Source of the DNA: Fibrobacteria bacterium
GTDB taxonomy: Bacteria; Fibrobacterota; Fibrobacteria; UBA11236
Assembly (NCBI GenBank): GCA_025360005.1
Contig: JANYDA010000057.1
Coordinates: forward strand, 15,065-79,064
Length of the DNA stretch: 64,000 nucleotides
Reading direction: 5' to 3'
Shown in pieces: positions 1 to 64,000 of the stretch. Under the pieces are notes generated by a model. That model had not been told where the DNA came from and searched no databases. It saw only the letters and a program-made list of their open reading frames with translations. The position numbers were made by a program, and so were the translations under genes. How positions within the stretch are numbered: the stretch's first letter is position 1; each line of letters starts with the position of its first letter.

Positions 1-389
1 AATTGTTGCGGGCTCCGCGATCCTTGCACCAAAGTGCGCGGCCCCAGATTGGCCAGCATGGCGACGGCATGGCCCGCATGGTGTTGGCCGTCCCCGTCCA
101 TGCGGACGAAGCGGGCGATCCCCAGGGAAAGCGCGTATTTGATCCCCAACTGCACGGCTCCACCTATGCCCAGGCAGATGGGCGATCGCAGCACCGTCAC
201 TTGCGGGAAGGTTTCGGCGGCCTCGGCCGTGCCGTCCCGGGAATCGTCATCCACGATTACGATTAGCGCGTGCGGCAAATGCTCGCGCACGTCCCGGATC
301 ACGGAGGGAATGCTGGCGGCTTCGTTGCGGGCGGGGATGATCACGGCGATCTTGTCCCCGGCAGGCGGGGTCGCATGTTTGTCAATCAT
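1..389 (-). CDS. Glycosyltransferase family 2 (partial; C-terminus beyond window start)
   Basis: Reverse-strand translation from ATG at 389: MIDKHATPPAGDKIAVIIPARNEAASIPSVIRDVREHLPHALIVIVDDDSRDGTAE...RMDGDGQHH. This is a GT2 N-terminal DxD region and runs off the window edge. Confidence 0.6.
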   Translation of the reverse strand, partial: MIDKHATPPAGDKIAVIIPARNEAASIPSVIRDVREHLPHALIVIVDDDSRDGTAEAAETFPQVTVLRSPICLGIGGAVQLGIKYALSLGIARFVRMDGDGQHHAGHAVAMLANLGPRTLVQGSRSPQQ

Positions 390-505
390 GGTGCCATGCT
401 CTCCACGGGTAATTCTACCATAGGCGCCGCAGGCGGGGCAAAGCCCGCGCATACGGGGAAACGGCGCGGATACCCCCCGGTGGGGGCAAGGCAAGCGGCT
501 CTACC

Positions 506-1003
506 TCAAATTCCGCCATCCCGTCCGCGATCGACTTCCCGGATGAAGTCTCCGAGCGCCCGGTAGAGTCCCGTCGGCCGGAAATCCGCCGCGTTCGCCG
601 GCGCCTCCCGCATCGCTTTCTCCAGCTCGGCTTCCAATCCGGCCACTTCCAGGACGATGGGGTAGCGGAACCGTTGCGCAAAGTGGCGCGACCAATCAAC
701 CTGGTGATCGTTCATCGCCTCGCCGAACCTGGCCAGCCGGGGGACAACCACCAGGCGCCTGCCGGCCTTCAATGCATCCAGGATGCAGACGCTGCCGTGG
801 GAAACCACCAGGTCGGCCCAGGTAATGTCCTCGATCAGGCCGGGCTTGAAATCGAACCAGTCCGCGTGCCCGGGCTTGAATTTGGAATAGCCTTTCTGGA
901 GCCTTACCTCCCATCCGGGCCGACGCCCGGCGATGGCGTCCAATTCCATCAGGAGCCGATCGAATCCGATATCGTGCATGCCCACCATGCAGAAGATTTT
1001 CAT
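506..1003 (-). CDS. Alg13-like glycosyltransferase C-terminal-domain protein (GT28 C-terminal; PssE/EpsF-like)
   Basis: MKIFCMVGMHDIGFDRLLMELDAIAG...HGSVCILDALKAGRRLVVVP motif. The long N-terminal extension in the ORF track is R/G/P-rich junk, so I chose the ATG at 1003. ATGA overlap with the upstream Alg14-like gene. Confidence 0.7.
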   Translation of the reverse strand: MKIFCMVGMHDIGFDRLLMELDAIAGRRPGWEVRLQKGYSKFKPGHADWFDFKPGLIEDITWADLVVSHGSVCILDALKAGRRLVVVPRLARFGEAMNDHQVDWSRHFAQRFRYPIVLEVAGLEAELEKAMREAPANAADFRPTGLYRALGDFIREVDRGRDGGI

Positions 1004-1443
1004 ACGATGCCGCCGTGGAATTCCGCCCGGGGTCCGAAAGACCGCAGCGATTCGCCGTTCTGGACATAGAACTTGTCCGCGAAGGGGTAGAGGATCCTGG
1101 CCGTCAGGGAAGGCTTCTCGACGCGGGTCAGGGTTTCGATGAATACCGTCCTGGCGCGGAAAATTTTCGCCGCCAGGAATACCGGGATGGCGATTTCCGA
1201 GCCGGTGCTGAGGACAAGCTTGGGCCGCTCGCGCCAAAAGGCGCCGAGCACTTTCCATAGCACCGGGATGACGCGCAAGGGATTGCGATCGAACTTGGGC
1301 ACCATGCAGATGGGGAAGGGAAGTCCGCCCATGCGCGGGTTGGCGTAAGTGATGAGGAAAACCTCGTGCTCGGCGAAGGCGGGGCGCAGGAACAGCGCTT
1401 CCGTCATGTGGCCCCCGTCGGAAGCCGCGATGCATATTTTCAT
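1000..1443 (-). CDS. Alg14-like oligosaccharide biosynthesis protein (PssD/EpsE-like)
   Basis: MKICIAASDGGHMTEALFL...LVLSTGSEIAIPVFLAAKIFRARTVFIETLTRV is typical of Alg14. Start codon chosen at 1443, overlapping the Wzx stop (ATGA). Confidence 0.7.
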   Translation of the reverse strand: MKICIAASDGGHMTEALFLRPAFAEHEVFLITYANPRMGGLPFPICMVPKFDRNPLRVIPVLWKVLGAFWRERPKLVLSTGSEIAIPVFLAAKIFRARTVFIETLTRVEKPSLTARILYPFADKFYVQNGESLRSFGPRAEFHGGIV

Positions 1444-2843
1444 TCCCACCCCGGCAGCCGCGCCATGCGCCGGAAATCGGAAGCCTTTACGCCGCCGCAT
1501 AGGGAGAAGGCGGCGAGCAGAAGGGCCAGGTTCACCGGCATGGGCCAATGCAGGGAAACGAGCGCCAGGCCCGCCGTTCCCGCCCCCAGGATCCTCACGA
1601 AGCCGGGCATGGGCGAGAAGGCGACATATTTCCGGACATGCAGGATGCGCAGCAGGCCGAAAGCGGATTGCGCCGCCAGCACCGACATGGCCACGGCGAG
1701 GAGGCCGCGGCCCAGCAGCATGGCCGCAAGGGTGGCAATCAGCACCGTAGCCACGCGTCCCAGTTCAAGCAGCATCGCCGCTTTGGCATGGGCCCCTCCG
1801 CTCAGCATAGGAGTGGTGAAGTACCTGGGGTATTCGGCCAACTGTGCCAGGATGAAGATCCCGAAGGTGGTTTGCAATCCGGAATACTCCTGGCCGTAGC
1901 AGCGCAGGATCAGATCCTTGCAGGCCAGCAGGATGAAAGTGAAAGCGAGCGCTATCGTTCCCGAGGTCCGGAAATACTCGGCGGGAAGCGCGCCCGTTCC
2001 CGCGGCTTGCCTTTCCGCGCCGCGTGCCGTCCAGGCGAAGAATGCGCCCGCCGCCGGGGTCAGCACCACGGTGGCGGCCATGCTCCAGGAGGCGATGGCG
2101 TTATAGTAGGACGCGTTCCGATCCGATAAGCCGATTTTGATGGCGATGGGCAGCAACTGGGAGAGTACGCCTACAGCGGCGTTGGGCACCCATAAGAGGA
2201 GCGCCAAGCGTAACGTCGCGGAGACGGGCTCGATAGGGCCCTGCGGGCGGCGAGGCGCGCGCGTCCGCAGGAAAAGCAGCGCGGCGATGGCCATGCCGGA
2301 TGCGAAGAGCGCCAGGTTCAATTGCCGCAGGAAGCTCTCGAACGCCGGCTTGGCCAGCACCAGGTAGATCACGGAACCTATTTTGGCGGTTTCGTAGGTA
2401 AGGCTGACCAAGAAAGAGAGGTTCATCGCCTGCAGGCCGTTGAAAACCGAGACGGCCACGTTCTGGATCACCAGGACCGCCAACCACAAGGCGAAGAAGG
2501 CGAAGACGTGCGCTCCGGACGGCTGGAAAAGTTCCGGCCGGAACCAGATCAGGAGGATGAAGGGAAGGTTGCACAACGCTGCCAGGAAAATGCCCCGGCC
2601 CAACATGCGCACCGGATCGTTCCGCCCTTCGCCGATGCGCTTGACCATCGCGGCGCCGATGCCGGCGTCGCAAACCAGCCGGATCAGGGAGATAACGCTG
2701 ATATAATAGACGAAGCGTCCGTGGCTTTCCGCCCCATAGCTGCGGATCAACGCGAAGTTAAGGATCAGGAGGCCCAGGTTTTCCAACCCGGTCGCGGCGA
2801 TCAACCATATGCCATTGCCGAACAGTGAGGGGCGTTTTGCCAA
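1440..2843 (-). CDS. wzx: Polysaccharide flippase, MOP/Wzx family
   Basis: 467 aa, about 12–14 hydrophobic segments and a typical oligosaccharide flippase profile; first gene of a minus-strand operon with Alg14/Alg13-like genes. Confidence 0.75.
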   Translation of the reverse strand: MAKRPSLFGNGIWLIAATGLENLGLLILNFALIRSYGAESHGRFVYYISVISLIRLVCDAGIGAAMVKRIGEGRNDPVRMLGRGIFLAALCNLPFILLIWFRPELFQPSGAHVFAFFALWLAVLVIQNVAVSVFNGLQAMNLSFLVSLTYETAKIGSVIYLVLAKPAFESFLRQLNLALFASGMAIAALLFLRTRAPRRPQGPIEPVSATLRLALLLWVPNAAVGVLSQLLPIAIKIGLSDRNASYYNAIASWSMAATVVLTPAAGAFFAWTARGAERQAAGTGALPAEYFRTSGTIALAFTFILLACKDLILRCYGQEYSGLQTTFGIFILAQLAEYPRYFTTPMLSGGAHAKAAMLLELGRVATVLIATLAAMLLGRGLLAVAMSVLAAQSAFGLLRILHVRKYVAFSPMPGFVRILGAGTAGLALVSLHWPMPVNLALLLAAFSLCGGVKASDFRRMARLPGWE

Positions 2844-2987
2844 AGGGGGGCCTTCTTTAACCTTGATTCTAATGCTCCGGCCGGGAGCTTGGCAAGGAAT
2901 TCAACCGCCTCGGTTTACCTGCGATTGACACCACCAGGCCTGAGGGGTAGAATAGCCTGGGAACCGGATGTATTCCGTTGATCGGCA

Positions 2988-4535
2988 ATGACAAAATCCC
3001 ATCGTCTCCTCCGGATCGCGGCTCTTTTGTTCCCTTTGCTCTGGGGCATGGGATGGATCCTCTCCAAGGGTTTTCCGGACTATCCTCCCGGCAACGACAG
3101 TTGCCTTTACCTGACCATGGCCAAAGGCTTCGCGCAGGGAACGGGTTACCAAGACGTTACTTCCCCGGATCCGCATGCGGGCACCTTGCAAAGCCCGTCC
3201 TTCTGGCCCCTGCTGCTCAGCCTATATTGGCGGCTCCCCCATGCCTCCCTGTTAACGTTGAAACTGGTCAATGCCTTCCTGTTGTGCCTGGCGGCCATTC
3301 CCTGTTTTTTCTGGCTCCGGCTCTTTCTCCCGGAGCTTCCCGCCTTCCTCATCGTGGTTGCCGTAGCCTCGTCCTGGGTGAACGTTTTCCTGGGGAACTC
3401 CTTCATGACGGAAACGGTTTTCATGCCGCTCCTCTATTGCGGGCTCCTGCTTTCACAAAGGGGCATTGCATCGGGAGGCGACGCGAGGGGAGGAACGGGC
3501 ATGCGGTGGGGCGCGTTGATCGTTTGGACCTTAACGGCCCGCACCCGCGTGGTGGGGTGGGTGTTCTGGGGGACGTACCTGTTTCTGCTGGGGAGGCGCA
3601 AGGAATGGATCAAGGTAGCCGTGGGGCTGGCCCTGATGGGGGCTTGGCTGGCTTTCGAGCAGGCCATGGCGGCGGGCCTGCGCGTAAGTCAATACAAGGA
3701 TGGGATGTTCACGGAGAAATACCCCCTCCTGGTCAGCCTCAAAACCGGCACGGCCATCCTCCTGGGTAACCTGAAAGATACCCTATGGGCCTGGGCCACT
3801 GCCGGCCAAGCCCATGCCTTGTTCCCCTGGTTCTATTATGCGCATCCCATGGACAAGGCCAAGCGCCTGATCTGCGCCGCCATTTTCCTGGCCGTGCTCC
3901 GGGGGCTTTTCCTGGTCTGGCGCCGGCAGCGGGCGAGCCGTCCCTGGCTTCTGGCGGCACTGGTTGCCAACGCGCCCACCTTCGCGATCTTCCATCCCCA
4001 GGACACCTGGCGTTACATGCATCCCTTTCTGCCCTTCTCCTGCCTGTTCCTGATGCAGGCATTGCAACGCGTCCGTTCTCCATTTACCAGGGTCGCATCC
4101 GAGGGGGCCATTGCGGACGGCGCCGGCGCGAGCGGCAGATGGATGGCCGCCGCGGGCATGATCCTGATTTTCGCCCAGGCCATGCACAGTTACCGGCGGG
4201 ACATGGATGACGACTATATCGATCAGAGCCGGGATTTCCGGGCCCTGCACGATGCCATCCTGGCCGCCCCGGCCAAGCCGGCCCTGATCCTGTCTCCGGA
4301 TCACTATTACACTTGGTTGCGCACGGGCATTCCGGCCATGAGCGATTTCGGGCGCCAGCGATACCTTCCTGATGCGATCCCTTACCTCAAGGATAGGGTA
4401 ACCTGGGCGATACGGGGTTCGGCCAATGCGTATTACATGGAACCCTGGGAGCGGGCCGGAGTGGAGTTCGAGCGGCCTCCCGTGCTCCAGGTGAAGCAAT
4501 GGCAAGCCTTCCGGGCCGGATGGAAAGGGAAATAG
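2988..4535 (+). CDS. Putative GT-C fold membrane glycosyltransferase (ArnT/PMT-like) with large C-terminal soluble domain
   Basis: Multi-TM N-terminal half with an early periplasmic-loop acidic motif (PPGNDSCLYLTMAKGF), followed by a ~250 aa soluble C-terminal domain; family-level call only. Confidence 0.5.
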   Translation: MTKSHRLLRIAALLFPLLWGMGWILSKGFPDYPPGNDSCLYLTMAKGFAQGTGYQDVTSPDPHAGTLQSPSFWPLLLSLYWRLPHASLLTLKLVNAFLLCLAAIPCFFWLRLFLPELPAFLIVVAVASSWVNVFLGNSFMTETVFMPLLYCGLLLSQRGIASGGDARGGTGMRWGALIVWTLTARTRVVGWVFWGTYLFLLGRRKEWIKVAVGLALMGAWLAFEQAMAAGLRVSQYKDGMFTEKYPLLVSLKTGTAILLGNLKDTLWAWATAGQAHALFPWFYYAHPMDKAKRLICAAIFLAVLRGLFLVWRRQRASRPWLLAALVANAPTFAIFHPQDTWRYMHPFLPFSCLFLMQALQRVRSPFTRVASEGAIADGAGASGRWMAAAGMILIFAQAMHSYRRDMDDDYIDQSRDFRALHDAILAAPAKPALILSPDHYYTWLRTGIPAMSDFGRQRYLPDAIPYLKDRVTWAIRGSANAYYMEPWERAGVEFERPPVLQVKQWQAFRAGWKGK

Positions 4536-4540
4536 CACGA

Positions 4541-5575
4541 TCAATCCCTAAGGGCCACGTCCTTGGCGGGCATGCCGTAGTCCCTGAGCAAGCGCCGATA
4601 ATCCGCATCGGCGATCACGCAGGTGGCGCGTATGTGCCGCCGTTTGGCGAGCATTTTGGGAAGCTGCCTCATGGCACCCCAATACGCTTTGCACAGCACC
4701 CCGGCCAAGCGCAGGCTGGAATGGTCCCCGGCGAATTTTCCCGCGCGTCCCGTTCCCGATAATGCGCCGTACGTCTGCCAGAAATACCGGAGCAGCGTAT
4801 AACCCAGTCCGTAGAGCAACACCAGGGCGGGGAAATTCTTCACGGCTACCCAAATGCGGTTCCGTTCCACCAGGTAGGCTTTGAGCGGGCTGTGGCTGCC
4901 GCCGCTGCCGGAATGGTGGTGGTTGACCGCGGCGGTGGGCACGTACATGCATTTCCATCCGCGCGCGCGCGCGCGCCAGCCCAGATCAGTGTCTTCCGCG
5001 TAGGCGAAGAAGTCCTCGTCGTAATGGCCGATTTCATCGAGCATGGATTTGCGGAACAGGCTGCAGCAGCCGCTGGAGAAGAACACTTCCCTTTCGCGCA
5101 GAAAACCTTCCGGCGTCTCCATACGGCCGCGTCCCAGGGCCAGGCCATCCGGGCAAACCGCGATCCCGGCCGAGTCGATCCGGTTCTCCTCGAACTTGAG
5201 CATGATGCGTGAAGCGCAGGCCCCGATGCTTCCGTCCCGGTCCATGGCGCGCTTCAGTTCCGCCACGCACCCGGGAAAAAGATCGGTATCGTTGTTGAGG
5301 ATGATCAGGTAGGGCGTTTCGCAAGCGCGGATGCCGGCATTGTTGCCTCCGGCGAATCCGAGATTCGATGCGTTCCGGATCAATCGTACTTCCGGATATT
5401 CCCGGCGGAGGAAGGCGACGGAGTCGTCCGTGGAACCGTTGTCCACCACCAGGATGGAAAGCCGCGGATAGCTTTGCCGTTTGACGGAATCGAGGCATTC
5501 GGAAAGGAATTTTCTTCCGTTCCAATTCAGGATGATCACGGTGATCAGGTCGTCCACAAGGATCGAGTATACCAT
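4541..5575 (-). CDS. Glycosyltransferase family 2 (rhamnosyltransferase/WbbL-like)
   Basis: VIILNWNGRKFLSECLDSVKRQSYPRLSILVVDNGSTDDS...NLGFAGGNNAGI...DED motifs of GT2_2 enzymes. Confidence 0.85.
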   Translation of the reverse strand: MVYSILVDDLITVIILNWNGRKFLSECLDSVKRQSYPRLSILVVDNGSTDDSVAFLRREYPEVRLIRNASNLGFAGGNNAGIRACETPYLIILNNDTDLFPGCVAELKRAMDRDGSIGACASRIMLKFEENRIDSAGIAVCPDGLALGRGRMETPEGFLREREVFFSSGCCSLFRKSMLDEIGHYDEDFFAYAEDTDLGWRARARGWKCMYVPTAAVNHHHSGSGGSHSPLKAYLVERNRIWVAVKNFPALVLLYGLGYTLLRYFWQTYGALSGTGRAGKFAGDHSSLRLAGVLCKAYWGAMRQLPKMLAKRRHIRATCVIADADYRRLLRDYGMPAKDVALRD

Positions 5576-5745
5576 TAGCCGGTCCCCGGCGTCCGGCGCG
5601 GGTTGACGACCAAGGCGGATGAGGTCCGGAAATCGCCCCTAGGTTGGCGATTCTTCACGCGGCGCTGGCCTAACGCATTCATTTACGATACTATTTCCAG
5701 GTGGAATCCCCCTATGATTGCGCTTCGCGCTGGGCGCGGTGAAGC

Positions 5746-6414
5746 TTGCTCGATCCGGCGACCATATCCGCCATAGTCGGGCATTATCCCCACGCATCGG
5801 CCTTGCAACGCTGGCACATGCGCGGGCGCCTGCGGCTCTGCCCCTACGATGCCTTGCTCAAGCATTTGACCGGCGCCGGCGATCTTCTGGACGTGGGCTG
5901 CGGCTTCGGGCATTTGGCCTGGTACCTGGCTTCGCAGCAACCGCGATTGCGGTACTTTGGCACCGATATCGATTCCCGGAAAATAAACCTCGCGCGAGGG
6001 AGCTTAGCGGGCGCGGAAGCGCGGCCGGAATTCCATCCCGGCGATGCGCGGGAACTGGTTGGATTGCCGGCGCGCTTCGGCAACATCGTTTTCCTGGACG
6101 TGCTTTATCTCATGCCTTGGGACATGCAAAAGCGGATGCTGGCGTGGGCTTTTTCGCGCCTGGCCCCCGGCAGGGAAAGCACGCTGTTGATCAAGACCAT
6201 GGATGAGGCGCGCGGTTTTTCCGGTTTCCGCGCGGTGGCCGAGGAGTGGATCATGGTACGGTTGCTGGGCCGCACCCTCAGTTCAGGGGCCCTTAATGGC
6301 GCGCGTCCCCTTTCCGACTACCTGGATCACGCCCGCGCGCTGGGCTTCCGGGGCGAATCGGAAAGCCTGGGGACCTTCAATCCTTCCACCATCCTTAGTT
6401 TCCGGCGCGCATAG
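5746..6414 (+). CDS. Class I SAM-dependent methyltransferase
   Basis: Motif I LLDVGCGFGHLAWYL; start may be at a downstream Met. Confidence 0.75.
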   Translation: MLDPATISAIVGHYPHASALQRWHMRGRLRLCPYDALLKHLTGAGDLLDVGCGFGHLAWYLASQQPRLRYFGTDIDSRKINLARGSLAGAEARPEFHPGDARELVGLPARFGNIVFLDVLYLMPWDMQKRMLAWAFSRLAPGRESTLLIKTMDEARGFSGFRAVAEEWIMVRLLGRTLSSGALNGARPLSDYLDHARALGFRGESESLGTFNPSTILSFRRA

Positions 6415-6422
6415 GCGGAACC

Positions 6423-7241
6423 GTGGTCACCGATTTCCATGCATATGAAAAGGCGCTTTGCCTCCGGGGCCTGGTGCCCCTGCTGCGCAAAACCGGATTC
6501 GATCCCACCGGCCGATCCGTGTTGGACGTGGGGTGCGGCTACGGCGGCGTGCTGGCCGGATTGGCCGGGGTATTCAGGTTGCGGGAAGCAGTTGGCATCG
6601 ATCTGGATTCGGATATGATCCGTGACGGAGTGAACAAATCACCCGCCGGGGTAAGCTTGCGTGTCGGCGACTTTTTCGGATTGCCCGCGCGGGAATTCGA
6701 TCTGATCCTGATGCGGGACGTGCTGGAGCATATTCCGGATGCGGAAACCGCCTTGGCCAAGGCGGCGGCGATGCTCGCGCCCGGAGGAATCCTCTTCGTC
6801 AGCTTCGCGCCTTTCTATTCGCCCTTCGGCGGCCACCAGCACAACGGGTCCGGCCTTTTCTCCCATGTACCGTGGCTGCAGGCTTTGCCGGAAAGCTGGT
6901 TCCGGGCCGCGCTGGGGTTGAAAGGCAATAGCTATAAATCCGGCCGGGGCCTGGCGGACGATATGGAGAGCGTTTTGCGCACGCGCTTGACCCTGGCCCG
7001 CTTCCACAGGATGATCCCGGCGGCAGGCCTGCGCGTGGGGTATTTCGCGCGTTACCTGTCGCGCCCGGATTACCGCATCAAGTTCGGCCTCCCGGAGATC
7101 GGCTTCCCGGCCATCCCATTCCTGGATGAATTGGCCAGCACGGGCGTGGAAGCCCTGCTGGAGAAAGCGTACCCGCAGGATGGGCCCGCCGCCGAGGCCG
7201 CAGAATTTCCGGCGCCGCCCGCCTCCGGGAACACTGCATGA
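6423..7241 (+). CDS. Class I SAM-dependent methyltransferase
   Basis: Motif I VLDVGCGYGGVLAGL and post-I acidic motif LMRDVLEHI; GTG start per ORF track; in tandem with the preceding MT. Confidence 0.75.
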   Translation: MVTDFHAYEKALCLRGLVPLLRKTGFDPTGRSVLDVGCGYGGVLAGLAGVFRLREAVGIDLDSDMIRDGVNKSPAGVSLRVGDFFGLPAREFDLILMRDVLEHIPDAETALAKAAAMLAPGGILFVSFAPFYSPFGGHQHNGSGLFSHVPWLQALPESWFRAALGLKGNSYKSGRGLADDMESVLRTRLTLARFHRMIPAAGLRVGYFARYLSRPDYRIKFGLPEIGFPAIPFLDELASTGVEALLEKAYPQDGPAAEAAEFPAPPASGNTA

Positions 7242-8023
7242 TTCCGGGCAATCTCACCATCAATGCGGACGATTTCGGGCTGGATGCCCGCGTCTCCGCC
7301 GCCATCGCCCTTTGCCTGGACGAAGGGTTGATCAATTCGTTTTCCGTGTACCCTTTCCAGGACGCGTTCCATGCGGATCTGCTGCGCTCGATCCTGGTCC
7401 GCCATCCCCGTGCCAAAGTGGGCGCGCATCTGGCCGTGATCGATGCCGCGCTCAAGGATCATCCCGGGCATTTCCGGGATTTCCTGGCGCGCTATCTCAC
7501 GGGCCGCATGCCGCCCGCCAAGATCCGGTCCCTGTGGCGGGCCCAGATCGAAACGCTGGGCGCTCTCCTGGGCGGGACCGATCGCATCGCGCACCTGGAC
7601 AGCCATCAGCATTTGCATGTTCTGCCGGGGTTGTGGCCGGAGGCGCGCTCCTTGCAAATGGAATACGGCATCCCCCGCCTGCGCGTGCCTTATGAATCCT
7701 TGCGGCGCGCGGTAACCTACCGGTTTCCTTTCGGACTGGGATTGCAGGCCTTGGCCTTTTGGCGCTCCTGCGGGGCGGGGAAGGCGCCGGTTCCCGGCTT
7801 CCTGGGTTTCTTTACCAGCACGCGCTTCACATTGCGGGAAAACCATGCCGCCCTGGAACGGGTGCGGTTGCAACCGTGGCGCGGTTTTGAACTGATGGTC
7901 CATCCGGCCCTGCCCGCTTCCGGAACAGGCGGAATTGCGCCCGGGGTGGCCGCGTCCCAGGAACTGGAAATCGCGGAACTTAGGTTGGTGGGGGAATTCT
8001 TCCGTCCCGCCGCTCCCGCTTAG
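7238..8023 (+). CDS. ChbG/HpnK/NaxD (YdjC) family carbohydrate deacetylase
   Basis: N-terminal hallmark LTINADDFGLDARVSAAI...HLDSHQHLH of the YdjC family; overlaps the upstream MT by 4 nt. Confidence 0.8.
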   Translation: MIPGNLTINADDFGLDARVSAAIALCLDEGLINSFSVYPFQDAFHADLLRSILVRHPRAKVGAHLAVIDAALKDHPGHFRDFLARYLTGRMPPAKIRSLWRAQIETLGALLGGTDRIAHLDSHQHLHVLPGLWPEARSLQMEYGIPRLRVPYESLRRAVTYRFPFGLGLQALAFWRSCGAGKAPVPGFLGFFTSTRFTLRENHAALERVRLQPWRGFELMVHPALPASGTGGIAPGVAASQELEIAELRLVGEFFRPAAPA

Positions 8024-8048
8024 CCCCACGGCCGCGGCGCCGGAAGGT

Positions 8049-8210
8049 TCAGAACAAAGCGTAGATGAAGGGAGCGATGACGCCCGATTGCCCCGCGATG
8101 ATGAGCAGGCCCATCAATAACAGCACGACGATGATGGGCGTGAGCCACCAGGCTTTGCTCACCTTCAGGAATTGCCAAACGTCCGCCGCGAAACTTCGAT
8201 TCTTGCCCAT
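8049..8210 (-). CDS. Small membrane protein, SxtK/DUF5989-like
   Basis: Unlisted 53-aa ORF: MGKNRSFAADVWQFLKVSKAWWLTPIIVVLLLMGLLIIAGQSGVIAPFIYALF. The WWL.PII..LLL...APFIY.LF pattern matches the small protein typically encoded next to NodU/CmcH carbamoyltransferases; lies immediately downstream of the carbamoyltransferase. Confidence 0.55.
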   Translation of the reverse strand: MGKNRSFAADVWQFLKVSKAWWLTPIIVVLLLMGLLIIAGQSGVIAPFIYALF

Positions 8211-8221
8211 TGCCTGCTCCG

Positions 8222-10039
8222 TCAGTCCGTAGCCGCGGACTCGCTGTCCCAGATATCCCGCGGATTATCCTTCCGCCGCACCAGATAGTCGCCGATGATA
8301 AGGCAATCGATGCCGGTCCCCATCATGCAGCGATAGGCGTCCGCGGGCGAGCACACGATGGGTTCGCCGCGGATGTTGAAGGATGTATTGACCAGCATGG
8401 GTATCCCCGAAAGCGTTCCGAATCCCTTGATGAGATCATAATATAGCGGATTCGCCTCCCGCCGCACGGTCTGAACGCGGCCGGTTCCGTCCACGTGGGT
8501 GACGGCGGGCAGGCGCGCTCGCCAATTTTCCCGGATAGGATAGACCATGAGCATGAAATCCGCGGCCGCCGGGATGGCTCGGTCGCATTGGAAATATTCC
8601 TCCGCATCCTCCGCGCATACCGAAGGCGCAAAGGGACGGAAGGCTTCGCGGTGCTTGACCTTCTCATTGAGGATGGCCTGCATGTCCGGGCGGCCGGGAT
8701 GGGCCAGGATGCTGCGCGCGCCCAGGGCTCGGGGGCCCCATTCCATGGCCCCTTGGAACCACCCGACCACTTCACCCGCGTTAAGCAGGCGCGCGGCCTG
8801 GGAGATCAGATCGGCGCGATCCGCGAAGCGCCGGTGCAGGATGCCTTTTCCGGCCAGGAAATTCCCGATCGCTTCGGAACCGTATTGCGGCCCCAGGTAG
8901 GCGTGGGTCAACCGGTATGCCCGGGATTTGCCGAGCACGCAGCAATGGGCGAACAGGGCCGCGCCCATGCTGCTGCCCGCGTCGCCGGCATTGGGTTGGA
9001 TCCAAAGGTCGGTGAAACCGGTTTGGGAAAGGATGCGGCCGTTGATGACGCTGTTGAGGGCCACGCCTCCGGATAGCGCCACATTGCCGCAGCCCGTGAT
9101 CCTGCGGGCATGGCGCAGGATGGCCATCACCACGTCCTCGGTGATCATTTGCAGCGCCGCGGCGATGTCCTTGTGGCGCGGAAGCAATTCCTCTTCGGCC
9201 TCGCGCACGGGGCCGTCCAGCAGTTGCGACAGGCGCGCGCCCGGCATGCGATCGCTATGCTGGAAGGTGAAATAGGAAAGATCCAACGCATAGCTGCCGT
9301 CCGGCTTGATATCGATCACGCGCTTCAATTTGGCATAGTAGGGATTGCCATCCCGGTCCATGCGCCCGTAAGGACTCAGCCCCATCACCTTGTATTCCGA
9401 ATTGTTCACCGAAAAACCCAGGTAGGCCGTGAGGGAAGAGTAGAGTAAACCCAGCGAGTGGGGGAAGCGGATGTCCTGGTAAAGTTCCACGGAGGAGCCG
9501 CGGCCGCGGCCATAGGCCGTGGTGGTCCATTCCCCTACGCCGTCCACGGTCACGATGGCGGCCTCCTCGAAAGGGCTGGGCAGGAAGGCGCCGGCGGCAT
9601 GGGATAAATGATGATCTGCATATACAACGTCGCCCCGGTAGCCGAGGCGTTTCTTCAAAAGCGAACGGACGCGGATTTTCTCGGACAGCCAGCCGGGCAT
9701 GGCCATCTGGAACGTCTTGAAGCCGCGCGGAAAGCCCTCCAGATGCTGGCTGAGGATGCGCTCAAATTTCCGGAAAGGCTTTTCATAAAAGGCCGCCAAT
9801 TCCACCTGATCTATGCCGATGCCCTGGCTTTCCAAGCACCATCGGATAGCGGAGAGCGGGAAAGAAGCGTCATGTTTGCGGCGCGAGAACCGTTCCTCTT
9901 CGGCCGCGGCCACCACCATGCCGTCCTTCAGCAGCGTGGCGGCGGCATCGTGGTAATGGCAACTGATCCCCAGGATATACCTGGGCCCGGAAGGGCCAGG
10001 CTCACAAGCGGTAGGCTCAGAAGGGGCGATAATAGGCAT
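8222..10039 (-). CDS. NodU/CmcH family carbamoyltransferase
   Basis: 605 aa; YILGISCHYHDAAATLLKDG...ADHHLSHAAGAF...VTVDGVGEW...NTSFNIRGEPIV motifs diagnostic of O-carbamoyltransferases. Confidence 0.9.
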   Translation of the reverse strand: MPIIAPSEPTACEPGPSGPRYILGISCHYHDAAATLLKDGMVVAAAEEERFSRRKHDASFPLSAIRWCLESQGIGIDQVELAAFYEKPFRKFERILSQHLEGFPRGFKTFQMAMPGWLSEKIRVRSLLKKRLGYRGDVVYADHHLSHAAGAFLPSPFEEAAIVTVDGVGEWTTTAYGRGRGSSVELYQDIRFPHSLGLLYSSLTAYLGFSVNNSEYKVMGLSPYGRMDRDGNPYYAKLKRVIDIKPDGSYALDLSYFTFQHSDRMPGARLSQLLDGPVREAEEELLPRHKDIAAALQMITEDVVMAILRHARRITGCGNVALSGGVALNSVINGRILSQTGFTDLWIQPNAGDAGSSMGAALFAHCCVLGKSRAYRLTHAYLGPQYGSEAIGNFLAGKGILHRRFADRADLISQAARLLNAGEVVGWFQGAMEWGPRALGARSILAHPGRPDMQAILNEKVKHREAFRPFAPSVCAEDAEEYFQCDRAIPAAADFMLMVYPIRENWRARLPAVTHVDGTGRVQTVRREANPLYYDLIKGFGTLSGIPMLVNTSFNIRGEPIVCSPADAYRCMMGTGIDCLIIGDYLVRRKDNPRDIWDSESAATD

Positions 10040-20094: not shown

Positions 20095-21810
20095 ATGGGC
20101 GCATGGGACCGGGCCCCCGGGCCCCACCGTCCTTCCGTGCATCCCACCGCGGGCGGAACCCGCAAGGGATGGGACAGGGTAACCGCGCCGCTACTGGGCT
20201 GGGCCGCGTTCGCGGCCGTTTATTTCCTCCTCGCCTTCCGGCCCGGCATCGTCCGTAGCGACGATTTCGGCTATCTCCGCAGCGTCATCGGGACTTTGCG
20301 CGCGGGCCGCCCGTTCCTGGATGATTGGCTGGAGCCGTTCAGCGCGGTGTTTTCCTCGGCCTGCGCGCTGCTCTACCGGCTTACCGGCAGTTTTCTCCTT
20401 TCCACCTGGGGCTTCCAGGCGGCCTGCGCGCTGGCGCTGTATCCGTTGCTGTACCGCCTCTTGGCCGTACGCCTGCAACCCCGGCACGCGGCCCTATCGG
20501 CGTTGGCCATGGCCGGTTTACCCTTGTATCTGGCCAAGGCGGCCGATTTCCACGCGGGCATCTGCACCTTGGATCTGTTTCTGGCCTCGTTGATCCTTTT
20601 CGAGACGGATCGGATGGGCTGGTTCTATGCGGCGGCGTTCCTGGCTTTCGCCAATCGCCAGAACCAGATTTGCCTGCTGATCCTGCCCGCGTGGAAATGG
20701 TTCTTCCCCATGCCGGCCGGCAAGTCCCGGCGCCGGACCGCGGATGTTGTCGCGCCGTGCCTATACGCGTTGGCGGCCCTGGCGCTGACGCTGGCCATGA
20801 ACGGAACCTATGCCGCGCGGAACGCGGGATTCCGGCATAGCGCGCCGGGGCCGCTGCTGGCCGCCTTCGCCTCCGCGGCCATCGCCGGCGGCCTGCTGAG
20901 CTTGGGCTGGCTTTCCGCCTTCTCTTTTCTCCGCGGCCGCCCGGGTCCGCTCGCAAACGCGCGGTGGCGGTTTCCGGCCGCGGCAAGCCTGGCGGTGCTG
21001 GCTTTTCTTCCCTGGTGGGATCCATCGCTGCTGCGGATGGATACTCCCATGTTCGGCTATCTGGGCTGGTCCCGGGTCAATTTTGCCTTGCCCTGGATCT
21101 TGATTGCTTCTTACTGGCTGCTCGATTTCCGGCTTTTGCGCCCCAGGCCCTACCTGGCCCTGATCGGGGGTTACGTGCTGGTTACCTCGCTGCGGGGGAT
21201 CTGGTGGGACTATTATTTCCTGGAAATCGCGTTGCTCTGCCTGCTCCTGGCCTTGCAAGGCCCCGGGATTTCCGGCATGGATCTGCCCGGGCCCGCCCTC
21301 GTGTTCCTGGGCGCGTTGCTGGCGGCCGATATCGGTTATGCCTATCTCCTCAAGGTGCAATCCGATAAGCAGCGGCTGGCCGTGGTAATCCTGGAAGGCC
21401 TGGAACGCCAAGACCGCGTGCGCGTGGATCGCATGACGGGGGCCCCCTTCGGGTTGCTGGGATGGAAGCTGTTCGGTTATTTCACCTCCCACGAAGGCCG
21501 CGACTACGGGGAGTTGGCGGACTTCCTGGGTTATGTGCGCAAGGACAGGGTGACGGTGGAAACCCAGTTGCCATGGCGGCGGGCCTTCAAGTCCGCATTG
21601 CCCGCGCAAGCGGTGATGATCGACAGCGGTTTCTGCCGGGTGGGGTTTGCCAGCGTCCGTTACCGGGTGGCGGATTTGCATGGACCGGATTCCGGCGTCC
21701 AGGCGCAGGGACGCTTTCTGGTTTTGGATTCCGCCCGCTATCGTCCCCTGCGTTTCCCGTTGGACGATGGGGAGTGGAAGGAATACCTGGATGTTCCGGG
21801 CCGCAGGTAA
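20095..21810 (+). CDS. GT-C-like polytopic membrane protein, tandem paralog 1
   Basis: Start chosen at 20095. First-loop motif GIVRSDDFGYLRSV, ~10 TM, conserved C-terminal soluble domain (VDRMTGAPFGLLGWKLF...ETQLPWRRAFK) shared with the downstream paralog. Confidence 0.55.
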   Translation: MGAWDRAPGPHRPSVHPTAGGTRKGWDRVTAPLLGWAAFAAVYFLLAFRPGIVRSDDFGYLRSVIGTLRAGRPFLDDWLEPFSAVFSSACALLYRLTGSFLLSTWGFQAACALALYPLLYRLLAVRLQPRHAALSALAMAGLPLYLAKAADFHAGICTLDLFLASLILFETDRMGWFYAAAFLAFANRQNQICLLILPAWKWFFPMPAGKSRRRTADVVAPCLYALAALALTLAMNGTYAARNAGFRHSAPGPLLAAFASAAIAGGLLSLGWLSAFSFLRGRPGPLANARWRFPAAASLAVLAFLPWWDPSLLRMDTPMFGYLGWSRVNFALPWILIASYWLLDFRLLRPRPYLALIGGYVLVTSLRGIWWDYYFLEIALLCLLLALQGPGISGMDLPGPALVFLGALLAADIGYAYLLKVQSDKQRLAVVILEGLERQDRVRVDRMTGAPFGLLGWKLFGYFTSHEGRDYGELADFLGYVRKDRVTVETQLPWRRAFKSALPAQAVMIDSGFCRVGFASVRYRVADLHGPDSGVQAQGRFLVLDSARYRPLRFPLDDGEWKEYLDVPGRR

Positions 21811-21811
21811 C

Positions 21812-23539
21812 ATGCGCAAGACGTATGCCTTTCCGCTGTGGCCCGTGCTGGGATTCTGCGCCTATTCCCTGCTGTACTTCCCCTTGCTGTACCATCCCGG
21901 ACTGGTCCGCCTGGATGACTTCGGATATTTGCAAAGCGTGGCGGAAACCCTGGTCCGGCATCGCCCCTTCACGCACGATTCGCTGGAGCCGTACGGCGCC
22001 ACCATGTCCGTGCTGGGAGCTTTGATCTATGCGGTCACGGGCGATTTCCCTTTCGCCACCTGGGGCCTGCAAGCGTTGTTCGCGGGCGCGAATTTCTTCC
22101 TCCTATACGCGTTGATCCGGCCGAGGCTGGGTCCGCGCGGCGCGTCCCTGTCCGCGCTTTTGCTGGCGACCCAGCCCATCTACTGGTACAAGTGCGCAGA
22201 GTACACCGGCAACGTTTTCACCATGGCGTTCGTACTGGCGGCGCTGTTGGCCTACCGGCGCGGCCGCTGGGGCTGGTTCTTCCCCCTGGTTTTCCTGGCC
22301 TTCGCCAACCGCCAGAACAGCGTGGCCATGCTGGCGCTACCGGCCTTCCAGCTGGCGTTTGATCGAACCATGCCCGCATCCGTTAAGGCCCGGTTATGGA
22401 TCGGCGTGGCCGCGTTCGTCGCGGCCGGCCTTGGCCTGCATGCCATCATGAACCATACCGTGGCTCAAGCCCAGAACATCTATGCGGTTCTGGACGCGCG
22501 CAAATGCCTGCTCATCGTCCGCGCCGGGTTCATCGGCTTATGCCTGGGCCTGGCCTGGCTTTCCTGCCTGGGTTTGCTGCTGGGGAAAAACGCCTTGGCC
22601 AACCTGCGCGCCAACCTTTCGCGTCCCTGGCTGCCGCTGGCCGCCACCTGCGGCTTTCTGGCGCTGTTGCTGCCTTCCTCGCTGCCCCATTTGCGATCGC
22701 ATCCCTATGTGGAGTTCTGCGCCCCTTTGCTATTGGACTTGGACGCGCGCATCCATTTGCAATGGTTCCTGGCCGCGTTGGTTCCCGGCCTGCTATGGGC
22801 GCTGGACTGGCGCGCCGCCTCGCGGCCCACCCCGGCCATGGCTTTGTTCCTGGGCTATGTGGCCGTAAGCGGTCTCAGGGCGTTCTGGTACGATTTCTAT
22901 CTCATCGATCTGGCCCTGGCCGCATTGTTCCTGCTGCTGGAGGACGGAGGCGCGCTGCGGCCCGTCCGGATCGCGCCGCTGCTGGCGGGGTTCATCCTGC
23001 TTGCGCATATCGCCTGGGGCTACGGCTTCAAGATCCTGGCGGACAAGGAAATGCTTTCCTTGCGTTCCTATGAAGGCATGGAAAGGGATCGCGGCTTGCC
23101 GGTGGATCGCATGACGGGAGCGCCCTGGGGGTACCTGGGATGGAAACTCTACGATCATCTCGTTTCCCATTCGGATACGGATGCGCGCAAGAGTTTCGGC
23201 TGCTATATGCTGGCCGACCAGGTGGTGGTGGAAACGCAGTTGCCCTGGAGGCGGAGCTATAAGCGGAGCGTGTTGCCGCCGCAGGCCCTTATCCTGGAAG
23301 CGGGGAAGACGCCCATCGGCGGATTTCCGGTGCCGTATCGCGTCCTGGATTTGAGGAGGGCGGGGTCGCCGCCGGGGGATCCGGCATGTTACCTTTCCCT
23401 GGAAGGCGCGCAATATCGCAGCAAACCTTTCCCCCTCGATGCCGCGGAATGGTCCGCCTATATCCGGGAGCGGCGCCGGAATTACGGGTCCGGGACCGGC
23501 ACCGGTGCCTCCCTCCCACGGCCCGCAAGTCCCTTCTGA
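21812..23539 (+). CDS. GT-C-like polytopic membrane protein, tandem paralog 2
   Basis: Start chosen at MRKTYAFPLW, 1 nt after the paralog-1 stop. GLVRLDDFGYLQSV motif and C-terminal VDRMTGAPWGYLGWKLY...ETQLPWRRSYK are co-linear with paralog 1. Confidence 0.55.
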   Translation: MRKTYAFPLWPVLGFCAYSLLYFPLLYHPGLVRLDDFGYLQSVAETLVRHRPFTHDSLEPYGATMSVLGALIYAVTGDFPFATWGLQALFAGANFFLLYALIRPRLGPRGASLSALLLATQPIYWYKCAEYTGNVFTMAFVLAALLAYRRGRWGWFFPLVFLAFANRQNSVAMLALPAFQLAFDRTMPASVKARLWIGVAAFVAAGLGLHAIMNHTVAQAQNIYAVLDARKCLLIVRAGFIGLCLGLAWLSCLGLLLGKNALANLRANLSRPWLPLAATCGFLALLLPSSLPHLRSHPYVEFCAPLLLDLDARIHLQWFLAALVPGLLWALDWRAASRPTPAMALFLGYVAVSGLRAFWYDFYLIDLALAALFLLLEDGGALRPVRIAPLLAGFILLAHIAWGYGFKILADKEMLSLRSYEGMERDRGLPVDRMTGAPWGYLGWKLYDHLVSHSDTDARKSFGCYMLADQVVVETQLPWRRSYKRSVLPPQALILEAGKTPIGGFPVPYRVLDLRRAGSPPGDPACYLSLEGAQYRSKPFPLDAAEWSAYIRERRRNYGSGTGTGASLPRPASPF

Positions 23540-23633
23540 TGCCTTTCGGAAGCATTTCGGGGCCGGGTTTTTAGCTATTGGGACTTAGCAGCGGGGTTGG
23601 CCGGGATGATCCGCCGCTTCCGTCCGCGTCCGG

Positions 23634-23664
23634 TTGACAACCCCCGGGGTAGCGGAGTTACATT
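23634..23664 (+). promoter_or_regulatory. Candidate sigma70-like promoter (TTGACA-N19-TACATT) for the cimA leader
   Basis: TTGACA at 23634–23639 and TACATT at 23659–23664; the predicted TSS would fall at or next to the leader-peptide ATG (leaderless leader peptide). Confidence 0.3.
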
Positions 23665-23671
23665 GGGGAAC

Positions 23672-23737
23672 ATGAACCGCCGGTATGCCATCCTGATTAT
23701 TCGAATTAGCATCGGAGCATCGAGCGGACTTTTGTAG
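23672..23737 (+). CDS. Ile-rich leader peptide (MNRRYAILIIRISIGASSGLL) of a putative attenuator
   Basis: 21-codon ORF with 5 Ile and 1 Leu within 9 codons (AILIIRISI), ending 22 nt before a strong intrinsic terminator just upstream of citramalate synthase. Confidence 0.5.
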   Translation: MNRRYAILIIRISIGASSGLL

Positions 23738-23758
23738 GCGTCCACCTACTGCCATTGG

Positions 23759-23792
23759 CAAAGCCCGCTCCCAGGAGCGGGCTTTTTTTTTG
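23759..23792 (+). terminator. Rho-independent terminator (attenuator terminator) upstream of cimA
   Basis: aaAGCCCGCTCCcaGGAGCGGGCTTTTTTTTT: 10-bp GC stem plus 9-T run, with the cimA ATG about 27 nt downstream. Confidence 0.7.
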
Positions 23793-23818
23793 CCTTGCCG
23801 GGCCGAGAAAGGTCGAAG

Positions 23819-25393
23819 ATGAAACAGGTTAAGATATACGATACCACCCTGCGGGACGGGAACCAGGCCAAGGGCCTCTCCTTTTCCCTGGAGGACAAGA
23901 TTGCCGTGGCGCGCAAGCTGGATCAGTTCGGAGTGGACTACATCGAAGGCGGCTGGCCCAATCCCACCAACCCGCTGGACATCGAATTCTTCGCGCGCGC
24001 CCAGCGCATGGAATGGCGCCATGCCAGGATCGCCGCCTTCGGCAGCACCTGCCGCCCCAAAGGCAATCCCGCCAACGACATGATCCTCAAGCACCTGGTG
24101 GACACCAAGGCGCCCGTCATCACCATATTCGGCAAGAGCTGGGACCTCCATGTAACGGAGGTGTTACGTACCACCCTGGAAGAGAACCTGCGGATGATCC
24201 GGGAATCCGTGGCCTTCCTCAAGCAACATGCGCAGGAAGTGGTGTACGATGCGGAGCATTTCTTCGACGGCTACCAGGGCAATCCCGAATATGCGACCCT
24301 GGCGCTGGAAGCGGCCCGGGACGGCGGCGCGGACGTGATCGTGCTGTGCGATACCAACGGCGGGCAATTGCCATGGCGCGTGGAGGAACTGACGGCCAAG
24401 ATGAAAGCCCACCTGGGCCGGCCAATCGGCATCCATGCCCATAACGATACCGGCACCGGCGTGGTCAACGCGCTGGCTTCCGTGCGCGCCGGCGCCGTGC
24501 AGGTGCAAGGCACCATCAACGGCTACGGCGAGCGTTGCGGGAATGCCAACCTCACCGTCATCATCCCGGCCTTGCAGCTGAAGATGGGCATCCCCGTGGT
24601 AGGCGAGGATCAGCTCAAGGGGCTGCGCGGACTGAGCCTGGCCGTAAGCGAGATCGCCAACCTGGCCGACGATATCCGCCAGCCTTATGTGGGTGAGGCC
24701 GCTTTCGCGCACAAGGGCGGGGCCCATATCGATGGCGTCATGAAAATCGCCCGCAGCTTCGAGCATATCGATCCGTCTTTGGTCGGCAACGCCCGCGACT
24801 TCATCGTGTCCAATCAGAGCGGCAGCAGTCTGGTGTGGGACAAGATCAACGCCATCGTCCCCGATCTGGACAAGCGCGGCCCCCAGGTGGCGGCCATCCT
24901 GGCGGACGTGAAGCAGAAGGAGGACGAGGGGTACCATTTCGAAATCGCCGACGCCAGTTTCCAACTTCTCGCGCGCCGCAAGCTGGGTATGTGGCAGGAT
25001 CGCTTCGAGTTCCTGGGCTTTCGTTCCATCGAGGAGCGCCGCGAGAACGGAGAGGTCTATTCGGAATTCACCATCAAGCTCAAGGTGGGGGAAGAGGTTG
25101 AGCATACCGCCGCGGAAGGCAACGGTCCCGTGGACGCCATGAACGCGGCCACCTGGAAGGCCCTGCGCCGCTTCTTCCCGGCCTTGGCCAACATCGGGGT
25201 CATCGACTACAAGGTGCGCGTGCTGGACAACAACAAGGGCACCGGCGCTAAAGTGCGGGTGTGGATCCGCTTCCATGATCGCACCCGGCCGGAGCAGGAA
25301 CCCTGGGGCACACTGGGCGTATCCACCAACATCATCGAAGCCTCCTGGCTCGCGCTTCTGGATGGAATCAACTACAAACTCCTGCAAGGATGA
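23819..25393 (+). CDS. cimA: (R)-citramalate synthase / 2-isopropylmalate synthase family (CimA-like, with LeuA-type C-terminal regulatory domain)
   Basis: Start chosen at MKQVKIYDTTLRDGNQ; HxH metal site GIHAHNDTGTGV; ~525 aa with C-terminal LeuA_dimer-like domain characteristic of CimA. Confidence 0.8.
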   Translation: MKQVKIYDTTLRDGNQAKGLSFSLEDKIAVARKLDQFGVDYIEGGWPNPTNPLDIEFFARAQRMEWRHARIAAFGSTCRPKGNPANDMILKHLVDTKAPVITIFGKSWDLHVTEVLRTTLEENLRMIRESVAFLKQHAQEVVYDAEHFFDGYQGNPEYATLALEAARDGGADVIVLCDTNGGQLPWRVEELTAKMKAHLGRPIGIHAHNDTGTGVVNALASVRAGAVQVQGTINGYGERCGNANLTVIIPALQLKMGIPVVGEDQLKGLRGLSLAVSEIANLADDIRQPYVGEAAFAHKGGAHIDGVMKIARSFEHIDPSLVGNARDFIVSNQSGSSLVWDKINAIVPDLDKRGPQVAAILADVKQKEDEGYHFEIADASFQLLARRKLGMWQDRFEFLGFRSIEERRENGEVYSEFTIKLKVGEEVEHTAAEGNGPVDAMNAATWKALRRFFPALANIGVIDYKVRVLDNNKGTGAKVRVWIRFHDRTRPEQEPWGTLGVSTNIIEASWLALLDGINYKLLQG

Positions 25394-25400
25394 GGTAACG

Positions 25401-26252
25401 ATGGACTCGACTAAACAAACCGGTAATCCCATAGCGCCGACTGCGCCCATCGCCCCGCTTTCTCCGTCGGCTCCGCTGCCGCCGCCCGGGCGGGATGCAT
25501 TCGCCATGCCGCAAACCTGGAATCCGGATCGCTATATCGCCAATGCCCGCTTCGTCGCGGAGCTGGGGATGGGGGTGGTGGAGTTGCTGGCGCCCGTGGC
25601 GGGCGAACGCATTCTGGATGTGGGTTGCGGGGACGGCTTCCTCACCGCCAAGCTGGCTGCCATGGGCTGCAAGGTGATGGGTATCGACGCCAGCTCGGCG
25701 CAGGTGGACGCAGCCCGCAAATCGGGCTTGGACGCCCGCGTGGTGGATGCGGAAACTATGGCCTTTACGGAAGATTTCGATGCGGTATTCAGCAATGCCA
25801 CCTTGCATTGGATGCGCAAGCCCGACGCCGCCATCGACGGGGTATGGCGCGCCCTCAAGCCCGGAGGCCGTTTCGTGGGCGAGTGCGGCGGCGCGGGTTG
25901 CGTGGCGGAGATCCGCGCCGCGCTTGGACGCGCGCTGGCCAAACGCGGGCAGGACTTCGATGCCCTGAACCCCTGGTACTTCGCCACTGCCGAAGAATAC
26001 GGGGCCAAGCTGGCTGCCCGCGGATTCAAGGTGGAAAGCATCCTGGTCTTTCCGCGGCCCACGCCTTTGCCCGGGGAAATGCGGGCTTGGCTGGAAACCT
26101 TCGCCGAGAATTTCATGAAAGGCATCCGGCCGGAAGAGCGCGCCGCATTCCTAACCGAAGTCCAGGAGGACCTGCGTCCAGTCTTGTGCGATGCGGAGGG
26201 CCAGTGGAGCGCGGACTATACGCGCCTGCGCTTCCGGGCCGTCAAACCTTAG
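25401..26252 (+). CDS. Class I SAM-dependent methyltransferase (Tam/trans-aconitate MT-like)
   Basis: Start chosen at MDSTKQ; motif I ILDVGCGDGFLTAKL; NATLHWM. Confidence 0.75.
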   Translation: MDSTKQTGNPIAPTAPIAPLSPSAPLPPPGRDAFAMPQTWNPDRYIANARFVAELGMGVVELLAPVAGERILDVGCGDGFLTAKLAAMGCKVMGIDASSAQVDAARKSGLDARVVDAETMAFTEDFDAVFSNATLHWMRKPDAAIDGVWRALKPGGRFVGECGGAGCVAEIRAALGRALAKRGQDFDALNPWYFATAEEYGAKLAARGFKVESILVFPRPTPLPGEMRAWLETFAENFMKGIRPEERAAFLTEVQEDLRPVLCDAEGQWSADYTRLRFRAVKP

Positions 26253-26286
26253 TTTATAGGCCGCATTTGCTAACTTTGTCCGCATC

Positions 26287-27576
26287 ATGAAGACATCCCA
26301 GCCCATGCGCATTGTCCGCGTTTCCAGCCTCAAGCACCCGGATGTCCGGGCCATCACCTCCCGCGAGCCCAGCCCTTCCCCGGAAATCACCAAAGCGGTC
26401 AAGGACATCCTGGCGGACGTGAAAAGCATCGGCCATGCGGCGGCCCTGGGGTACGCGCGCAAGTTCGACGGCCTCCAGGGTAACCTGGCGGTTTCGGCGG
26501 GGGAGCTGGACAAGAAGGCGCGAGGCCTGGATCCGCAGGTGAAAAAAGCCATCAAGGGCGCTATCGCCAACGTACGCCGGTTCCATCAGCGCCAGGCCGA
26601 GAAATCCTGGCGGTTCACGGGGCCGGACGGCGAGACCCTGGGCCAGATCATCCGCCCGCTCAAGCGCGTAGGCCTTTACGTTCCCGGCGGCGCCGGCGTC
26701 TATCCCTCCACCCTGATCATGAACGCGGTCCCGGCGCGCGTGGCCGGCGTCAGGGAAATCGCCGTGGTCACGCCCGCCGCCAAAGGCTTGCATCCCGCCA
26801 TCGCTTTCGCCGCCCGCGAGCTGGGCATCACCGAGGTCTACCGCATCGGCGGGGCCCAAGCGGTGGCCATGCTCGCTTTCGGGACCAAAAAAGTGCCCCG
26901 GGTCGACAAGATAGTGGGGCCGGGTAACGTCTATGCTACCCTGGCCAAGAAGGAAGTCTTCGGCACGGTGGACATCGATATGATCGCCGGCCCATCCGAG
27001 ATCCTGGTGCTGGCCGATGAAACCGCCGACCCGGACTGGGTCGCAGCCGATCTCCTGTCCCAGGCGGAACACGGCTCCGGCTATGAAGCCGCCATCTGCA
27101 TCACCACATCCGCCAAGGCGGCCGCCTGGATCGCGGACTGCGTGGCCCAGCAAGTGGAGGCTTCGCCCAAACGCGCAGTCCTGGAAAAGAGCCTGTCCCG
27201 TTTCGGCCGCATCTACCTGGTTCCGGACTGGAAGTTCGGCTGCGCCCTGGCGGATGCCATCGCCCCGGAACACATGGAAATCCTCACCGCCAGGCCGGAG
27301 GCCCTTTCCGCGCGCATCCGCAATGCCGGCGCTATTTTCCTGGGCGCTTATTCATCGGAACCCGTCGGCGATTACTTCGCGGGTCCCAACCACGTGCTGC
27401 CCACCAACGGTTCCGCGCGTTTCTTCTCGCCGCTGGGAACCTACGATTTCTACAAGCGCACCAGCCTCATCAACTATACCCCTAAGGCCCTCAGGAAACA
27501 CGGAGCCCTGATAGCCGCCTTGGCTGACGCCGAAGGCTTCCACCACCACGCCCAGGCCGTCCGCAAACGACTCTAG
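26287..27576 (+). CDS. hisD: Histidinol dehydrogenase
   Basis: 429 aa with HisD signatures ([22 protein letters not shown]...[15 protein letters not shown]...QAEHG). Confidence 0.95.
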
Positions 27577-27587
27577 TCGGGGGCCGT

Positions 27588-28169
27588 ATGCCGAACCGGA
27601 TAAAATCCGTTATCAGTCTGGCGATGGTTCTCAACCTGGGCTATTTCATGATTGAATTCGCCGTGGCCCTGGCCATCCATTCGGTGGCGCTGTTCGCGGA
27701 CAGCATAGATTTTCTGGAAGATGGAATGGTCAACATGCTTATCCTGCTGGCGCTCGGTTGGAGCCTGCGGCGCCGTTCCCGCGTTGGCGTGGCCTTAGCA
27801 GTCATCCTGATGCTGCCGAGCCTGGCAACGCTGTGGACCGCATGGCGGCAGGCCCATCTGCATGCGGCTCCCTCCCCGATTCCGATTACCCTGACGGGAG
27901 CGGGAGCCCTGCTGGTGAATTTCTCCTGCGCGATGATGCTTTCCCGCTATCGCCACCATGCGGGCAGCCTTACCAAGGCGGCCTTCCTTTCCGCCCGCAA
28001 CGATGTATTGGCGAACATCGCCATAATCACAGCAGGCGTTATTACCATCGCGTATCCATCCATTTGGCCGGACTTGCTAGTGGGGCTTGGCATCGCCGCC
28101 ATGAACGCCGACGCGGCCCGGGAAGTCTGGACAGCCGCCCGCGGAGAACATAGAGCGGCCAAACCTTGA
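27588..28169 (+). CDS. Cation diffusion facilitator family transporter, short form lacking the cytoplasmic C-terminal domain
   Basis: CDF signature in TM1–2 (LNLGYFMIEFAVALAIHSVALFADSIDFLED) but only 193 aa (TM domain only). Confidence 0.65.
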   Translation: MPNRIKSVISLAMVLNLGYFMIEFAVALAIHSVALFADSIDFLEDGMVNMLILLALGWSLRRRSRVGVALAVILMLPSLATLWTAWRQAHLHAAPSPIPITLTGAGALLVNFSCAMMLSRYRHHAGSLTKAAFLSARNDVLANIAIITAGVITIAYPSIWPDLLVGLGIAAMNADAAREVWTAARGEHRAAKP

Positions 28170-28239
28170 TACCCGGCTGAAACTTCCGTCCAAAACCCAA
28201 CCTCTTCTCGGCCTCAAAGGCTGCGAGATGGGGCAGGGT

Positions 28240-28257
28240 GGGCGCGGGCCTGCGCCC
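28240..28257. terminator. GC hairpin between convergent genes (possible bidirectional terminator)
   Basis: GGGCGCgggcctGCGCCC between the CDF transporter (+) and the lipoprotein (−) 3' ends; no clear U-run. Confidence 0.3.
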
Positions 28258-28264
28258 CCACAGA

Positions 28265-28675
28265 CTACTCCGTCTTAAGCCACTTGATCCACTTGTCCGG
28301 CTTCCCATTGGAAGCCGCCAGCAGGGATTCATACGAGGTAGCATCCACGTTACGCACGGGGATCTTCAGCTGGGAGGAATCCCTGCCCCAGGCCGGCAGG
28401 GAATCGTGGCAATTGGCGCGATTGCGGATTTGCTCATAGGTCAGGGTCAGGGTCCCGCCGTCCTGGATCCATTTCCCCGTCATTTCCATCAAGAGGCAAT
28501 GGTCCACCACGTGCTTTTCCTCGAAAGTGCCTTGGGCCAGGAATTGCCGCTCCATGCTGTAGTTCTGACTGCTATACTCCTGATCGGCCACGGCGTATTT
28601 ACCGGATCCCAGCTTGCCCACCCGGCCGCATTGGGATAGGATAAGGCAAAGCATGATGAGGAGTGGTTGCTTCAA
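28265..28675 (-). CDS. Small putative lipoprotein, unknown function
   Basis: Probable start MKQPLLIMLCLILSQC (TTG at 28675) or ATG at 28654; signal peptide with Cys; no recognisable domain. Confidence 0.4.
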   Translation of the reverse strand: MKQPLLIMLCLILSQCGRVGKLGSGKYAVADQEYSSQNYSMERQFLAQGTFEEKHVVDHCLLMEMTGKWIQDGGTLTLTYEQIRNRANCHDSLPAWGRDSSQLKIPVRNVDATSYESLLAASNGKPDKWIKWLKTE

Positions 28676-28932
28676 GATCGACCTCCGGCTGGCCGACCGG
28701 AATCCCCCGGACGGCGCCCGGTGATTATCCGAAATCGGCGGGGCAAGGGGAATAGCGGATTGGAAAATCCCCCTCAAAGGCGGATCCGGGCACAATGGAT
28801 TTTGTAAAAAAGGTGTATTTGTAAATAGATGTAACCTTTGGCCCCTACCCATAGGCAATCCGGCCGGATGTTGGTTTAATTAGCTCAAGCGAACGACACG
28901 GCCCATTCCTATCGTTAAAAGGACATCCTACC

Positions 28933-30015
28933 ATGGAGAATACGTCTCCCTCTTTTGCCTCTAAAGTCATCACTTGGTTCGATACCCACGCCCAAGCCAA
29001 GGCGGAACTAGGCCATACCGACCAGGAGAAATGGATTTTCCCTTTCCCCTTCGCGCTCATGAGCGTCAGCACCGTGGCCGTATTCTTCGTCGGCTTCAGC
29101 TGGGTGGCCTTTTCAGTGGCCGTCTTCCTCTATGGGGTCCGCATGTTCGGGATTACGGGCGTCTACCATCGGTATTTTTCCCACAAAACTTATAAGACTT
29201 CGCGCTGGTTCCAGTTCGCCCTGGCCTTGCTGGGGAATTCCGCCGCCGAGCGCGGCCCCCTCTGGTGGGCGGCCCATCATCGCCACCACCATCGTTTTTC
29301 CGATACCCGGGAAGACACGCATTCGCCATCGCAAAAAGGGTTTTGGGATGCCCATATGCTATGGTGGAGCCGCCGCAAGAACGTGGCGACCCGCTTGGAT
29401 CTGGTGCCGGACTTGGCCAAATACCCGGAGTTGATGTTCCTGGATCGGTTTGATTCCGTGGTCCCGCTGACCATGGGAGCCTCGCTCGCCGTGCTGGGAA
29501 TGTTCCTGCATCGCTATTTCCCCGCCTTGGGCACCAACGGTCTGCAAATGTTCGTGTGGGGATTCGTGGTCTCCACCGTTGTCCTTTTTCACGGAGTGGC
29601 CACCATCAATTCCCTGTCCCACGTCTACGGCAGCCGCCGCTTTCAGACCACGGACACCAGCCGCAATAATTGGTTCTTGGCCCTTATCACCCTGGGCGAA
29701 GGCTGGCACAATAACCATCACCATTATTGCAACTCCACCCGGCAGGGGTTTTTCTGGTGGGAAATCGACATCACCTTTTACGGGCTCAAGCTTTTGGAGA
29801 AGTTGGGATTGGTTTGGGATCTGAAGCCCGTGCCCCAACGCCTGTTGCGGCCCTTAAGAACACCCGCCAACGAAACCGTGCGACCTCACGAAGTAGTGCC
29901 CGAACCCGCTTTCGCAAAAACCCGTATTGCCGGCTTGGCTGGCTTGCTGCCGGGCCTTACCTCTCCCTTGGCTACCCAGGTACCTGCACGCGGCCCGGAT
30001 CTCCCCAACAGCTGA
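28933..30015 (+). CDS. Acyl-CoA (stearoyl-CoA delta-9-type) fatty acid desaturase
   Basis: Three His boxes HRYFSH, HHRHHH, HNNHHH with 4 TM segments. Confidence 0.9.
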   Translation: MENTSPSFASKVITWFDTHAQAKAELGHTDQEKWIFPFPFALMSVSTVAVFFVGFSWVAFSVAVFLYGVRMFGITGVYHRYFSHKTYKTSRWFQFALALLGNSAAERGPLWWAAHHRHHHRFSDTREDTHSPSQKGFWDAHMLWWSRRKNVATRLDLVPDLAKYPELMFLDRFDSVVPLTMGASLAVLGMFLHRYFPALGTNGLQMFVWGFVVSTVVLFHGVATINSLSHVYGSRRFQTTDTSRNNWFLALITLGEGWHNNHHHYCNSTRQGFFWWEIDITFYGLKLLEKLGLVWDLKPVPQRLLRPLRTPANETVRPHEVVPEPAFAKTRIAGLAGLLPGLTSPLATQVPARGPDLPNS

Positions 30016-30252
30016 TTCTCCTGGGTGGAACCGGTTTCCAAGTTTCGGACCCTTGATAATGTCGCTTCCCAAAGGCGGCGGTAATTATAGGTCGTAAACG
30101 CCAAAACTTGCGCCGACACCATAGCCTCAGATGAGAGGGATGAGTTGCCGCGGAAAATCCAATACTTCCTGGGTTTATTCCAAAATCCGACGGCCGAACC
30201 CGGATATTTTCGTTATTGTAATGGCCACCCCGAGCCGTCTGGAAGAAAAAAA

Positions 30253-31269
30253 ATGAAACCGATGCCTACCTCCAAGTTCTTGCTTCACCCTATGCTGGCC
30301 GCCCTGGTGGCGGGGTTCGCCGTATCAGGTGTGCAGGCCCAAGCCACCAAGCAAGACTCCGGCTGGGTCCCGCTTTTCAACGGAAAGAACTTCGACGGCT
30401 TCTTCGCCTATTTTAACGGCACGGGTAATGTTGATGCGACCAAGCAGGATGCTTTTTACGTGGATAGCGGCATGGTACATGTCCCCAAGAAGAAGGCCTC
30501 CGGTTTCTCGACCGTGGAAGGCCATCTCGTCACCTTCAAGCAATACTCCTGGTACAAAGTGCGACTGGACTATCGGTTCGAGAACGGCCCCATCGACAAC
30601 AACAACGCGGGACTGGTCATCCACATCGATAGTGCGAAAATTTTCGTGGACAAATTCAAAGGCCAGCGTCCCCGTTCGATCGAAATCAACATGAACAGGG
30701 TAAATGCGGCTCCTTGGACCCTTTGGTCAGCGGTAGGACAAGGTCCGTACATTTCCACAACCGTGCAGTCCGGCACCAATAAATTCCTGCCCAAGAAGGA
30801 CGGCGGCGTGGATTGGACCAACGACCCCTGGGGCCAACGCATCATTTACAGCAGCTACCCCAATCCGGAAAGCCCTTTTGGCCAATGGAACCACGGGGAA
30901 GCCTACGTATACGGGGACAGCATGGGGATCTTCTACCTCAACGGAAAATTGCGCACCCAGGGATGGGATTTCCGCGATCGCAAAAATCCGAACGATGCCA
31001 GCGTGGCTAACCGGATCCCCGTCGACCGCGGCGAAATCGGGATCCAATCCGAGCAACAGGAAATCTGGTATAAGAATTACGAGATCATGGAATTGGAACC
31101 GCATACCCTGCGTCCCATCAACGCCAAGACCACGGCATTGCGCAACCGGAGGATAACCACGCCTACCAGCGTGTCGGCGCTCCCGGCCAGCCGCTTCACC
31201 TTGGACGGCAAATGGGTTAATCCCGCCCTTCATGGAGCCGCCAGCCCCGCTTTGCCCCGGCCCCAATAG
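30253..31269 (+). CDS. Secreted DUF1080 (3-keto-disaccharide hydrolase / LamG-like) domain protein
   Basis: Start chosen at 30253. Signal peptide MKPMPTSKFLLHPMLAALVAGFAVSGVQA; WVPLFNGKNFDGF ... GEIGIQSEQQEIWYKNYEIMEL typical DUF1080. Confidence 0.65.
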   Translation: MKPMPTSKFLLHPMLAALVAGFAVSGVQAQATKQDSGWVPLFNGKNFDGFFAYFNGTGNVDATKQDAFYVDSGMVHVPKKKASGFSTVEGHLVTFKQYSWYKVRLDYRFENGPIDNNNAGLVIHIDSAKIFVDKFKGQRPRSIEINMNRVNAAPWTLWSAVGQGPYISTTVQSGTNKFLPKKDGGVDWTNDPWGQRIIYSSYPNPESPFGQWNHGEAYVYGDSMGIFYLNGKLRTQGWDFRDRKNPNDASVANRIPVDRGEIGIQSEQQEIWYKNYEIMELEPHTLRPINAKTTALRNRRITTPTSVSALPASRFTLDGKWVNPALHGAASPALPRPQ

Positions 31270-31602
31270 CCATAGCCGCAACCCGCTCTAGTCCGTCATC
31301 CGCCTCCCGTCAGATCGGAATCGGAGCTCCACCATCCTCAAGTCCGCGCGGGCGCGCCCCGCTTCTGGAACTTATCGGGCCCCGGCCTGTAACGTCGAAG
31401 TGACCTGGTCCAGGAAGGGTTTAACAGGGTGTTGAAAAAGTTCCCGCGAGGGCGGCCACCAATTGGTCAGTCGCCTTAACGCGCCCGGCATCGGTAAGAT
31501 AAGGCTGGCTTCGTGGAAGCGGCCATGGTCGCGGTCCGTAGCCGTCTTCCCAAGCTGATGCCGGGAAGCGTGGGGCCGGCCCGGAAATAAACCGGGACCC
31601 AG

Positions 31603-32997
31603 CTATTCCGCTTTCGCGGGCGGGACGGCCTTTTCCGGCAGGAGCCTTCCGTCCGCGGCATGGGCCTTATCCCCTTCGGGACCGAATCCCAGCACGCCGG
31701 TCTCGCTGTTTTCATAGGCGGCCCGGCCCTTGTTCACGGTAATATGGCCGTTGTGCGGGTCGTGGATGGACACCGTTCCCTTGGTGGTCAGGTAATTGAG
31801 GGGATCCGGCTTGGAGGGATCGAATACCGGTAGATCCTCGTTGAGGAACGGCGTCAGGGAATTGTTCTTTTCCTTGAGATCCTTGGCCATGCACCGGGCC
31901 AGCTCAAAGGCTCCGTATTCGGTGAAATGCGATCCGTCCATATAGGCCAGCTTGTGATTGGCTCCCAGGGCTTTGACGAAGGTGAGGACCATGGCATTGA
32001 GATCGATCAGGGTGACGTTGAGATCCTTGGCGGTGGTGCGCATCACCTCCGCCAGGCCGCCGATGGAGGTCTTGGGATCATTGTCCCCGTCGCGCGCGGT
32101 GGGGGCTACGAAAACGGGAATGGCTTGCTTCGCCAGGATTTGATCTCGAAAGGCTTTTAGGTTGGCCGGGTAGGCCTTGACGTCGGCTGGGTTCTTCTGA
32201 TCATTATGCCCGAACTCGACGAACACATAGTCTCCGGGTTTGGCTTCCGCGAGGATCTTGGTCAGCCTCTTCATGGCCAGGAAGCCGCCCGAGGTGAGTC
32301 CGGACTCGGCGTAATTGGCCACGGAGACACCCGGCTTGAAAAACTTGCAGATATCCTGGCCCCAGCCGCACCAGCCTACCCTGGTCTCATCGAGCTGATC
32401 CACCACGGTGGAATTCCCGCATAGGAACACGGTGATGGCATTGTCCACCTTGGTCAAAGTGAGGCCGCAAATGGCCGGCTTGGCCCCTGCGAACCGGAAG
32501 GTGAGCTTTTCGTCCCAAGTGAAATAGGTGAGTTCCCGGGCCTTCAGGGACATGGTCACGGAGCCGTCGCTGCTTTTGGCCTCCCGCCGGTTGACGGTGA
32601 TGGTCTTGCTCAGGAATTCGCCCTTGGCGGTGGTGGCGCGGTCGAAGAGGAAGCGCCGGTTTTCCGCCTTGATGGTGGTCTCGGAGGTTTCCGAAGCGTC
32701 ACCCAGGATGAAGGTAACGTCGTAGTTACCCTGGGGGACCTTGACGGAAAAGAACATTTCCTTGGTGCCGGTGCAATTGTCGCCGCGGAGGGCGTCCGCG
32801 CCTCCGCGATCCACGCAGGTGATGCCGGAGGTGCTGTCGAACCCGAAGCCGGCGGCGATCGAATACTTGGAGGTCGCCAGGACCTGGGTGTATCCGGTTT
32901 CGGTTTTCCCGGGGCCGAAATCGAATTTGTATTCCTGGGCGGCGCAGAGGGCAAAAGAGACAAGGGGTAGGGCTAGGACTAGGCGAAAACCGGGCAT
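31603..32997 (-). CDS. Rhamnogalacturonan acetylesterase-like SGNH hydrolase (CE12) with N-terminal beta-sandwich domain
   Basis: Start chosen at MPGFRLVLALPLVSFALCA (RBS AAGGA). CE12 blocks FLCGNSTVVDQ, GWCGWGQ, FGHNDQ. Confidence 0.7.
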   Translation of the reverse strand: MPGFRLVLALPLVSFALCAAQEYKFDFGPGKTETGYTQVLATSKYSIAAGFGFDSTSGITCVDRGGADALRGDNCTGTKEMFFSVKVPQGNYDVTFILGDASETSETTIKAENRRFLFDRATTAKGEFLSKTITVNRREAKSSDGSVTMSLKARELTYFTWDEKLTFRFAGAKPAICGLTLTKVDNAITVFLCGNSTVVDQLDETRVGWCGWGQDICKFFKPGVSVANYAESGLTSGGFLAMKRLTKILAEAKPGDYVFVEFGHNDQKNPADVKAYPANLKAFRDQILAKQAIPVFVAPTARDGDNDPKTSIGGLAEVMRTTAKDLNVTLIDLNAMVLTFVKALGANHKLAYMDGSHFTEYGAFELARCMAKDLKEKNNSLTPFLNEDLPVFDPSKPDPLNYLTTKGTVSIHDPHNGHITVNKGRAAYENSETGVLGFGPEGDKAHAADGRLLPEKAVPPAKAE

Positions 32998-33017
32998 GGA
33001 GGATCCTTTGGCTGCGT

Positions 33018-34799
33018 TCATGGTTTTGACAGTTCCCGCGTGAAGTTGCCGCGTACCGTGGCCAGGCTGACCAAGTACACGCCGCTTTCCCGCAGCAGGG
33101 TTTTGCCAAGGGGCAATTCCCTGGGTCCCGTCTGCCGCGAGGTGAAGAGGACGCGGCCACGCAGATCGCGGATGATGACGGTGGATTCGCCCACCGCAAA
33201 AACGGAGATCCTGTCCAGGGTGGCACGGAAAGAGGCCGCGCCGGGCGCCGCCGCATTGCTTCCGATTGCCGTGGCCACCGTGGGCCTGCAGGTGCCCGTG
33301 TATTCGATCCTGCCGATATGCGTTCCCGTGGTGGCCGTATGCCATCCGGCATACATGATGACGTAGATGGCGCCGTCCGGGCCCTGGTCGAAGCTGACGG
33401 GTTCGAACCAATTCAGGTTCTGGAACCATTTCAGGGAGTCGACCACGCGGTCGCCCGCGTCGCTCATCTTGAGGATTTTGGCGCCCTTGAATCCGTTGTT
33501 ACCGCTGCCCTGGACCCAATCCGTCAGAAGCCAGGAGCCGTCGAAGTGGGGCGGCCATTTGATGGTCGACGTGGATGCGGGATCGTAATGATAAATGGGT
33601 CCGGTGATGGCTCCTGCGCCGCTCCCGTGCATGTAGGTATGCATGGCGGGCGTGACCGGCGGCATTTGTTCCGGGCCCCGGTTCCACTTGGACTTGTTGA
33701 TCGGCCCGGCGGCGGATTGCTTCAGACCCGGATGGGCGGCGTCGTATTGGGCCGCTCCCGCTCCCGACCATAATTCATAGTAGCCCGTCCCGTCCCCCGC
33801 GCCGAAGCCACCGGCAAAGTAGGGGTAACCGCCGTACGCGGGATGGGTGACCAGGTTATGCTCTTCGGTATAAGTGTTGGTGGTGTTGACGCCGAACTCG
33901 CCCCATGCCAGCCATCGCTTGGTGGGGTGCACGTTGATAGAGTAGGCGTTGCGCGTGCCCTTCACGTACAGTTCCGGAAGCACCTTTTTCGGATCGGCGT
34001 ATTGATCCGCGAGCGTGGTATTGCCGGCAGCGCGGAATTTCGAGGACCAGTACTCGGCGAAATTCCCGGGCGGAATGGAGTATCCCTGCGCGGAATTGTC
34101 GGGATGGATGCGGAGCACCCCGCCGCGGAAGTCCGCCAGATTGGCCGATGTCCCTTCGGAGCTCAGGCTTTCCGTGGTTTCGTTATAGGAGTTGGGGTAA
34201 TCCTTGGCGTTCTTGCCCACCGTGATCCATAGGTCCCCATAGGAGTCGAAAGTCATCGCTCCGCCGGTGTGGTTCTCGCCCGTACGGTGGAACCGCAGCA
34301 GCACCTTTTCGCTGGCGTTGTCGAGTTTACCGCCGGCGTTCAAGGTGAAACGGGAAACGTGGAATTCCGCGGGCGTACCGTTGGCCATATAGAGGTAGAT
34401 GTTTTTGTTGGTCTTGAAGGCGGGGTCCAAAGCGATGCCGGTCAGGCCCATCTCCCCCCCGGTGGAAATCCCGGGCGCGTTCCCGACCAAGGACACGGTG
34501 TTGGCCACCGCATCATAACGCTTTATGGCGCCGGTTTTTTCGACGTAATAGATGTCGGTCTTGTCGCCGGGGCGCGAATCGAAGGCCAGGTGCAGGGGTT
34601 CCAGCATGCCCGGATCCACGACCATGGGTTTGGTATTGGCGCCCGCATTGGCGGTGGGATCATGGGAGCCCACCACCGGGACATAACGGAACTGGCTCTC
34701 GGCGGCATCGGGGCAATCCGGATAGGTGAAAGCGGCGTGGGCGGCTTGCGCGGCAAGCCCGGTAGCAAGGATGAAAATCGATTTAATAGCGGAACGCAT
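33018..34799 (-). CDS. Secreted PQQ-dependent/soluble sugar dehydrogenase-like beta-propeller protein with T9SS C-terminal sorting domain
   Basis: Start chosen at 34799. Signal peptide MRSAIKSIFILATGLAAQAAHA; GLTGIALDP, NIYLYM propeller motifs; C-terminus TVIIRDLRGRVLFTSRQ...SGVYLVSL matches the Por_Secre_tail pattern. Confidence 0.55.
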   Translation of the reverse strand: MRSAIKSIFILATGLAAQAAHAAFTYPDCPDAAESQFRYVPVVGSHDPTANAGANTKPMVVDPGMLEPLHLAFDSRPGDKTDIYYVEKTGAIKRYDAVANTVSLVGNAPGISTGGEMGLTGIALDPAFKTNKNIYLYMANGTPAEFHVSRFTLNAGGKLDNASEKVLLRFHRTGENHTGGAMTFDSYGDLWITVGKNAKDYPNSYNETTESLSSEGTSANLADFRGGVLRIHPDNSAQGYSIPPGNFAEYWSSKFRAAGNTTLADQYADPKKVLPELYVKGTRNAYSINVHPTKRWLAWGEFGVNTTNTYTEEHNLVTHPAYGGYPYFAGGFGAGDGTGYYELWSGAGAAQYDAAHPGLKQSAAGPINKSKWNRGPEQMPPVTPAMHTYMHGSGAGAITGPIYHYDPASTSTIKWPPHFDGSWLLTDWVQGSGNNGFKGAKILKMSDAGDRVVDSLKWFQNLNWFEPVSFDQGPDGAIYVIMYAGWHTATTGTHIGRIEYTGTCRPTVATAIGSNAAAPGAASFRATLDRISVFAVGESTVIIRDLRGRVLFTSRQTGPRELPLGKTLLRESGVYLVSLATVRGNFTRELSKP

Positions 34800-35007
34800 G
34801 GAGAGGGATCCTTTCACCGGAGGCGCGTCGATCCTCAACCGGAACGACGCAACCTTATGATTCCCCACCCCCATCCTCAAATTGCGTCCGAATAAGAAAA
34901 TTGGCGGGGCGTTTTTTGACGAGTTCACGGCCACTCCCAATTCCGGTCTTTCCTGTATCCGGGGACGGGCGGCGTTTTTTGGGAAAGGTTTTGGGAAGGA
35001 TTAGGGA

Positions 35008-36276
35008 TTATTGCCCCATGTCCTGGACCGACATTCCATAAAACTCAAGATCATCCATCCAGAAATCGGTGGGGTCATCGGCGATAAAGACGATGTTGAT
35101 TATTTCCTTACTCGCCTGGGCCCATGTCAGTCCGTTCTTCAGGGCCGGAGAATCCGCCGCCAAGGACAACTGTGTCACGGGTATGGAAATGCGCGTCCAT
35201 GCAGGGGATAGGCCGAAGGTCCGGCTGAAGTGGTGCCAATCCTTGTAGAAGAAGAGGATGGGCGCGCACTGGAATTCGAAGCGGATGACCCCGTTGCCTT
35301 TGGCGTAGAATACCACGCTGTCCAGATGCGAAAAATCCCGTCCCGTGGCGCCATTGCCGGTAGTGAACCCGATCAACCCGTAGGTGGCTGAGGGATTGCC
35401 GCCCAACCGGTAACTCATCGCGAGGCTGCTGCCTCTCCAGGAGCTGGTATCCGCGCTGTCCGTGTAGGCCGTGGCGAAGTTGGTCCGCATGGAAGACGGG
35501 ACGAAAGTTCCCGGCCCTCCATTGGAGGCCAGGTTGTCGAAGGTGAACCATTTGCCTTTGGGGTAAACCACCGAGAAAGGCGTGGCCACTTCCTTATGCT
35601 CAAAATCCGCGACGCGGATCACGGGAACAGGGCCCACTTCCAGCATGCCAATCGGCGCTTCCGGACGGAAAGCGGTTTCCAGGGAAGCCAAGGTGGGATC
35701 CATTGGAACCACGCGCAGCAGATGCAGCCCTGCCGGGAGAGGCGGCAGGCTGAACCGGCCGAAGGCATCGGTGGTATCCGTCCAGGCTTCCCCATACAGG
35801 AACAAGATCGATTTGGGACTGTGACCGGACGGCGCTACCACGGCCGCCTCCCCGATGGTGCCTACTTCCAGGTTTACGGGAGGCAATTGCAGCAATACCG
35901 ATCGGTTGCCCACCTCTATGCGCGACTGCGTAGAAAGTACCCCGTTCGCATCGTCTTTGCTCACCTGGAGCGAGTAGTAGCCGGGTTCGACCTGGGTAAA
36001 ATAGAACCGGCCTTCTTGATCGGTCAGGGCGGCGCGCGCCGAATCCGGGCCCGACGGCGGGGTCTTGCCCAGGTTCGCGGTCGACAAGAGCAGAATGCGG
36101 GCGCCTTCGGCAGGCACGTCGCCCGGATAGAAAACCTGGCCCGTCACCGTGGATTCGGTCTCCGAAGAGGACCCGCCCCCGGATTCACAGCCATTAAAAA
36201 TGCAGGTCGTAAGCAATATCAATGCGGGCAGGGCCGCGACTGGGAATAGCCTGATCGCGCGGAAAGCCTCAAGCAT
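35008..36276 (-). CDS. Lipoprotein with carboxypeptidase-regulatory-like (CarbopepD_reg) domain, partner of a TIGR02147 HTH protein
   Basis: Signal/lipobox LILLTTCIFNGC; TGQVFYPGDVPAEGARILL Ig-like domain; start ATG overlaps the stop of the upstream HTH gene (ATGCTTGA). Confidence 0.55.
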   Translation of the reverse strand: MLEAFRAIRLFPVAALPALILLTTCIFNGCESGGGSSSETESTVTGQVFYPGDVPAEGARILLLSTANLGKTPPSGPDSARAALTDQEGRFYFTQVEPGYYSLQVSKDDANGVLSTQSRIEVGNRSVLLQLPPVNLEVGTIGEAAVVAPSGHSPKSILFLYGEAWTDTTDAFGRFSLPPLPAGLHLLRVVPMDPTLASLETAFRPEAPIGMLEVGPVPVIRVADFEHKEVATPFSVVYPKGKWFTFDNLASNGGPGTFVPSSMRTNFATAYTDSADTSSWRGSSLAMSYRLGGNPSATYGLIGFTTGNGATGRDFSHLDSVVFYAKGNGVIRFEFQCAPILFFYKDWHHFSRTFGLSPAWTRISIPVTQLSLAADSPALKNGLTWAQASKEIINIVFIADDPTDFWMDDLEFYGMSVQDMGQ

Positions 36277-37102
36277 TGCGCTTCCCTCCCGCCGGCCTGG
36301 TCATGGGGAATAACTGCAGGTTGAGTTGGTATACCGAGTCCTGGCTCCCCTGTTTGCTCACCCAGTCGGAAAGTTCGCGCCGGAAAGTGCGGATGCGGTC
36401 CTCCATCTCCGGGATCTTATCGCGTGGGACGCTGAAGGTAAGCGTGGAATAATTCCGCTTATTGCCCGGAATCCGTTTCAGTCCGGCCATGGCGAGTTCG
36501 ATGCATTGCTGGATGAAGTTGTCGATCTGCACGGATCGCGTTTCCAGGCCGGAGGATATCTGCGTAGAGGTGAGTTCGAATTTTCCGTCCGTGGTCTTCC
36601 GGATCATCCCCAACCTTTCCAACAACGCCACCGATTGCCTGGCCGGCCGCGCGCCGATGGGTGGGCTCAATTGACGGCCCAACTCCTTGTAGTCGCCGGC
36701 AAAAGGGAAGTAATGCAGCAGCTCGCGGATGGCCGTATGCTGCCACTTGGAGTAGAACTCGTATTGGCTGCGGGCTACGGGCGCAATCTTGCCGCCGTCG
36801 CTGGCCAAAAGCTTCTTGAAGAAAACCTGCTTCTTGTCGAAGGTGAGCGCCTGATTGAAGAGCACCAGGTTCGCGAAGAAGGCGGCTTCCCTTCCCTTCA
36901 ATCCGAATGCGATGCAAAAGCCGGGAATCAGTTTGCGCGATATGTTCCTCTGGCCGAACAACACCTTGGAGAAGAGGCCGGGATCGAAGCCGCCTAGGTT
37001 GCCGATGTCCCGGTGCGTGAGCTTGGCGTTCCCGGATTGGCGTTCCAGATAACTGTCGCGCAGGTATTTCCTGTAGTCCAGGTAATCGTAGACATCGACC
37101 AT
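36269..37102 (-). CDS. TIGR02147-family (Fibrobacter succinogenes paralogous family) HTH protein
   Basis: Start chosen at MVDVYDYLDYRKYLRD...GNAKLTHRDIGNLGGFDPGLFSKVLFGQRNIS...AFFANLVLFNQA; the N-terminal extension in the ORF track was discarded. Confidence 0.7.
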   Translation of the reverse strand: MVDVYDYLDYRKYLRDSYLERQSGNAKLTHRDIGNLGGFDPGLFSKVLFGQRNISRKLIPGFCIAFGLKGREAAFFANLVLFNQALTFDKKQVFFKKLLASDGGKIAPVARSQYEFYSKWQHTAIRELLHYFPFAGDYKELGRQLSPPIGARPARQSVALLERLGMIRKTTDGKFELTSTQISSGLETRSVQIDNFIQQCIELAMAGLKRIPGNKRNYSTLTFSVPRDKIPEMEDRIRTFRRELSDWVSKQGSQDSVYQLNLQLFPMTRPAGGKRNA

Positions 37103-37483
37103 TAAAAAGCGCGCTGTTCTGCCGGAGGCTTTGCCATGTGATTTGTCTACCGAAGGATCCCCATTCGATTCCGTCTTCGCCCTCGATCCGGGTTCCCCCC
37201 GGATACCATTCCCCGCCAGGCGCAAAGACTTCGGTTCAGGTAATATACACCCCGAAGCCTATGCCATGGGGGGCTATCGCGAAAGGGGCATCAACCGTAC
37301 GGGGTTCCCCAAACCACCGTCGGAAGAAGTCGAAAATCTAAAAACAACACTTTCAGAAGTCTACGAAAAACAGGTTTCTAAGGGTTGCGGGAAGGAGTGG
37401 AACGGGTGGACGCGAGTGGCCGTTGATCGCCGACGACGGCCGCGACCGTGACCGGATGAGAGCCCATCCGGGCGAGGATAGCC

Positions 37484-37909
37484 TTAAAGCGAAAAGCTGA
37501 GCGCCATGTCCGATGCCAGGTTCGGCGCCAGGCTGGCGGCGGAGTTCGGTGGGACCGTGGGCGTGGAGCCGGATGTAAAGGGTGTTCCGAAAGCTTCTGG
37601 CATGAGGATGGCCAATTCCATTTCTTTCTTCTTTCTTTCCTCTTCCGACTTCGCCTGGCATTGCACTACCATGTTCGCGAAGAATTGCGCTTCCTGGCCC
37701 CCCAATTCAAAGGCCCGGCAAAAGCCGGGTATTAGCTTGGGGGAGATATTCCGCTCTCCCTGGATCACTTTGGAGAACAGGCCGGGATCGAACCCGCCCT
37801 TCTGCCCGATCCTGCGGTGCGTGAATCCGGATGGTTTGGTCCGCTTCATATCCAGATAAGCGTCGCGAAGGAATTTTCTATAGTCGGAATATTCAAATAC
37901 ATTGGTCAT
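37484..37909 (-). CDS. Truncated TIGR02147-family paralog (N-terminal HTH half only; possible gene remnant)
   Basis: MTNVFEYSDYRKFLRDAYL...GGFDPGLFSKVIQGERNISPKLIPGFC...FFANMVVQCQ aligns (~60% identity) to the N-terminal half of the 36269–37102 protein, then ends in a low-complexity tail. Confidence 0.45.
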   Translation of the reverse strand: MTNVFEYSDYRKFLRDAYLDMKRTKPSGFTHRRIGQKGGFDPGLFSKVIQGERNISPKLIPGFCRAFELGGQEAQFFANMVVQCQAKSEEERKKKEMELAILMPEAFGTPFTSGSTPTVPPNSAASLAPNLASDMALSFSL

Positions 37910-38156
37910 GGCGTTTGCCTCTCAAGCTGCTGATGAAAGAAAATTATGCGCATGAGGGGATTTCCGCAGGGAATATTTACAGAAATGACATTTATAAAGT
38001 CTACAGTCGGCCTTAGAGGCACCAATAAAAATGGGTAAAATAAATAAATTTGGGTGAACCTTTCGGCAAATAAAGATACAACTAAGTCTACAAATAGCTT
38101 CGCCGGAGAGAATTTTCCCCAACGCGGTTCACTTCTTTCCGGATAGATTCCCGGAA

Positions 38157-40010
38157 ATGGGAAATGCACGGGACACGCTGACCGCGGTAATCTTTTCGGG
38201 TGCGATTGGGCTGGCGGCAATCCGTTCGCAGGCCGCGCCGCTTATCGGCGCCATCGCCAAGTCCGCCGAGAGCGTGGGGCGTTACGATAAGCTGGAACTG
38301 ACGGTAGCCTTGGGCGGATCCTACGCAAATCCCTTTGATCCCGACCAAATCGATCTTTCCGCGCAGTTCACTTCGCCCTCCGGAAAGCCTTGGAAGGTGA
38401 ACGGGTTCTTCGACGGATCGAAATGGAAAATCCGCTTCGCGGCCAATGAAACCGGGGCCTGGACCTACCTGGTCACGGCCAAGGACGCTTCCGGATCGGG
38501 CCAGGGCTCCCCGGGCGCATTCGTCTGCGCCGGCTCCCCTTCGCACGGATGGGTCCGCGTCGCCCCCAATAGACGCTACCTGAGATACGATGACGGCACC
38601 AGTTTTTATGGTATAGGATCCTGCCACGCCTGGGGCGTTTCCGCCAACTCCCTGGACCAGATGAGGGACCTGGGCTTCAACACCTATGTGTACTGGAACG
38701 GGACTTACGACGGCAACGGCGGCGGCAATCTCATCGAGTCCAACGCATCCGGACTGGGCAGGTACGATCAGGGCAAATGCGCCCGCATCGACAATCTCCT
38801 GGAGATGTCGGAAGCCCGCAATCTCACCATGATCCTGGTGATCCTGCCGCACGATTATGCCAGCGAGAACATGGGGGGCTGGCCCTCCGCATGGCAATCG
38901 AATCCGTACAAAGGCATAGTCAGTTGCGGCCAATATTACAGCAGCGCCTCGTCCTGGGCCTATCAGCAGAAGCAATACCGCTACATCATCGCGCGTTGGG
39001 GCTATAGCCGCGGTTTGTCCGCTTGGCAGACGGTCGATGAGATTTCCGGGACCTGCGGCTGGAAGGCCGACCAGGCCGGGGCCGAAGCATGGACAGGCAA
39101 GATCGGAGCCTTTTTCCAGGCCAACGATCCCTTCCGCCATCCTACCACGGCTTCCCACGGGGACTATTGGGACGTAGGTAACAAAGCGAACGATTTCTCC
39201 AATACCGAGGTCTACGGGAATTACGCCACCGCCAATATCGCGGCCACCATCCAGAAGCTGTGGAACGGGTACGCCAAACCCGCCATCATGGGCGAGACGG
39301 GCGCCGATAATGACGGGCCTACCGCGCACCGGAAGATCTGGGCCGGTTTGGCCGCCGGTATCGCAATCACCCCTTTGCTCTGGCAATTCAACCAGGGATG
39401 GAACGCCGCCATCTCCTCCCAGTACGCGCCCTTCGTGAAGTTCACCGCCGGGATCGATTTCGCGGCGTTGACGTCGCCGGCGCAGGCCAAGGTCACCGTA
39501 CCAGGAGCCATCGGCTACGCCATCGCGAGCGACCAAGTGGCTTTCGGCTGGATCACGGGGGACATTTCCGGCAAGATGGCCGCCATGGGCGGATTGGCGG
39601 ACGGGAATGCCAGCGTGCAATGGTACGATTGCTCCACCGGCAACCTGTTGGCCAGCACCCCGGCCGTCATTTCCGGGGGTAACCTGTCGGTTGCGGTACC
39701 GTCCACCGCCCAGACGGATCTGGCCTTCAAGATCATCGGTCCGGGAACGGGCGTCCGCCCGGCGGTTTCCGCGCATTCCGGATCGGGATGGGAACCGGAC
39801 TACGCCGACGGGTTGCTTACCTTCGGCCGGCCCGGGGCGGAAAAAGCGGAAATGAAAATCATCTCCGCCCGCGGCCGCACGGTATTTGCGGGAACGGCGG
39901 CCGGTAACGGACGGGTTACGGTGGCGGTGGGAAAGTTGGAATCGGGCGTCTATTGGCTGGAGTCCGGCAAAACGGGCGGCAAGACCTTCAACAGGTTCCT
40001 GGTCCGATAG
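38157..40010 (+). CDS. DUF5060 + glycoside hydrolase family 5-like secreted protein with T9SS C-terminal domain
   Basis: N-terminal DUF5060 (VGRYDKLELTVALGG...NPFDP), central cellulase-family region, C-terminus KIISARGRTVFAGT...SGVYWLESGKTGGKTFNRFLV (Por_Secre_tail-like). Confidence 0.65.
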   Translation: MGNARDTLTAVIFSGAIGLAAIRSQAAPLIGAIAKSAESVGRYDKLELTVALGGSYANPFDPDQIDLSAQFTSPSGKPWKVNGFFDGSKWKIRFAANETGAWTYLVTAKDASGSGQGSPGAFVCAGSPSHGWVRVAPNRRYLRYDDGTSFYGIGSCHAWGVSANSLDQMRDLGFNTYVYWNGTYDGNGGGNLIESNASGLGRYDQGKCARIDNLLEMSEARNLTMILVILPHDYASENMGGWPSAWQSNPYKGIVSCGQYYSSASSWAYQQKQYRYIIARWGYSRGLSAWQTVDEISGTCGWKADQAGAEAWTGKIGAFFQANDPFRHPTTASHGDYWDVGNKANDFSNTEVYGNYATANIAATIQKLWNGYAKPAIMGETGADNDGPTAHRKIWAGLAAGIAITPLLWQFNQGWNAAISSQYAPFVKFTAGIDFAALTSPAQAKVTVPGAIGYAIASDQVAFGWITGDISGKMAAMGGLADGNASVQWYDCSTGNLLASTPAVISGGNLSVAVPSTAQTDLAFKIIGPGTGVRPAVSAHSGSGWEPDYADGLLTFGRPGAEKAEMKIISARGRTVFAGTAAGNGRVTVAVGKLESGVYWLESGKTGGKTFNRFLVR

Positions 40011-40058
40011 TACCTGGCCAGCCCGTTTCGGAATCATAACGAAAGAGAAGGATTTCCC

Positions 40059-41270
40059 ATGATCTTCGGCGATGCCATCGTGCGCGCTTCTAAGCGGGGG
40101 GTTTCCGCGCTTGTTTTTTCCGTCCTCTGCTTGGGAGCCCCAAAGGTTGCCATTGCCCTGGCGCCAGCCAACCCCAATGCCATCGATGATGCGAAAAAAA
40201 TCCTGAATTATTTCGTTTCCTTGCCGGATCGCGCCGATGGGAAGGTGATCTCCGGGCAATTCGCGGGCTGGGGAAACGATCTCCCCAACGGTTACCAGAA
40301 CGATGTGGTCAACCTCGACAAAAGCGCCGGGAAATGGGTGGCCATGATGGGAACGGACTGGCACGACTTCTCCAGCGGTTCCGGATTCAAGCCTCAGGAG
40401 CTGATCAATTGGTGGAAGGCCGGCGGCATCGTAACGGTGGATTACCATTTCGATAATCCTTTCGTGGGCGGCGGGGCCTGGACGACCACCGGGGACCTGT
40501 CAGAACTGCTGGTTTCCGGAAGCGCATCCAATAGGAAATGGATGGCGACGCTGGATCAAACCGCCTCCAACCTCAAGACTTTGCAGGATGCGGGCGTGGT
40601 GGTACTATGGCGTCCCTTCCACGAACAGAACGGGGGATGGTTCTGGTGGGGCAATAAGAACCAGGCCGATTTCGTGGCGTTATGGAAACAGATGTTCGCC
40701 TATTTCACCAAGACCAAGGGATTGAACAATCTCCTCTGGGTCTTCGCGCCCAATTACGGCAGCAACGTCACGAAATATTATCCCGGGCCGGCTTATGTCG
40801 ACATCGTGGGTCTGGACGCCTATTTCGACGCGCCCAAGACCCTGAGCATCACCGGCTATGCGGAGATGGCGGCGCTCGGCAAGCCTTTCGGCCTTACGGA
40901 ATTCGGCGGAGTCCCCGCCGCCGGCGGCAGCAATCACGTTTTCAACAACCAGGTTTTGATCAACGAAATACGGGCCAAGTACCCCATGATCTCCTTCTTC
41001 ATGAATTGGCATTGCCCCTGGTCCATCTATTGCCAGGATAACGCGGCCGCTTTGCTGAACGATTCCTGGGTGATTACCCGCGATGAACTCGATTGGAAGA
41101 ACGCACCTGTGGTGGGCGTGATGCAAAAGGGATCGGCCCCCGGATACCGGGCCGCCAAGGGCCGCGTTCCAGGCGGCGGCGTGCGCGAGGGCTATTCCAT
41201 CCAGGGCAGGGAGGTGGAGACCACGCCGCCGGCCTCACCCCAATACTTTCGCCTTAACCTTAACCCCTAA
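40059..41270 (+). CDS. Glycoside hydrolase family 26 (beta-mannanase)
   Basis: GH26 signature VLWRPFHEQNGGWFWWG and catalytic-region TEFG. Confidence 0.9.
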   Translation: MIFGDAIVRASKRGVSALVFSVLCLGAPKVAIALAPANPNAIDDAKKILNYFVSLPDRADGKVISGQFAGWGNDLPNGYQNDVVNLDKSAGKWVAMMGTDWHDFSSGSGFKPQELINWWKAGGIVTVDYHFDNPFVGGGAWTTTGDLSELLVSGSASNRKWMATLDQTASNLKTLQDAGVVVLWRPFHEQNGGWFWWGNKNQADFVALWKQMFAYFTKTKGLNNLLWVFAPNYGSNVTKYYPGPAYVDIVGLDAYFDAPKTLSITGYAEMAALGKPFGLTEFGGVPAAGGSNHVFNNQVLINEIRAKYPMISFFMNWHCPWSIYCQDNAAALLNDSWVITRDELDWKNAPVVGVMQKGSAPGYRAAKGRVPGGGVREGYSIQGREVETTPPASPQYFRLNLNP

Positions 41271-41314
41271 CCCGTATCCTTAACCCTGTTATGCCGCCCG
41301 GGTAGGCCGGAGGC

Positions 41315-42436
41315 TCACAACCCAGGCAGTATCCTGATCCTCTGACCGCTCACGTCATAGGCATGGACTCCGTCGGAAAAGACCGGCACTGCATTCACCT
41401 CCGTCACCCGGCCCTGGTCCACGCGGAAGGCTTTCGTCATTTCCATGATCCCGGCGATGGCGCTGTTCTTGGTCCGGATCTCCTCGCGCACCCAGGTTCC
41501 GGAAGCGCTCAGGTTTCCCGCGTTCCAACCGCCGTTGCCGCTGGCGCCGGGCTTCAGGGCCGCGGAGGTTTCCCCCAAATCCGCCACGGACCAATTCATC
41601 CAACTGACTGAATTCTGATCCAGGAAGGTAGTCCAGCGCCGCATCTCCGTCGTGTCCAGCTTGCCGTTGCCGGTGGCTTCGCTGGCGCCGCCTTCCGTGA
41701 CCAGCAAGGGTATGCCGTTGTCGAGCGCAGCCTGGGCTTTGCTGCGAAAGGATTGCTTGTGGGTGGCCGCGTAGAAGTGCAGGGTATAGACAATGTTCTT
41801 GCTGCTGGTGATGGGGTTCTTCGCGGCTTCGTCCACGTCCTGGTCCCAACTGCGGGTTCCGCAAAGGATCAGGTTCTCGGGATCGTTGGCGCGGATAACG
41901 GGGATGATGGCCTCATGGTAGGGTTTGATCACGCTGGCCCAGGCATGCGATGACAGCGGTTCGTTCCAGGTCTCGTAGATGATATTGGGAATGTCTTTGT
42001 AAGTCTGGGAGAGGTCCTGGAAGAACTTCTTGGACGTGGCTAGATCGTTGTTGCCGTTCCCGGTTTCATGGAAGTCCACCACCACGTACATCCCCAGATC
42101 GATGGCCGCCTGAACCACGGCTTTGGCTTTGGCCATTTCTTTGTCGGGATTCGCCTGGTAGCCGCCGGAACCCACCGCCATGGTGGCGCGGATGATATTG
42201 CATTTCCAATCGTCCCGGAGCCATTTCAGGCAGGCCGCGTTGTAGAAGGCCGGTTTCCATTGGCTCCAATACAAAGCCATGCCGCGGAACTGGACGGGCG
42301 CCCCGTTCTTGTCGACGATGCGGTTGCCCTGCACGCTGAGCCGGCCATGCATTGCCACCGCCGTTTGCGCCTCTACCGATGCCAAGGCCAAGCCGCTGGC
42401 AAGGGCCATGAGCGCGAAGCGGGTTTGTGTTTTCAT
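41315..42436 (-). CDS. Glycoside hydrolase family 5 endoglucanase (cellulase)
   Basis: Signal peptide; IYETWNEP (acid/base) and LVTEGG (nucleophile) motifs of GH5. Confidence 0.9.
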   Translation of the reverse strand: MKTQTRFALMALASGLALASVEAQTAVAMHGRLSVQGNRIVDKNGAPVQFRGMALYWSQWKPAFYNAACLKWLRDDWKCNIIRATMAVGSGGYQANPDKEMAKAKAVVQAAIDLGMYVVVDFHETGNGNNDLATSKKFFQDLSQTYKDIPNIIYETWNEPLSSHAWASVIKPYHEAIIPVIRANDPENLILCGTRSWDQDVDEAAKNPITSSKNIVYTLHFYAATHKQSFRSKAQAALDNGIPLLVTEGGASEATGNGKLDTTEMRRWTTFLDQNSVSWMNWSVADLGETSAALKPGASGNGGWNAGNLSASGTWVREEIRTKNSAIAGIMEMTKAFRVDQGRVTEVNAVPVFSDGVHAYDVSGQRIRILPGL

Positions 42437-43689
42437 GGCGAGACCTTCCCGAGGATGGTTTTTTCATATTCCCGCAAAGGAATGCGGGCTCCGTTGACGT
42501 GATACCCGCCAAGGGCCGGCGAGGCGGGATACGGGTCGGCCAGGCCGGACGCAAACGGTTGCGATCCGCGCGCCCGGGCTTGCGGGCGCTGTAGATCCGC
42601 GGAGTTGGCCAGGGGCAGGGAGGCTACGTTTTCCGCCCATAGCCTTTGTATGCTGGCATACCCGGTGGCATTGGGATGCACGCCATCCGGACCCAATTCC
42701 TGGGGATGCTTCAGGAACCAGGAGTAGAGGTCCGGGCCCGAAGGCAAGGAACGGGCCTTGGCAAGGGAATCAATTAAGACGAGATAAGCCGCATCGACCT
42801 GCCATTTGGCTACGGAGGGGTCGGTGGCCGTGAAGCGCGCCAGTACCGGCTGCAAACCATGCGCCTGCAGCGAATCCAGGATTTTGATCATGGCGGCTTT
42901 GTAATCCGGCATGTTGGCGGTGCCGCCGCCCCAGGCATCGTTGGTGCCCAAGGAAAGCCCCCACATGGTGGCGCCTTCCCCCATGGCTATATAACGGGTG
43001 ATGTCTTTGGAGACGTCATGGGCCTTGATGCAAGCGATCCCGGCCCGCACCAGCGGGGGTACCCTGCCCGGTACCGCTTTGGCCACCAGGGTGGAGAAAT
43101 CGGATCCGGCCGGCATCAGGCTTTTGAAGGCCCCGGCCGTGATGCTGTTGCCCACGATGATCCAACCTTCCGGATTGGGTTGCGAAGCGTCGAAGATCTG
43201 GACTTCGTCCAGGCTGCCCTGGCCTTTGGCGATCTTGAGCTTGACCCAGCTTCGGCCCTGGAATGCCACGTAATGCATGCGGCTGGTGACGGGGTTGGCG
43301 GTGATCCTCACGGCTGGGGTCCAGTCGCCGTCCACGCCGTCGCTGGAATTGGAGGAAACGTCGATCTCGTAGTCGACAGGCCTTTCCGTGATCGCGCCCG
43401 TGCAGGATCCGGTAGGAGCCAACTCGCCCGACCAGTAGTAGACCGGGGCGTTCCAAGAGAACAAAAGGCGGGTGGGGCCCGGGGGTATCTTGTAGGCTAC
43501 CCAGGAACCGTTGGTTATTTGCCAGCCGCCGTTGAACCAGCGGCCGTCGGCGAGGAAATTCAGGCCGGTGGTAGGGCTTCCGGCGGGAGTAATTCCTTTG
43601 GAAAGCAGCGGCGCCGGTTGGACAGCCGCGTACGCCCGGGCCAGCATCAGCGCGCATAGGATGGGTTTGGAAATGTTTTTCGCAAGCAT
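42433..43689 (-). CDS. SGNH/GDSL hydrolase (carbohydrate esterase) with N-terminal carbohydrate-binding-like domain
   Basis: GWIIVGNSITAG (block I Ser), SLGTNDA, DGVHPN (block V); ATGA-coupled to the downstream GH5 gene. Confidence 0.7.
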   Translation of the reverse strand: MLAKNISKPILCALMLARAYAAVQPAPLLSKGITPAGSPTTGLNFLADGRWFNGGWQITNGSWVAYKIPPGPTRLLFSWNAPVYYWSGELAPTGSCTGAITERPVDYEIDVSSNSSDGVDGDWTPAVRITANPVTSRMHYVAFQGRSWVKLKIAKGQGSLDEVQIFDASQPNPEGWIIVGNSITAGAFKSLMPAGSDFSTLVAKAVPGRVPPLVRAGIACIKAHDVSKDITRYIAMGEGATMWGLSLGTNDAWGGGTANMPDYKAAMIKILDSLQAHGLQPVLARFTATDPSVAKWQVDAAYLVLIDSLAKARSLPSGPDLYSWFLKHPQELGPDGVHPNATGYASIQRLWAENVASLPLANSADLQRPQARARGSQPFASGLADPYPASPALGGYHVNGARIPLREYEKTILGKVSP

Positions 43690-43981
43690 CGTTTTTGTTT
43701 GTCGGAATGGACTCCGTCATCCCTGCATGCAAGATAGGGGGTAAATGGGGAAATATCTGCCGGAAGACAAGGAACCCATTGTAAATAGTAGACATGGGAG
43801 AAAGTCGGGCAATAGCCGCACGAAATCGGCTCTTACGGGGAATTCCCGATCGCAAAAAAGCAAAGCAGCCCAATCCGCTTGGGAAGCAATGCCATCCGGA
43901 TCGGGTTTACCCGGAAAGACGATGGGCAACGGCCATTGGCCGGCACCCAAAAAATGTGCGGGCGGTTTGGGGTTTATCCGC

Positions 43982-45526
43982 TCAGGGATGGAACTCGGAA
44001 AGATTGCCCTTCCGGCTGCCGTTCACGGCCCGCAAATCATGGTAGCTCCCCCAAGGAGCCAGCCAAATCCGGGCGCCGCCGAATCCCATGGTTCCGGCAT
44101 GGAGGGCGGTGGGGACGGTGTACATGCCGGATCCCGGTCCCTGGGTAAGACCCGTCGGCGCGCCGGTTTCCACGGCGCCCATATCGGGCGCTCCTTGGTA
44201 ATATTTCGCCGCGTCGAAAGGAAGCGCACCCGCAGGGACCGCTCCGGCATTGGCCAATTTGCTACCGGCCGCCAAGCGGAAAGGATCGAAGATCAGGTTG
44301 CCGTCGGCGCGCCGGGTGATTTTAATCGCGGCCAGGGAAGCCGCGAAGTCCGACGCCGTCGCCACCAGACCCTTGCCGTTGACGCTACTCGGGGTTTTGG
44401 ATTTGTCCCACCAGCAATTGGAATTGGCGACATCGGTCCCGATATGCTTGTCGCTTTGCGCATTTGCCGGCTGGGTCCAGAAGGAAATGTTGTTGGTGAA
44501 TACCGCTTCCGTGGCCACGGAGTTGGTTCCGAAATTGAAATTGCCCTCAACGTTGTCGAAGGCCAGGTTATTGGACACGCGGATGGCGCCGGGATTGCTG
44601 TTCCAGGTGAACCCGTTCTTGCCGTTGGAAAACGCCACGCAGCGCGTCACCACGTGCGCCACCGCGATTTTGTCGCCTCCCAGCTTGAAGCCGTTGCGAT
44701 CACCGTTGGCGTTGGTGGTTCCGTCGGTCAAGGTGCCGTTGGAATAGGAGATGCATTGATCGAGGACTACCGTCCCTATCGGCCCCGTTTCAGGCTTGGT
44801 GAAAAGGTCCCAGCCATCGTCGATGTTGTTATGCGAAACGCAACCGAGGAAGACATTGCCGCTCCCGGCCGTGAGCTTGCAGGCGAACCCGTCCGCGTTT
44901 TCGCCCGAGCCGGGAGGCGCATCGTAGTTGTCATAGGACTCGCAGTTCAGGATGAGGTTGTCCGAGGGCCATTCGGTATTGGGGGCATCGGCCTTCCAGC
45001 GGCCTATCTGCAGCCCGGTGTCCCGGTTCTTATGGGTCACGCAACCTTCCACGATATTATGGCTGCCGGCTACGTAGATGCCGTTGTCGGCTGAGCCTTT
45101 GACCTCCAGTCCGCGCACATGCCAGTAGGAACCGTCGATTTGCAGGCCGCGCGGATTGCTCGCCGCGGCGTACGGTTCGGTGGAGAAATCCAGCACCGGT
45201 TTTTCCCCTGCCGCGGCGAACAGGCATTTCATCTTGCCGGCCGTACCGCCGGCGGTACGCTCCAGGGTAACCTGCGCGTTAAGCGCATAGACTCCGCCCT
45301 TCAGCTGGATGGTGTCGCCCGGCGCCGAGACCAGGATGGCCGCGGCCAGGGTGGTGGGCTGATTGGCCGCGCCGGAAGCGGATGCGGAGCCGTCGGCCGC
45401 CGCGACGATGATTTTGGCTTGGCCGGGAACCACGGCCGCCGCCAGCAGGCAAGCCAGGCCGCATAGCCAATGCGATGGGAAGGAAATCCATTTTTTCCCG
45501 TTCCGTCCATCCATATACTCATTCAT
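43982..45526 (-). CDS. Right-handed beta-helix pectate lyase-like protein (PL9-like)
   Basis: YVAGSHNIVEGCVTHKNRDTGLQI ... NADGFACKL ... GNVFLGCVSHNNIDDGWDLF parallel beta-helix repeats. Start chosen at MNEY (RBS AAAGGA); alternative ATGs at 45541 and 45559. Confidence 0.65.
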   Translation of the reverse strand: MNEYMDGRNGKKWISFPSHWLCGLACLLAAAVVPGQAKIIVAAADGSASASGAANQPTTLAAAILVSAPGDTIQLKGGVYALNAQVTLERTAGGTAGKMKCLFAAAGEKPVLDFSTEPYAAASNPRGLQIDGSYWHVRGLEVKGSADNGIYVAGSHNIVEGCVTHKNRDTGLQIGRWKADAPNTEWPSDNLILNCESYDNYDAPPGSGENADGFACKLTAGSGNVFLGCVSHNNIDDGWDLFTKPETGPIGTVVLDQCISYSNGTLTDGTTNANGDRNGFKLGGDKIAVAHVVTRCVAFSNGKNGFTWNSNPGAIRVSNNLAFDNVEGNFNFGTNSVATEAVFTNNISFWTQPANAQSDKHIGTDVANSNCWWDKSKTPSSVNGKGLVATASDFAASLAAIKITRRADGNLIFDPFRLAAGSKLANAGAVPAGALPFDAAKYYQGAPDMGAVETGAPTGLTQGPGSGMYTVPTALHAGTMGFGGARIWLAPWGSYHDLRAVNGSRKGNLSEFHP

Positions 45527-45624
45527 GTTAGATCCTTTCATATGGCTGACAGTTTTCATTTTGGACAAATTCCTTTCCAGGCCGGGGCGGGAACCGCCTT
45601 GGCCTAACGCTCCATTCGGTTCGC

Positions 45625-46428
45625 TCAAGGAACCGGGACTGGATTTACCTGGGGATTTTCCTTCCAAACCTTGGAGGAATTGAAGGACTTGAAAAAGCTG
45701 GCTTTCAGGGCCAGGAACAGATCCGGATTATGCTCCAAATCCATGATGGCCACTCGAGCGCCCGTCTTATCGGGATAGGTCACCGCATCCTGTATGTTCA
45801 CCGCCATCGCCCATTTGGTGGCGAAGAAGATGAATTCCAGATCGTATACCGATTCATGCCGCCACTTTTCCAACAGATCCTGGGTATAGACCAGGTTGAT
45901 TTTATACTCATCCGGCAATTGCCAGAGGAACGGAATGAGTTTGCCTCCGGATTCCCAAGTGCCTTTGATATAGCCGCGATCGGGGAAGGAGGCGAAGTCC
46001 AGCGTGTCCGGCCACAAGGTATCATGCGCCGGGATGCGGGACTCCAGTTTCATGATGGTCCAGGATCCGATCGGGACCTGCACGGGCGGCAGGCGGGCGG
46101 TGGTGTCGTGGCCGGTGAAATCGATGCTCCGGCCCATGGAATCGGGCACTTTCCAGATCCGGCCTTCCAGGCTGTCCGTGGTCCGGTAGTTCACTTCCAC
46201 TACGTTGAAATAGAATCGGAGTATGTGCACGCTTGGCGTATCTACCACGGACGGCTTGGCCGCTCCCGTTTTGGGCAGCGTGGCCGGTTCTCCCACGTAG
46301 TCGATGGAGAAATTGGCGTTGATCTCCTGGGTCTTGCCCGGATTGCCGACCTCGGTATAGCAGGCCATCAACCCCGCGCCGGCCAATGCGGCGAGGACCA
46401 GGGAGGCGCGGCTGAGGGGGCCTTTCAT
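45625..46428 (-). CDS. Lipoprotein of unknown function, partner of a TIGR02147 HTH protein
   Basis: MKGPLSRASLVLAALAGAGLMAC lipoprotein signal; ATGA overlap with the upstream HTH gene stop. Confidence 0.55.
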   Translation of the reverse strand: MKGPLSRASLVLAALAGAGLMACYTEVGNPGKTQEINANFSIDYVGEPATLPKTGAAKPSVVDTPSVHILRFYFNVVEVNYRTTDSLEGRIWKVPDSMGRSIDFTGHDTTARLPPVQVPIGSWTIMKLESRIPAHDTLWPDTLDFASFPDRGYIKGTWESGGKLIPFLWQLPDEYKINLVYTQDLLEKWRHESVYDLEFIFFATKWAMAVNIQDAVTYPDKTGARVAIMDLEHNPDLFLALKASFFKSFNSSKVWKENPQVNPVPVP

Positions 46429-47282
46429 ACGCCCTTCCCTTTGTTCAGCGGAAACAGCTGGATGTTCACCTGGACCACGCGCTCGCCATGCCCGTCTTCC
46501 ACGGCGAAGTGGCGCAGCTCTTTGCGCATCAACTGGATTTGCTTTTTGAGTTTTGGAAAATCCTCTTCGCGGATGGCGAAGCTAACCGCCGAAATGTCCC
46601 GCCTTTCCGGCTCCACGCTGTCGATGGACTTCTTGGCCATCTCTATCATCTGCAAATGGTAGTTGCGTACGAAAAGGGGCAACACTTCGTCATCGGTGGT
46701 GATGGCATCATCCACGGCCAGGTAACCATTGGCGGTTTTCTTGATCAATCCGGCTTCCAACAGAAGCTTTAGTGACCCCTGTGCCTCCTTAGGTTCGATC
46801 TTCGGCTGCAATTGGCCCGCAATCCACTCCGGGCTGTTGCGGAAAGTGGATAAGGAAAGCATTTCCCGGATGGCGGAATGGTACCAGGTGCTGAAGATGC
46901 GGAATTGGTTCTCCTCCAGCTTTTTCAACCCGTTCGGCTTCTCGGATTTGAGCAGCCGCTGATAATAGGTGTTCTTTTCGTCCAGCGTCTTCGATTGGTT
47001 GAAGAAGACCAGGTTCTCGAAATATTCCGCGCGGTCCCGCGTGAGTTTCAATGCCATGGAAAGCTTCAGCAAGGTTTTCTTGCTCAGGTTCCGCTTGCCG
47101 TCCAGGACATAACGCATGAGCGTATGGCTGGAGAATCCGGCCTCTTTGGCGAAGGCGCGCACGGAAAAGCGCGAATCGGTTTGCTTACGGGCGGCATGGA
47201 CATCCGCCAGGTAAAGGCGGTAGTTGGTGTAGTTGATGATGTCGGGTTTTTCCGGCATCCGGGTTAGCTGACTTGTGTCCAT
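46425..47282 (-). CDS. TIGR02147-family HTH protein (second paralog)
   Basis: Start chosen at 47282. YTNYRLYLADVHAARKQTDSRFSVRAFAKEAGFSSHTLMRYVLDGKRNLS...AEYFENLVFFNQSK; ~30% identical over the full length to the 36269–37102 protein. Confidence 0.7.
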   Translation of the reverse strand: MDTSQLTRMPEKPDIINYTNYRLYLADVHAARKQTDSRFSVRAFAKEAGFSSHTLMRYVLDGKRNLSKKTLLKLSMALKLTRDRAEYFENLVFFNQSKTLDEKNTYYQRLLKSEKPNGLKKLEENQFRIFSTWYHSAIREMLSLSTFRNSPEWIAGQLQPKIEPKEAQGSLKLLLEAGLIKKTANGYLAVDDAITTDDEVLPLFVRNYHLQMIEMAKKSIDSVEPERRDISAVSFAIREEDFPKLKKQIQLMRKELRHFAVEDGHGERVVQVNIQLFPLNKGKGV

Positions 47283-47507
47283 TATTGTTAGAATACGGCC
47301 AGAACCCGCGATTTTACTAGAGTTTTTGAACAACCCCGGAAACAATTGTGCCCAGTCTTCCGCTCGCTCCGGCCTCAAAAAAAGCAAACCAGGTCCATGC
47401 TTTTGCGATGCTGGGGAAGGCTATCTTTCATTGAAGCGACTCGATGCCGGCGAAAGGCGGGCTTCTCCCCTGCAAAATATTCGGGAAAGGGGTTAAATTC
47501 CCCGCAT

Positions 47508-47585
47508 CGGGGCGTAGCTCAGTCTGGCTAGAGCATCAGCTTTGGGAGCTGAGGGTCGTTGGTTCGAATCCAGTCGCCCCGACCA
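47508..47585 (+). tRNA. tRNA-Pro (anticodon TGG), CCA encoded
   Basis: Cloverleaf read manually: 7-bp acceptor stem CGGGGCG/CGCCCCG, U8A9, D-arm GCTC...GAGC, anticodon stem CAGCT/AGCTG with loop TTTGGGA (TGG), T-arm GGTTCGAATCC, discriminator A, CCA. Confidence 0.9.
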
Positions 47586-47886
47586 TCTTCAACTTTTTGC
47601 GGTTACATGTCGATGCACCTGTGGTCCATCCTCTACTCTTCCATATAGTTTTTCGGGCTGTCACGGGATCCCGTCCCTTTCCTGCCGGGAGCCGGTGGAA
47701 ATCCCGGAACCCGGATTGCAAATTGGGCGGAGCGGTAGCCTATTACATGCGATTGATCGCTTTGACAAGTGAAACTTACCAGCGGGAAATCCCGCAACGG
47801 GTTATTTTCCTTTCTGGACACGAATACCGTCTTTACATCTCACCCTTATTTCGGAGCCTGCAATGTTGCCCAAGCCGTCTTCTGTC

Positions 47887-48237
47887 ATGAAATCGATAAC
47901 GCTCGCCCTGGGAGTCCTATTCGCTACGGGATCGGCGGACACCGCCAAGGTTGCGGCCCCAAAAGCCGTTGTTCCCAAGACCGCCGCCTCTCCCTCCAAG
48001 GCTACCGGTGCCGGCGCGCCGACTACGGCTTCGGCCGCTGCCCCCGCATCCGGCGCCACGGAAGCGCCAGTCACGGAAGAGACCATCGTTTACCTGGCGA
48101 AATCCGGGAGCCGTTACCATCAGAAGGGTTGCAAGTACCTGAAAAACTCCGGCAAGCAGGTGACCATCATCACCGCCATGAAGCAAGGCTACGCGCCCTG
48201 CAACGTATGCAAAGCCCCCCATCTCAAGCGCCAGTAG
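47887..48237 (+). CDS. Small secreted Ala/Pro-rich protein with C-terminal Cys-x19-Cys-x2-Cys motif
   Basis: Start chosen at 47887. Signal peptide MKSITLALGVLFATGSA; low-complexity A/P/T linker; C-terminus YHQKGCKYL...APCNVCKAP (possible metal-binding knuckle). Function unknown. Confidence 0.4.
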   Translation: MKSITLALGVLFATGSADTAKVAAPKAVVPKTAASPSKATGAGAPTTASAAAPASGATEAPVTEETIVYLAKSGSRYHQKGCKYLKNSGKQVTIITAMKQGYAPCNVCKAPHLKRQ

Positions 48238-48251
48238 TCCGGACTCTCGAG

Positions 48252-48272
48252 GCGGGCCGGGATTCGGCCCGC
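48252..48272. terminator. GC hairpin between convergent genes (possible bidirectional terminator)
   Basis: GCGGGCCGggattCGGCCCGC, 8-bp stem, between the small secreted protein gene (+) and the dnaJ-like gene (−). Confidence 0.35.
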
Positions 48273-48307
48273 GTACCCTACGTCCTTATCGGAAAGCCCG
48301 AAAGCGG

Positions 48308-49276
48308 TTACCGGCGCGCTTCCGCCATCTTGCGGAAGAACTCGACTTCCTCCGGCTTGAGCCCTTTGGGCAAAGCAAGGCTTACCGTAACATACAAGTC
48401 ACCGTGGGTTCCTGCTGAATCGTAGACCGGCATGCCCTGTCCTTTGAGGCGGAATACCTTCCCGTTATCCGTTTCCGGCGGGATACGCAGCTTCACGCCG
48501 CCGCCCAAGGTGTGGATTTCCTCGCTCTTGCCCACTACGGCATCATGGGCCTGCAACGGTAGCGAGAGATATAAATCGTCCCCGCGCCTTTCAAAATCGG
48601 CATGCGGCATGACGTGGATTTTCAGGAAGAAATTCCCGTCCGGTCCGCCGTTCATGCCCTTGCCGCCCTTGCCGGCCAGCTTGATCACCTTGCCGTCCGC
48701 GATGCCGGGTTTGAATTGCAGCCGCAGTTTCTTCCCGTCGATTTCGATGATCTTCTTCGCGCCATGGTAGGCCTCTTCCAATCCGATTTCAACGTCCGCC
48801 TGATAATCGTCTCCCGGTCGCGGCGGACGGGCGCCTGCGAACGCGCCGCCTTGCTTTCCCCGCCCCGGCCCGCCTCCGCCGCCCATTCCCGCCCCGCCGA
48901 AAAAGGTCTCGAAGAAATCGGAAAAGCCGCCGTTGCCACCGCCGAAAAGATCGTTCATCTCCTCCTGCGTGAAGGTGCGGGAGCGCCCCGCCCCGCCGGC
49001 TCCGCCCCTGTTCCCGCCCCCGTATTGCCGGCTGTTGGAAGGTCCCCCCGGGTTGCTCCAATTGGAGCCCAGTTCATCGTAACGCTGGCGTTTCTCAGGA
49101 TCGGAAAGCACCTCATTGGCTTCGTTAATCTCCTTGAAGCGGTCCTCGGCGGCTTTGTTGCCCGGGTTCTTGTCCGGGTGGAATTTCGCGGCCAGCTTCC
49201 GGTAGGCTTTCTTGACGGCATCGGGGCCCGCGGCTTTTTCCAATCCCAACGATTTGTAATAGTCTTTGAATTCCAT
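48308..49276 (-). CDS. DnaJ-class chaperone lacking the zinc-finger domain (CbpA-like)
   Basis: J domain ([33 protein letters not shown]), G/F-rich linker, C-terminal substrate-binding domains, no CxxCxGxG repeats. Confidence 0.9.
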
Positions 49277-49471
49277 GCGGGTCCTGTCTGTAACTGCAAC
49301 CGCGAAGGGTTGAATGTGACAAAATATTTTTCCGGGACCGAAGCGGCCACTGTTTTGCGGTAATATCGGCAGGATGACAGGAAAAGAAGGGGTAAAGGCT
49401 TGAAAAGAGGGGCGGCCAGGATGGACCTGGCCGCGATAGGGAAGATTCGCTTACCCGGAAGGGCGGAGAGC

Positions 49472-49795
49472 CTAGTTGGTGTCGGAAAGATATCGGTGGG
49501 CGATGTTTTCCGGTTCCAGTTCCGGAGCATCGGTCTTGGCTCCGAAGGCTCTGAGGATGCGCATGGCATCCAGGTGCCCCATGGAGGAAGCGGCCAGGTA
49601 GGGGGTCCAACCTTCCGGATCCCGGGCGTTCACGTCGGCCCCGGCCTCAATAAGACGATAGACTTCCTTGGTTTCGCCTTTTTCCGCCGCCCGGATAAGG
49701 GCGAGGTCGCGGCTGCCCTTGCTCCGGGTGGGAGCACAAGCGATAAGGCTCAGGGCCAGCAGTGAAAAACCGAGTGTCGCGAGTCTACCCTTCAT
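49472..49795 (-). CDS. Ankyrin-repeat lipoprotein
   Basis: Start chosen at 49795. MKGRLATLGFSLLALSLIAC lipobox; ANK repeats (LIEAGADVNARDPEGWTPYLAASSMGHLDAMRIL). Confidence 0.7.
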   Translation of the reverse strand: MKGRLATLGFSLLALSLIACAPTRSKGSRDLALIRAAEKGETKEVYRLIEAGADVNARDPEGWTPYLAASSMGHLDAMRILRAFGAKTDAPELEPENIAHRYLSDTN

Positions 49796-50483
49796 GGTGT
49801 TGCCGCCTGCTTTCCTGTTCCCATTGTTCATGGTTACATTGTCTCTCTTACCCCCTTCCTATTCAATGGCGGGTAACGCCATGGATTAGGGATGATTGTT
49901 CCCAGACGCCGGTTTTATGGATGTTTCATAGCCTTGGAGGACGATACGCGGGACCTTTCCTCCCGGAGATTGAGGTTGTCTCCAAGTGCTATAATCCGGG
50001 CGCGAGCTGAAGGTATCCGGAGGCCGGGCGACCCTACCATCGCAAGCGGATCGATAGTAGCACCAAGGTTACGTAGTCACGGTCTTGGGCTCCAGCCATT
50101 TGGCCAGCACGGCTTAGGCGGCTTCCGGGCCGGTCAAGGCGCCCCGTTCACATAACCCTGGAAATCCGCGCGGCAATGCTCACCGGCGAAGAAAGGATTT
50201 CCCACCGGCTTTTGCTTTTCTTCTTCCCCCGGCGATACCGGGTAGGCCGAACCCATGGAATGCCGGGAGATTCCGGTTTCGAGTGGGTCGGCGTTGCGGA
50301 GGATTCCCGAAAACAGCGCCATAGGCAGGCGGCAGGCCATCAATGGCGTCCGATCGCTGGAGGAGCGCGCATGAACGAAAGAGTACGCTTTGTGCGGTGG
50401 CTTCGCCGCAAACCGGGGTTTCGGCGATGCGAATATGTTAGAATGGTACCGGATCGATTTTGGCGTATCCGGAAAGGTTGCCC

Positions 50484-50858
50484 ATGAAATCGGTGAAGAT
50501 CATCGACAAGACCGCGCTGGTCAATCTCTACAATATCGGAGGCAAGGATTTCCTTCTCCGCATGATCGACAATTTCATTTCCCAGGCTCCCAAACGCATC
50601 GATACCGCGCGCAAGAGTCTGGAAACGGGGGACCTAAAGTCCATCCATCTCATTTGCCATTCCCTCAAAGCCAGTGCCGCAAACCTGGGGGCCGCCAAGG
50701 TCCAGGAAGTAGGGGAGAGGATCGAGGAGATGGCCAGCATCGGCCTGCGCGAGCATATCGGCGAAGCGCTGGATATGCTGGAGAAGGTTCTCTTTGAAGC
50801 CCTACAATCCTTGCAGGCCGAACGCGAACTGTGGGGACAAGAAGCGCCCAAGGCCTAG
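50484..50858 (+). CDS. Histidine phosphotransfer (HPt) domain protein
   Basis: Start chosen at MKSVKIID; HPt motif HSLKASAANLGAAK. Confidence 0.7.
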   Translation: MKSVKIIDKTALVNLYNIGGKDFLLRMIDNFISQAPKRIDTARKSLETGDLKSIHLICHSLKASAANLGAAKVQEVGERIEEMASIGLREHIGEALDMLEKVLFEALQSLQAERELWGQEAPKA

Positions 50859-50923
50859 CGCTTCGATGCGGTCCCGCGCTGGAAAAACTTCTCCAGGATT
50901 CCCAGCCCAAGCCGCGTTGACGA

Positions 50924-51358
50924 TCAAGCCGCAGTGGCCCGTTCGCATCTGGAGAAGAAATGATCGTCCAGGCTGCGGCGGATTTTCTCCAGCAGCCGCG
51001 CAGGCGCGGGCGGTTTGGCGGGCATGCCGAACGATCCTACCGGCAGCTCCGAAATTTCCAGGCTGTCCCGTTCCGAAAGCAGGATGGCCGGCAGCTCCGG
51101 CCCCAGGAACCGCAGTTGCGACAGCCATTCCGGACCGGTCATATCCGGCAGCTCCATTGCGCACAGGGCCAGTTGGATTTCACCGCCCCATTCATTGAGC
51201 ACTTGCAGGGCTTCGATGCCGTGATGCGCTTCCGCTACGCGGTAGCCGTTCAGTTCCAGGATGATTTTCATGGCCTGACGGGTGGCGGGATCCCCGTCCA
51301 CCAGCAGGATGCTTTCGACTACCTTGACCACTTTCCACTTCGCGAAGCTTCCGTTCAT
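50924..51358 (-). CDS. Single-domain receiver-like protein with degenerate phospho-acceptor site (pseudo-receiver)
   Basis: REC fold (ILLVDGD..., conserved Ser/Lys positions ILLSERD / PAKP), but the position aligning to CheY Asp57 (VISDWNMPNMDG) reads ALCAMELPDMTG, i.e. Ala instead of Asp; Asp13 equivalent is Gly. Confidence 0.6.
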   Translation of the reverse strand: MNGSFAKWKVVKVVESILLVDGDPATRQAMKIILELNGYRVAEAHHGIEALQVLNEWGGEIQLALCAMELPDMTGPEWLSQLRFLGPELPAILLSERDSLEISELPVGSFGMPAKPPAPARLLEKIRRSLDDHFFSRCERATAA

Positions 51359-51466
51359 GTTACCTCCAGGTTTATTGTCGTTGGGATAATAATACGGAGG
51401 ATGTGGGGACGGAAAGTGTCCTTGGGTATATGCGCAGTCGCCTCGGAGGGATCTTTTGAGGGCCGG

Positions 51467-53833
51467 CTAATTCATCGTCGTCTTAGGCCCCGCCTCCACC
51501 TTGTTCAACGCCTCCAGCAAAATCCCCGGCGACAGCACCTCCGGCAAGATGACATAGTCCGCCATCCCGTTCCCGCTGTACAGCACATACAGGGGGATGC
51601 TGTTCCTCCCGTATTTCTCCAGCGCCCGCGCGATGGTGTCGTCACGCAAGGTCCAGTCCGCCTTCAGCATGTTCATCTTCAAGTCGATGAACTTCCGCAC
51701 CACCTCTGAGGAGCTGAGCGCGACCTTCTCATTCACCTTGCAGCTGAGGCACCAATCGGCTGTGAAGTCGACGAAAACGGGTTTGCCTTGGCTCACTAGA
51801 TCCATCACGCGCGCTTCCGAAAAGGGTTCCCATTGCAATTCGCCGGAGACGGTCTTTCCGGATTGGGCGGAACCGGAACCGGAGCCTTTCGGTTTCATTT
51901 CCCGGATTTGATCCATGTAGATGAGAACCAAAGCCAAGGCGGGGACAAAGACCACCAGCGCGATCAGGGCCGCTACTATGCGCACCGGAGTGGCGCGGTG
52001 CAATGCGGTCCATTTGCCCAGAATCCAAGCGCTCATGCCAGCCATCAGCAATACGAAGAGCAAGGCTATGAGCGCGTCCACGCCCGCCTGTCTGCCCAGG
52101 ACCCAGGCCAGCCAGATGGCCGTAGCCAGGAGGGGAAAGCCCATGAATTGCTTGAGATGCTCCATCCATTCGCCGGGCTTGGGGAGGAACCTCATCAGGC
52201 CGGGGAAGCCGGACAATATCAGGTAGGGCGCGGACATCCCCAGGCCCAGGAAGGTGAAGACCAGCATGGCAAAATAGGCCGGTTGGGTAAATGCGTAGCC
52301 CATGGCCGAGCCCATGAAGGGCGCCGTGCAGGGCGTGGCCACCACGGTGGCGGTGACGCCGGCCATGAATGATCCCAGCCGGCCGCTTTGCGCGCCCGTG
52401 CCGCCGATGCGGGTGAACATATAGCCCAGCTCGAAAACCCCGAACAGGTTGAGGCTGAAAAAGAAGAAGAGCGCGCTCAAGACTACCAGGAAACTTGGTG
52501 ATTGAAGCTGGAAACCCCAGCCCAGTTGGGAGCCGCCGCTGCGGAGGGCGAGCAGCAGGCCCGCCAGGATCCAAAAGGAGACCAGCACGCCGGCCGTGAA
52601 AATGAGGCCGTGGGAAAAGATTTTCCAGCGCGATTGGCCGGCGCGTTTTACGAAGTCGAAGATCTTCAGGGAAAGCACCGGCAGTACGCAGGGCATTAGG
52701 TTGAGGATGAGTCCGCCCACGAAGGCCAGGGAGAGCATGAGCAACAGTTTCGCGAACCCGGACCGGGAGGCGGCTCCGGCTTCGGCTAATGGAAAGGTTG
52801 CGACTGCGGGAAAGCTCGCCGGTCCGGAAACCTCGGCATCCGTCGTTCCGCTTAGGTCTCGGCCGCTTGCGGCCGGCGGACTGGCTTTGCTTGCCGCGAA
52901 GGTGGGGGCGGCCAAGGCTTTGGGTTTGGCTTTGCCATGTTGTATGGCGACACGCACCTGCACGGACCGCGCCTGCGCGTCATTCCAACCGGGATCGCCC
53001 ACGGCCAAGCCGGAAAGGCTATCGGGGCCTTTGGCGCCTTCTTCCGGGGGAACCATTTTGAGGTCCAACGCATAGCCGCTTTGGATGGGATAGAATCCTT
53101 GCGGCGCGGCATGTTGCAAGATGTCCGTGGAGTCGGGGAAAAAGTAAAGCGAGGCCAGGGGAGCGGACCCGCCGGCCGGAGGCGTGGCGATAAGGACCAG
53201 CGTAGAGTCCACGGCCAGCGCGGAGAATTTCCAGGCGCAAGCCGTCAGCGGCAAGGCGGCGCGCGCAGCTTTGAAAAGACCGGCATGGGCGGGATGCGCC
53301 TGGGGTAACGCATCGGTTACCTTAACGGGAAGGGCAAGGGAGAAATCCGCGCCGCCGGGCAGGCAGATATCGTTGCAGACCACCCATTTGGCCTTGGCCG
53401 CGATTAGGATGCTGCCGGAAGCGTTGCCCGGGGCGGCGATTTCCGCGGGGAGCAGTATTTCGCCTTCGTATCCGAAGTTCATCAGGGGCGGAACTTCGAT
53501 GCGTTCCGGGCGCGGCCATTGGATGGGGCCGGCGGTGAAGCCAGGGGGAAGCTTCCAGGCGAGCGAGACGGGAAGCCCGGCATCGCCGGGGTTTTTCCAA
53601 TACACGTGCCAATGGGGCTCCAGCTTGAGATGGAGGCCGGCCCAAAAGGTTTGCCCCGGCGCGATGGCTTCCGGTTCCGCGATGAGCTCCGCCTGCACAT
53701 GCAGGGGCTTGGGCGTTTCGGCGGCAAAGGAATGATTTGCGATCAAGACAATGAATGCGAACGCGGAGTAGACCCACGGGAAATGGCCCGGACGGCTCAG
53801 GGAGGAATGCGGCAAGTCGGCCCCTTTTTCCAC
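51467..53833 (-). CDS. dsbD: Thiol:disulfide interchange protein DsbD (protein-disulfide reductase)
   Basis: N-terminal DsbD-alpha domain, central 8-TM DsbD-beta core with conserved Cys (LMPCVLPVL ... ATPCTAPFMG), and C-terminal thioredoxin domain WCLSC. Confidence 0.9.
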   Translation of the reverse strand: MEKGADLPHSSLSRPGHFPWVYSAFAFIVLIANHSFAAETPKPLHVQAELIAEPEAIAPGQTFWAGLHLKLEPHWHVYWKNPGDAGLPVSLAWKLPPGFTAGPIQWPRPERIEVPPLMNFGYEGEILLPAEIAAPGNASGSILIAAKAKWVVCNDICLPGGADFSLALPVKVTDALPQAHPAHAGLFKAARAALPLTACAWKFSALAVDSTLVLIATPPAGGSAPLASLYFFPDSTDILQHAAPQGFYPIQSGYALDLKMVPPEEGAKGPDSLSGLAVGDPGWNDAQARSVQVRVAIQHGKAKPKALAAPTFAASKASPPAASGRDLSGTTDAEVSGPASFPAVATFPLAEAGAASRSGFAKLLLMLSLAFVGGLILNLMPCVLPVLSLKIFDFVKRAGQSRWKIFSHGLIFTAGVLVSFWILAGLLLALRSGGSQLGWGFQLQSPSFLVVLSALFFFFSLNLFGVFELGYMFTRIGGTGAQSGRLGSFMAGVTATVVATPCTAPFMGSAMGYAFTQPAYFAMLVFTFLGLGMSAPYLILSGFPGLMRFLPKPGEWMEHLKQFMGFPLLATAIWLAWVLGRQAGVDALIALLFVLLMAGMSAWILGKWTALHRATPVRIVAALIALVVFVPALALVLIYMDQIREMKPKGSGSGSAQSGKTVSGELQWEPFSEARVMDLVSQGKPVFVDFTADWCLSCKVNEKVALSSSEVVRKFIDLKMNMLKADWTLRDDTIARALEKYGRNSIPLYVLYSGNGMADYVILPEVLSPGILLEALNKVEAGPKTTMN

Positions 53834-53958
53834 TTAATATACCCATAGGCGGGGGAAAGAAGTATCGAGTGCGAGCTCGGTAGCCGACGGGCTGCGACGA
53901 CGGCCCGGAATCCGGATCCGTCCCATCCTGGTTATATTTTTCCGGAAAAGGGCGGAAC

Positions 53959-54339
53959 ATGCAATTGCTTTGGATCGGAATCGGCGGGGCTTTGGGATCG
54001 ATATTGAGATTCCTGCTGCAATCCCGTATGCGGGCCGAGTTCCCTGGAAACTTCCCCCTAGGTACCTTGGGCGTTAACCTGATCGGTTCCCTGTTGATCG
54101 GATTCCTGGCCGGATGGTTCCTCAACGTCGCCGCCCCCGGTCATCTCAAGGTGTTCCTGATGGTCGGTATCTTGGGAGGGTTCACCACCTTCTCTTCCTT
54201 CGCGTTGGAAAACCTGACCCTGATCCAAGGCGGGCATCTCAAGGCCTCCTTGGTTTACCTGCTCGTCAGCAATACGCTGGGGATAGGCTTGGCTTTCGGA
54301 GGATTCGTGGTGGCGCGGGCCATCAGCCGTTTCGTGTAG
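53959..54339 (+). CDS. crcB: Fluoride ion channel CrcB/FluC
   Basis: 126 aa, 4 TM, GTLGVNLIGSLLIG and GILGGFTTFSSF motifs. Confidence 0.9.
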   Translation: MQLLWIGIGGALGSILRFLLQSRMRAEFPGNFPLGTLGVNLIGSLLIGFLAGWFLNVAAPGHLKVFLMVGILGGFTTFSSFALENLTLIQGGHLKASLVYLLVSNTLGIGLAFGGFVVARAISRFV

Positions 54340-54380
54340 GGCGGCATGTGCGGCCCACCCGCGCTTGGCTACGGGGCGCC

Positions 54381-56009
54381 CTAAGGGCTTTCCTTAGCGA
54401 CCTGGGTCGGCCGGGATGTCGCGCGCACGGCGGCGACGCCGGCTGCCGAGCCGGTTCGGGTTCCGGAACCCAGGCATCGGCCTTCCAAGGTATAGTTCGT
54501 CGCTCCGAGCAGCGTTCCCCGATCCTCGGCTTCGGAACCATTCTTTTCCGATAAGCGCAGCCGGATTCCGGATCTTTGCTTGCCCGGAGCCGCGGGGGCC
54601 CGCGCGACCGCCCTTGTGACCGCGCCGGATTCGAACGCGCCCAGGTCCGGCGCTTTGCCCGCGAACGGCATTCCCACGTCCACGCCCTGGTCTATCAAAT
54701 CGCTGCCGGGTACGAGTTTGGCGAAAGCATTGACCGGAAGGCTCCCGTCCGCGCCCCGCGGCGCTTTGGCGAGGTCTTCCGAAAGCGATTGGAAATCCGC
54801 CACCGTCGCCTGCACGGGCAGGTCCCAACTATTGTTCTTGAGGATCGCCGCCGCGGAAAACTCGTGATCCAAGGATCCCTTGACGCCGAACGCGATATTG
54901 TTCCGGAAGATATTGGCGGCGCCGGCTTGCGGATCGTTCTCGAACATGTAATTGTAGCCGTTCTGGAAGGAAAGGCAATTCTCCACGATGACGCCGCCCT
55001 TATGGCTGTTCTGATCGAAACCCTTCTTGGATCGGAAATAATTGTCGAAGGAGACGCAACGCCTTGCCACGTGCACGCCTTGCGATGAGCCGCCGGCTCC
55101 GTTCCCGCCCAGTTTGAAACCGTTGCCGTTGCCCTGGTAAGAGCTCATGGGCTTGCCCATCTTCGCCTTGTAGGTGGAATCGAAATCCGTTTTGTCCCCG
55201 TTGTGCCAGGTCCAGCAGTCCGTGATTTCCACCGGCCAGTCGGTCTCGAAAAGATCCCAGCCGTCGTCGCCGTTGTGCCAGGAACGGCAGCCGCGGAAGA
55301 CATTGCCCTTGCCGTTATGCATCTTGCAGGCGAACCCGTCCGCGTCCCCGCCGGCATTGTCGAAATCGAAGTTGCGATAGGAATCGCAATTGATGATTTC
55401 GTTGAAGGCGCATAGCGCTCCGCCGGGGTTCTGCGTCTCATGGGCGAAGCCCAATTGGATGCCCGTGTCCCCGTTGTCGTGGAGGACGCAGGCTTCGATG
55501 CGGTTGTGGCTGCCTTCCACCTTGATGCCGTTGTCCCCCGCATGGGTGATTTCCAGCCCGCGAAGGTGCCAGTAATCGCCGCTCAGCATAAAGGCGCGGT
55601 GGACCGCCCCGTAGGGTTGCGCGGCGAAATCCAAAACCGGTTTTTCGCCGGGCGCGGCCCACAGCAGGATGCGCGCATCGGCCCGTCCCGATTGGGCCAA
55701 AGTGATGGTGGAGTCGCAAGCGTAGCGGCCGCCCTTGAAATACAGGGTATCTCCCGCGGCCAATCCGGCTATCGCCTTGGCGATGCCGCCCAGGGGCTGG
55801 GCGGAAGTTCCGGGAGCGGAATCGGATCCGGTCGGGGATACGTACAGGGTTTTGGCGGAAGCCAAGCCCAAGCCTGCGAGCAGGCAACAGGCCGTGAAAG
55901 CGCATCCGGATGCGCTGCGACCGCGGTTTTCCGAAATTTGGGAAAGAGGCGATCCGGCTTGGCGGATCTTGCGGGTCTTGTAAAGAGCGATGGCTGCGAA
56001 TGAGATCAT
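54381..56009 (-). CDS. Right-handed beta-helix pectate lyase-like protein (PL9-like), paralog of 43982–45526
   Basis: YWHLRGLEITHAGDNGIKVEGSHNRIEACVLHDNGDTGIQL...DADGFACKM...GNVFRGCRSWHNGDDGWDLF is co-linear with the other PL9-like protein; N-terminal start uncertain (long extension before the signal peptide). Confidence 0.65.
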   Translation of the reverse strand: MISFAAIALYKTRKIRQAGSPLSQISENRGRSASGCAFTACCLLAGLGLASAKTLYVSPTGSDSAPGTSAQPLGGIAKAIAGLAAGDTLYFKGGRYACDSTITLAQSGRADARILLWAAPGEKPVLDFAAQPYGAVHRAFMLSGDYWHLRGLEITHAGDNGIKVEGSHNRIEACVLHDNGDTGIQLGFAHETQNPGGALCAFNEIINCDSYRNFDFDNAGGDADGFACKMHNGKGNVFRGCRSWHNGDDGWDLFETDWPVEITDCWTWHNGDKTDFDSTYKAKMGKPMSSYQGNGNGFKLGGNGAGGSSQGVHVARRCVSFDNYFRSKKGFDQNSHKGGVIVENCLSFQNGYNYMFENDPQAGAANIFRNNIAFGVKGSLDHEFSAAAILKNNSWDLPVQATVADFQSLSEDLAKAPRGADGSLPVNAFAKLVPGSDLIDQGVDVGMPFAGKAPDLGAFESGAVTRAVARAPAAPGKQRSGIRLRLSEKNGSEAEDRGTLLGATNYTLEGRCLGSGTRTGSAAGVAAVRATSRPTQVAKESP

Positions 56010-56302
56010 GGTAACCTCGGAGGAAATGCCGCTAAGCTAAGCCGGAAGCCGCGGGGAAACGCACCGGAATACCGGGGGAGTGGGCACAATTGCGCCCATC
56101 GCGGATGGGTCCCTACCGTCTCTTCCCATTTTTTCGCAGCCGTACTCCAAAGAGTACGGCTATTGCTTCCCACAACGCGGCTGCTACACCAGGAAACCAA
56201 ATCCGCTAGCTTTAATAGAGGCCTGATACCCCTGCTGTTAAAGGGACCCCAATCGTTATCGCCGGTGTCAACGGCGCAGTCTGCAAAGAAGGAGTTTCAT
56301 CC

Positions 56303-57880
56303 ATGTCCTTATTTCCCAAGTCCATTGCTTATGGTGCGGCTTTGTTGGCAGGCTGGGCGCATGCCCAAGGCTTATGGCAGATGGTGGCGCAGAGCAACGC
56401 TCCCATCGCCCGCCAGGAAAACGCCTTTGCGCAGGCGGGGCCGGCTTTTTACCTCATGGGCGGGCGGCAATCGCAAAAGGTGGAAGCCTATGATTTCGCT
56501 AAAAAAACGTGGGCCGCCAAAGCGGCCTCGCCGTTGTTGATGCACCATTTCCAAGCCACGGAATACCACGGCATCCTGGTGGTCGCGGCGGCCATGACCG
56601 GGAACTATCCCGCCGAACCCTCGGTGCCGGATATCTGGTATTACGATCCCGTGGGCGATGTCTGGGCCAAAGGGCCTCCCATGCCCACGGACAGGGTGCG
56701 GGGCAGCGCGGGCGCGATAGTTTATCAGGACAAATTCTACCTGGCTTGCGGCAATACCCGCGGCCACAATTCCGGATGGGTGAAATGGCTGGACGAATGG
56801 GATCCCGCCACCAACGTGTGGAAGAAGCTTCCGGACGCGCCGCATGCGCGCGATCATTTCAACGCCAAGCTGTACGCCGGAAAGATTTTCTGCGGAGGGG
56901 GAAGAAGAAGCAGCGCCGATTTGGGTAACACATTCGGCGACACGGAAGCCAAGGTGGACGTATACGATATCGCCGCAGGCAGTTGGTCCACGCTTGCCAA
57001 CCCCATCCCCACCCCGCGCGGGGGGCCCATTACCGGCTTGGTAGGCGAGGAGATTATCTACTTCGGAGGGGAAAGCCTGGCTTCGACAAACTCATTGGCT
57101 CAATGCGAAGCGTTGAACGTAGTGACGGGACAATGGAGGACTTTGAGCAACAGCATTTCTCCGCGCCAAGGGACGCAAGCCATCGTCAGTAACGACGGCA
57201 TCTACGCCGCGGCGGGCTCCCCGACCCGGGGCGGCGGTACCACCAACACCCAAGTCTCTTTTTTCCCGGCAGGCACGGCTACCCAACCGATAGGGGATGC
57301 GATTGTCCCGGGCACCATGGTAAGCACCGACTACGCAGCGACACGAATTGCCGGGAAAGGATCCGATACCCTGATCGTACCCCTTACCTATGGAACCGGG
57401 AACCAGGCGATCTTGATTTCCGATCTCAAGCTGACGGGAGGCGTGGGCGTGAAAATGGCCGATGCTTTCACTTTCCCATTGCTCCTTCTGCCGGGAAAAT
57501 CGCTCAACGTGCATCTTACCTTGGATGCATCCGTCAAGACGGCGGGCGGGAGCCTGGTCGCTTCAGGCCTCATCCCCAAGGCCGGCGCCTTTACTAGAAA
57601 ATTTTCGCTTTCCGATGGTCCAAGCGCGATTTCCGCGCCGCAAGTAAATGCGTCCCATGTTGCGGTTGAAATGGTCGGGCGCACCGCCGGAACCGTGGCT
57701 TTGCGTTTGAAAGCGGCGCGTCCGGAGAATCTCAGGATTATTTTCAGCGATGTCCGGGGCCGGGAAATCGGAGCCCAGAACGTGAGCCTGGGCGCGGATG
57801 AGCGGATTCTGTCCTTCCCCATCCAGGCCGGGATGGAAACGCCGATAAAGTGGAAGATAATGGAAGGCGGACGCCTTTAA
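56303..57880 (+). CDS. Secreted Kelch-repeat beta-propeller protein (NanM/galactose-oxidase-like) with C-terminal beta-sandwich domain
   Basis: Signal peptide MSLFPKSIAYGAALLAGWAHA; repeated Kelch-like blades (FYLMGG, FYLACGN, IFCGGG, IIYFGGES); C-terminal region weakly resembles a T9SS sorting tail. Confidence 0.55.
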   Translation: MSLFPKSIAYGAALLAGWAHAQGLWQMVAQSNAPIARQENAFAQAGPAFYLMGGRQSQKVEAYDFAKKTWAAKAASPLLMHHFQATEYHGILVVAAAMTGNYPAEPSVPDIWYYDPVGDVWAKGPPMPTDRVRGSAGAIVYQDKFYLACGNTRGHNSGWVKWLDEWDPATNVWKKLPDAPHARDHFNAKLYAGKIFCGGGRRSSADLGNTFGDTEAKVDVYDIAAGSWSTLANPIPTPRGGPITGLVGEEIIYFGGESLASTNSLAQCEALNVVTGQWRTLSNSISPRQGTQAIVSNDGIYAAAGSPTRGGGTTNTQVSFFPAGTATQPIGDAIVPGTMVSTDYAATRIAGKGSDTLIVPLTYGTGNQAILISDLKLTGGVGVKMADAFTFPLLLLPGKSLNVHLTLDASVKTAGGSLVASGLIPKAGAFTRKFSLSDGPSAISAPQVNASHVAVEMVGRTAGTVALRLKAARPENLRIIFSDVRGREIGAQNVSLGADERILSFPIQAGMETPIKWKIMEGGRL

Positions 57881-58224
57881 CCGTTACCGCGCAGGGCTTT
57901 GAGATAGGCGGCCACGTCTTCCAAATCCGCGGAGGGCAATTCATCCTTGCCGAAGGCGGGCATGGCCCCCAGTCCGTGCCTGGCCTGGAAGCGCACCAGG
58001 AAACCTGGTAAAGGTTTATTGTTGAGGGACGGGCCCAGCCCGGCGTCACCTCCGGGATGGCACTTTTCGCACTCGACCATGTACACCGTTTGACCATGGG
58101 CAATGCGCGGATCGCTGGTATCCAAGCTTCCCCGCAAGGGTTCGCTTCGCCTTCCCGCGCATCCCGCCAATAGCCATGCTGACAGAACCCATGCAGACAG
58201 GGGTAGAAATGAAGACGTTTTCAT
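57877..58224 (-). CDS. c-type cytochrome (class I), lipoprotein
   Basis: Start chosen at 58224. Lipobox SAWLLAGC; heme-binding CEKCH; distal Met in LGAMPAF; 4-nt overlap with the upstream dehydrogenase gene. Confidence 0.75.
   Translation of the reverse strand: MKTSSFLPLSAWVLSAWLLAGCAGRRSEPLRGSLDTSDPRIAHGQTVYMVECEKCHPGGDAGLGPSLNNKPLPGFLVRFQARHGLGAMPAFGKDELPSADLEDVAAYLKALRGNG

Positions 58225-64000: not shown

What the first reader, a model, noticed from the sequence alone, without database searches (positions are those of the whole stretch)
2988..23539. Arn/Flm/Lgm-like lipid-linked aminosugar modification pathway with acetyl protection and four GT-C candidates
Within about 20 kb the window encodes the parts of an ArnA-T-style pathway. 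They are a UDP-sugar 6-dehydrogenase (17104–18318); an ArnA-C/UXS-like SDR that is translationally coupled to it (18315–19334); a DegT/ArnB-like aminotransferase (13237–14391); an ArnC/FlmF2-like polyprenol-phosphate GT2 with C-terminal TM helices (14411–15430); a YdjC-family deacetylase (7238–8023); and four GT-C-like polytopic membrane proteins (2988–4535, 15472–16992, 20095–21810, 21812–23539). The YdjC family is the one that supplies NaxD, which deacetylates undecaprenyl-P-GalNAc in Francisella. Instead of an ArnA formyltransferase there is a WecD-like GNAT (12392–13147). This suggests the amine is N-acetylated, moved onto polyprenol phosphate, deacetylated by the YdjC enzyme and then transferred by GT-C enzymes in the periplasm. 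Three SAM methyltransferases, a carbamoyltransferase, a Wzx flippase and several GT2/Alg13/Alg14 genes lie in the same locus, pointing to a decorated envelope glycan or lipid A-like modification.
Basis: partly seen in the sequence, partly recalled or inferred. Interest (0 to 1): 0.75.

Follow-up and report, generated by a model that had tools for sequence, protein, structure and literature searches.

The report
Lipid-linked sugar and GT-C glycan-decoration locus
This stretch of an uncultured Fibrobacterota genome is a cell-envelope sugar-decoration locus that probably loads single sugars onto a lipid carrier and attaches them outside the cytoplasmic membrane; it follows the known aminoarabinose (Arn) logic but uses a different amino sugar (an N-acetyl-fucosamine type), and nothing ties it to lipid A.

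Summary
The pathway reading holds only in part.

- **Aminotransferase:** it is an orthologue-grade WecE (563 bits against a 375 cutoff; ArnB scores 213 against 631), not ArnB.
- **SDR:** it is epimerase-like, with no UXS/ArnA signature.
- **ArnC-like GT2:** it is a full-length homologue of ArnC.
- **Conserved cassette:** its neighbourhood (GT-C, GT2, WecD-like GNAT, WecE) recurs in at least ten phyla, including Chloroflexota. dTDP-sugar genes rmlB and rmlA sit directly upstream in three loci. I therefore infer a polyprenyl-P-Fuc4NAc-type donor that a GT-C enzyme transfers. This is a three-component system with a sugar I found no report of, and it is not a lipid A-specific Arn system.
- **YdjC deacetylase:** it does not travel with the aminosugar cassette (0 of 80 loci). 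It more likely serves the second module (NDP-sugar dehydrogenase, SDR, DPMS-like GT2, two GT-Cs). In Chloroflexota a PIG-L deacetylase accompanies that module instead.

The acceptor, the flippase and the exact sugars remain unknown. I rate this a new variant of a known kind, of moderate interest.

The parts
1..452 (-). 5' part of a DPMS/PpgS-like GT2 (269 aa, runs off the window start). It is followed off-window by a DUF2304 small membrane protein and a DltB-like MBOAT.
   Evidence: NCBIfam best hit is PpgS at 71-72 bits, below the 370 cutoff. The full gene and its neighbours are seen in L008.
506..1443 (-). Alg14/PssD-like (1000-1443) and Alg13/PssE-like (506-1003) two-part glycosyltransferase.
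   Evidence: Pfam Alg14 and Glyco_tran_28_C in L008. NCBIfam PssD 107 bits and PssE 77 bits.
1440..2843 (-). Wzx-type (Polysacc_synt) multi-pass flippase.
   Evidence: Pfam PF01943, 39 bits. About 12 hydrophobic segments.
2988..4535 (+). GT-C candidate 1 (515 aa), from a very small lineage-restricted family. Conserved Asp37 (NDSCLYL) follows TM1.
   Evidence: No Pfam hit. Five homologues by word search and 28 representatives at E<=1e-30. Remote relatives carry PMT_2. hhalign to the GTC4 family gives 82% probability, E 1e-5. The AF2 model was poor. The 2988 start is supported by conserved N-termini.
4541..5575 (-). Soluble GT2 glycosyltransferase (repeat-unit assembly type).
   Evidence: Pfam Glycos_transf_2, 100 bits. 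No TM segments.
5746..7241 (+). Two SAM methyltransferases (5746-6414 and 6423-7241). The second overlaps the YdjC start by 4 nt.
   Evidence: Pfam and junction sequence. An MT1-like gene lies between a DPMS-like GT2 and YdjC in L109 and L115.
7238..8023 (+). YdjC-family deacetylase with NADDFG and DSHQH motifs.
   Evidence: Pfam YdjC, 108 bits. PDB ChbG-like 7vi8. Absent from 80 of 80 cassette loci. Distant homologues sit downstream of DPMS-like GT2 genes.
8049..10514 (-). NodU-like O-carbamoyltransferase (8222-10039) flanked by DUF5989 (8049-8210) and a 165-aa membrane protein.
   Evidence: Pfam Carbam_trans_N/C at 240 and 244 bits. L001 gene calls. Hydropathy.
10692..11711 (+). Class IV (IlvE-type) aminotransferase. 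Its role in the locus is unclear.
   Evidence: NCBIfam BCAT, 406 bits against a 307 cutoff. The order YdjC-IlvE-MTase-GNAT is conserved in L003.
11736..12404 (+). SAM methyltransferase (MT3), a frequent accessory of the cassette.
   Evidence: Pfam. Homologues (27-46% identity, mostly 38-46%) lie near the cassette in 15 of 80 loci.
12392..13147 (+). WecD-like two-domain GNAT N-acetyltransferase.
   Evidence: NCBIfam WecD, 74.5 bits over residues 11-241, below the 219 cutoff. Best PDB hit is WecD 2fs5. GNAT homologues are found in 67 of 80 cassette loci by HMM.
13237..14391 (-). WecE-type dTDP-4-keto-6-deoxyhexose 4-aminotransferase.
   Evidence: NCBIfam PRK11706, 563.5 bits against a 375 cutoff; ArnB 213 against 631. 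PDB WecE 443 bits against ArnB 162.
14411..15430 (-). ArnC/GtrB-family polyprenyl-phosphate glycosyltransferase with a DDDLQN motif and two C-terminal TM helices.
   Evidence: PDB ArnC 185 bits over residues 18-316; GtrB 141 bits. 55-66% identical homologues occur in at least ten phyla.
15472..16992 (-). DUF2079-family GT-C candidate 2, first gene of the DUF2079-GT2-WecE operon.
   Evidence: Pfam DUF2079, 87 bits. hhalign to the fold-verified GTC4 family, 83% probability. The long N-terminus is conserved in L003.
17104..18318 (+). NDP-sugar 6-dehydrogenase.
   Evidence: TIGR03026, 241 bits against a 190 cutoff. Nearest PDB entries are an archaeal UGDH, UDP-ManNAc dehydrogenases (4r16, Cap5O) and CalS8.
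18315..19334 (+). Extended SDR, epimerase-like, translationally coupled to the dehydrogenase.
   Evidence: Best PDB hit is the 4-epimerase 4zrm at 86 bits; UXS aligns only over residues 206-334. ATGA overlap. 65% identical orthologues in Chloroflexota.
19334..20092 (+). DPMS-like GT2 (252 aa, no TM helices).
   Evidence: The only PDB matches are DPMS 5mlz (77 bits), ArnC and GtrB. It has an atypical MGDLSD motif.
20095..21810 (+). GT-C candidate 3, a paralogue of candidate 4.
   Evidence: 40% identity over 562 aa, E 5e-95. Shares the DDFGYL motif.
21812..23539 (+). GT-C candidate 4, fold-verified. The family is known only from Fibrobacterota.

Best explanation
The region is an envelope-glycan locus of an uncultured Fibrobacterota bacterium. 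It is built from parallel 'polyprenyl-phosphate-sugar synthase plus GT-C transferase' modules, which sit beside genes for a Wzx-dependent, methylated and carbamoylated polysaccharide.

**Module A** (12392-16992)
1. A WecE-type aminotransferase and a WecD-like GNAT convert dTDP-4-keto-6-deoxyglucose to a dTDP-4-acetamido-4,6-dideoxyhexose of the Fuc4NAc type. The keto-sugar comes from RmlA and RmlB, which must be encoded elsewhere in the genome.
2. The ArnC-family GT2 loads this sugar onto polyprenyl phosphate.
3. After flipping, the DUF2079 GT-C enzyme transfers it to an unknown extracytoplasmic acceptor.

**Module B** (17104-23539, plus YdjC at 7238-8023)
1. An NDP-sugar 6-dehydrogenase and an epimerase-like SDR make a uronic acid, possibly an N-acetyl-hexosaminuronic acid.
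2. A DPMS-like GT2 puts it on polyprenyl phosphate.
3. YdjC probably N-deacetylates the lipid-linked sugar.
4. Two lineage-specific GT-C paralogues transfer it.

**Possible Module C**
A PpgS-like GT2 with DUF2304 lies at the window edge and may serve GT-C candidate 1 (2988-4535).

**Shown:** family and fold assignments, operon structure, and conservation of neighbourhoods.

**Inferred:** the sugar identities, the lipid-linked intermediates, which GT-C serves which donor, and the acceptor.
For: - **WecE:** equivalog-level match, and 443 bits to the solved E. coli WecE.
- **GNAT:** best matches are WecD.
- **GT2:** full-length ArnC/GtrB homologue with a DDDLQN motif.
- **Cassette conservation, 80 species-level loci from at least ten phyla:** WecE-like genes (46-59% identity) lie within a few kb in 63. 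WecD-like GNATs are found in 67 by HMM. Among the 58 loci with at least 3 kb on both sides, 44 have both.
- **GT-C partner:** large polytopic proteins lie directly upstream on the same strand. PMT_2 matched in 5 of the 10 tested, 4 above Pfam's cutoff.
- **dTDP route:** true rmlB-rmlA genes sit in or beside the cassette in L014, L086 and L029.
- **GT-C fold:**
- **Module B:** a tight five-gene operon. Its dehydrogenase, SDR and GT2_252 recur in L003, L013 and L024.
- **Deacetylase tracks module B:** it is YdjC in the Fibrobacterota loci and PIG-L in L013 and L024. Neither is found in the other 78 genome-scan cassette loci.
- **YdjC partner:** distant YdjC homologues lie directly downstream of GT2 genes that best match GT2_252.
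- **Precedent:** NaxD, a YdjC-family enzyme, deacetylates Und-P-GalNAc (PMC11279074).
Against: - No biochemical data exist for any of these proteins.
- rmlA and rmlB are not in the 64-kb window.
- No GtrA, ArnE/F or SMR-type flippase was found.
- The GNAT scores below the WecD cutoff (74 against 219).
- The GT2 scores below the ArnC equivalog cutoff (191 against 529), so donor specificity is not established.
- The DPMS-like GT2 lacks the first Asp of the Pren-P GT motif.
- In L013 and L024 the dehydrogenase and SDR share an operon with the ArnC-like GT2 and WecE. This would also fit a single Arn-like route.
- The link between the deacetylase and module B rests on only four loci.
- GT-C candidate 1 has remote-homology support only.
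Confidence: 0.6

Rival explanations
1. The dehydrogenase makes an NDP-glucuronic acid and the SDR oxidatively decarboxylates it to a 4-keto-pentose. The aminotransferase then makes a 4-amino-4-deoxy-pentose and the GNAT acetylates it. The ArnC-like GT2 loads it onto polyprenyl-P, YdjC deacetylates it, and GT-C enzymes put the cationic sugar on lipid A or a similar anionic acceptor.
For: - All needed enzyme classes are present within 20 kb.
- The dehydrogenase, the SDR (65% identity), the ArnC-like GT2 and WecE share one operon in Chloroflexia L013 and Limnocylindrales L024.
- CalS8, which as I recall is a TDP-glucose dehydrogenase of an aminopentose pathway, is among the dehydrogenase's PDB hits.
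- The GT2 is closer to ArnC than to GtrB.
Against: - The aminotransferase passes the WecE equivalog cutoff and scores 443 bits to WecE against 162 to ArnB.
- UXS and ArnA profiles match only the SDR's C-terminal part (residues ~168/206-334). Met replaces the catalytic Glu.
- Only 2 of the 80 cassette loci carry orthologues of the dehydrogenase and SDR, while 3 have rmlBA adjacent.
- YdjC is in 0 of 80 loci.
- The extra DPMS-like GT2 inside the dehydrogenase-SDR operon has no role in this scheme.
- About 24 of the 80 loci are Chloroflexota.
Confidence: 0.12
2. There is no lipid-monophosphate step for the aminosugar. WecE and the GNAT simply supply dTDP-Fuc4NAc, and the dehydrogenase supplies a ManNAcA-type acid. 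Cytoplasmic glycosyltransferases then build an ECA-like, Wzx-flipped repeat unit. The ArnC-like GT2 and the GT-C proteins carry out an unrelated modification such as glucosylation.
For: - WecE, WecD-like and WecC-like enzymes occur together, as in enterobacterial common antigen.
- Wzx, Alg14/13-type and soluble GT2 genes are present.
- The GT2's donor specificity is untested.
Against: - The order GT2-GNAT-WecE on one strand, with gaps of tens of bases, is conserved across at least ten phyla. L086 has an rmlB-rmlA-GT2-x-WecE operon.
- That conservation is hard to explain without a direct metabolic link.
- No WecF-like or WecG-like GT was seen in the window.
Confidence: 0.12
3. YdjC works with the PpgS-like GT2 and DUF2304 pair at the window edge, together with GT-C candidate 1. 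This would be a NaxD or mycobacterial GalN-type branch (polyprenyl-P-HexNAc to HexN) rather than part of module B.
For: - The GT2's best NCBIfam hit is PpgS, and it lies next to a DUF2304 small membrane protein. This resembles Rv3631/Rv3632 with the GT-C enzyme Rv3779 (PMC3485146).
- NaxD is a YdjC-family enzyme (PMC11279074).
Against: - The PpgS score is far below the cutoff (72 against 370).
- A deacetylase co-occurs with the dehydrogenase-SDR-GT2_252 module in four loci, through non-homologous enzymes.
Confidence: 0.15

Closest known systems
Arn (PmrHFIJKLM) L-Ara4N lipid A modification pathway
   Same: - An ArnC-family polyprenyl-P GT2 (185 bits to ArnC structures).
- An N-acylated aminosugar nucleotide as the probable donor.
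- A GT-C transferase acting outside the cytoplasm.
- A nucleotide-sugar dehydrogenase and an SDR nearby.
   Different: - The aminotransferase is WecE-type, not ArnB.
- There is no ArnA formyltransferase or decarboxylase, no ArnD, no ArnE/F, and no GT83 match.
- The cassette occurs in phyla that are generally held to lack lipid A.
Three-component periplasmic glycosylation systems (GtrA/GtrB/Gtr*; Mann & Whitfield 2016; Kelly et al. 2024, PMC11127046)
   Same: A Pren-P GT2 synthase plus a GT-C transferase, encoded side by side, and often next to O-antigen or EPS genes.
   Different: - The donor sugar is inferred to be a 4-acetamido-4,6-dideoxyhexose from a dTDP precursor.
- No small flippase gene was identified.
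- Several modules are stacked in one locus.
Enterobacterial common antigen Fuc4NAc branch (RmlAB, WecE, WecD)
   Same: A WecE orthologue (563 bits) and a WecD-like GNAT. rmlBA are adjacent in related loci.
   Different: In ECA, the cytoplasmic GT WecF uses dTDP-Fuc4NAc on an Und-PP-linked intermediate (from my own knowledge). Here the conserved partner is an ArnC-like Pren-P GT2 plus a GT-C enzyme.
Francisella FlmF2/NaxD/FlmK and Bordetella LgmABC (Und-P-HexNAc to HexN on lipid A)
   Same: A GT2, a YdjC-family deacetylase and a GT-C enzyme in one locus (NaxD: PMC11279074).
   Different: - YdjC is not adjacent to its GT2 here.
- The substrate may be a hexosaminuronic acid.
- The target is unknown.
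Mycobacterial PpgS (Rv3631)/Rv3632/Rv3779 galactosamine decoration of arabinogalactan (PMC3485146)
   Same: A DPMS-like GT2 next to a small membrane protein, with a GT-C transferase.
   Different: Only weak similarity to PpgS (72 bits). The organism is probably a diderm from a different phylum (the FCB group is diderm, from my own knowledge).
Xanthomonas campestris wxc region 3 (wxcK, wxcN) FucNAc side-branching of the O-antigen (PMC4878081)
   Same: An N-acetyl-fucosamine-type dTDP sugar is added as a post-assembly side branch. The process needs an aminotransferase and a membrane protein.
   Different: - As I recall, the Xanthomonas sugar is the 3-amino isomer (Fuc3NAc).
- The gene families were not compared here.
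Rhizobium RgtE / RgtA-D / LpsL galacturonic acid modification (from my own knowledge)
   Same: UDP-sugar dehydrogenase, 4-epimerase, Pren-P GT2 and several GT-C transferases, as in module B.
   Different: No sequence comparison was run. Here the presence of a deacetylase suggests an N-acetylated uronic acid.

Membership tests
Arn pathway | ArnB-type UDP-4-keto-pentose aminotransferase | tested here: not met
   ArnB model 213 bits against a 631 cutoff. WecE model 563 bits against 375. PDB WecE 443 bits against ArnB 162.
Arn pathway | ArnA C-terminal decarboxylating SDR (UXS-like) | tested here: not met
   ArnA model 33 bits and PRK11908 54 bits, both over residues 168-330 only. UXS aligns only over 206-334. 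The motif is ISSSMVF, with no Glu.
Arn pathway | ArnA N-terminal formyltransferase and ArnD deformylase | tested here: not met
   No formyltransferase or polysaccharide-deacetylase domain was found in any scanned ORF. A GNAT and a YdjC are present instead.
Arn pathway | ArnC Und-P aminosugar transferase | tested here: inconclusive
   Full-length homologue of ArnC (185 bits), but below the equivalog cutoff (191 against 529).
Arn pathway | ArnT (GT83) and the ArnE/F flippase | tested here: not met
Three-component Pren-P-sugar / GT-C glycosylation systems | Polyprenyl-phosphate GT2 synthase | tested here: met
   14411-15430 matches ArnC and GtrB over full length and has DDDLQN. 19334-20092 matches only DPMS, ArnC and GtrB in the PDB.
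Three-component Pren-P-sugar / GT-C glycosylation systems | GT-C fold transferase encoded alongside | tested here: met
Three-component Pren-P-sugar / GT-C glycosylation systems | Dedicated flippase (GtrA, SMR or MATE type) | tested here: not met
   No small multi-TM ORF in 1-27 kb apart from the carbamoyltransferase-associated ones. A Wzx-type protein and an off-window DUF2304 are the only candidates.
Three-component Pren-P-sugar / GT-C glycosylation systems | Lipid-monophosphate-linked monosaccharide intermediate | not testable with these tools
   Needs glycolipid mass spectrometry.
dTDP-Fuc4NAc (ECA-type) nucleotide-sugar pathway | WecE aminotransferase | tested here: met
   563.5 bits against a 375 cutoff.
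dTDP-Fuc4NAc (ECA-type) nucleotide-sugar pathway | WecD acetyltransferase | tested here: inconclusive
   74.5 bits against a 219 cutoff, though over the full two-domain length. Best PDB hit is WecD at 30 bits.
dTDP-Fuc4NAc (ECA-type) nucleotide-sugar pathway | RmlA and RmlB supplying dTDP-4-keto-6-deoxyglucose | tested here: inconclusive
   Absent from the window. Present next to the cassette in L014, L086 and L029.
NaxD-type lipid-linked HexNAc deacetylases | YdjC fold and motifs | tested here: met
   Pfam YdjC 108 bits. NADDFG and DSHQH align to ChbG 7vi8.
NaxD-type lipid-linked HexNAc deacetylases | Genetic linkage to a Pren-P HexNAc synthase and a GT-C enzyme | tested here: inconclusive
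   They share the locus but are not adjacent. Distant YdjC homologues lie directly downstream of DPMS-like GT2 genes. No NaxD sequence was available for direct comparison.

The most novel reading that the evidence does not exclude
The four-gene cassette (GT-C, ArnC-like GT2, WecD-like GNAT, WecE) is a widespread and so far uncharacterised system, found in at least ten phyla including Chloroflexota. It would make polyprenyl-phosphate-Fuc4NAc (or a methylated or deacylated derivative) as a new class of extracytoplasmic sugar donor. In Fibrobacterota it is combined with a second, lineage-specific module that delivers a deacetylated amino-uronic acid through a previously unrecognised GT-C family.
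Probability: 0.4. Interest if true: 0.6.

Novelty: new variant of a known kind. Interest (0 to 1): 0.45.

Why it matters
If the inference holds, it adds a 4-acetamido-4,6-dideoxyhexose to the short list of sugars known to be delivered by lipid-monophosphate donors and GT-C enzymes. The list so far holds Glc, Gal, GlcNAc, Man, Ara4N, GalN, GalA and pentofuranoses.

It would also show that the Arn-style sequence (N-acylate, then load on lipid) is reused with a dTDP sugar across many little-studied phyla. It would give testable functions to DUF2079 proteins and to a Fibrobacterota-only GT-C family.

There is a practical caution too. 'ArnC/PmrF' annotations in metagenomes, which several homologues here carry, should not be read as polymyxin-resistance genes.

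Tried and rejected
- **PDB sequence searches** with GT-C candidates 3 and 4 found nothing.
- **Profile of the candidate-1 family against the PDB** found nothing relevant.
- **AlphaFold2 of candidate 1** with a 5-sequence alignment gave pLDDT 50, so I ran no fold search on it.
- **hhalign of the shallow candidate-1 alignment** against the candidate-4 family gave no signal. A deeper alignment was needed.
- **Exact-protein look-ups** for 506-1435 and 2988-4535 failed, because the recorded gene calls differ.
- **The afdb50 fold library** was unavailable.
- **Literature searches** for DUF2079 and PDB 8VR2 returned nothing useful. Searches for a polyprenyl-P-linked Fuc4NAc or viosamine donor returned no report.
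- **A (D/N)PPY N-methyltransferase motif** was not found in the three methyltransferases.
- **A GtrA/SMR-like flippase ORF** was not found.
- **BLAST clustering** of the GT-C partners across phyla showed no common family. Pfam was needed instead.
- **Candidate 1 as a Wzy polymerase:** considered and set aside, because of its N-terminal Asp motif and its PMT_2-bearing relatives.

Full report
**Source and gene content**

The window has about 61% G+C. It comes from an uncultured Fibrobacterota bacterium: the closest named homologues of its proteins are from 'Fibrobacteres/Fibrobacteria bacterium' MAGs. Identical genes occur on metagenome contigs L001, L002 and L008.

Pfam and NCBIfam confirm these families:
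- an NDP-sugar dehydrogenase;
- an extended SDR that overlaps the dehydrogenase stop by ATGA;
- a DegT-family aminotransferase;
- two polyprenyl-phosphate-type GT2 enzymes;
- a YdjC protein;
- a WecD-like GNAT;
- three methyltransferases;
- a NodU-like carbamoyltransferase;
- a Wzx-type flippase;
- a soluble GT2.

The ORF at 506-1435 is really an Alg14/PssD gene plus an Alg13/PssE gene. The locus ends at about 23.5 kb, where leuA/cimA and hisD follow. It extends left of the window to a PpgS-like GT2, a DUF2304 protein and a DltB-like MBOAT.

**The four GT-C candidates**

- **Candidate 3 (20095-21810).** It is 40% identical to candidate 4.
- **Candidate 2 (15472-16992).** It matches Pfam DUF2079 at 87 bits and links to the candidate-4 family by hhalign at 83% probability.
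- **Candidate 1 (2988-4535).** It has no Pfam hit, a tiny family and a poor model. Its remote relatives carry PMT_2. A deeper profile aligns its N-terminal module, Asp37 included, to the candidate-4 family at 82% probability.

The fold is therefore shown for one candidate, is strong for two and is moderate for one.

**The aminosugar branch is WecE/WecD-type, not Arn-type**

- The aminotransferase passes the NCBIfam WecE equivalog cutoff (563.5 against 375). It fails ArnB (213 against 631).
- It scores 443 bits to the E. coli WecE structure, against 162 for ArnB.
- The GNAT's best NCBIfam and PDB matches are WecD, although below the cutoff.
- The SDR's best PDB matches are 4-epimerases.
- UXS and ArnA models align only to the SDR's C-terminal part (residues ~168/206-334). 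Its catalytic-Ser motif reads ISSSMVF, with Met where I recall decarboxylases have Glu.

**The polyprenol-phosphate step survives**

The GT2 at 14411-15430 is a full-length homologue of ArnC (185 bits) and of GtrB (141 bits). It has the Pren-P GT motif DDDLQN, against DADLQN in ArnC, and two C-terminal TM helices.

It belongs to a subfamily that is 55-66% identical across Acidobacteriota, Chloroflexota, Myxococcota, Verrucomicrobiota, Gemmatimonadota, Proteobacteria, Planctomycetota, Methylomirabilota, Abditibacteriota and Omnitrophota.

In the 80 species-representative loci:
- a WecE-like gene (46-59% identical) lies within a few kb in 63;
- a WecD-like GNAT is found in 67 by HMM;
- of the 58 loci with at least 3 kb on both sides, 51 have WecE, 49 have the GNAT and 44 have both;
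- the usual order is GT2-GNAT-WecE on one strand;
- a large polytopic membrane protein often lies directly upstream on the same strand;
- of the ten such proteins tested, five matched PMT_2 (four above Pfam's cutoff) and one has a C-terminal TPR domain;
- true rmlB-rmlA genes abut the cassette in L014, L086 and L029.

This pattern argues that the cassette makes a dTDP-4-acetamido-4,6-dideoxyhexose and loads it onto polyprenyl phosphate for a GT-C transferase. In the window the DUF2079 gene heads that operon, with gaps of 41 and 19 nt. In L003 a DUF2079 gene follows GT2-WecE with a 4-nt overlap.

An MT3-like methyltransferase accompanies the cassette in 15 of 80 loci. The sugar may therefore be methylated.

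**The second module and the deacetylase**

The genes at 17104-23539 form a tightly packed five-gene operon:
1. dehydrogenase;
2. SDR;
3. DPMS-like GT2, whose only PDB matches are DPMS, ArnC and GtrB;
4. GT-C candidate 3;
5. GT-C candidate 4.

The dehydrogenase, the SDR (65% identity) and the GT2 recur in Chloroflexia (L013) and Limnocylindrales (L024), next to the aminosugar cassette.

YdjC is absent from all 80 cassette loci. L013 and L024 instead carry a PIG-L-family deacetylase, and the two copies are 67% identical to each other. A deacetylase therefore tracks the dehydrogenase-SDR-GT2 module, through non-homologous enzymes.

In a YdjC-centred metagenome scan, distant YdjC homologues lie directly downstream of GT2 genes that best match the DPMS-like GT2. 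Some have an MT1-like methyltransferase in between.

To my knowledge, characterised YdjC and PIG-L enzymes deacetylate 2-acetamido sugars. The one I confirmed from a paper is NaxD, which acts on Und-P-GalNAc (PMC11279074). The dehydrogenase's nearest solved relatives include UDP-ManNAc dehydrogenases.

I therefore favour a lipid-linked N-acetyl-hexosaminuronic acid that is deacetylated before transfer. This rests on few loci and is an inference.

**What remains open**

- **Acceptor.** It is unknown. A lipid A-specific role is unlikely, since roughly 24 of the 80 cassette loci are Chloroflexota.
- **Flippase.** No dedicated one was found.
- **rmlAB.** They are not in the window.
- **DPMS-like GT2 motif.** The enzyme has MGDLSD where Pren-P GTs have the first Asp, the proposed catalytic base.
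- **IlvE-type aminotransferase.** It is conserved in the order YdjC-IlvE-MTase-GNAT in L003. I cannot explain this.
- **Co-operonic modules.** Both modules share one operon in L013 and L024.

**Comparison with known systems and verdict**

The logic is that of the three-component periplasmic glycosylation systems (PMC11127046) and of the Arn and NaxD pathways. Membership of the Arn pathway fails on ArnB, ArnA, ArnD and ArnE/F.

The nucleotide-sugar part matches the ECA Fuc4NAc branch. The PpgS-like GT2 with a small membrane protein resembles the mycobacterial GalN system (PMC3485146). FucNAc side-branching in Xanthomonas (PMC4878081) is a functional precedent.

My literature searches found no report of a polyprenyl-P-linked 4-acetamido-4,6-dideoxyhexose donor.

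I rate the finding a new variant of a known kind, of moderate interest.

Noticed in passing
window 10692-11711; L003 19420-20433: A bona fide IlvE-type class IV aminotransferase (406 bits) is embedded in the glycan locus. It keeps the order YdjC-IlvE-MTase-GNAT in another Fibrobacterota contig. I could not tell whether it is a housekeeping passenger or a pathway member.
   Followed up: partly
window 19334-20092; L003 5159-5908; L024 8009-8806: The DPMS-like GT2 subfamily has M-G/S-D-x-S-D where ArnC, GtrB and DPMS have D-A-D-L-Q. It thus lacks the first Asp, which has been proposed as the catalytic base.
   Followed up: partly
window 20095-23539: The GT-C family of candidates 3 and 4 has only 45 detectable members among 5.8 billion clusters. 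All named members are from Fibrobacterota. Individual members weakly hit three different GT-C Pfam families (PMT_2, DUF2079, Glyco_transf_22).
   Followed up: partly
L013 16817-17885; L024 12318-13397: A PIG-L-family deacetylase (67% identical between the two loci) sits beside the dehydrogenase-SDR-GT2 module in two Chloroflexota loci, in the role YdjC may fill in Fibrobacterota. L024 also has GT87-like and Alg6/8-like membrane proteins.
   Followed up: partly
L086 4939-7822 and downstream: A Gammaproteobacteria MAG has rmlB-rmlA-GT2(ArnC-like)-(~800 bp)-WecE on one strand. This is the most explicit link between the cassette and the dTDP-6-deoxyhexose route.
   Followed up: partly
window 8049-10514: A NodU-like carbamoyltransferase is flanked by a 53-aa DUF5989 protein and a 165-aa membrane protein with no Pfam match. 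The arrangement recalls carbamoyltransferase-associated small proteins of saxitoxin clusters (from memory, not tested).
   Followed up: no
L008 7638-8375 (left of the window start): A DltB-like MBOAT (45 bits) follows the PpgS-like GT2 and DUF2304. This hints at O-acylation or D-alanylation of the same glycan.
   Followed up: no
L003 15861-17876: A 671-aa fusion of an SDR (Epimerase/GDP_Man_Dehyd) with a GT2 that is 29% identical to the ArnC-like GT2. It sits between the cassette and the GNAT operon of a related Fibrobacterota contig.
   Followed up: no
   Followed up: no
window 28000-46000 and 54381-56036: A polysaccharide-degradation neighbourhood: GH26 (40011-41270), GH5 (41315-42463), GDSL esterases, Pel9A-like beta-helix proteins, a DUF1080-type protein, and two DUF4423 paralogues (36269-37258 and 46425-47420).
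   Followed up: no
homologues P0019, P0035, P0036 and others: Many metagenome homologues of the cassette GT2 are auto-annotated as 'undecaprenyl-phosphate 4-deoxy-4-formamido-L-arabinose transferase'. Given the WecE/GNAT context, this is probably a mis-annotation.
   Followed up: partly

Follow-up and report, generated by a model that had tools for sequence, protein, structure and literature searches.

The stretch of DNA analysed here, referred to below as the window, is 64,000 nt (64 kb) long, has a G+C content of 60.8% and comes from an uncultured Fibrobacterota bacterium; GH5 and GH26 glycoside hydrolases are among the proteins it encodes. It contains a gene for (R)-citramalate synthase, cimA, the product of which was found through an exact homologue look-up to be 100% identical to a 524 aa database protein, and which starts at an ATG (position 23819) preceded by a GAAAGG ribosome-binding site. 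The best match to CimA in a genome scan was to a Fibrobacteres MAG, at 88% identity, followed by matches to Fibrobacter and Chitinispirillales at 54-58% identity. The citramalate route is the threonine-independent path to isoleucine, and the role of CimA is specific to this amino acid. Immediately upstream of cimA lie a promoter-like element, a short open reading frame rich in isoleucine codons and a strong intrinsic terminator, the coordinates of which are collected in Table 1.

Table 1. Features at the cimA locus and in its putative leader region, in window coordinates
Feature	Position	Strand	Remarks
Upstream gene	21647-23539	+	Same strand as cimA
-35-like hexamer TTGACA	23634..23639	+	With a 19-nt spacer in the window, L001, L081, L085, L092 and L093
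-10-like hexamer TACATT	23659..23664	+	7 nt before leader ATG
Putative leader peptide ORF, 21 codons + TAG, MNRRYAILIIRISIGASSGLL	23672..23737	+	Homologous ORFs in 12 relatives
Possible region 1, CCGCCGGU	23677..23684	+	Can pair with AUCG-A-GCGG (23719-23727)
Putative regulatory codon cluster I-L-I-I-R-I-S-I (ATC CTG ATT ATT CGA ATT AGC ATC)	23690..23713	+	
Core ATT-CGA-ATT, minor codons	23699..23707	+	Nearly invariant
Region 2, predicted antiterminator 5' strand, GAGCGGACUUU	23722..23732	+	Ends 3 nt before stop codon
Small hairpin GUAGG/CCUAC	23734..23749	+	Overlaps stop codon, within antiterminator loop
Region 3, terminator 5' arm, AAAGCCCGCUC	23760..23770	+	Pairs with region 2 or region 4
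Region 4, terminator 3' arm, GAGCGGGCUUU, and T9 tract (23783-23791)	23775..23791	+	
cimA, (R)-citramalate synthase, 524 aa	23819..25393	+	Predicted regulated gene; TIGR00977 670 bits, cutoff 450

A first-pass annotation of this DNA had proposed a 21-codon, isoleucine-rich leader ORF in front of cimA. Such an ORF is present, running from an ATG at 23672 to a TAG at 23735-23737, and codons 7-14 contain the claimed five isoleucine codons and one leucine codon. When all six frames of the 64 kb were searched (approximately 128,000 windows), the resulting ILIIRISI sequence was the sole eight-codon window with at least five isoleucines. The cluster is not an effect of base composition.

Loci from related bacteria were gathered through a genome scan, exact-protein look-ups of homologues 63-90% identical to CimA and one metagenome pattern scan, giving a family of 13 leaders (the window, L001, L081, L083-L087, L089 and L090-L093). 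It had been suggested that conservation of the mini-ORF in relatives would be informative, and in the 12 relatives, the CimA proteins of which are approximately 63-90% identical to that of the window, ORF, antiterminator and terminator are all retained in front of cimA. All four matches from the metagenome pattern scan likewise lay directly upstream of cimA. The leader ORFs are 18-43 codons long and have two to eight isoleucine codons each, with several relatives having merely two or three, and share a conserved L-I-(I)-R-I motif; their N-termini vary in both sequence and length, with a promoter-proximal ATG being kept in the frame of the isoleucine codons throughout. Isoleucine accounts for 55 of the 328 codons in the 13 leaders (16.8%), against 4.9% in the genes of the window, whilst valine and leucine represent 1.5% and 11.9% of leader codons respectively. 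Hence the signal appears to be isoleucine itself, rather than the branched-chain amino acids generally, which matches the isoleucine-specific enzymatic role of CimA.

Not all members of the clade carry the element. In L082 (1330-1500), where CimA is 80% identical and the neighbourhood differs, and in L088 (1452-1500), where CimA is 65% identical and cimA lies 50 nt after ilvE in a leuB-ilvE-cimA-hisD cluster, there is neither leader nor terminator, implying that the attenuator was lost, or never gained, in some Fibrobacterota lineages. When nhmmer profiles of the Fibrobacterota leaders, and of the cores of the Verrucomicrobiota and Fibrobacterota, were run against the window and the approximately 80 other loci, no more copies came to light.

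The TTGACA-N19-TACATT element that had been described upstream of the leader is also present, with 7 nt separating it from the ATG. A promoter scan limited to spacers of 16-18 nt did not report it, and a spacer of 19 nt is unusually long. All 13 leaders have a TAnnnT hexamer 6-8 nt ahead of the ATG, in the context of two promoter subtypes: one with TTGACA, the 19-nt spacer and TACATT or TATATT, the other with a TGn-type extended -10. The position of the -10-like hexamer implies a leaderless, or nearly leaderless, transcript, and there is no conserved Shine-Dalgarno sequence before the leader ATG. The earlier idea of a leaderless leader peptide is thus supported by the same spacing recurring in both promoter subtypes, as would be expected of a leaderless sensory ORF. 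Its predicted translation is indicated indirectly, by the hexamer, by a frame kept in spite of N-terminal indels and by the fixed place of the stop codon.

The terminator begins 22 nt after the leader stop codon, as had been noted, and consists of AAAGCCCGCTC (23760-23770), a CCAG loop and GAGCGGGCTTT (23775-23785), overlapping a run of nine T residues at 23783-23791. A terminator scan described the stem as 11 pairs, seven of them G-C, around a 4-nt loop. The '10-bp GC stem' of the first-pass annotation therefore holds as a terminator but not in its composition, which is an 8-bp G/C core with three A-U pairs. With a folding energy of -23.6 kcal/mol and its T9 tract, this is the strongest canonical intrinsic terminator in the window. 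Such structures are scarce over the 64 kb, the runner-up being found on the minus strand around 39845 (-20.4).

At the end of the ORF, 10 of the 11 bases of region 2 are the same as in the terminator 3' arm. The pairing previously claimed between GAGCGG (23722-23727) and CCGCTC therefore exists, and extends to 10 of 11 positions when GAGCGGACUUU is set against AAAGCCCGCUC. Whether this allows mutually exclusive folds was a check proposed alongside the original observation, and was approached through constrained folding, in which 30 nt were masked around the ribosomal A site and the nascent RNA extended as far as 23776. For each of the first four isoleucine codons, when placed in the A site, the RNA folds into an antiterminator composed of regions 2 and 3, at approximately -21 kcal/mol, which encloses two small hairpins; with the A site on the fifth (23711), this structure is one pair shorter (-17.8 kcal/mol). 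A ribosome that has the TAG in its A site masks region 2, which makes the antiterminator impossible and leaves the terminator with no competitor. In these folds a ribosome on the isoleucine codons thus leaves the antiterminator strand free, and one at the stop codon hides it, as in classical attenuation. The free full-length leader RNA folds into the terminator, which is its thermodynamic ground state, hence any read-through must be kinetic.

One of the small hairpins, GUAGG/CCUAC, has apparent counterparts by eye in relatives (AAAGG/CCUUU, GGGAC/GUCCC and AGGGA/UCCCU). A pairing of CCGCCGGU with AUCG-A-GCGG, of the kind that could form the 1:2 anti-antiterminator or pause hairpin of the textbook model, is seen in the minimum free energy fold (-11.1 kcal/mol). 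However, it does not stand out from dinucleotide shuffles in the window (p = 0.08), and in the relatives the position and strength of the partner vary, with significance reached in L083 only. If translation begins without a leader, the switch may have just two states.

The spacing of these parts is conserved across the 13 leaders. Region 2 follows the AUU codon of the nearly invariant core at a distance of 15-23 nt (mode 17), counted from the first base of that codon to the start of region 2. The leading edge of a ribosome lies approximately 12 nt beyond the A-site codon, according to the established footprint size, and region 2 therefore begins just past the leading edge of a ribosome that has this AUU in its A site. 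At the other end, region 2 comprises the last 11-14 nt of the ORF, finishing at most 3 nt from the stop codon in 12 of the 13 sequences. The stop codon and the T-run are separated by 47-50 nt in ten leaders and by 51, 53 and 57 nt in the others, whilst the sequence occupying this interval is itself not conserved. The best partner within the ORF for the terminator 5' arm is found at the ORF 3' end in 12 of the 13 cases; in L086 it lies 12 nt ahead of the stop codon. Nine sequences were compared with dinucleotide shuffles: the p value of this best pairing was 0.004-0.16 in seven of them, and the pairing was not significant in the other two, L086 and L089.

In an alignment of the 13 sequences, the helix between regions 2 and 3 is 93% paired, falling to 30-54% when the partner is slid by one to three columns, whilst the terminator is conserved in all 13, also 93% paired and almost invariant; these counts reflect conservation more than independent covariation, given that the leaders are relatives of one another and that the window supplied the structure. 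Shuffling the columns of the antiterminator reached the observed value in 0-1 of 500 trials for four of five measures, and in 37 of 500 for the remaining one, further pair types. One clean compensatory change is seen, in L087, where GAGCGG/CCGCUC has become CAGCGG/CCGCUG.

Leaders resembling these are also found upstream of cimA in other phyla. An Acidobacteriota locus (L060:2825-2975) has a TACATT hexamer followed after 5 nt by an ATG, from which the peptide MNKTMAQHTRPYINIAIIISSGASPGG, with an INIAIII run, could be translated; its region 2 straddles the stop codon, a strong terminator comes next and the CGA-ATT core is lacking. Apart from the core, L060 has the design of the window leader, and its constrained folds behave alike. 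In Verrucomicrobiota, short ORFs precede cimA at L015:2776-2860, L027:2775-2860, L028:2776-2860, L034:2767-2850 and L052:1740-1830, examples of the predicted peptides being MGNRPDIRLTTRISFGLIRA and MPSTSLQIIRIISGLLSA. All five have in common with the Fibrobacterota leader a CGA-ATT-A core followed by GG[AG]CTC. In the Verrucomicrobiota the GG[AG]CUC sequence forms the 5' arm of a hairpin, CGG[AG]CUC...GAGUCCG, which encloses the stop codon, represents the sole conserved structure and is followed by a U-tract in three of the five; no convincing switch could be derived from the architecture of these five loci. A different conserved frame, ...GI(C/G)PDFHIPRQIP(E/K)LH, occurs approximately 200 nt before cimA in two further Verrucomicrobiota loci, L053 (around 480-560) and L062 (around 2790-2850). 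T-boxes often control genes of the leuA/cimA family in Bacillota, hence it was unexpected that none, nor any other Rfam family, was detected at the gathering threshold in the four Bacillota cimA loci scanned (L040, L055, L075 and L079, 7.5 kb each).

We consider it highly probable that the element upstream of the Fibrobacterota cimA is a ribosome-mediated, isoleucine-responsive transcription attenuator with a leaderless sensor ORF, the parts, complementarity, geometry and conservation of which emerge from sequence analysis, and the direction and specificity of response of which we infer. Transcription would start at the leader ATG or no more than a few bases away, and a 70S ribosome would translate the 21-codon leader as RNA polymerase proceeds. 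When isoleucyl-tRNA is scarce, the ribosome would be expected to stall within I-L-I-I-R-I-S-I with its leading edge just short of GAGCGGACUUU; this strand, being free, could pair with the terminator 5' arm once that had been made, such that no terminator would form and the polymerase would enter cimA. When isoleucyl-tRNA is plentiful, the ribosome would reach the TAG that abuts region 2 and cover it, allowing the terminator to form and ending transcription 27 nt before cimA. Weighing against this reading are the small number of isoleucine codons in several relatives, the long promoter spacer, the two clade members with no leader, the stability of the terminator in the full-length RNA and a 1:2 hairpin that does no better than shuffles.

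One aspect of the leader goes beyond this scheme. An in-frame CGA-ATT is found in 12 of the 13 Fibrobacterota leaders, and the full ATT-CGA-ATT in 11, as well as CGA-ATT in the five Verrucomicrobiota leaders, yet in this genome CGA accounts for 9% of arginine codons and ATT for 20% of isoleucine codons. Isoleucine sensing alone is no explanation for such nucleotide-level conservation of minor codons, which may stem from a codon pair that is slow by design, from a signal at the RNA or DNA level, or from shared ancestry. A speculative version of the first, which we think rather unlikely to be correct, is that CGA-AUU acts as a brake on decoding: with CGA in the P site, read by inosine through an I:A wobble, the AUU in the A site would be decoded more slowly, so that a single AUU would become a hypersensitive sensor of isoleucyl-tRNA. 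Were this true, the cimA leader would represent an ancient cross-phylum family with a tuned stalling codon pair, rather than a plain run of codons.

The same core could instead suggest a riboswitch-like or protein-binding attenuator, in which the invariant AUUCGAAUUA would be the ligand or protein sensor of the same switch and the ORF would be incidental. Besides the retention of minor codons across two phyla, this would account for the eight-base palindrome formed by ATTCGAAT and for the otherwise poor conservation of the peptide flanking the core. However, the core is not embedded in any conserved higher-order structure, a UYCG...CGRA hairpin discernible by eye in some sequences being absent from others, and there is no Rfam match. 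The in-frame isoleucine codons around the core vary in number and position whilst the cluster is kept, the ATG keeps both its place by the promoter and its frame as the N-terminus changes in length, and the stop codon holds a fixed position next to region 2. The Acidobacteriota analogue has an isoleucine run without the core. Overall, we regard this alternative as improbable.

Slightly less probable still is that the region constitutes an independent small gene, encoding a small RNA or micro-protein on a transcript of approximately 115 nt, with cimA being expressed through constitutive read-through or from elsewhere and the isoleucine richness having no sensing role. A promoter, short transcript and strong terminator would equally be the anatomy of a small RNA gene, and an attenuator RNA that has been terminated can also function in trans, rnTrpL in Sinorhizobium being an example (PMC6614838). 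Yet the T-run is 27 nt from the cimA ATG, too short a distance for cimA to have a promoter of its own there; the element is invariably found immediately before cimA, irrespective of the preceding gene; and the conserved antiterminator and stop codon geometry would be needless in a free-standing small RNA.

The gene preceding the leader is an ilvE-like aminotransferase in L083, L084, L085 and L087, and an unrelated gene in the window, L081 and L086. This variety indicates that the element travels with cimA, and not with its upstream neighbour. That the terminator instead ends the upstream gene, which is on the same strand and has no other terminator between it and cimA, or insulates cimA, with the mini-ORF as a chance feature, seems hardly credible and is, on the comparative sequence data, already contradicted, since the terminator lies 220 nt past the stop of that gene with a conserved promoter-like element between, leader and terminator are kept in relatives with entirely different upstream genes, and no second such isoleucine cluster exists in the 64 kb.

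The only ilvE-like class IV aminotransferase gene in the window lies at 10692-11711, 12 kb from the leader, and glycosyltransferase and membrane protein genes occupy the intervening 12667-23539, which suggests an insertion or rearrangement between the ilvE-like gene and the cimA leader. No second attenuator was found upstream of the ilvE-like gene at 10692, that space being filled by a minus-strand ORF. On the other side of cimA, a class I methyltransferase gene (25401-26252) starts 7 nt after it and is followed 34 nt later by hisD (26287-27576), a gene order, cimA-(methyltransferase)-hisD, that is found again in L081, L086 and L088. No terminator was detected between cimA, the methyltransferase gene and hisD (25401-27576); a gene of the histidine pathway would then be under the control of an isoleucine attenuator.

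The proposed attenuator would work in the same way as the enterobacterial ilvGMEDA, ilvBN, thr and leu leaders, in which regulatory codons are clustered, antiterminator and terminator are mutually exclusive and the position of the ribosome is the signal; no report was found of leaders of this type controlling cimA. The relationship is not evident through Rfam, as the Leu_leader (RF00512) and Thr_leader (RF00506) models scored 24.6 and 19.7 bits, against gathering thresholds of 50 and 55, with the terminator stem alone being aligned. Scans of the leader, the whole window and 11 related loci identified no leader family at the gathering threshold, most of the below-threshold matches of the leader being to its terminator stem, and the sole match at that threshold anywhere scanned was tRNA-Pro at 47508-47585. 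Nor was any T-box found in 23400-23950, at E-values of up to 10, or in the fetched loci.

Among described systems, the Corynebacterium glutamicum ilvBNC attenuator is the most similar in style. It too has a short ORF of branched-chain amino acid codons (IlvL, MTIIRLVVVTARRLP) with an antiterminator and terminator before a biosynthesis gene, and the ORF is described as being translated without a ribosome-binding site, from a transcript starting one nucleotide before the start codon (PMC11857589, citing Morbach 2000). It differs in belonging to an actinomycetote, targeting ilvBNC, having mixed isoleucine, valine and leucine codons and responding to valine. The cimA leader, in contrast, is almost purely an isoleucine leader, with a stop codon that abuts the antiterminator strand, and no sequence relationship between the two could be detected. 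The leaderless short ORFs of mycobacteria with polycysteine tracts (Canestrari et al., 10.1101/834739) are similar in having codons for the end product, at which a stalled ribosome remodels the downstream RNA, but they sense cysteine and act on translation, whereas the output of the cimA leader would be a canonical terminator. In Bacillota, genes of the leuA/cimA family are preceded by T-boxes, with COG0119 being listed as under such control (PMC12452182); as proposed for the cimA leader, the balance of uncharged and charged tRNA governs a terminator, but through direct binding of the tRNA, with no need of translation.

The original suggestion that isoleucine attenuation of cimA outside the proteobacteria was undescribed accords with a limited search of the literature and Rfam, in which no prior report was found; more generally, no description of a leader peptide or attenuator for citramalate synthase was found in Rfam or in a limited search of full-text literature. 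The mechanism is textbook; of interest are the target gene, the phyla, the fixed geometry and the CGA-AUU core shared across phyla. Its signature of a promoter-proximal ATG, an isoleucine cluster and a stop codon bordering a sequence that repeats the terminator arm could be used in metagenome searches, and the cimA leader itself represents a compact and testable candidate for an isoleucine-responsive switch. If the interpretation is correct, this would be the first described control of the citramalate route by isoleucine at the level of the gene, no earlier report having been found. To our knowledge, almost no cis-regulatory RNA has been annotated in either the Fibrobacterota or the Acidobacteriota. 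Classical leader peptide attenuation in a leaderless form would, on this interpretation, operate in the former phylum, and probably also in the latter.

Follow-up and report, generated by a model that had tools for sequence, protein, structure and literature searches.

The window analysed in this work, a 64-kb stretch of DNA, comes from a Fibrobacteria MAG with a GC content of 60.8%. Two genes on its minus strand, referred to here as HTH1 (36269–37102; 277 aa) and HTH2 (46425–47282; 285 aa), encode full-length TIGR02147/DUF4423 proteins. Against the NCBIfam TIGR02147 model, whose cut-off is 50 bits, they score 255 and 295 bits, respectively, with the whole model covered in both cases, and both match Pfam DUF4423 (HTH2 at 4e-42), which confirms the family membership proposed in a preliminary description of this DNA. 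The two proteins are 30% identical to each other, while HTH1 orthologues show 65–77% identity and HTH2 orthologues, found across Fibrobacterota, 53–87%. TIGR02147 (Fsuc_second) and DUF4423 are database entries without an assigned function, and the family is, as had been proposed, large and unstudied: it comprises 12,678 clusters at 50% identity and E ≤ 1e-10, and the sole paper found in the searched literature mentions DUF4423 only incidentally (Bd3700; PMC12546842). The architecture of about 275 aa and the paralogue expansion in Fibrobacterota, with at least seven TIGR02147 loci in one MAG, agree with the available descriptions; none of the descriptions found mentions the obligate box-lipoprotein encoded downstream, the candidate operators or the short paralogue limited to the N-terminal domain, all of which are described below. 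The expansion had earlier been ascribed to Fibrobacter; it stands, with the correction that the host is distinct from Fibrobacter itself.

Genes of the two loci

Both full-length genes overlap a lipoprotein gene on the same strand. LP1 (35008–36276, minus strand) overlaps HTH1 by 8 nt (ATGCTTGA), an arrangement kept in two orthologous loci (L208 and the contig of P0192), and LP2 (45625–46428, minus strand) overlaps HTH2 by 4 nt. The coupling by ATG/TGA overlap described previously is therefore correct as to the overlaps, except that the LP1/HTH1 junction is not a simple ATGA. LP1 is a 422-aa lipoprotein composed of a short conserved box, a CarboxypepD_reg Ig-like domain (Pfam, 5.7e-12) and, at the C-terminus, a domain of some 200 aa without a Pfam match; it is 61% identical to the partner in L208. 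LP2 is a 267-aa lipoprotein with the lipobox LMAC and a beta-sandwich body that belongs to no Pfam family. Its AF2 model has a pLDDT of 88.7, and its sole resemblance in the PDB is a weak one, to MbnP (TM about 0.35).

A shorter gene (37484–37909, minus strand) encodes a 141-aa protein that consists of the TIGR02147 N-terminal domain and a conserved charged tail. This short HTH scores 87 bits against model positions 1–99 only and is 62% identical to the N-terminus of HTH1. It had been regarded as a truncated third copy; it is, however, a real conserved gene and no remnant, 141–144 aa in length, which two relatives also have 5′ of their HTH1 orthologues. In L208, the orthologue has 143 aa and is 70% identical over 107 aa, tail included, and the contig of P0192 carries a 144-aa gene at the equivalent place.

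The enzyme genes named in the preliminary description (DUF5060, GH26, GH5, GDSL/SGNH and Pel9A-like) were all recovered with Pfam. The PL9-like pectate lyase (43982–45526, minus strand; Pel9A-like) probably belongs to the HTH2-LP2 unit as its third gene; the order HTH-LP-PL9 is also found in L006, and HTH-LP-PL1 in L001. A terminator-like hairpin with a T-run (43863–43880, minus strand), located by a pattern scan only, follows PL9 and agrees with L006, where synteny stops past PL9. Also on the minus strand are a GDSL/SGNH esterase gene (42433–43689; Lipase_GDSL_2), whose stop overlaps the start of the next gene by 4 nt, and that gene itself, which encodes a GH5 cellulase-family enzyme (41315–42436; Cellulase at 4e-60). 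The plus-strand operon 38157–41270, comprising the DUF5060-domain enzyme (38157–40010) and GH26 (40059–41270), and the short HTH gene are divergently transcribed; two GH26 genes are likewise divergent from the short HTH on the contig of P0192. Downstream of LP1, gene calls and Pfam place a GSDH-like beta-propeller (33018–34874, minus strand) and an SGNH esterase with a galactose-binding-like domain (31603–33021, minus strand). The tRNA-Pro(TGG) was found as reported (47508–47585, plus strand); it is divergent from HTH2 and is a neighbour outside the module, since its adjacency to HTH2 recurs in L005 only and different tRNAs lie near other orthologous loci. What had been called a CAZyme island instead consists of two loci that abut, each headed by a TIGR02147 gene: HTH2-LP2-PL9, with conserved synteny, and shortHTH-HTH1-LP1, which is divergent from the DUF5060/GH26 operon.

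The two-gene cassette and its post-cysteine box

Comparison with about 90 other loci identifies the TIGR02147 gene and the lipoprotein gene as a near-obligate two-gene cassette. At each of the 87 distinct TIGR02147 places in other genomes, the next ORF on that strand begins −17 to +32 nt from the HTH stop; it overlaps that stop in 58 of them, and the commonest offset is −4 (38/87), a coupling far beyond chance. The sole invariant column of the partner alignment (n = 84) is a Cys after a hydrophobic N-terminus. The earlier rule of an HTH gene followed by a secreted lipoprotein gene holds in about 85 of the 87 places, in Fibrobacteria, Chitinivibrionia, Raymondbacteria and some delta-proteobacterial MAGs; gene starts were placed, and proteins classed as lipoproteins, by our own heuristics and not by a trained predictor, and the census is biased because the loci are the best 80 of 527 matches to HTH1. 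The domains found in 84 partners include CarboxypepD_reg (51), DUF2341 (28) and Laminin_G_3 (27), and also LRR, GH12 and PL1. Third genes range from S8 peptidases, arylsulfotransferase-like proteins, methyltransferases and transporters to CAZymes, so the link to polysaccharides is local and not a rule of the family.

The partners carry a previously unnoticed lipoprotein tag, a box with the consensus G-G-[ST]-[ED]-[TV]-x-N-[GP] located shortly after the lipobox Cys. It is present in LP1 (residues 34–43, GGSSSETEST; 36148–36177, minus strand) and in LP2 (residues 21–30, MACYTEVGNP; 46339–46368, minus strand), each at 15.4 bits by PSSM, and these two alone score for it in the window; the claim that the lipoproteins are unrelated to each other is thus contradicted by a common box. 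In LP2 the form C-[FY]-T-E-[VI]-G-N-P-G begins directly at the Cys, and C-x-T-E-x-G-N is kept in all 36 LP2 homologues aligned (67 found). Among the 87 distinct partners from other genomes, 76 have the box at 10 bits or more. A score of at least 14 bits is essentially specific to partners, whose N-termini account for 75 of the 76 such matches in 460,096 aa of six-frame ORFs, and the box is absent from 35 of 35 other lipoprotein-like N-termini of the same DNA. When metagenomes were scanned in reverse, for box-bearing lipoprotein N-termini, a TIGR02147 ORF ended 74–86 nt upstream in seven of the eight evaluable cases. Synonymous codons are free to vary within the box, so it is the protein that is under selection. 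The spacing between Cys and box clusters at 10–12 residues, and about a third of the box-bearing partners (24/76) have a non-canonical residue (R/K/H/Q and others) at position −1 of the Cys. The box subtype follows the HTH subfamily, with N-P at 14:1 for HTH2-like and N-G at 14:3 for HTH1-like proteins; the Asn is missing from 30 of the 76 boxes, and N-P occurs in only 15. A plain arrangement of regulator and target leaves unexplained why the second gene is always a box-tagged lipoprotein and why the box is confined to TIGR02147 partners.

Predicted fold and candidate operators

In the AF2 model of HTH2 (pLDDT 76, moderate confidence only), an XRE-type HTH precedes a winged-helix domain. Foldseek likens the N-terminal domain to C.BclI, C.AhdI, HigA and NHTF (probability 0.97–0.99; profile match to C.BclI at E = 0.25), and residues ~150–190 form a helix-helix-wing as in MarR proteins. 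No full-length structural relative of HTH2 was found with Foldseek, and the resemblances are at domain level only. The C-terminal VVQVNIQLFPL is strongly conserved and is modelled with low confidence. The N-terminal fold, with the G-x-R-N-x-S turn after the recognition helix, is common to XRE-family controller (C) proteins and HigA antitoxins, which typically autoregulate by binding upstream repeats. Unlike them, TIGR02147 proteins carry an extra winged helix and a C-terminal helical region (DUF4423), and the gene downstream encodes an exported lipoprotein rather than a toxin or restriction enzyme.

Candidate operators lie upstream of HTH2, the short HTH and HTH1. The 17-mer TGGGCACAATTGTTTCC (47338–47354, minus strand), 56–72 nt upstream of the HTH2 start codon, is a candidate operator or promoter element; it is conserved 5′ of HTH2 orthologues in L005, L006, L001 and L048, where the surrounding DNA has diverged. 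A 12-mer of this element recurs exactly in the palindrome TGGGCACAATTGCGCCCA (56081–56098), giving two exact occurrences in the window against 0.02 expected. The palindrome is located 72–89 nt upstream of a second PL9-like gene (54381–56009, minus strand; Pel9A-like, 40% identical to the first PL9), 8.7 kb from the HTH2-LP2-PL9 locus. Two exact TGTAGACTT boxes (38084–38092 and 37997–38005, minus strand), 87 nt apart, occupy the short HTH/DUF5060 intergenic region, and a third copy, CGTAGACTT (37357–37365, minus strand), lies upstream of HTH1; with up to one mismatch, these are the only three copies in 64 kb. L208 has two TGTAGACTT boxes 85 nt apart upstream of its short HTH, so both number and spacing are conserved. 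These candidate operators could also be promoter elements or sites of other factors. The predicted recognition helix of the short HTH is nearly identical to that of HTH1, and the short HTH probably recognises, as co-regulator or competitor, the boxes that HTH1 would bind. Of the earlier suggestion of a regulatory or sorting module, the regulatory half is supported by the XRE-type HTH, the MarR-like winged helix and the conserved upstream elements, whereas sorting by the cytoplasmic HTH protein found no support; any sorting signal would sit in the box of the lipoprotein.

Possible roles of the cassettes

That the block 38157–45526 arose as a variable genomic island, by insertion at tRNA-Pro or by capture between paralogous repeats, is highly improbable. 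The adjacent tRNA, the lack of the block downstream of PL9 in L006 and the other neighbours in other relatives would fit such an origin, but the block is located 5′ of the tRNA, whose 3′ end has no second copy within 3 mismatches, and no integrase is among the called genes. Its GC of 0.57–0.63 brackets the overall 0.61, HTH1 and HTH2 are 30% identical as proteins, no DNA repeat exists between the pairs, and relatives keep PL9 or PL1 with HTH2-LP2 and GH26 beside the HTH1 trio. With neither att repeat, GC anomaly nor DNA repeat, the island reading is largely refuted. The box might alternatively direct lipoproteins in general to the surface in these phyla; its link to TIGR02147 would then be only indirect, through regulators that merely chance to control lipoproteins of the surface. 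Fibrobacterota belong to the FCB group together with Bacteroidota, which possess a lipoprotein export signal, and a fixed distance from the lipidated Cys with protein-level conservation is expected of a sorting signal. Both motifs are short, conserved, placed after the lipidated Cys and borne by a subset of lipoproteins; the Bacteroidota signal, however, is an acidic patch at +2 to +5, whereas the box (G-G-S-E-T-x-N) is usually spaced by about 11 residues and restricted to the partners of one regulator family. A general signal would occur on many unlinked genes, while the reverse scan found seven of eight linked, none of the 35 other lipoprotein-like N-termini has the box, and LP1 and LP2 are its sole bearers in the window, all of which makes this explanation quite doubtful.

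The pair could also form a trans-envelope sensing system, in which the distal domain of the lipoprotein, as an extracytoplasmic sensor, would bind a polymer or ligand and the signal would reach the cognate cytoplasmic TIGR02147 protein via a putative shared transducer or protease recognising the box. Functionally, such a system would correspond to the sigmaI/RsgI or ECF sigma/anti-sigma arrays. Obligate 1:1 coupling with overlapping codons is typical of interacting regulator pairs, and the paralogue arrays, the sensor-like distal domains (lectin, CBM or LRR), the tracking of HTH subfamily by box subtype and the VVQVNIQLFPL segment, low model confidence being frequent in interaction motifs, are consistent with this idea. 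The precedent is the SigmaI/RsgI paralogous pairs of Clostridium thermocellum (PMC10328401), likewise multiple bicistronic units with the regulator gene first, a second gene whose extracytoplasmic protein has variable polysaccharide-binding-type domains and a link to polysaccharide-degrading genes. However, TIGR02147 does not belong to the sigma factors. The partner lacks a cytoplasmic anti-sigma domain, having just a short N-region ahead of its hydrophobic core, and no conserved third gene accompanies the pairs. Cleavage at an Asn-Pro site, as in RsgI, cannot be a general feature, given how many boxes lack the Asn and how few have N-P. We consider sensing of this kind unlikely.

Bacteroidota polysaccharide utilisation loci likewise place a dedicated regulator and a surface-type lipoprotein (Ig-like, lectin/CBM-like) beside secreted glycan-degrading enzymes, and the enzyme class is kept among orthologous TIGR02147 loci. 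In contrast to those loci, no SusC/SusD pair is among the called genes here, the regulator belongs to none of the HTCS, SusR and ECF sigma types, each regulator gene is translationally coupled 1:1 to a lipoprotein gene, and many loci of the family have no CAZyme. The genome paper of F. succinogenes noted few recognisable regulators near cellulase genes (PMC3079729).

The explanation that we favour, with somewhat better than even confidence, is that autoregulated TIGR02147 transcription factors co-express box-tagged envelope lipoproteins, here alongside polysaccharide-degrading enzymes. The TIGR02147 protein would be a cytoplasmic DNA-binding factor with an XRE-type HTH and then a MarR-like winged helix within DUF4423, and its gene would head a small operon that it most likely autoregulates, each factor perhaps pairing with its own upstream element. 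The translationally coupled second gene would supply an envelope lipoprotein, presumably exposed at the surface, built of the lipobox Cys, the class-specific box, an Ig-like stalk (CarboxypepD_reg) and a variable distal domain (ConA-like lectin, DUF2341, LRR, CBM or sometimes an enzyme). Two cassettes stand back to back in the window. HTH2-LP2-PL9, a pectate-lyase locus, has its candidate operator in common with the second PL9 gene, and shortHTH-HTH1-LP1(-GSDH-SGNH), with its repeated TGTAGACTT boxes, is set divergently from a DUF5060/GH26 mannanase-type operon. In many loci, though not in all, the pair is followed or flanked by secreted enzymes, and the box itself may serve the partners jointly as a signal for sorting, tethering or processing, which some common machinery would read at a set distance from the lipid anchor.

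TIGR02147 proteins and their downstream partners

The two HTH genes HTH1 (36269–37102) and HTH2 (46425–47282), both on the reverse strand, encode full-length members of the TIGR02147 family, as the preliminary description had proposed. With the NCBIfam TIGR02147 HMM, HTH1 scores 255.3 bits over model positions 1–271 of 272 and HTH2 295 bits over positions 2–271, against a curated cut-off of 50 bits, and both exceed the gathering score of Pfam DUF4423 (30 bits) with 116 and 144 bits, respectively. The two proteins are 30% identical to each other, and no sigma family match was found in either with NCBIfam or Pfam. The window has a GC content of 60.8%, and the closest relatives of its proteins are found in uncultured Fibrobacteria MAGs. 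A TIGR02147 profile search returned 12,678 clusters at 50% identity (E ≤ 1e-10); nearly all of the best 150 of them are ~270–300 aa long and of a single architecture.

In the structural model of HTH2 (pLDDT 76), a well-defined helical domain at the N-terminus is followed by a helix-helix-wing unit (residues ~150–190), a helical hairpin at lower confidence, and a C-terminal strand with the nearly invariant VVQVNIQLFPL. Foldseek found no full-length PDB match for this model; the domain-level matches were XRE-type NHTF, HigA, GraA, C.AhdI, and C.BclI (probability 0.9–0.99), together with MarR-type winged helices. For the N-terminal domain, the matches to HigA, C.AhdI, and NHTF reach probabilities of 0.97–0.99 and TM(target) of 0.5–0.6, but with E ≥ 0.1. 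A profile search of PDB sequences matched C.BclI over the HTH at E = 0.25, the Pfam HTH_31 match is below threshold (E = 0.026), and the homologous protein P0259 has precomputed PF01381/PF13560. The domain make-up, as modelled, would suit a putative DNA-binding regulator.

Both HTH genes overlap the ORF directly downstream, as had been described; however, the overlap is not the same in the two pairs, amounting to 8 nt (ATGCTTGA) between HTH1 and the lipoprotein gene LP1 (35008–36276, reverse strand) and 4 nt between HTH2 and the lipoprotein gene LP2 (45625–46428, reverse strand). One genome per species was scanned with a degenerate pattern, which gave 527 confirmed TIGR02147 stretches; the best 80 of these 527 loci were analysed, being the best matches to HTH1 and not a full census, and loci added through orthologues brought the number of places to 95 in total, 92 evaluable and 87 distinct. 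At all 87 distinct places of this sample, the start of a same-strand ORF (the partner) falls −17 to +32 nt from the HTH stop codon, most often at −4 (38 places), −1 (11), +1 (9), or −8 (8). A hydrophobic N-terminus followed by Cys is present in all but two of the 87 partners, with gene starts and lipoprotein calls made heuristically, and no column of the partner alignment (n = 84) other than that of Cys is invariant. The suggested rule of an HTH gene followed by a gene for a predicted secreted lipoprotein holds in about 85 of the 87 places, which come from Fibrobacterales, Chitinivibrionales/Chitinispirillaceae, Raymondbacteria, a few Desulfobacterales/“Deltaproteobacteria”, and unclassified MAGs. 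Tandem HTH-LP-HTH-LP cassettes occur in several MAGs (loci L014, L017, L083, and L087), and one MAG (nzgw217) supplies at least seven cassettes among the best 80 loci. The 385-aa ORF P0183, in which a TIGR02147 protein minus its last ~25 residues is joined to an LP2-like protein at the signal peptide, was rejected as a natural fusion because its N-terminus is garbled and a deletion spans the junction, on a 3.5-kb read-assembly (Logan) contig; it probably reflects an assembly artefact or a pseudogene formed by deletion.

Lipoprotein anatomy and the post-Cys box

The N-termini of LP1 and LP2 consist of a positively charged N-region, a hydrophobic core, and Cys, with the lipobox ...AGAGLMAC in LP2 and ...LLTTCIFNGC in LP1, where the choice of Cys is ambiguous. 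By pattern rules for SPase II substrates, both proteins, like most other partners, are predicted lipoproteins. A non-canonical residue (R, K, H, Q, etc.) precedes Cys in 24 of the 76 box-bearing partners, about a third. Those with R, K, H, or Q are mostly Chitinispirillaceae partners (L023, L037, L040, L041, L047, L061, L063, L064, L066, L072, and others), in which either SPase II specificity would be relaxed or Cys would have another role. Among 84 partners, Pfam detects CarboxypepD_reg (51), DUF2341 (28), and Laminin_G_3 (27), as well as LRR, GH12, PL1, and other domains; partners of 550 aa that combine CarboxypepD_reg, DUF2341, and LamG form a common class. The domain calls suggest a common plan in which a lipid anchor and the box are followed by an Ig-like stalk and a variable head with a binding or enzymatic role. 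No cytoplasmic domain was found in the partners, which have a short signal-peptide-like N-terminus instead. The model of LP2 (pLDDT 88.7) is a beta-sandwich; immediately ahead of its first strand, the box occupies a tether modelled at lower confidence. The top PDB match of LP2, MbnP, has a TM of ~0.35, which is too low for interpretation. The C-terminal domain of LP1 has no Pfam match and no PDB sequence match and gives the impression of a putative CBM-like jelly roll. Envelope lipoproteins with CarboxypepD_reg have been detected in F. succinogenes, namely FSU_2817, FSU_1088, FSU_2134, and FSU_0627 (Raut et al., PMC6851124).

LP1 and LP2 had been regarded as unrelated, and BLAST indeed finds no similarity between them; nevertheless, they have a short post-Cys motif, here called the box, in common. 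When partners are lined up, its consensus, a few residues past Cys, is A-G-G-G-[ST]-[ED]-[TV]-[GET]-N-[GP]. The boxes of LP1 (GGSSSETEST) and LP2 ((C)YTEVGNP) score 15.4 bits each, and 76 of 87 partners score at least 10 bits, with visible variants in most of the remainder. The distance from Cys to [ST] clusters at 10–12 residues. LP2 orthologues have a distance of 2–3, and all 36 homologues aligned with LP2 keep C-[FY]-T-E-[VI]-G-N-P-G.

The box is highly specific to partners. Six-frame ORFs of at least 100 aa from the loci and the window (460,096 residues) hold 76 sites of at least 14 bits, comprising 74 partner N-termini, one partner truncated at the edge of a contig, and a single stray. 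Under the same crude lipoprotein rule, the box occurs in 41/50 partner N-termini vs 0/35 non-partner ones, and its reading as a generic lipoprotein signal was rejected on the latter count. In a reverse test, metagenome contigs were scanned with a DNA pattern for G-G-[ST]-E-T-T-N-G; this gave 120 stretches, mostly chance or unrelated (e.g., an AMP-ligase motif), and nine in a signal-peptide-plus-Cys context. In seven of the eight evaluable cases, a TIGR02147 ORF ends 74–86 nt upstream on the same strand, while the lone exception resembles a Gram-positive solute-binding lipoprotein. Box and regulator are therefore associated whichever of the two the search starts from. Every box position shows free use of synonymous codons; selection thus acts on the peptide, and the box was rejected as a DNA or RNA element.

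Autoproteolysis at Asn-Pro or Asn-Gly was likewise discarded as a general role, because Asn is missing at that position in 30 of the 76 boxes; N-P occurs in only 15 of them, and in the LP2 box but not that of LP1. A TonB-box reading of [ED]-T was set aside, since we take the G-N-P/G after it not to be strand-like.

The enzyme block, the short HTH gene, and candidate operators

Pfam confirms the enzymes reported between the two pairs: DUF5060 and GH26 on the forward strand, and GH5, a GDSL/SGNH esterase, and the Pel9A-like pectate lyase (PL9, 43982–45526) on the reverse strand. The tRNA-Pro(TGG) (47508–47585) is also present as the only Rfam match. Taken with the TIGR02147 and overlap results, the gene content in the preliminary description is therefore accurate. 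Downstream of LP1, gene calls and Pfam place a GSDH-like propeller and an SGNH esterase with a galactose-binding-like domain.

The block had further been proposed to be an island, inserted at the tRNA or between paralogous repeats. Several results speak against this: the block lies on the 5′ side of tRNA-Pro, no second copy of the tRNA 3′ end exists within three mismatches, no integrase is found among the called genes, GC over 38–46 kb is ordinary, and the only DNA-level repeat in the region joins HTH1 and the short HTH gene (157 nt at 72%) and not the two pairs. A locus with an HTH2 orthologue at 79% identity (L006) reads HTH-LP-PL9 and then unrelated genes, another at 66% (L001) reads HTH-LP-PL1, and in the window a terminator-like hairpin lies 3′ of PL9. 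On the contig of the homologous protein P0192, two GH26 genes diverge from a short HTH gene, as DUF5060/GH26 do in the window. Thus, the bracketed block is the junction of two TIGR02147-headed loci, and we regard an island as very improbable. The SGNH-GH5 unit between the cassettes has no assigned regulator, and the link to polysaccharides is shown only for these two orthologue groups because third genes are heterogeneous.

A tRNA adjoins HTH2-LP2 loci in five of six lineages checked, that is, in the window and four of five relatives (L001, L003, L005, and L048); it is Pro in the window and L005, and Ile, Arg, or Leu elsewhere, with none in L006. A 34-nt direct repeat (43854–43887 and 47378–47411, 74% identical) includes the post-PL9 hairpin, and a T-rich hairpin of similar kind is found immediately 5′ of the HTH2 promoter region. 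The DUF5060 enzyme (38157–40010) has a weak match (E = 0.007) to Por_Secre_tail, the type IX secretion (T9SS) C-terminal sorting domain, which hints that some neighbouring enzymes may exit the cell by T9SS and not as lipoproteins.

The short HTH gene (37484–37909, reverse strand) had been taken for a truncated third copy. It scores 87 bits over TIGR02147 model positions 1–99 of 272 only, falling outside full-length membership, and has no DUF4423 match in Pfam. A 143-/144-aa gene occurs directly upstream, on the same strand, of the HTH1 orthologues in L208 (77% identity) and on the P0192 contig (66%), both of which also keep the 8-nt HTH/LP overlap. The L208 protein is 70% identical to the 141-aa window ORF over 107 residues, including a charged tail (QAKSEEERKKKEMEL..LMPE) outside TIGR02147. 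The gene is better described as a conserved 141–144-aa paralogue with the N-terminal domain only. No short copies were found in the other 80 loci, so it was rejected as a common family feature, and short HTH, HTH1, and LP1 form a conserved trio specific to the HTH1 orthologue group. At the expected XRE-type recognition helix, DPGLFSKV(L/I) is nearly identical in short HTH and HTH1 and different in HTH2.

The HTH2 side offers a 17-mer, TGGGCACAATTGTTTCC, at 47338–47354 upstream of HTH2, which is kept in L005, L006, L001, and L048 amid diverged DNA. Its first 12 bases have one further exact copy in the window (0.02 expected for the pair), within the palindrome TGGGCACAATTGCGCCCA at 56081–56098, 72–89 nt upstream of a second Pel9A-like gene (54381–56009) that is 40% identical to the first. 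The intergenic region that holds the palindrome is common to this gene and a divergent Kelch-repeat protein gene (56303–57880). The 17-mer has some likeness to a sigma-54 site, but a sigma-54 promoter was rejected: compared with the consensus GG-N10-GC (TGGCAC-N5-TTGC), the element reads GGGCACAATTGTTTC, with TC for the −12 GC, and sigma-54-like sites upstream of 89 TIGR02147 genes do not score above shuffled sequence. On the HTH1 side, TGTAGACTT has two exact copies 87 nt apart between short HTH and DUF5060 and a third, with one mismatch, upstream of HTH1, these being the only matches in 64 kb; in L208, the region upstream of short HTH likewise has two exact copies, separated by 85 nt. The spacer between short HTH and HTH1 (37103–37483) measures 380 nt in the window and 78 nt in L208 and is replaced by a 4-nt overlap on the P0192 contig; the added sequence contains the third TGTAGACTT-like box and neither an ORF nor an Rfam match. 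The 17-mer/12-mer element is a plausible candidate operator for HTH2, and the TGTAGACTT boxes are plausible candidates for HTH1 and short HTH.

Proposed mechanism and significance

We lean, by a modest degree, towards a model in which TIGR02147 proteins are autoregulated transcription factors, each co-expressing one box-tagged envelope lipoprotein at fixed stoichiometry. The two window cassettes would also control or accompany pectate-lyase and mannanase-type genes, and the box would be recognised, at a set spacing from the lipid anchor, by shared machinery for sorting, tethering, or processing. In the main competing explanation, the lipoprotein would act as a sensor and pass its state back to its cognate factor, in the manner of sigmaI/RsgI. 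Two observations speak for it, namely the 1:1 coupling and the way box subtype follows HTH subfamily (N-P 14:1 with HTH2-like, N-G 14:3 with HTH1-like); against it, partners lack a cytoplasmic part and the neighbourhood shows no conserved third component, and we judge it rather unlikely. Systems of the sigmaI/RsgI (PMC10328401) or ECF sigma/anti-sigma type differ further: their regulator has sigma-70 regions 2 and 4 and their partner a cytoplasmic anti-sigma domain and a transmembrane helix, whereas HTH1 and HTH2 give no sigma family match and the partners here have no cytoplasmic domain; the Asn-Pro autoproteolytic site of RsgI is not general in the boxes either. Nor does the locus resemble a Bacteroidota-type PUL, as the SusC-like/SusD-like pair is missing: no SusC/SusD, TonB_dep_Rec, or Plug was found among the called genes at ~26.3–47.0 kb or the scanned proteins.

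That the box is simply a general export signal seems unlikely to us, being disfavoured by the specificity controls and the reverse scan. A bolder extension of the sensor idea, to which we give similarly little weight, would make the pair a trans-envelope signalling device: the variable head would sense a surface polymer, and docking of the box to shared envelope machinery, be it a protease, a transporter, or a TonB-like energiser, would control the cognate cytoplasmic dual-HTH factor. If true, Fibrobacterota and some other phyla would own thousands of variants of a system equivalent to sigmaI/RsgI or the PUL sensors.

Fibrobacter and its relatives are major fibre degraders in the rumen and soils, and the results bear on how they regulate genes for degrading plant polymers. 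According to the genome paper of F. succinogenes, regulators that could be recognised close to cellulase genes were few (PMC3079729). The TIGR02147 family is large, with over 12,000 clusters at 50% identity, and lacks an assigned function. The present analysis adds a testable rule, by which each member would drive one envelope lipoprotein that carries the box; a sequence signature by which such partners can be found; and candidate operators, namely the 12-mer common to the HTH2 operon and the second pectate-lyase gene, and the TGTAGACTT boxes at the mannanase-side locus. The paralogous family thereby becomes an experimentally testable system, and the N-terminal motif of its lipoproteins may define a new sorting or processing route.
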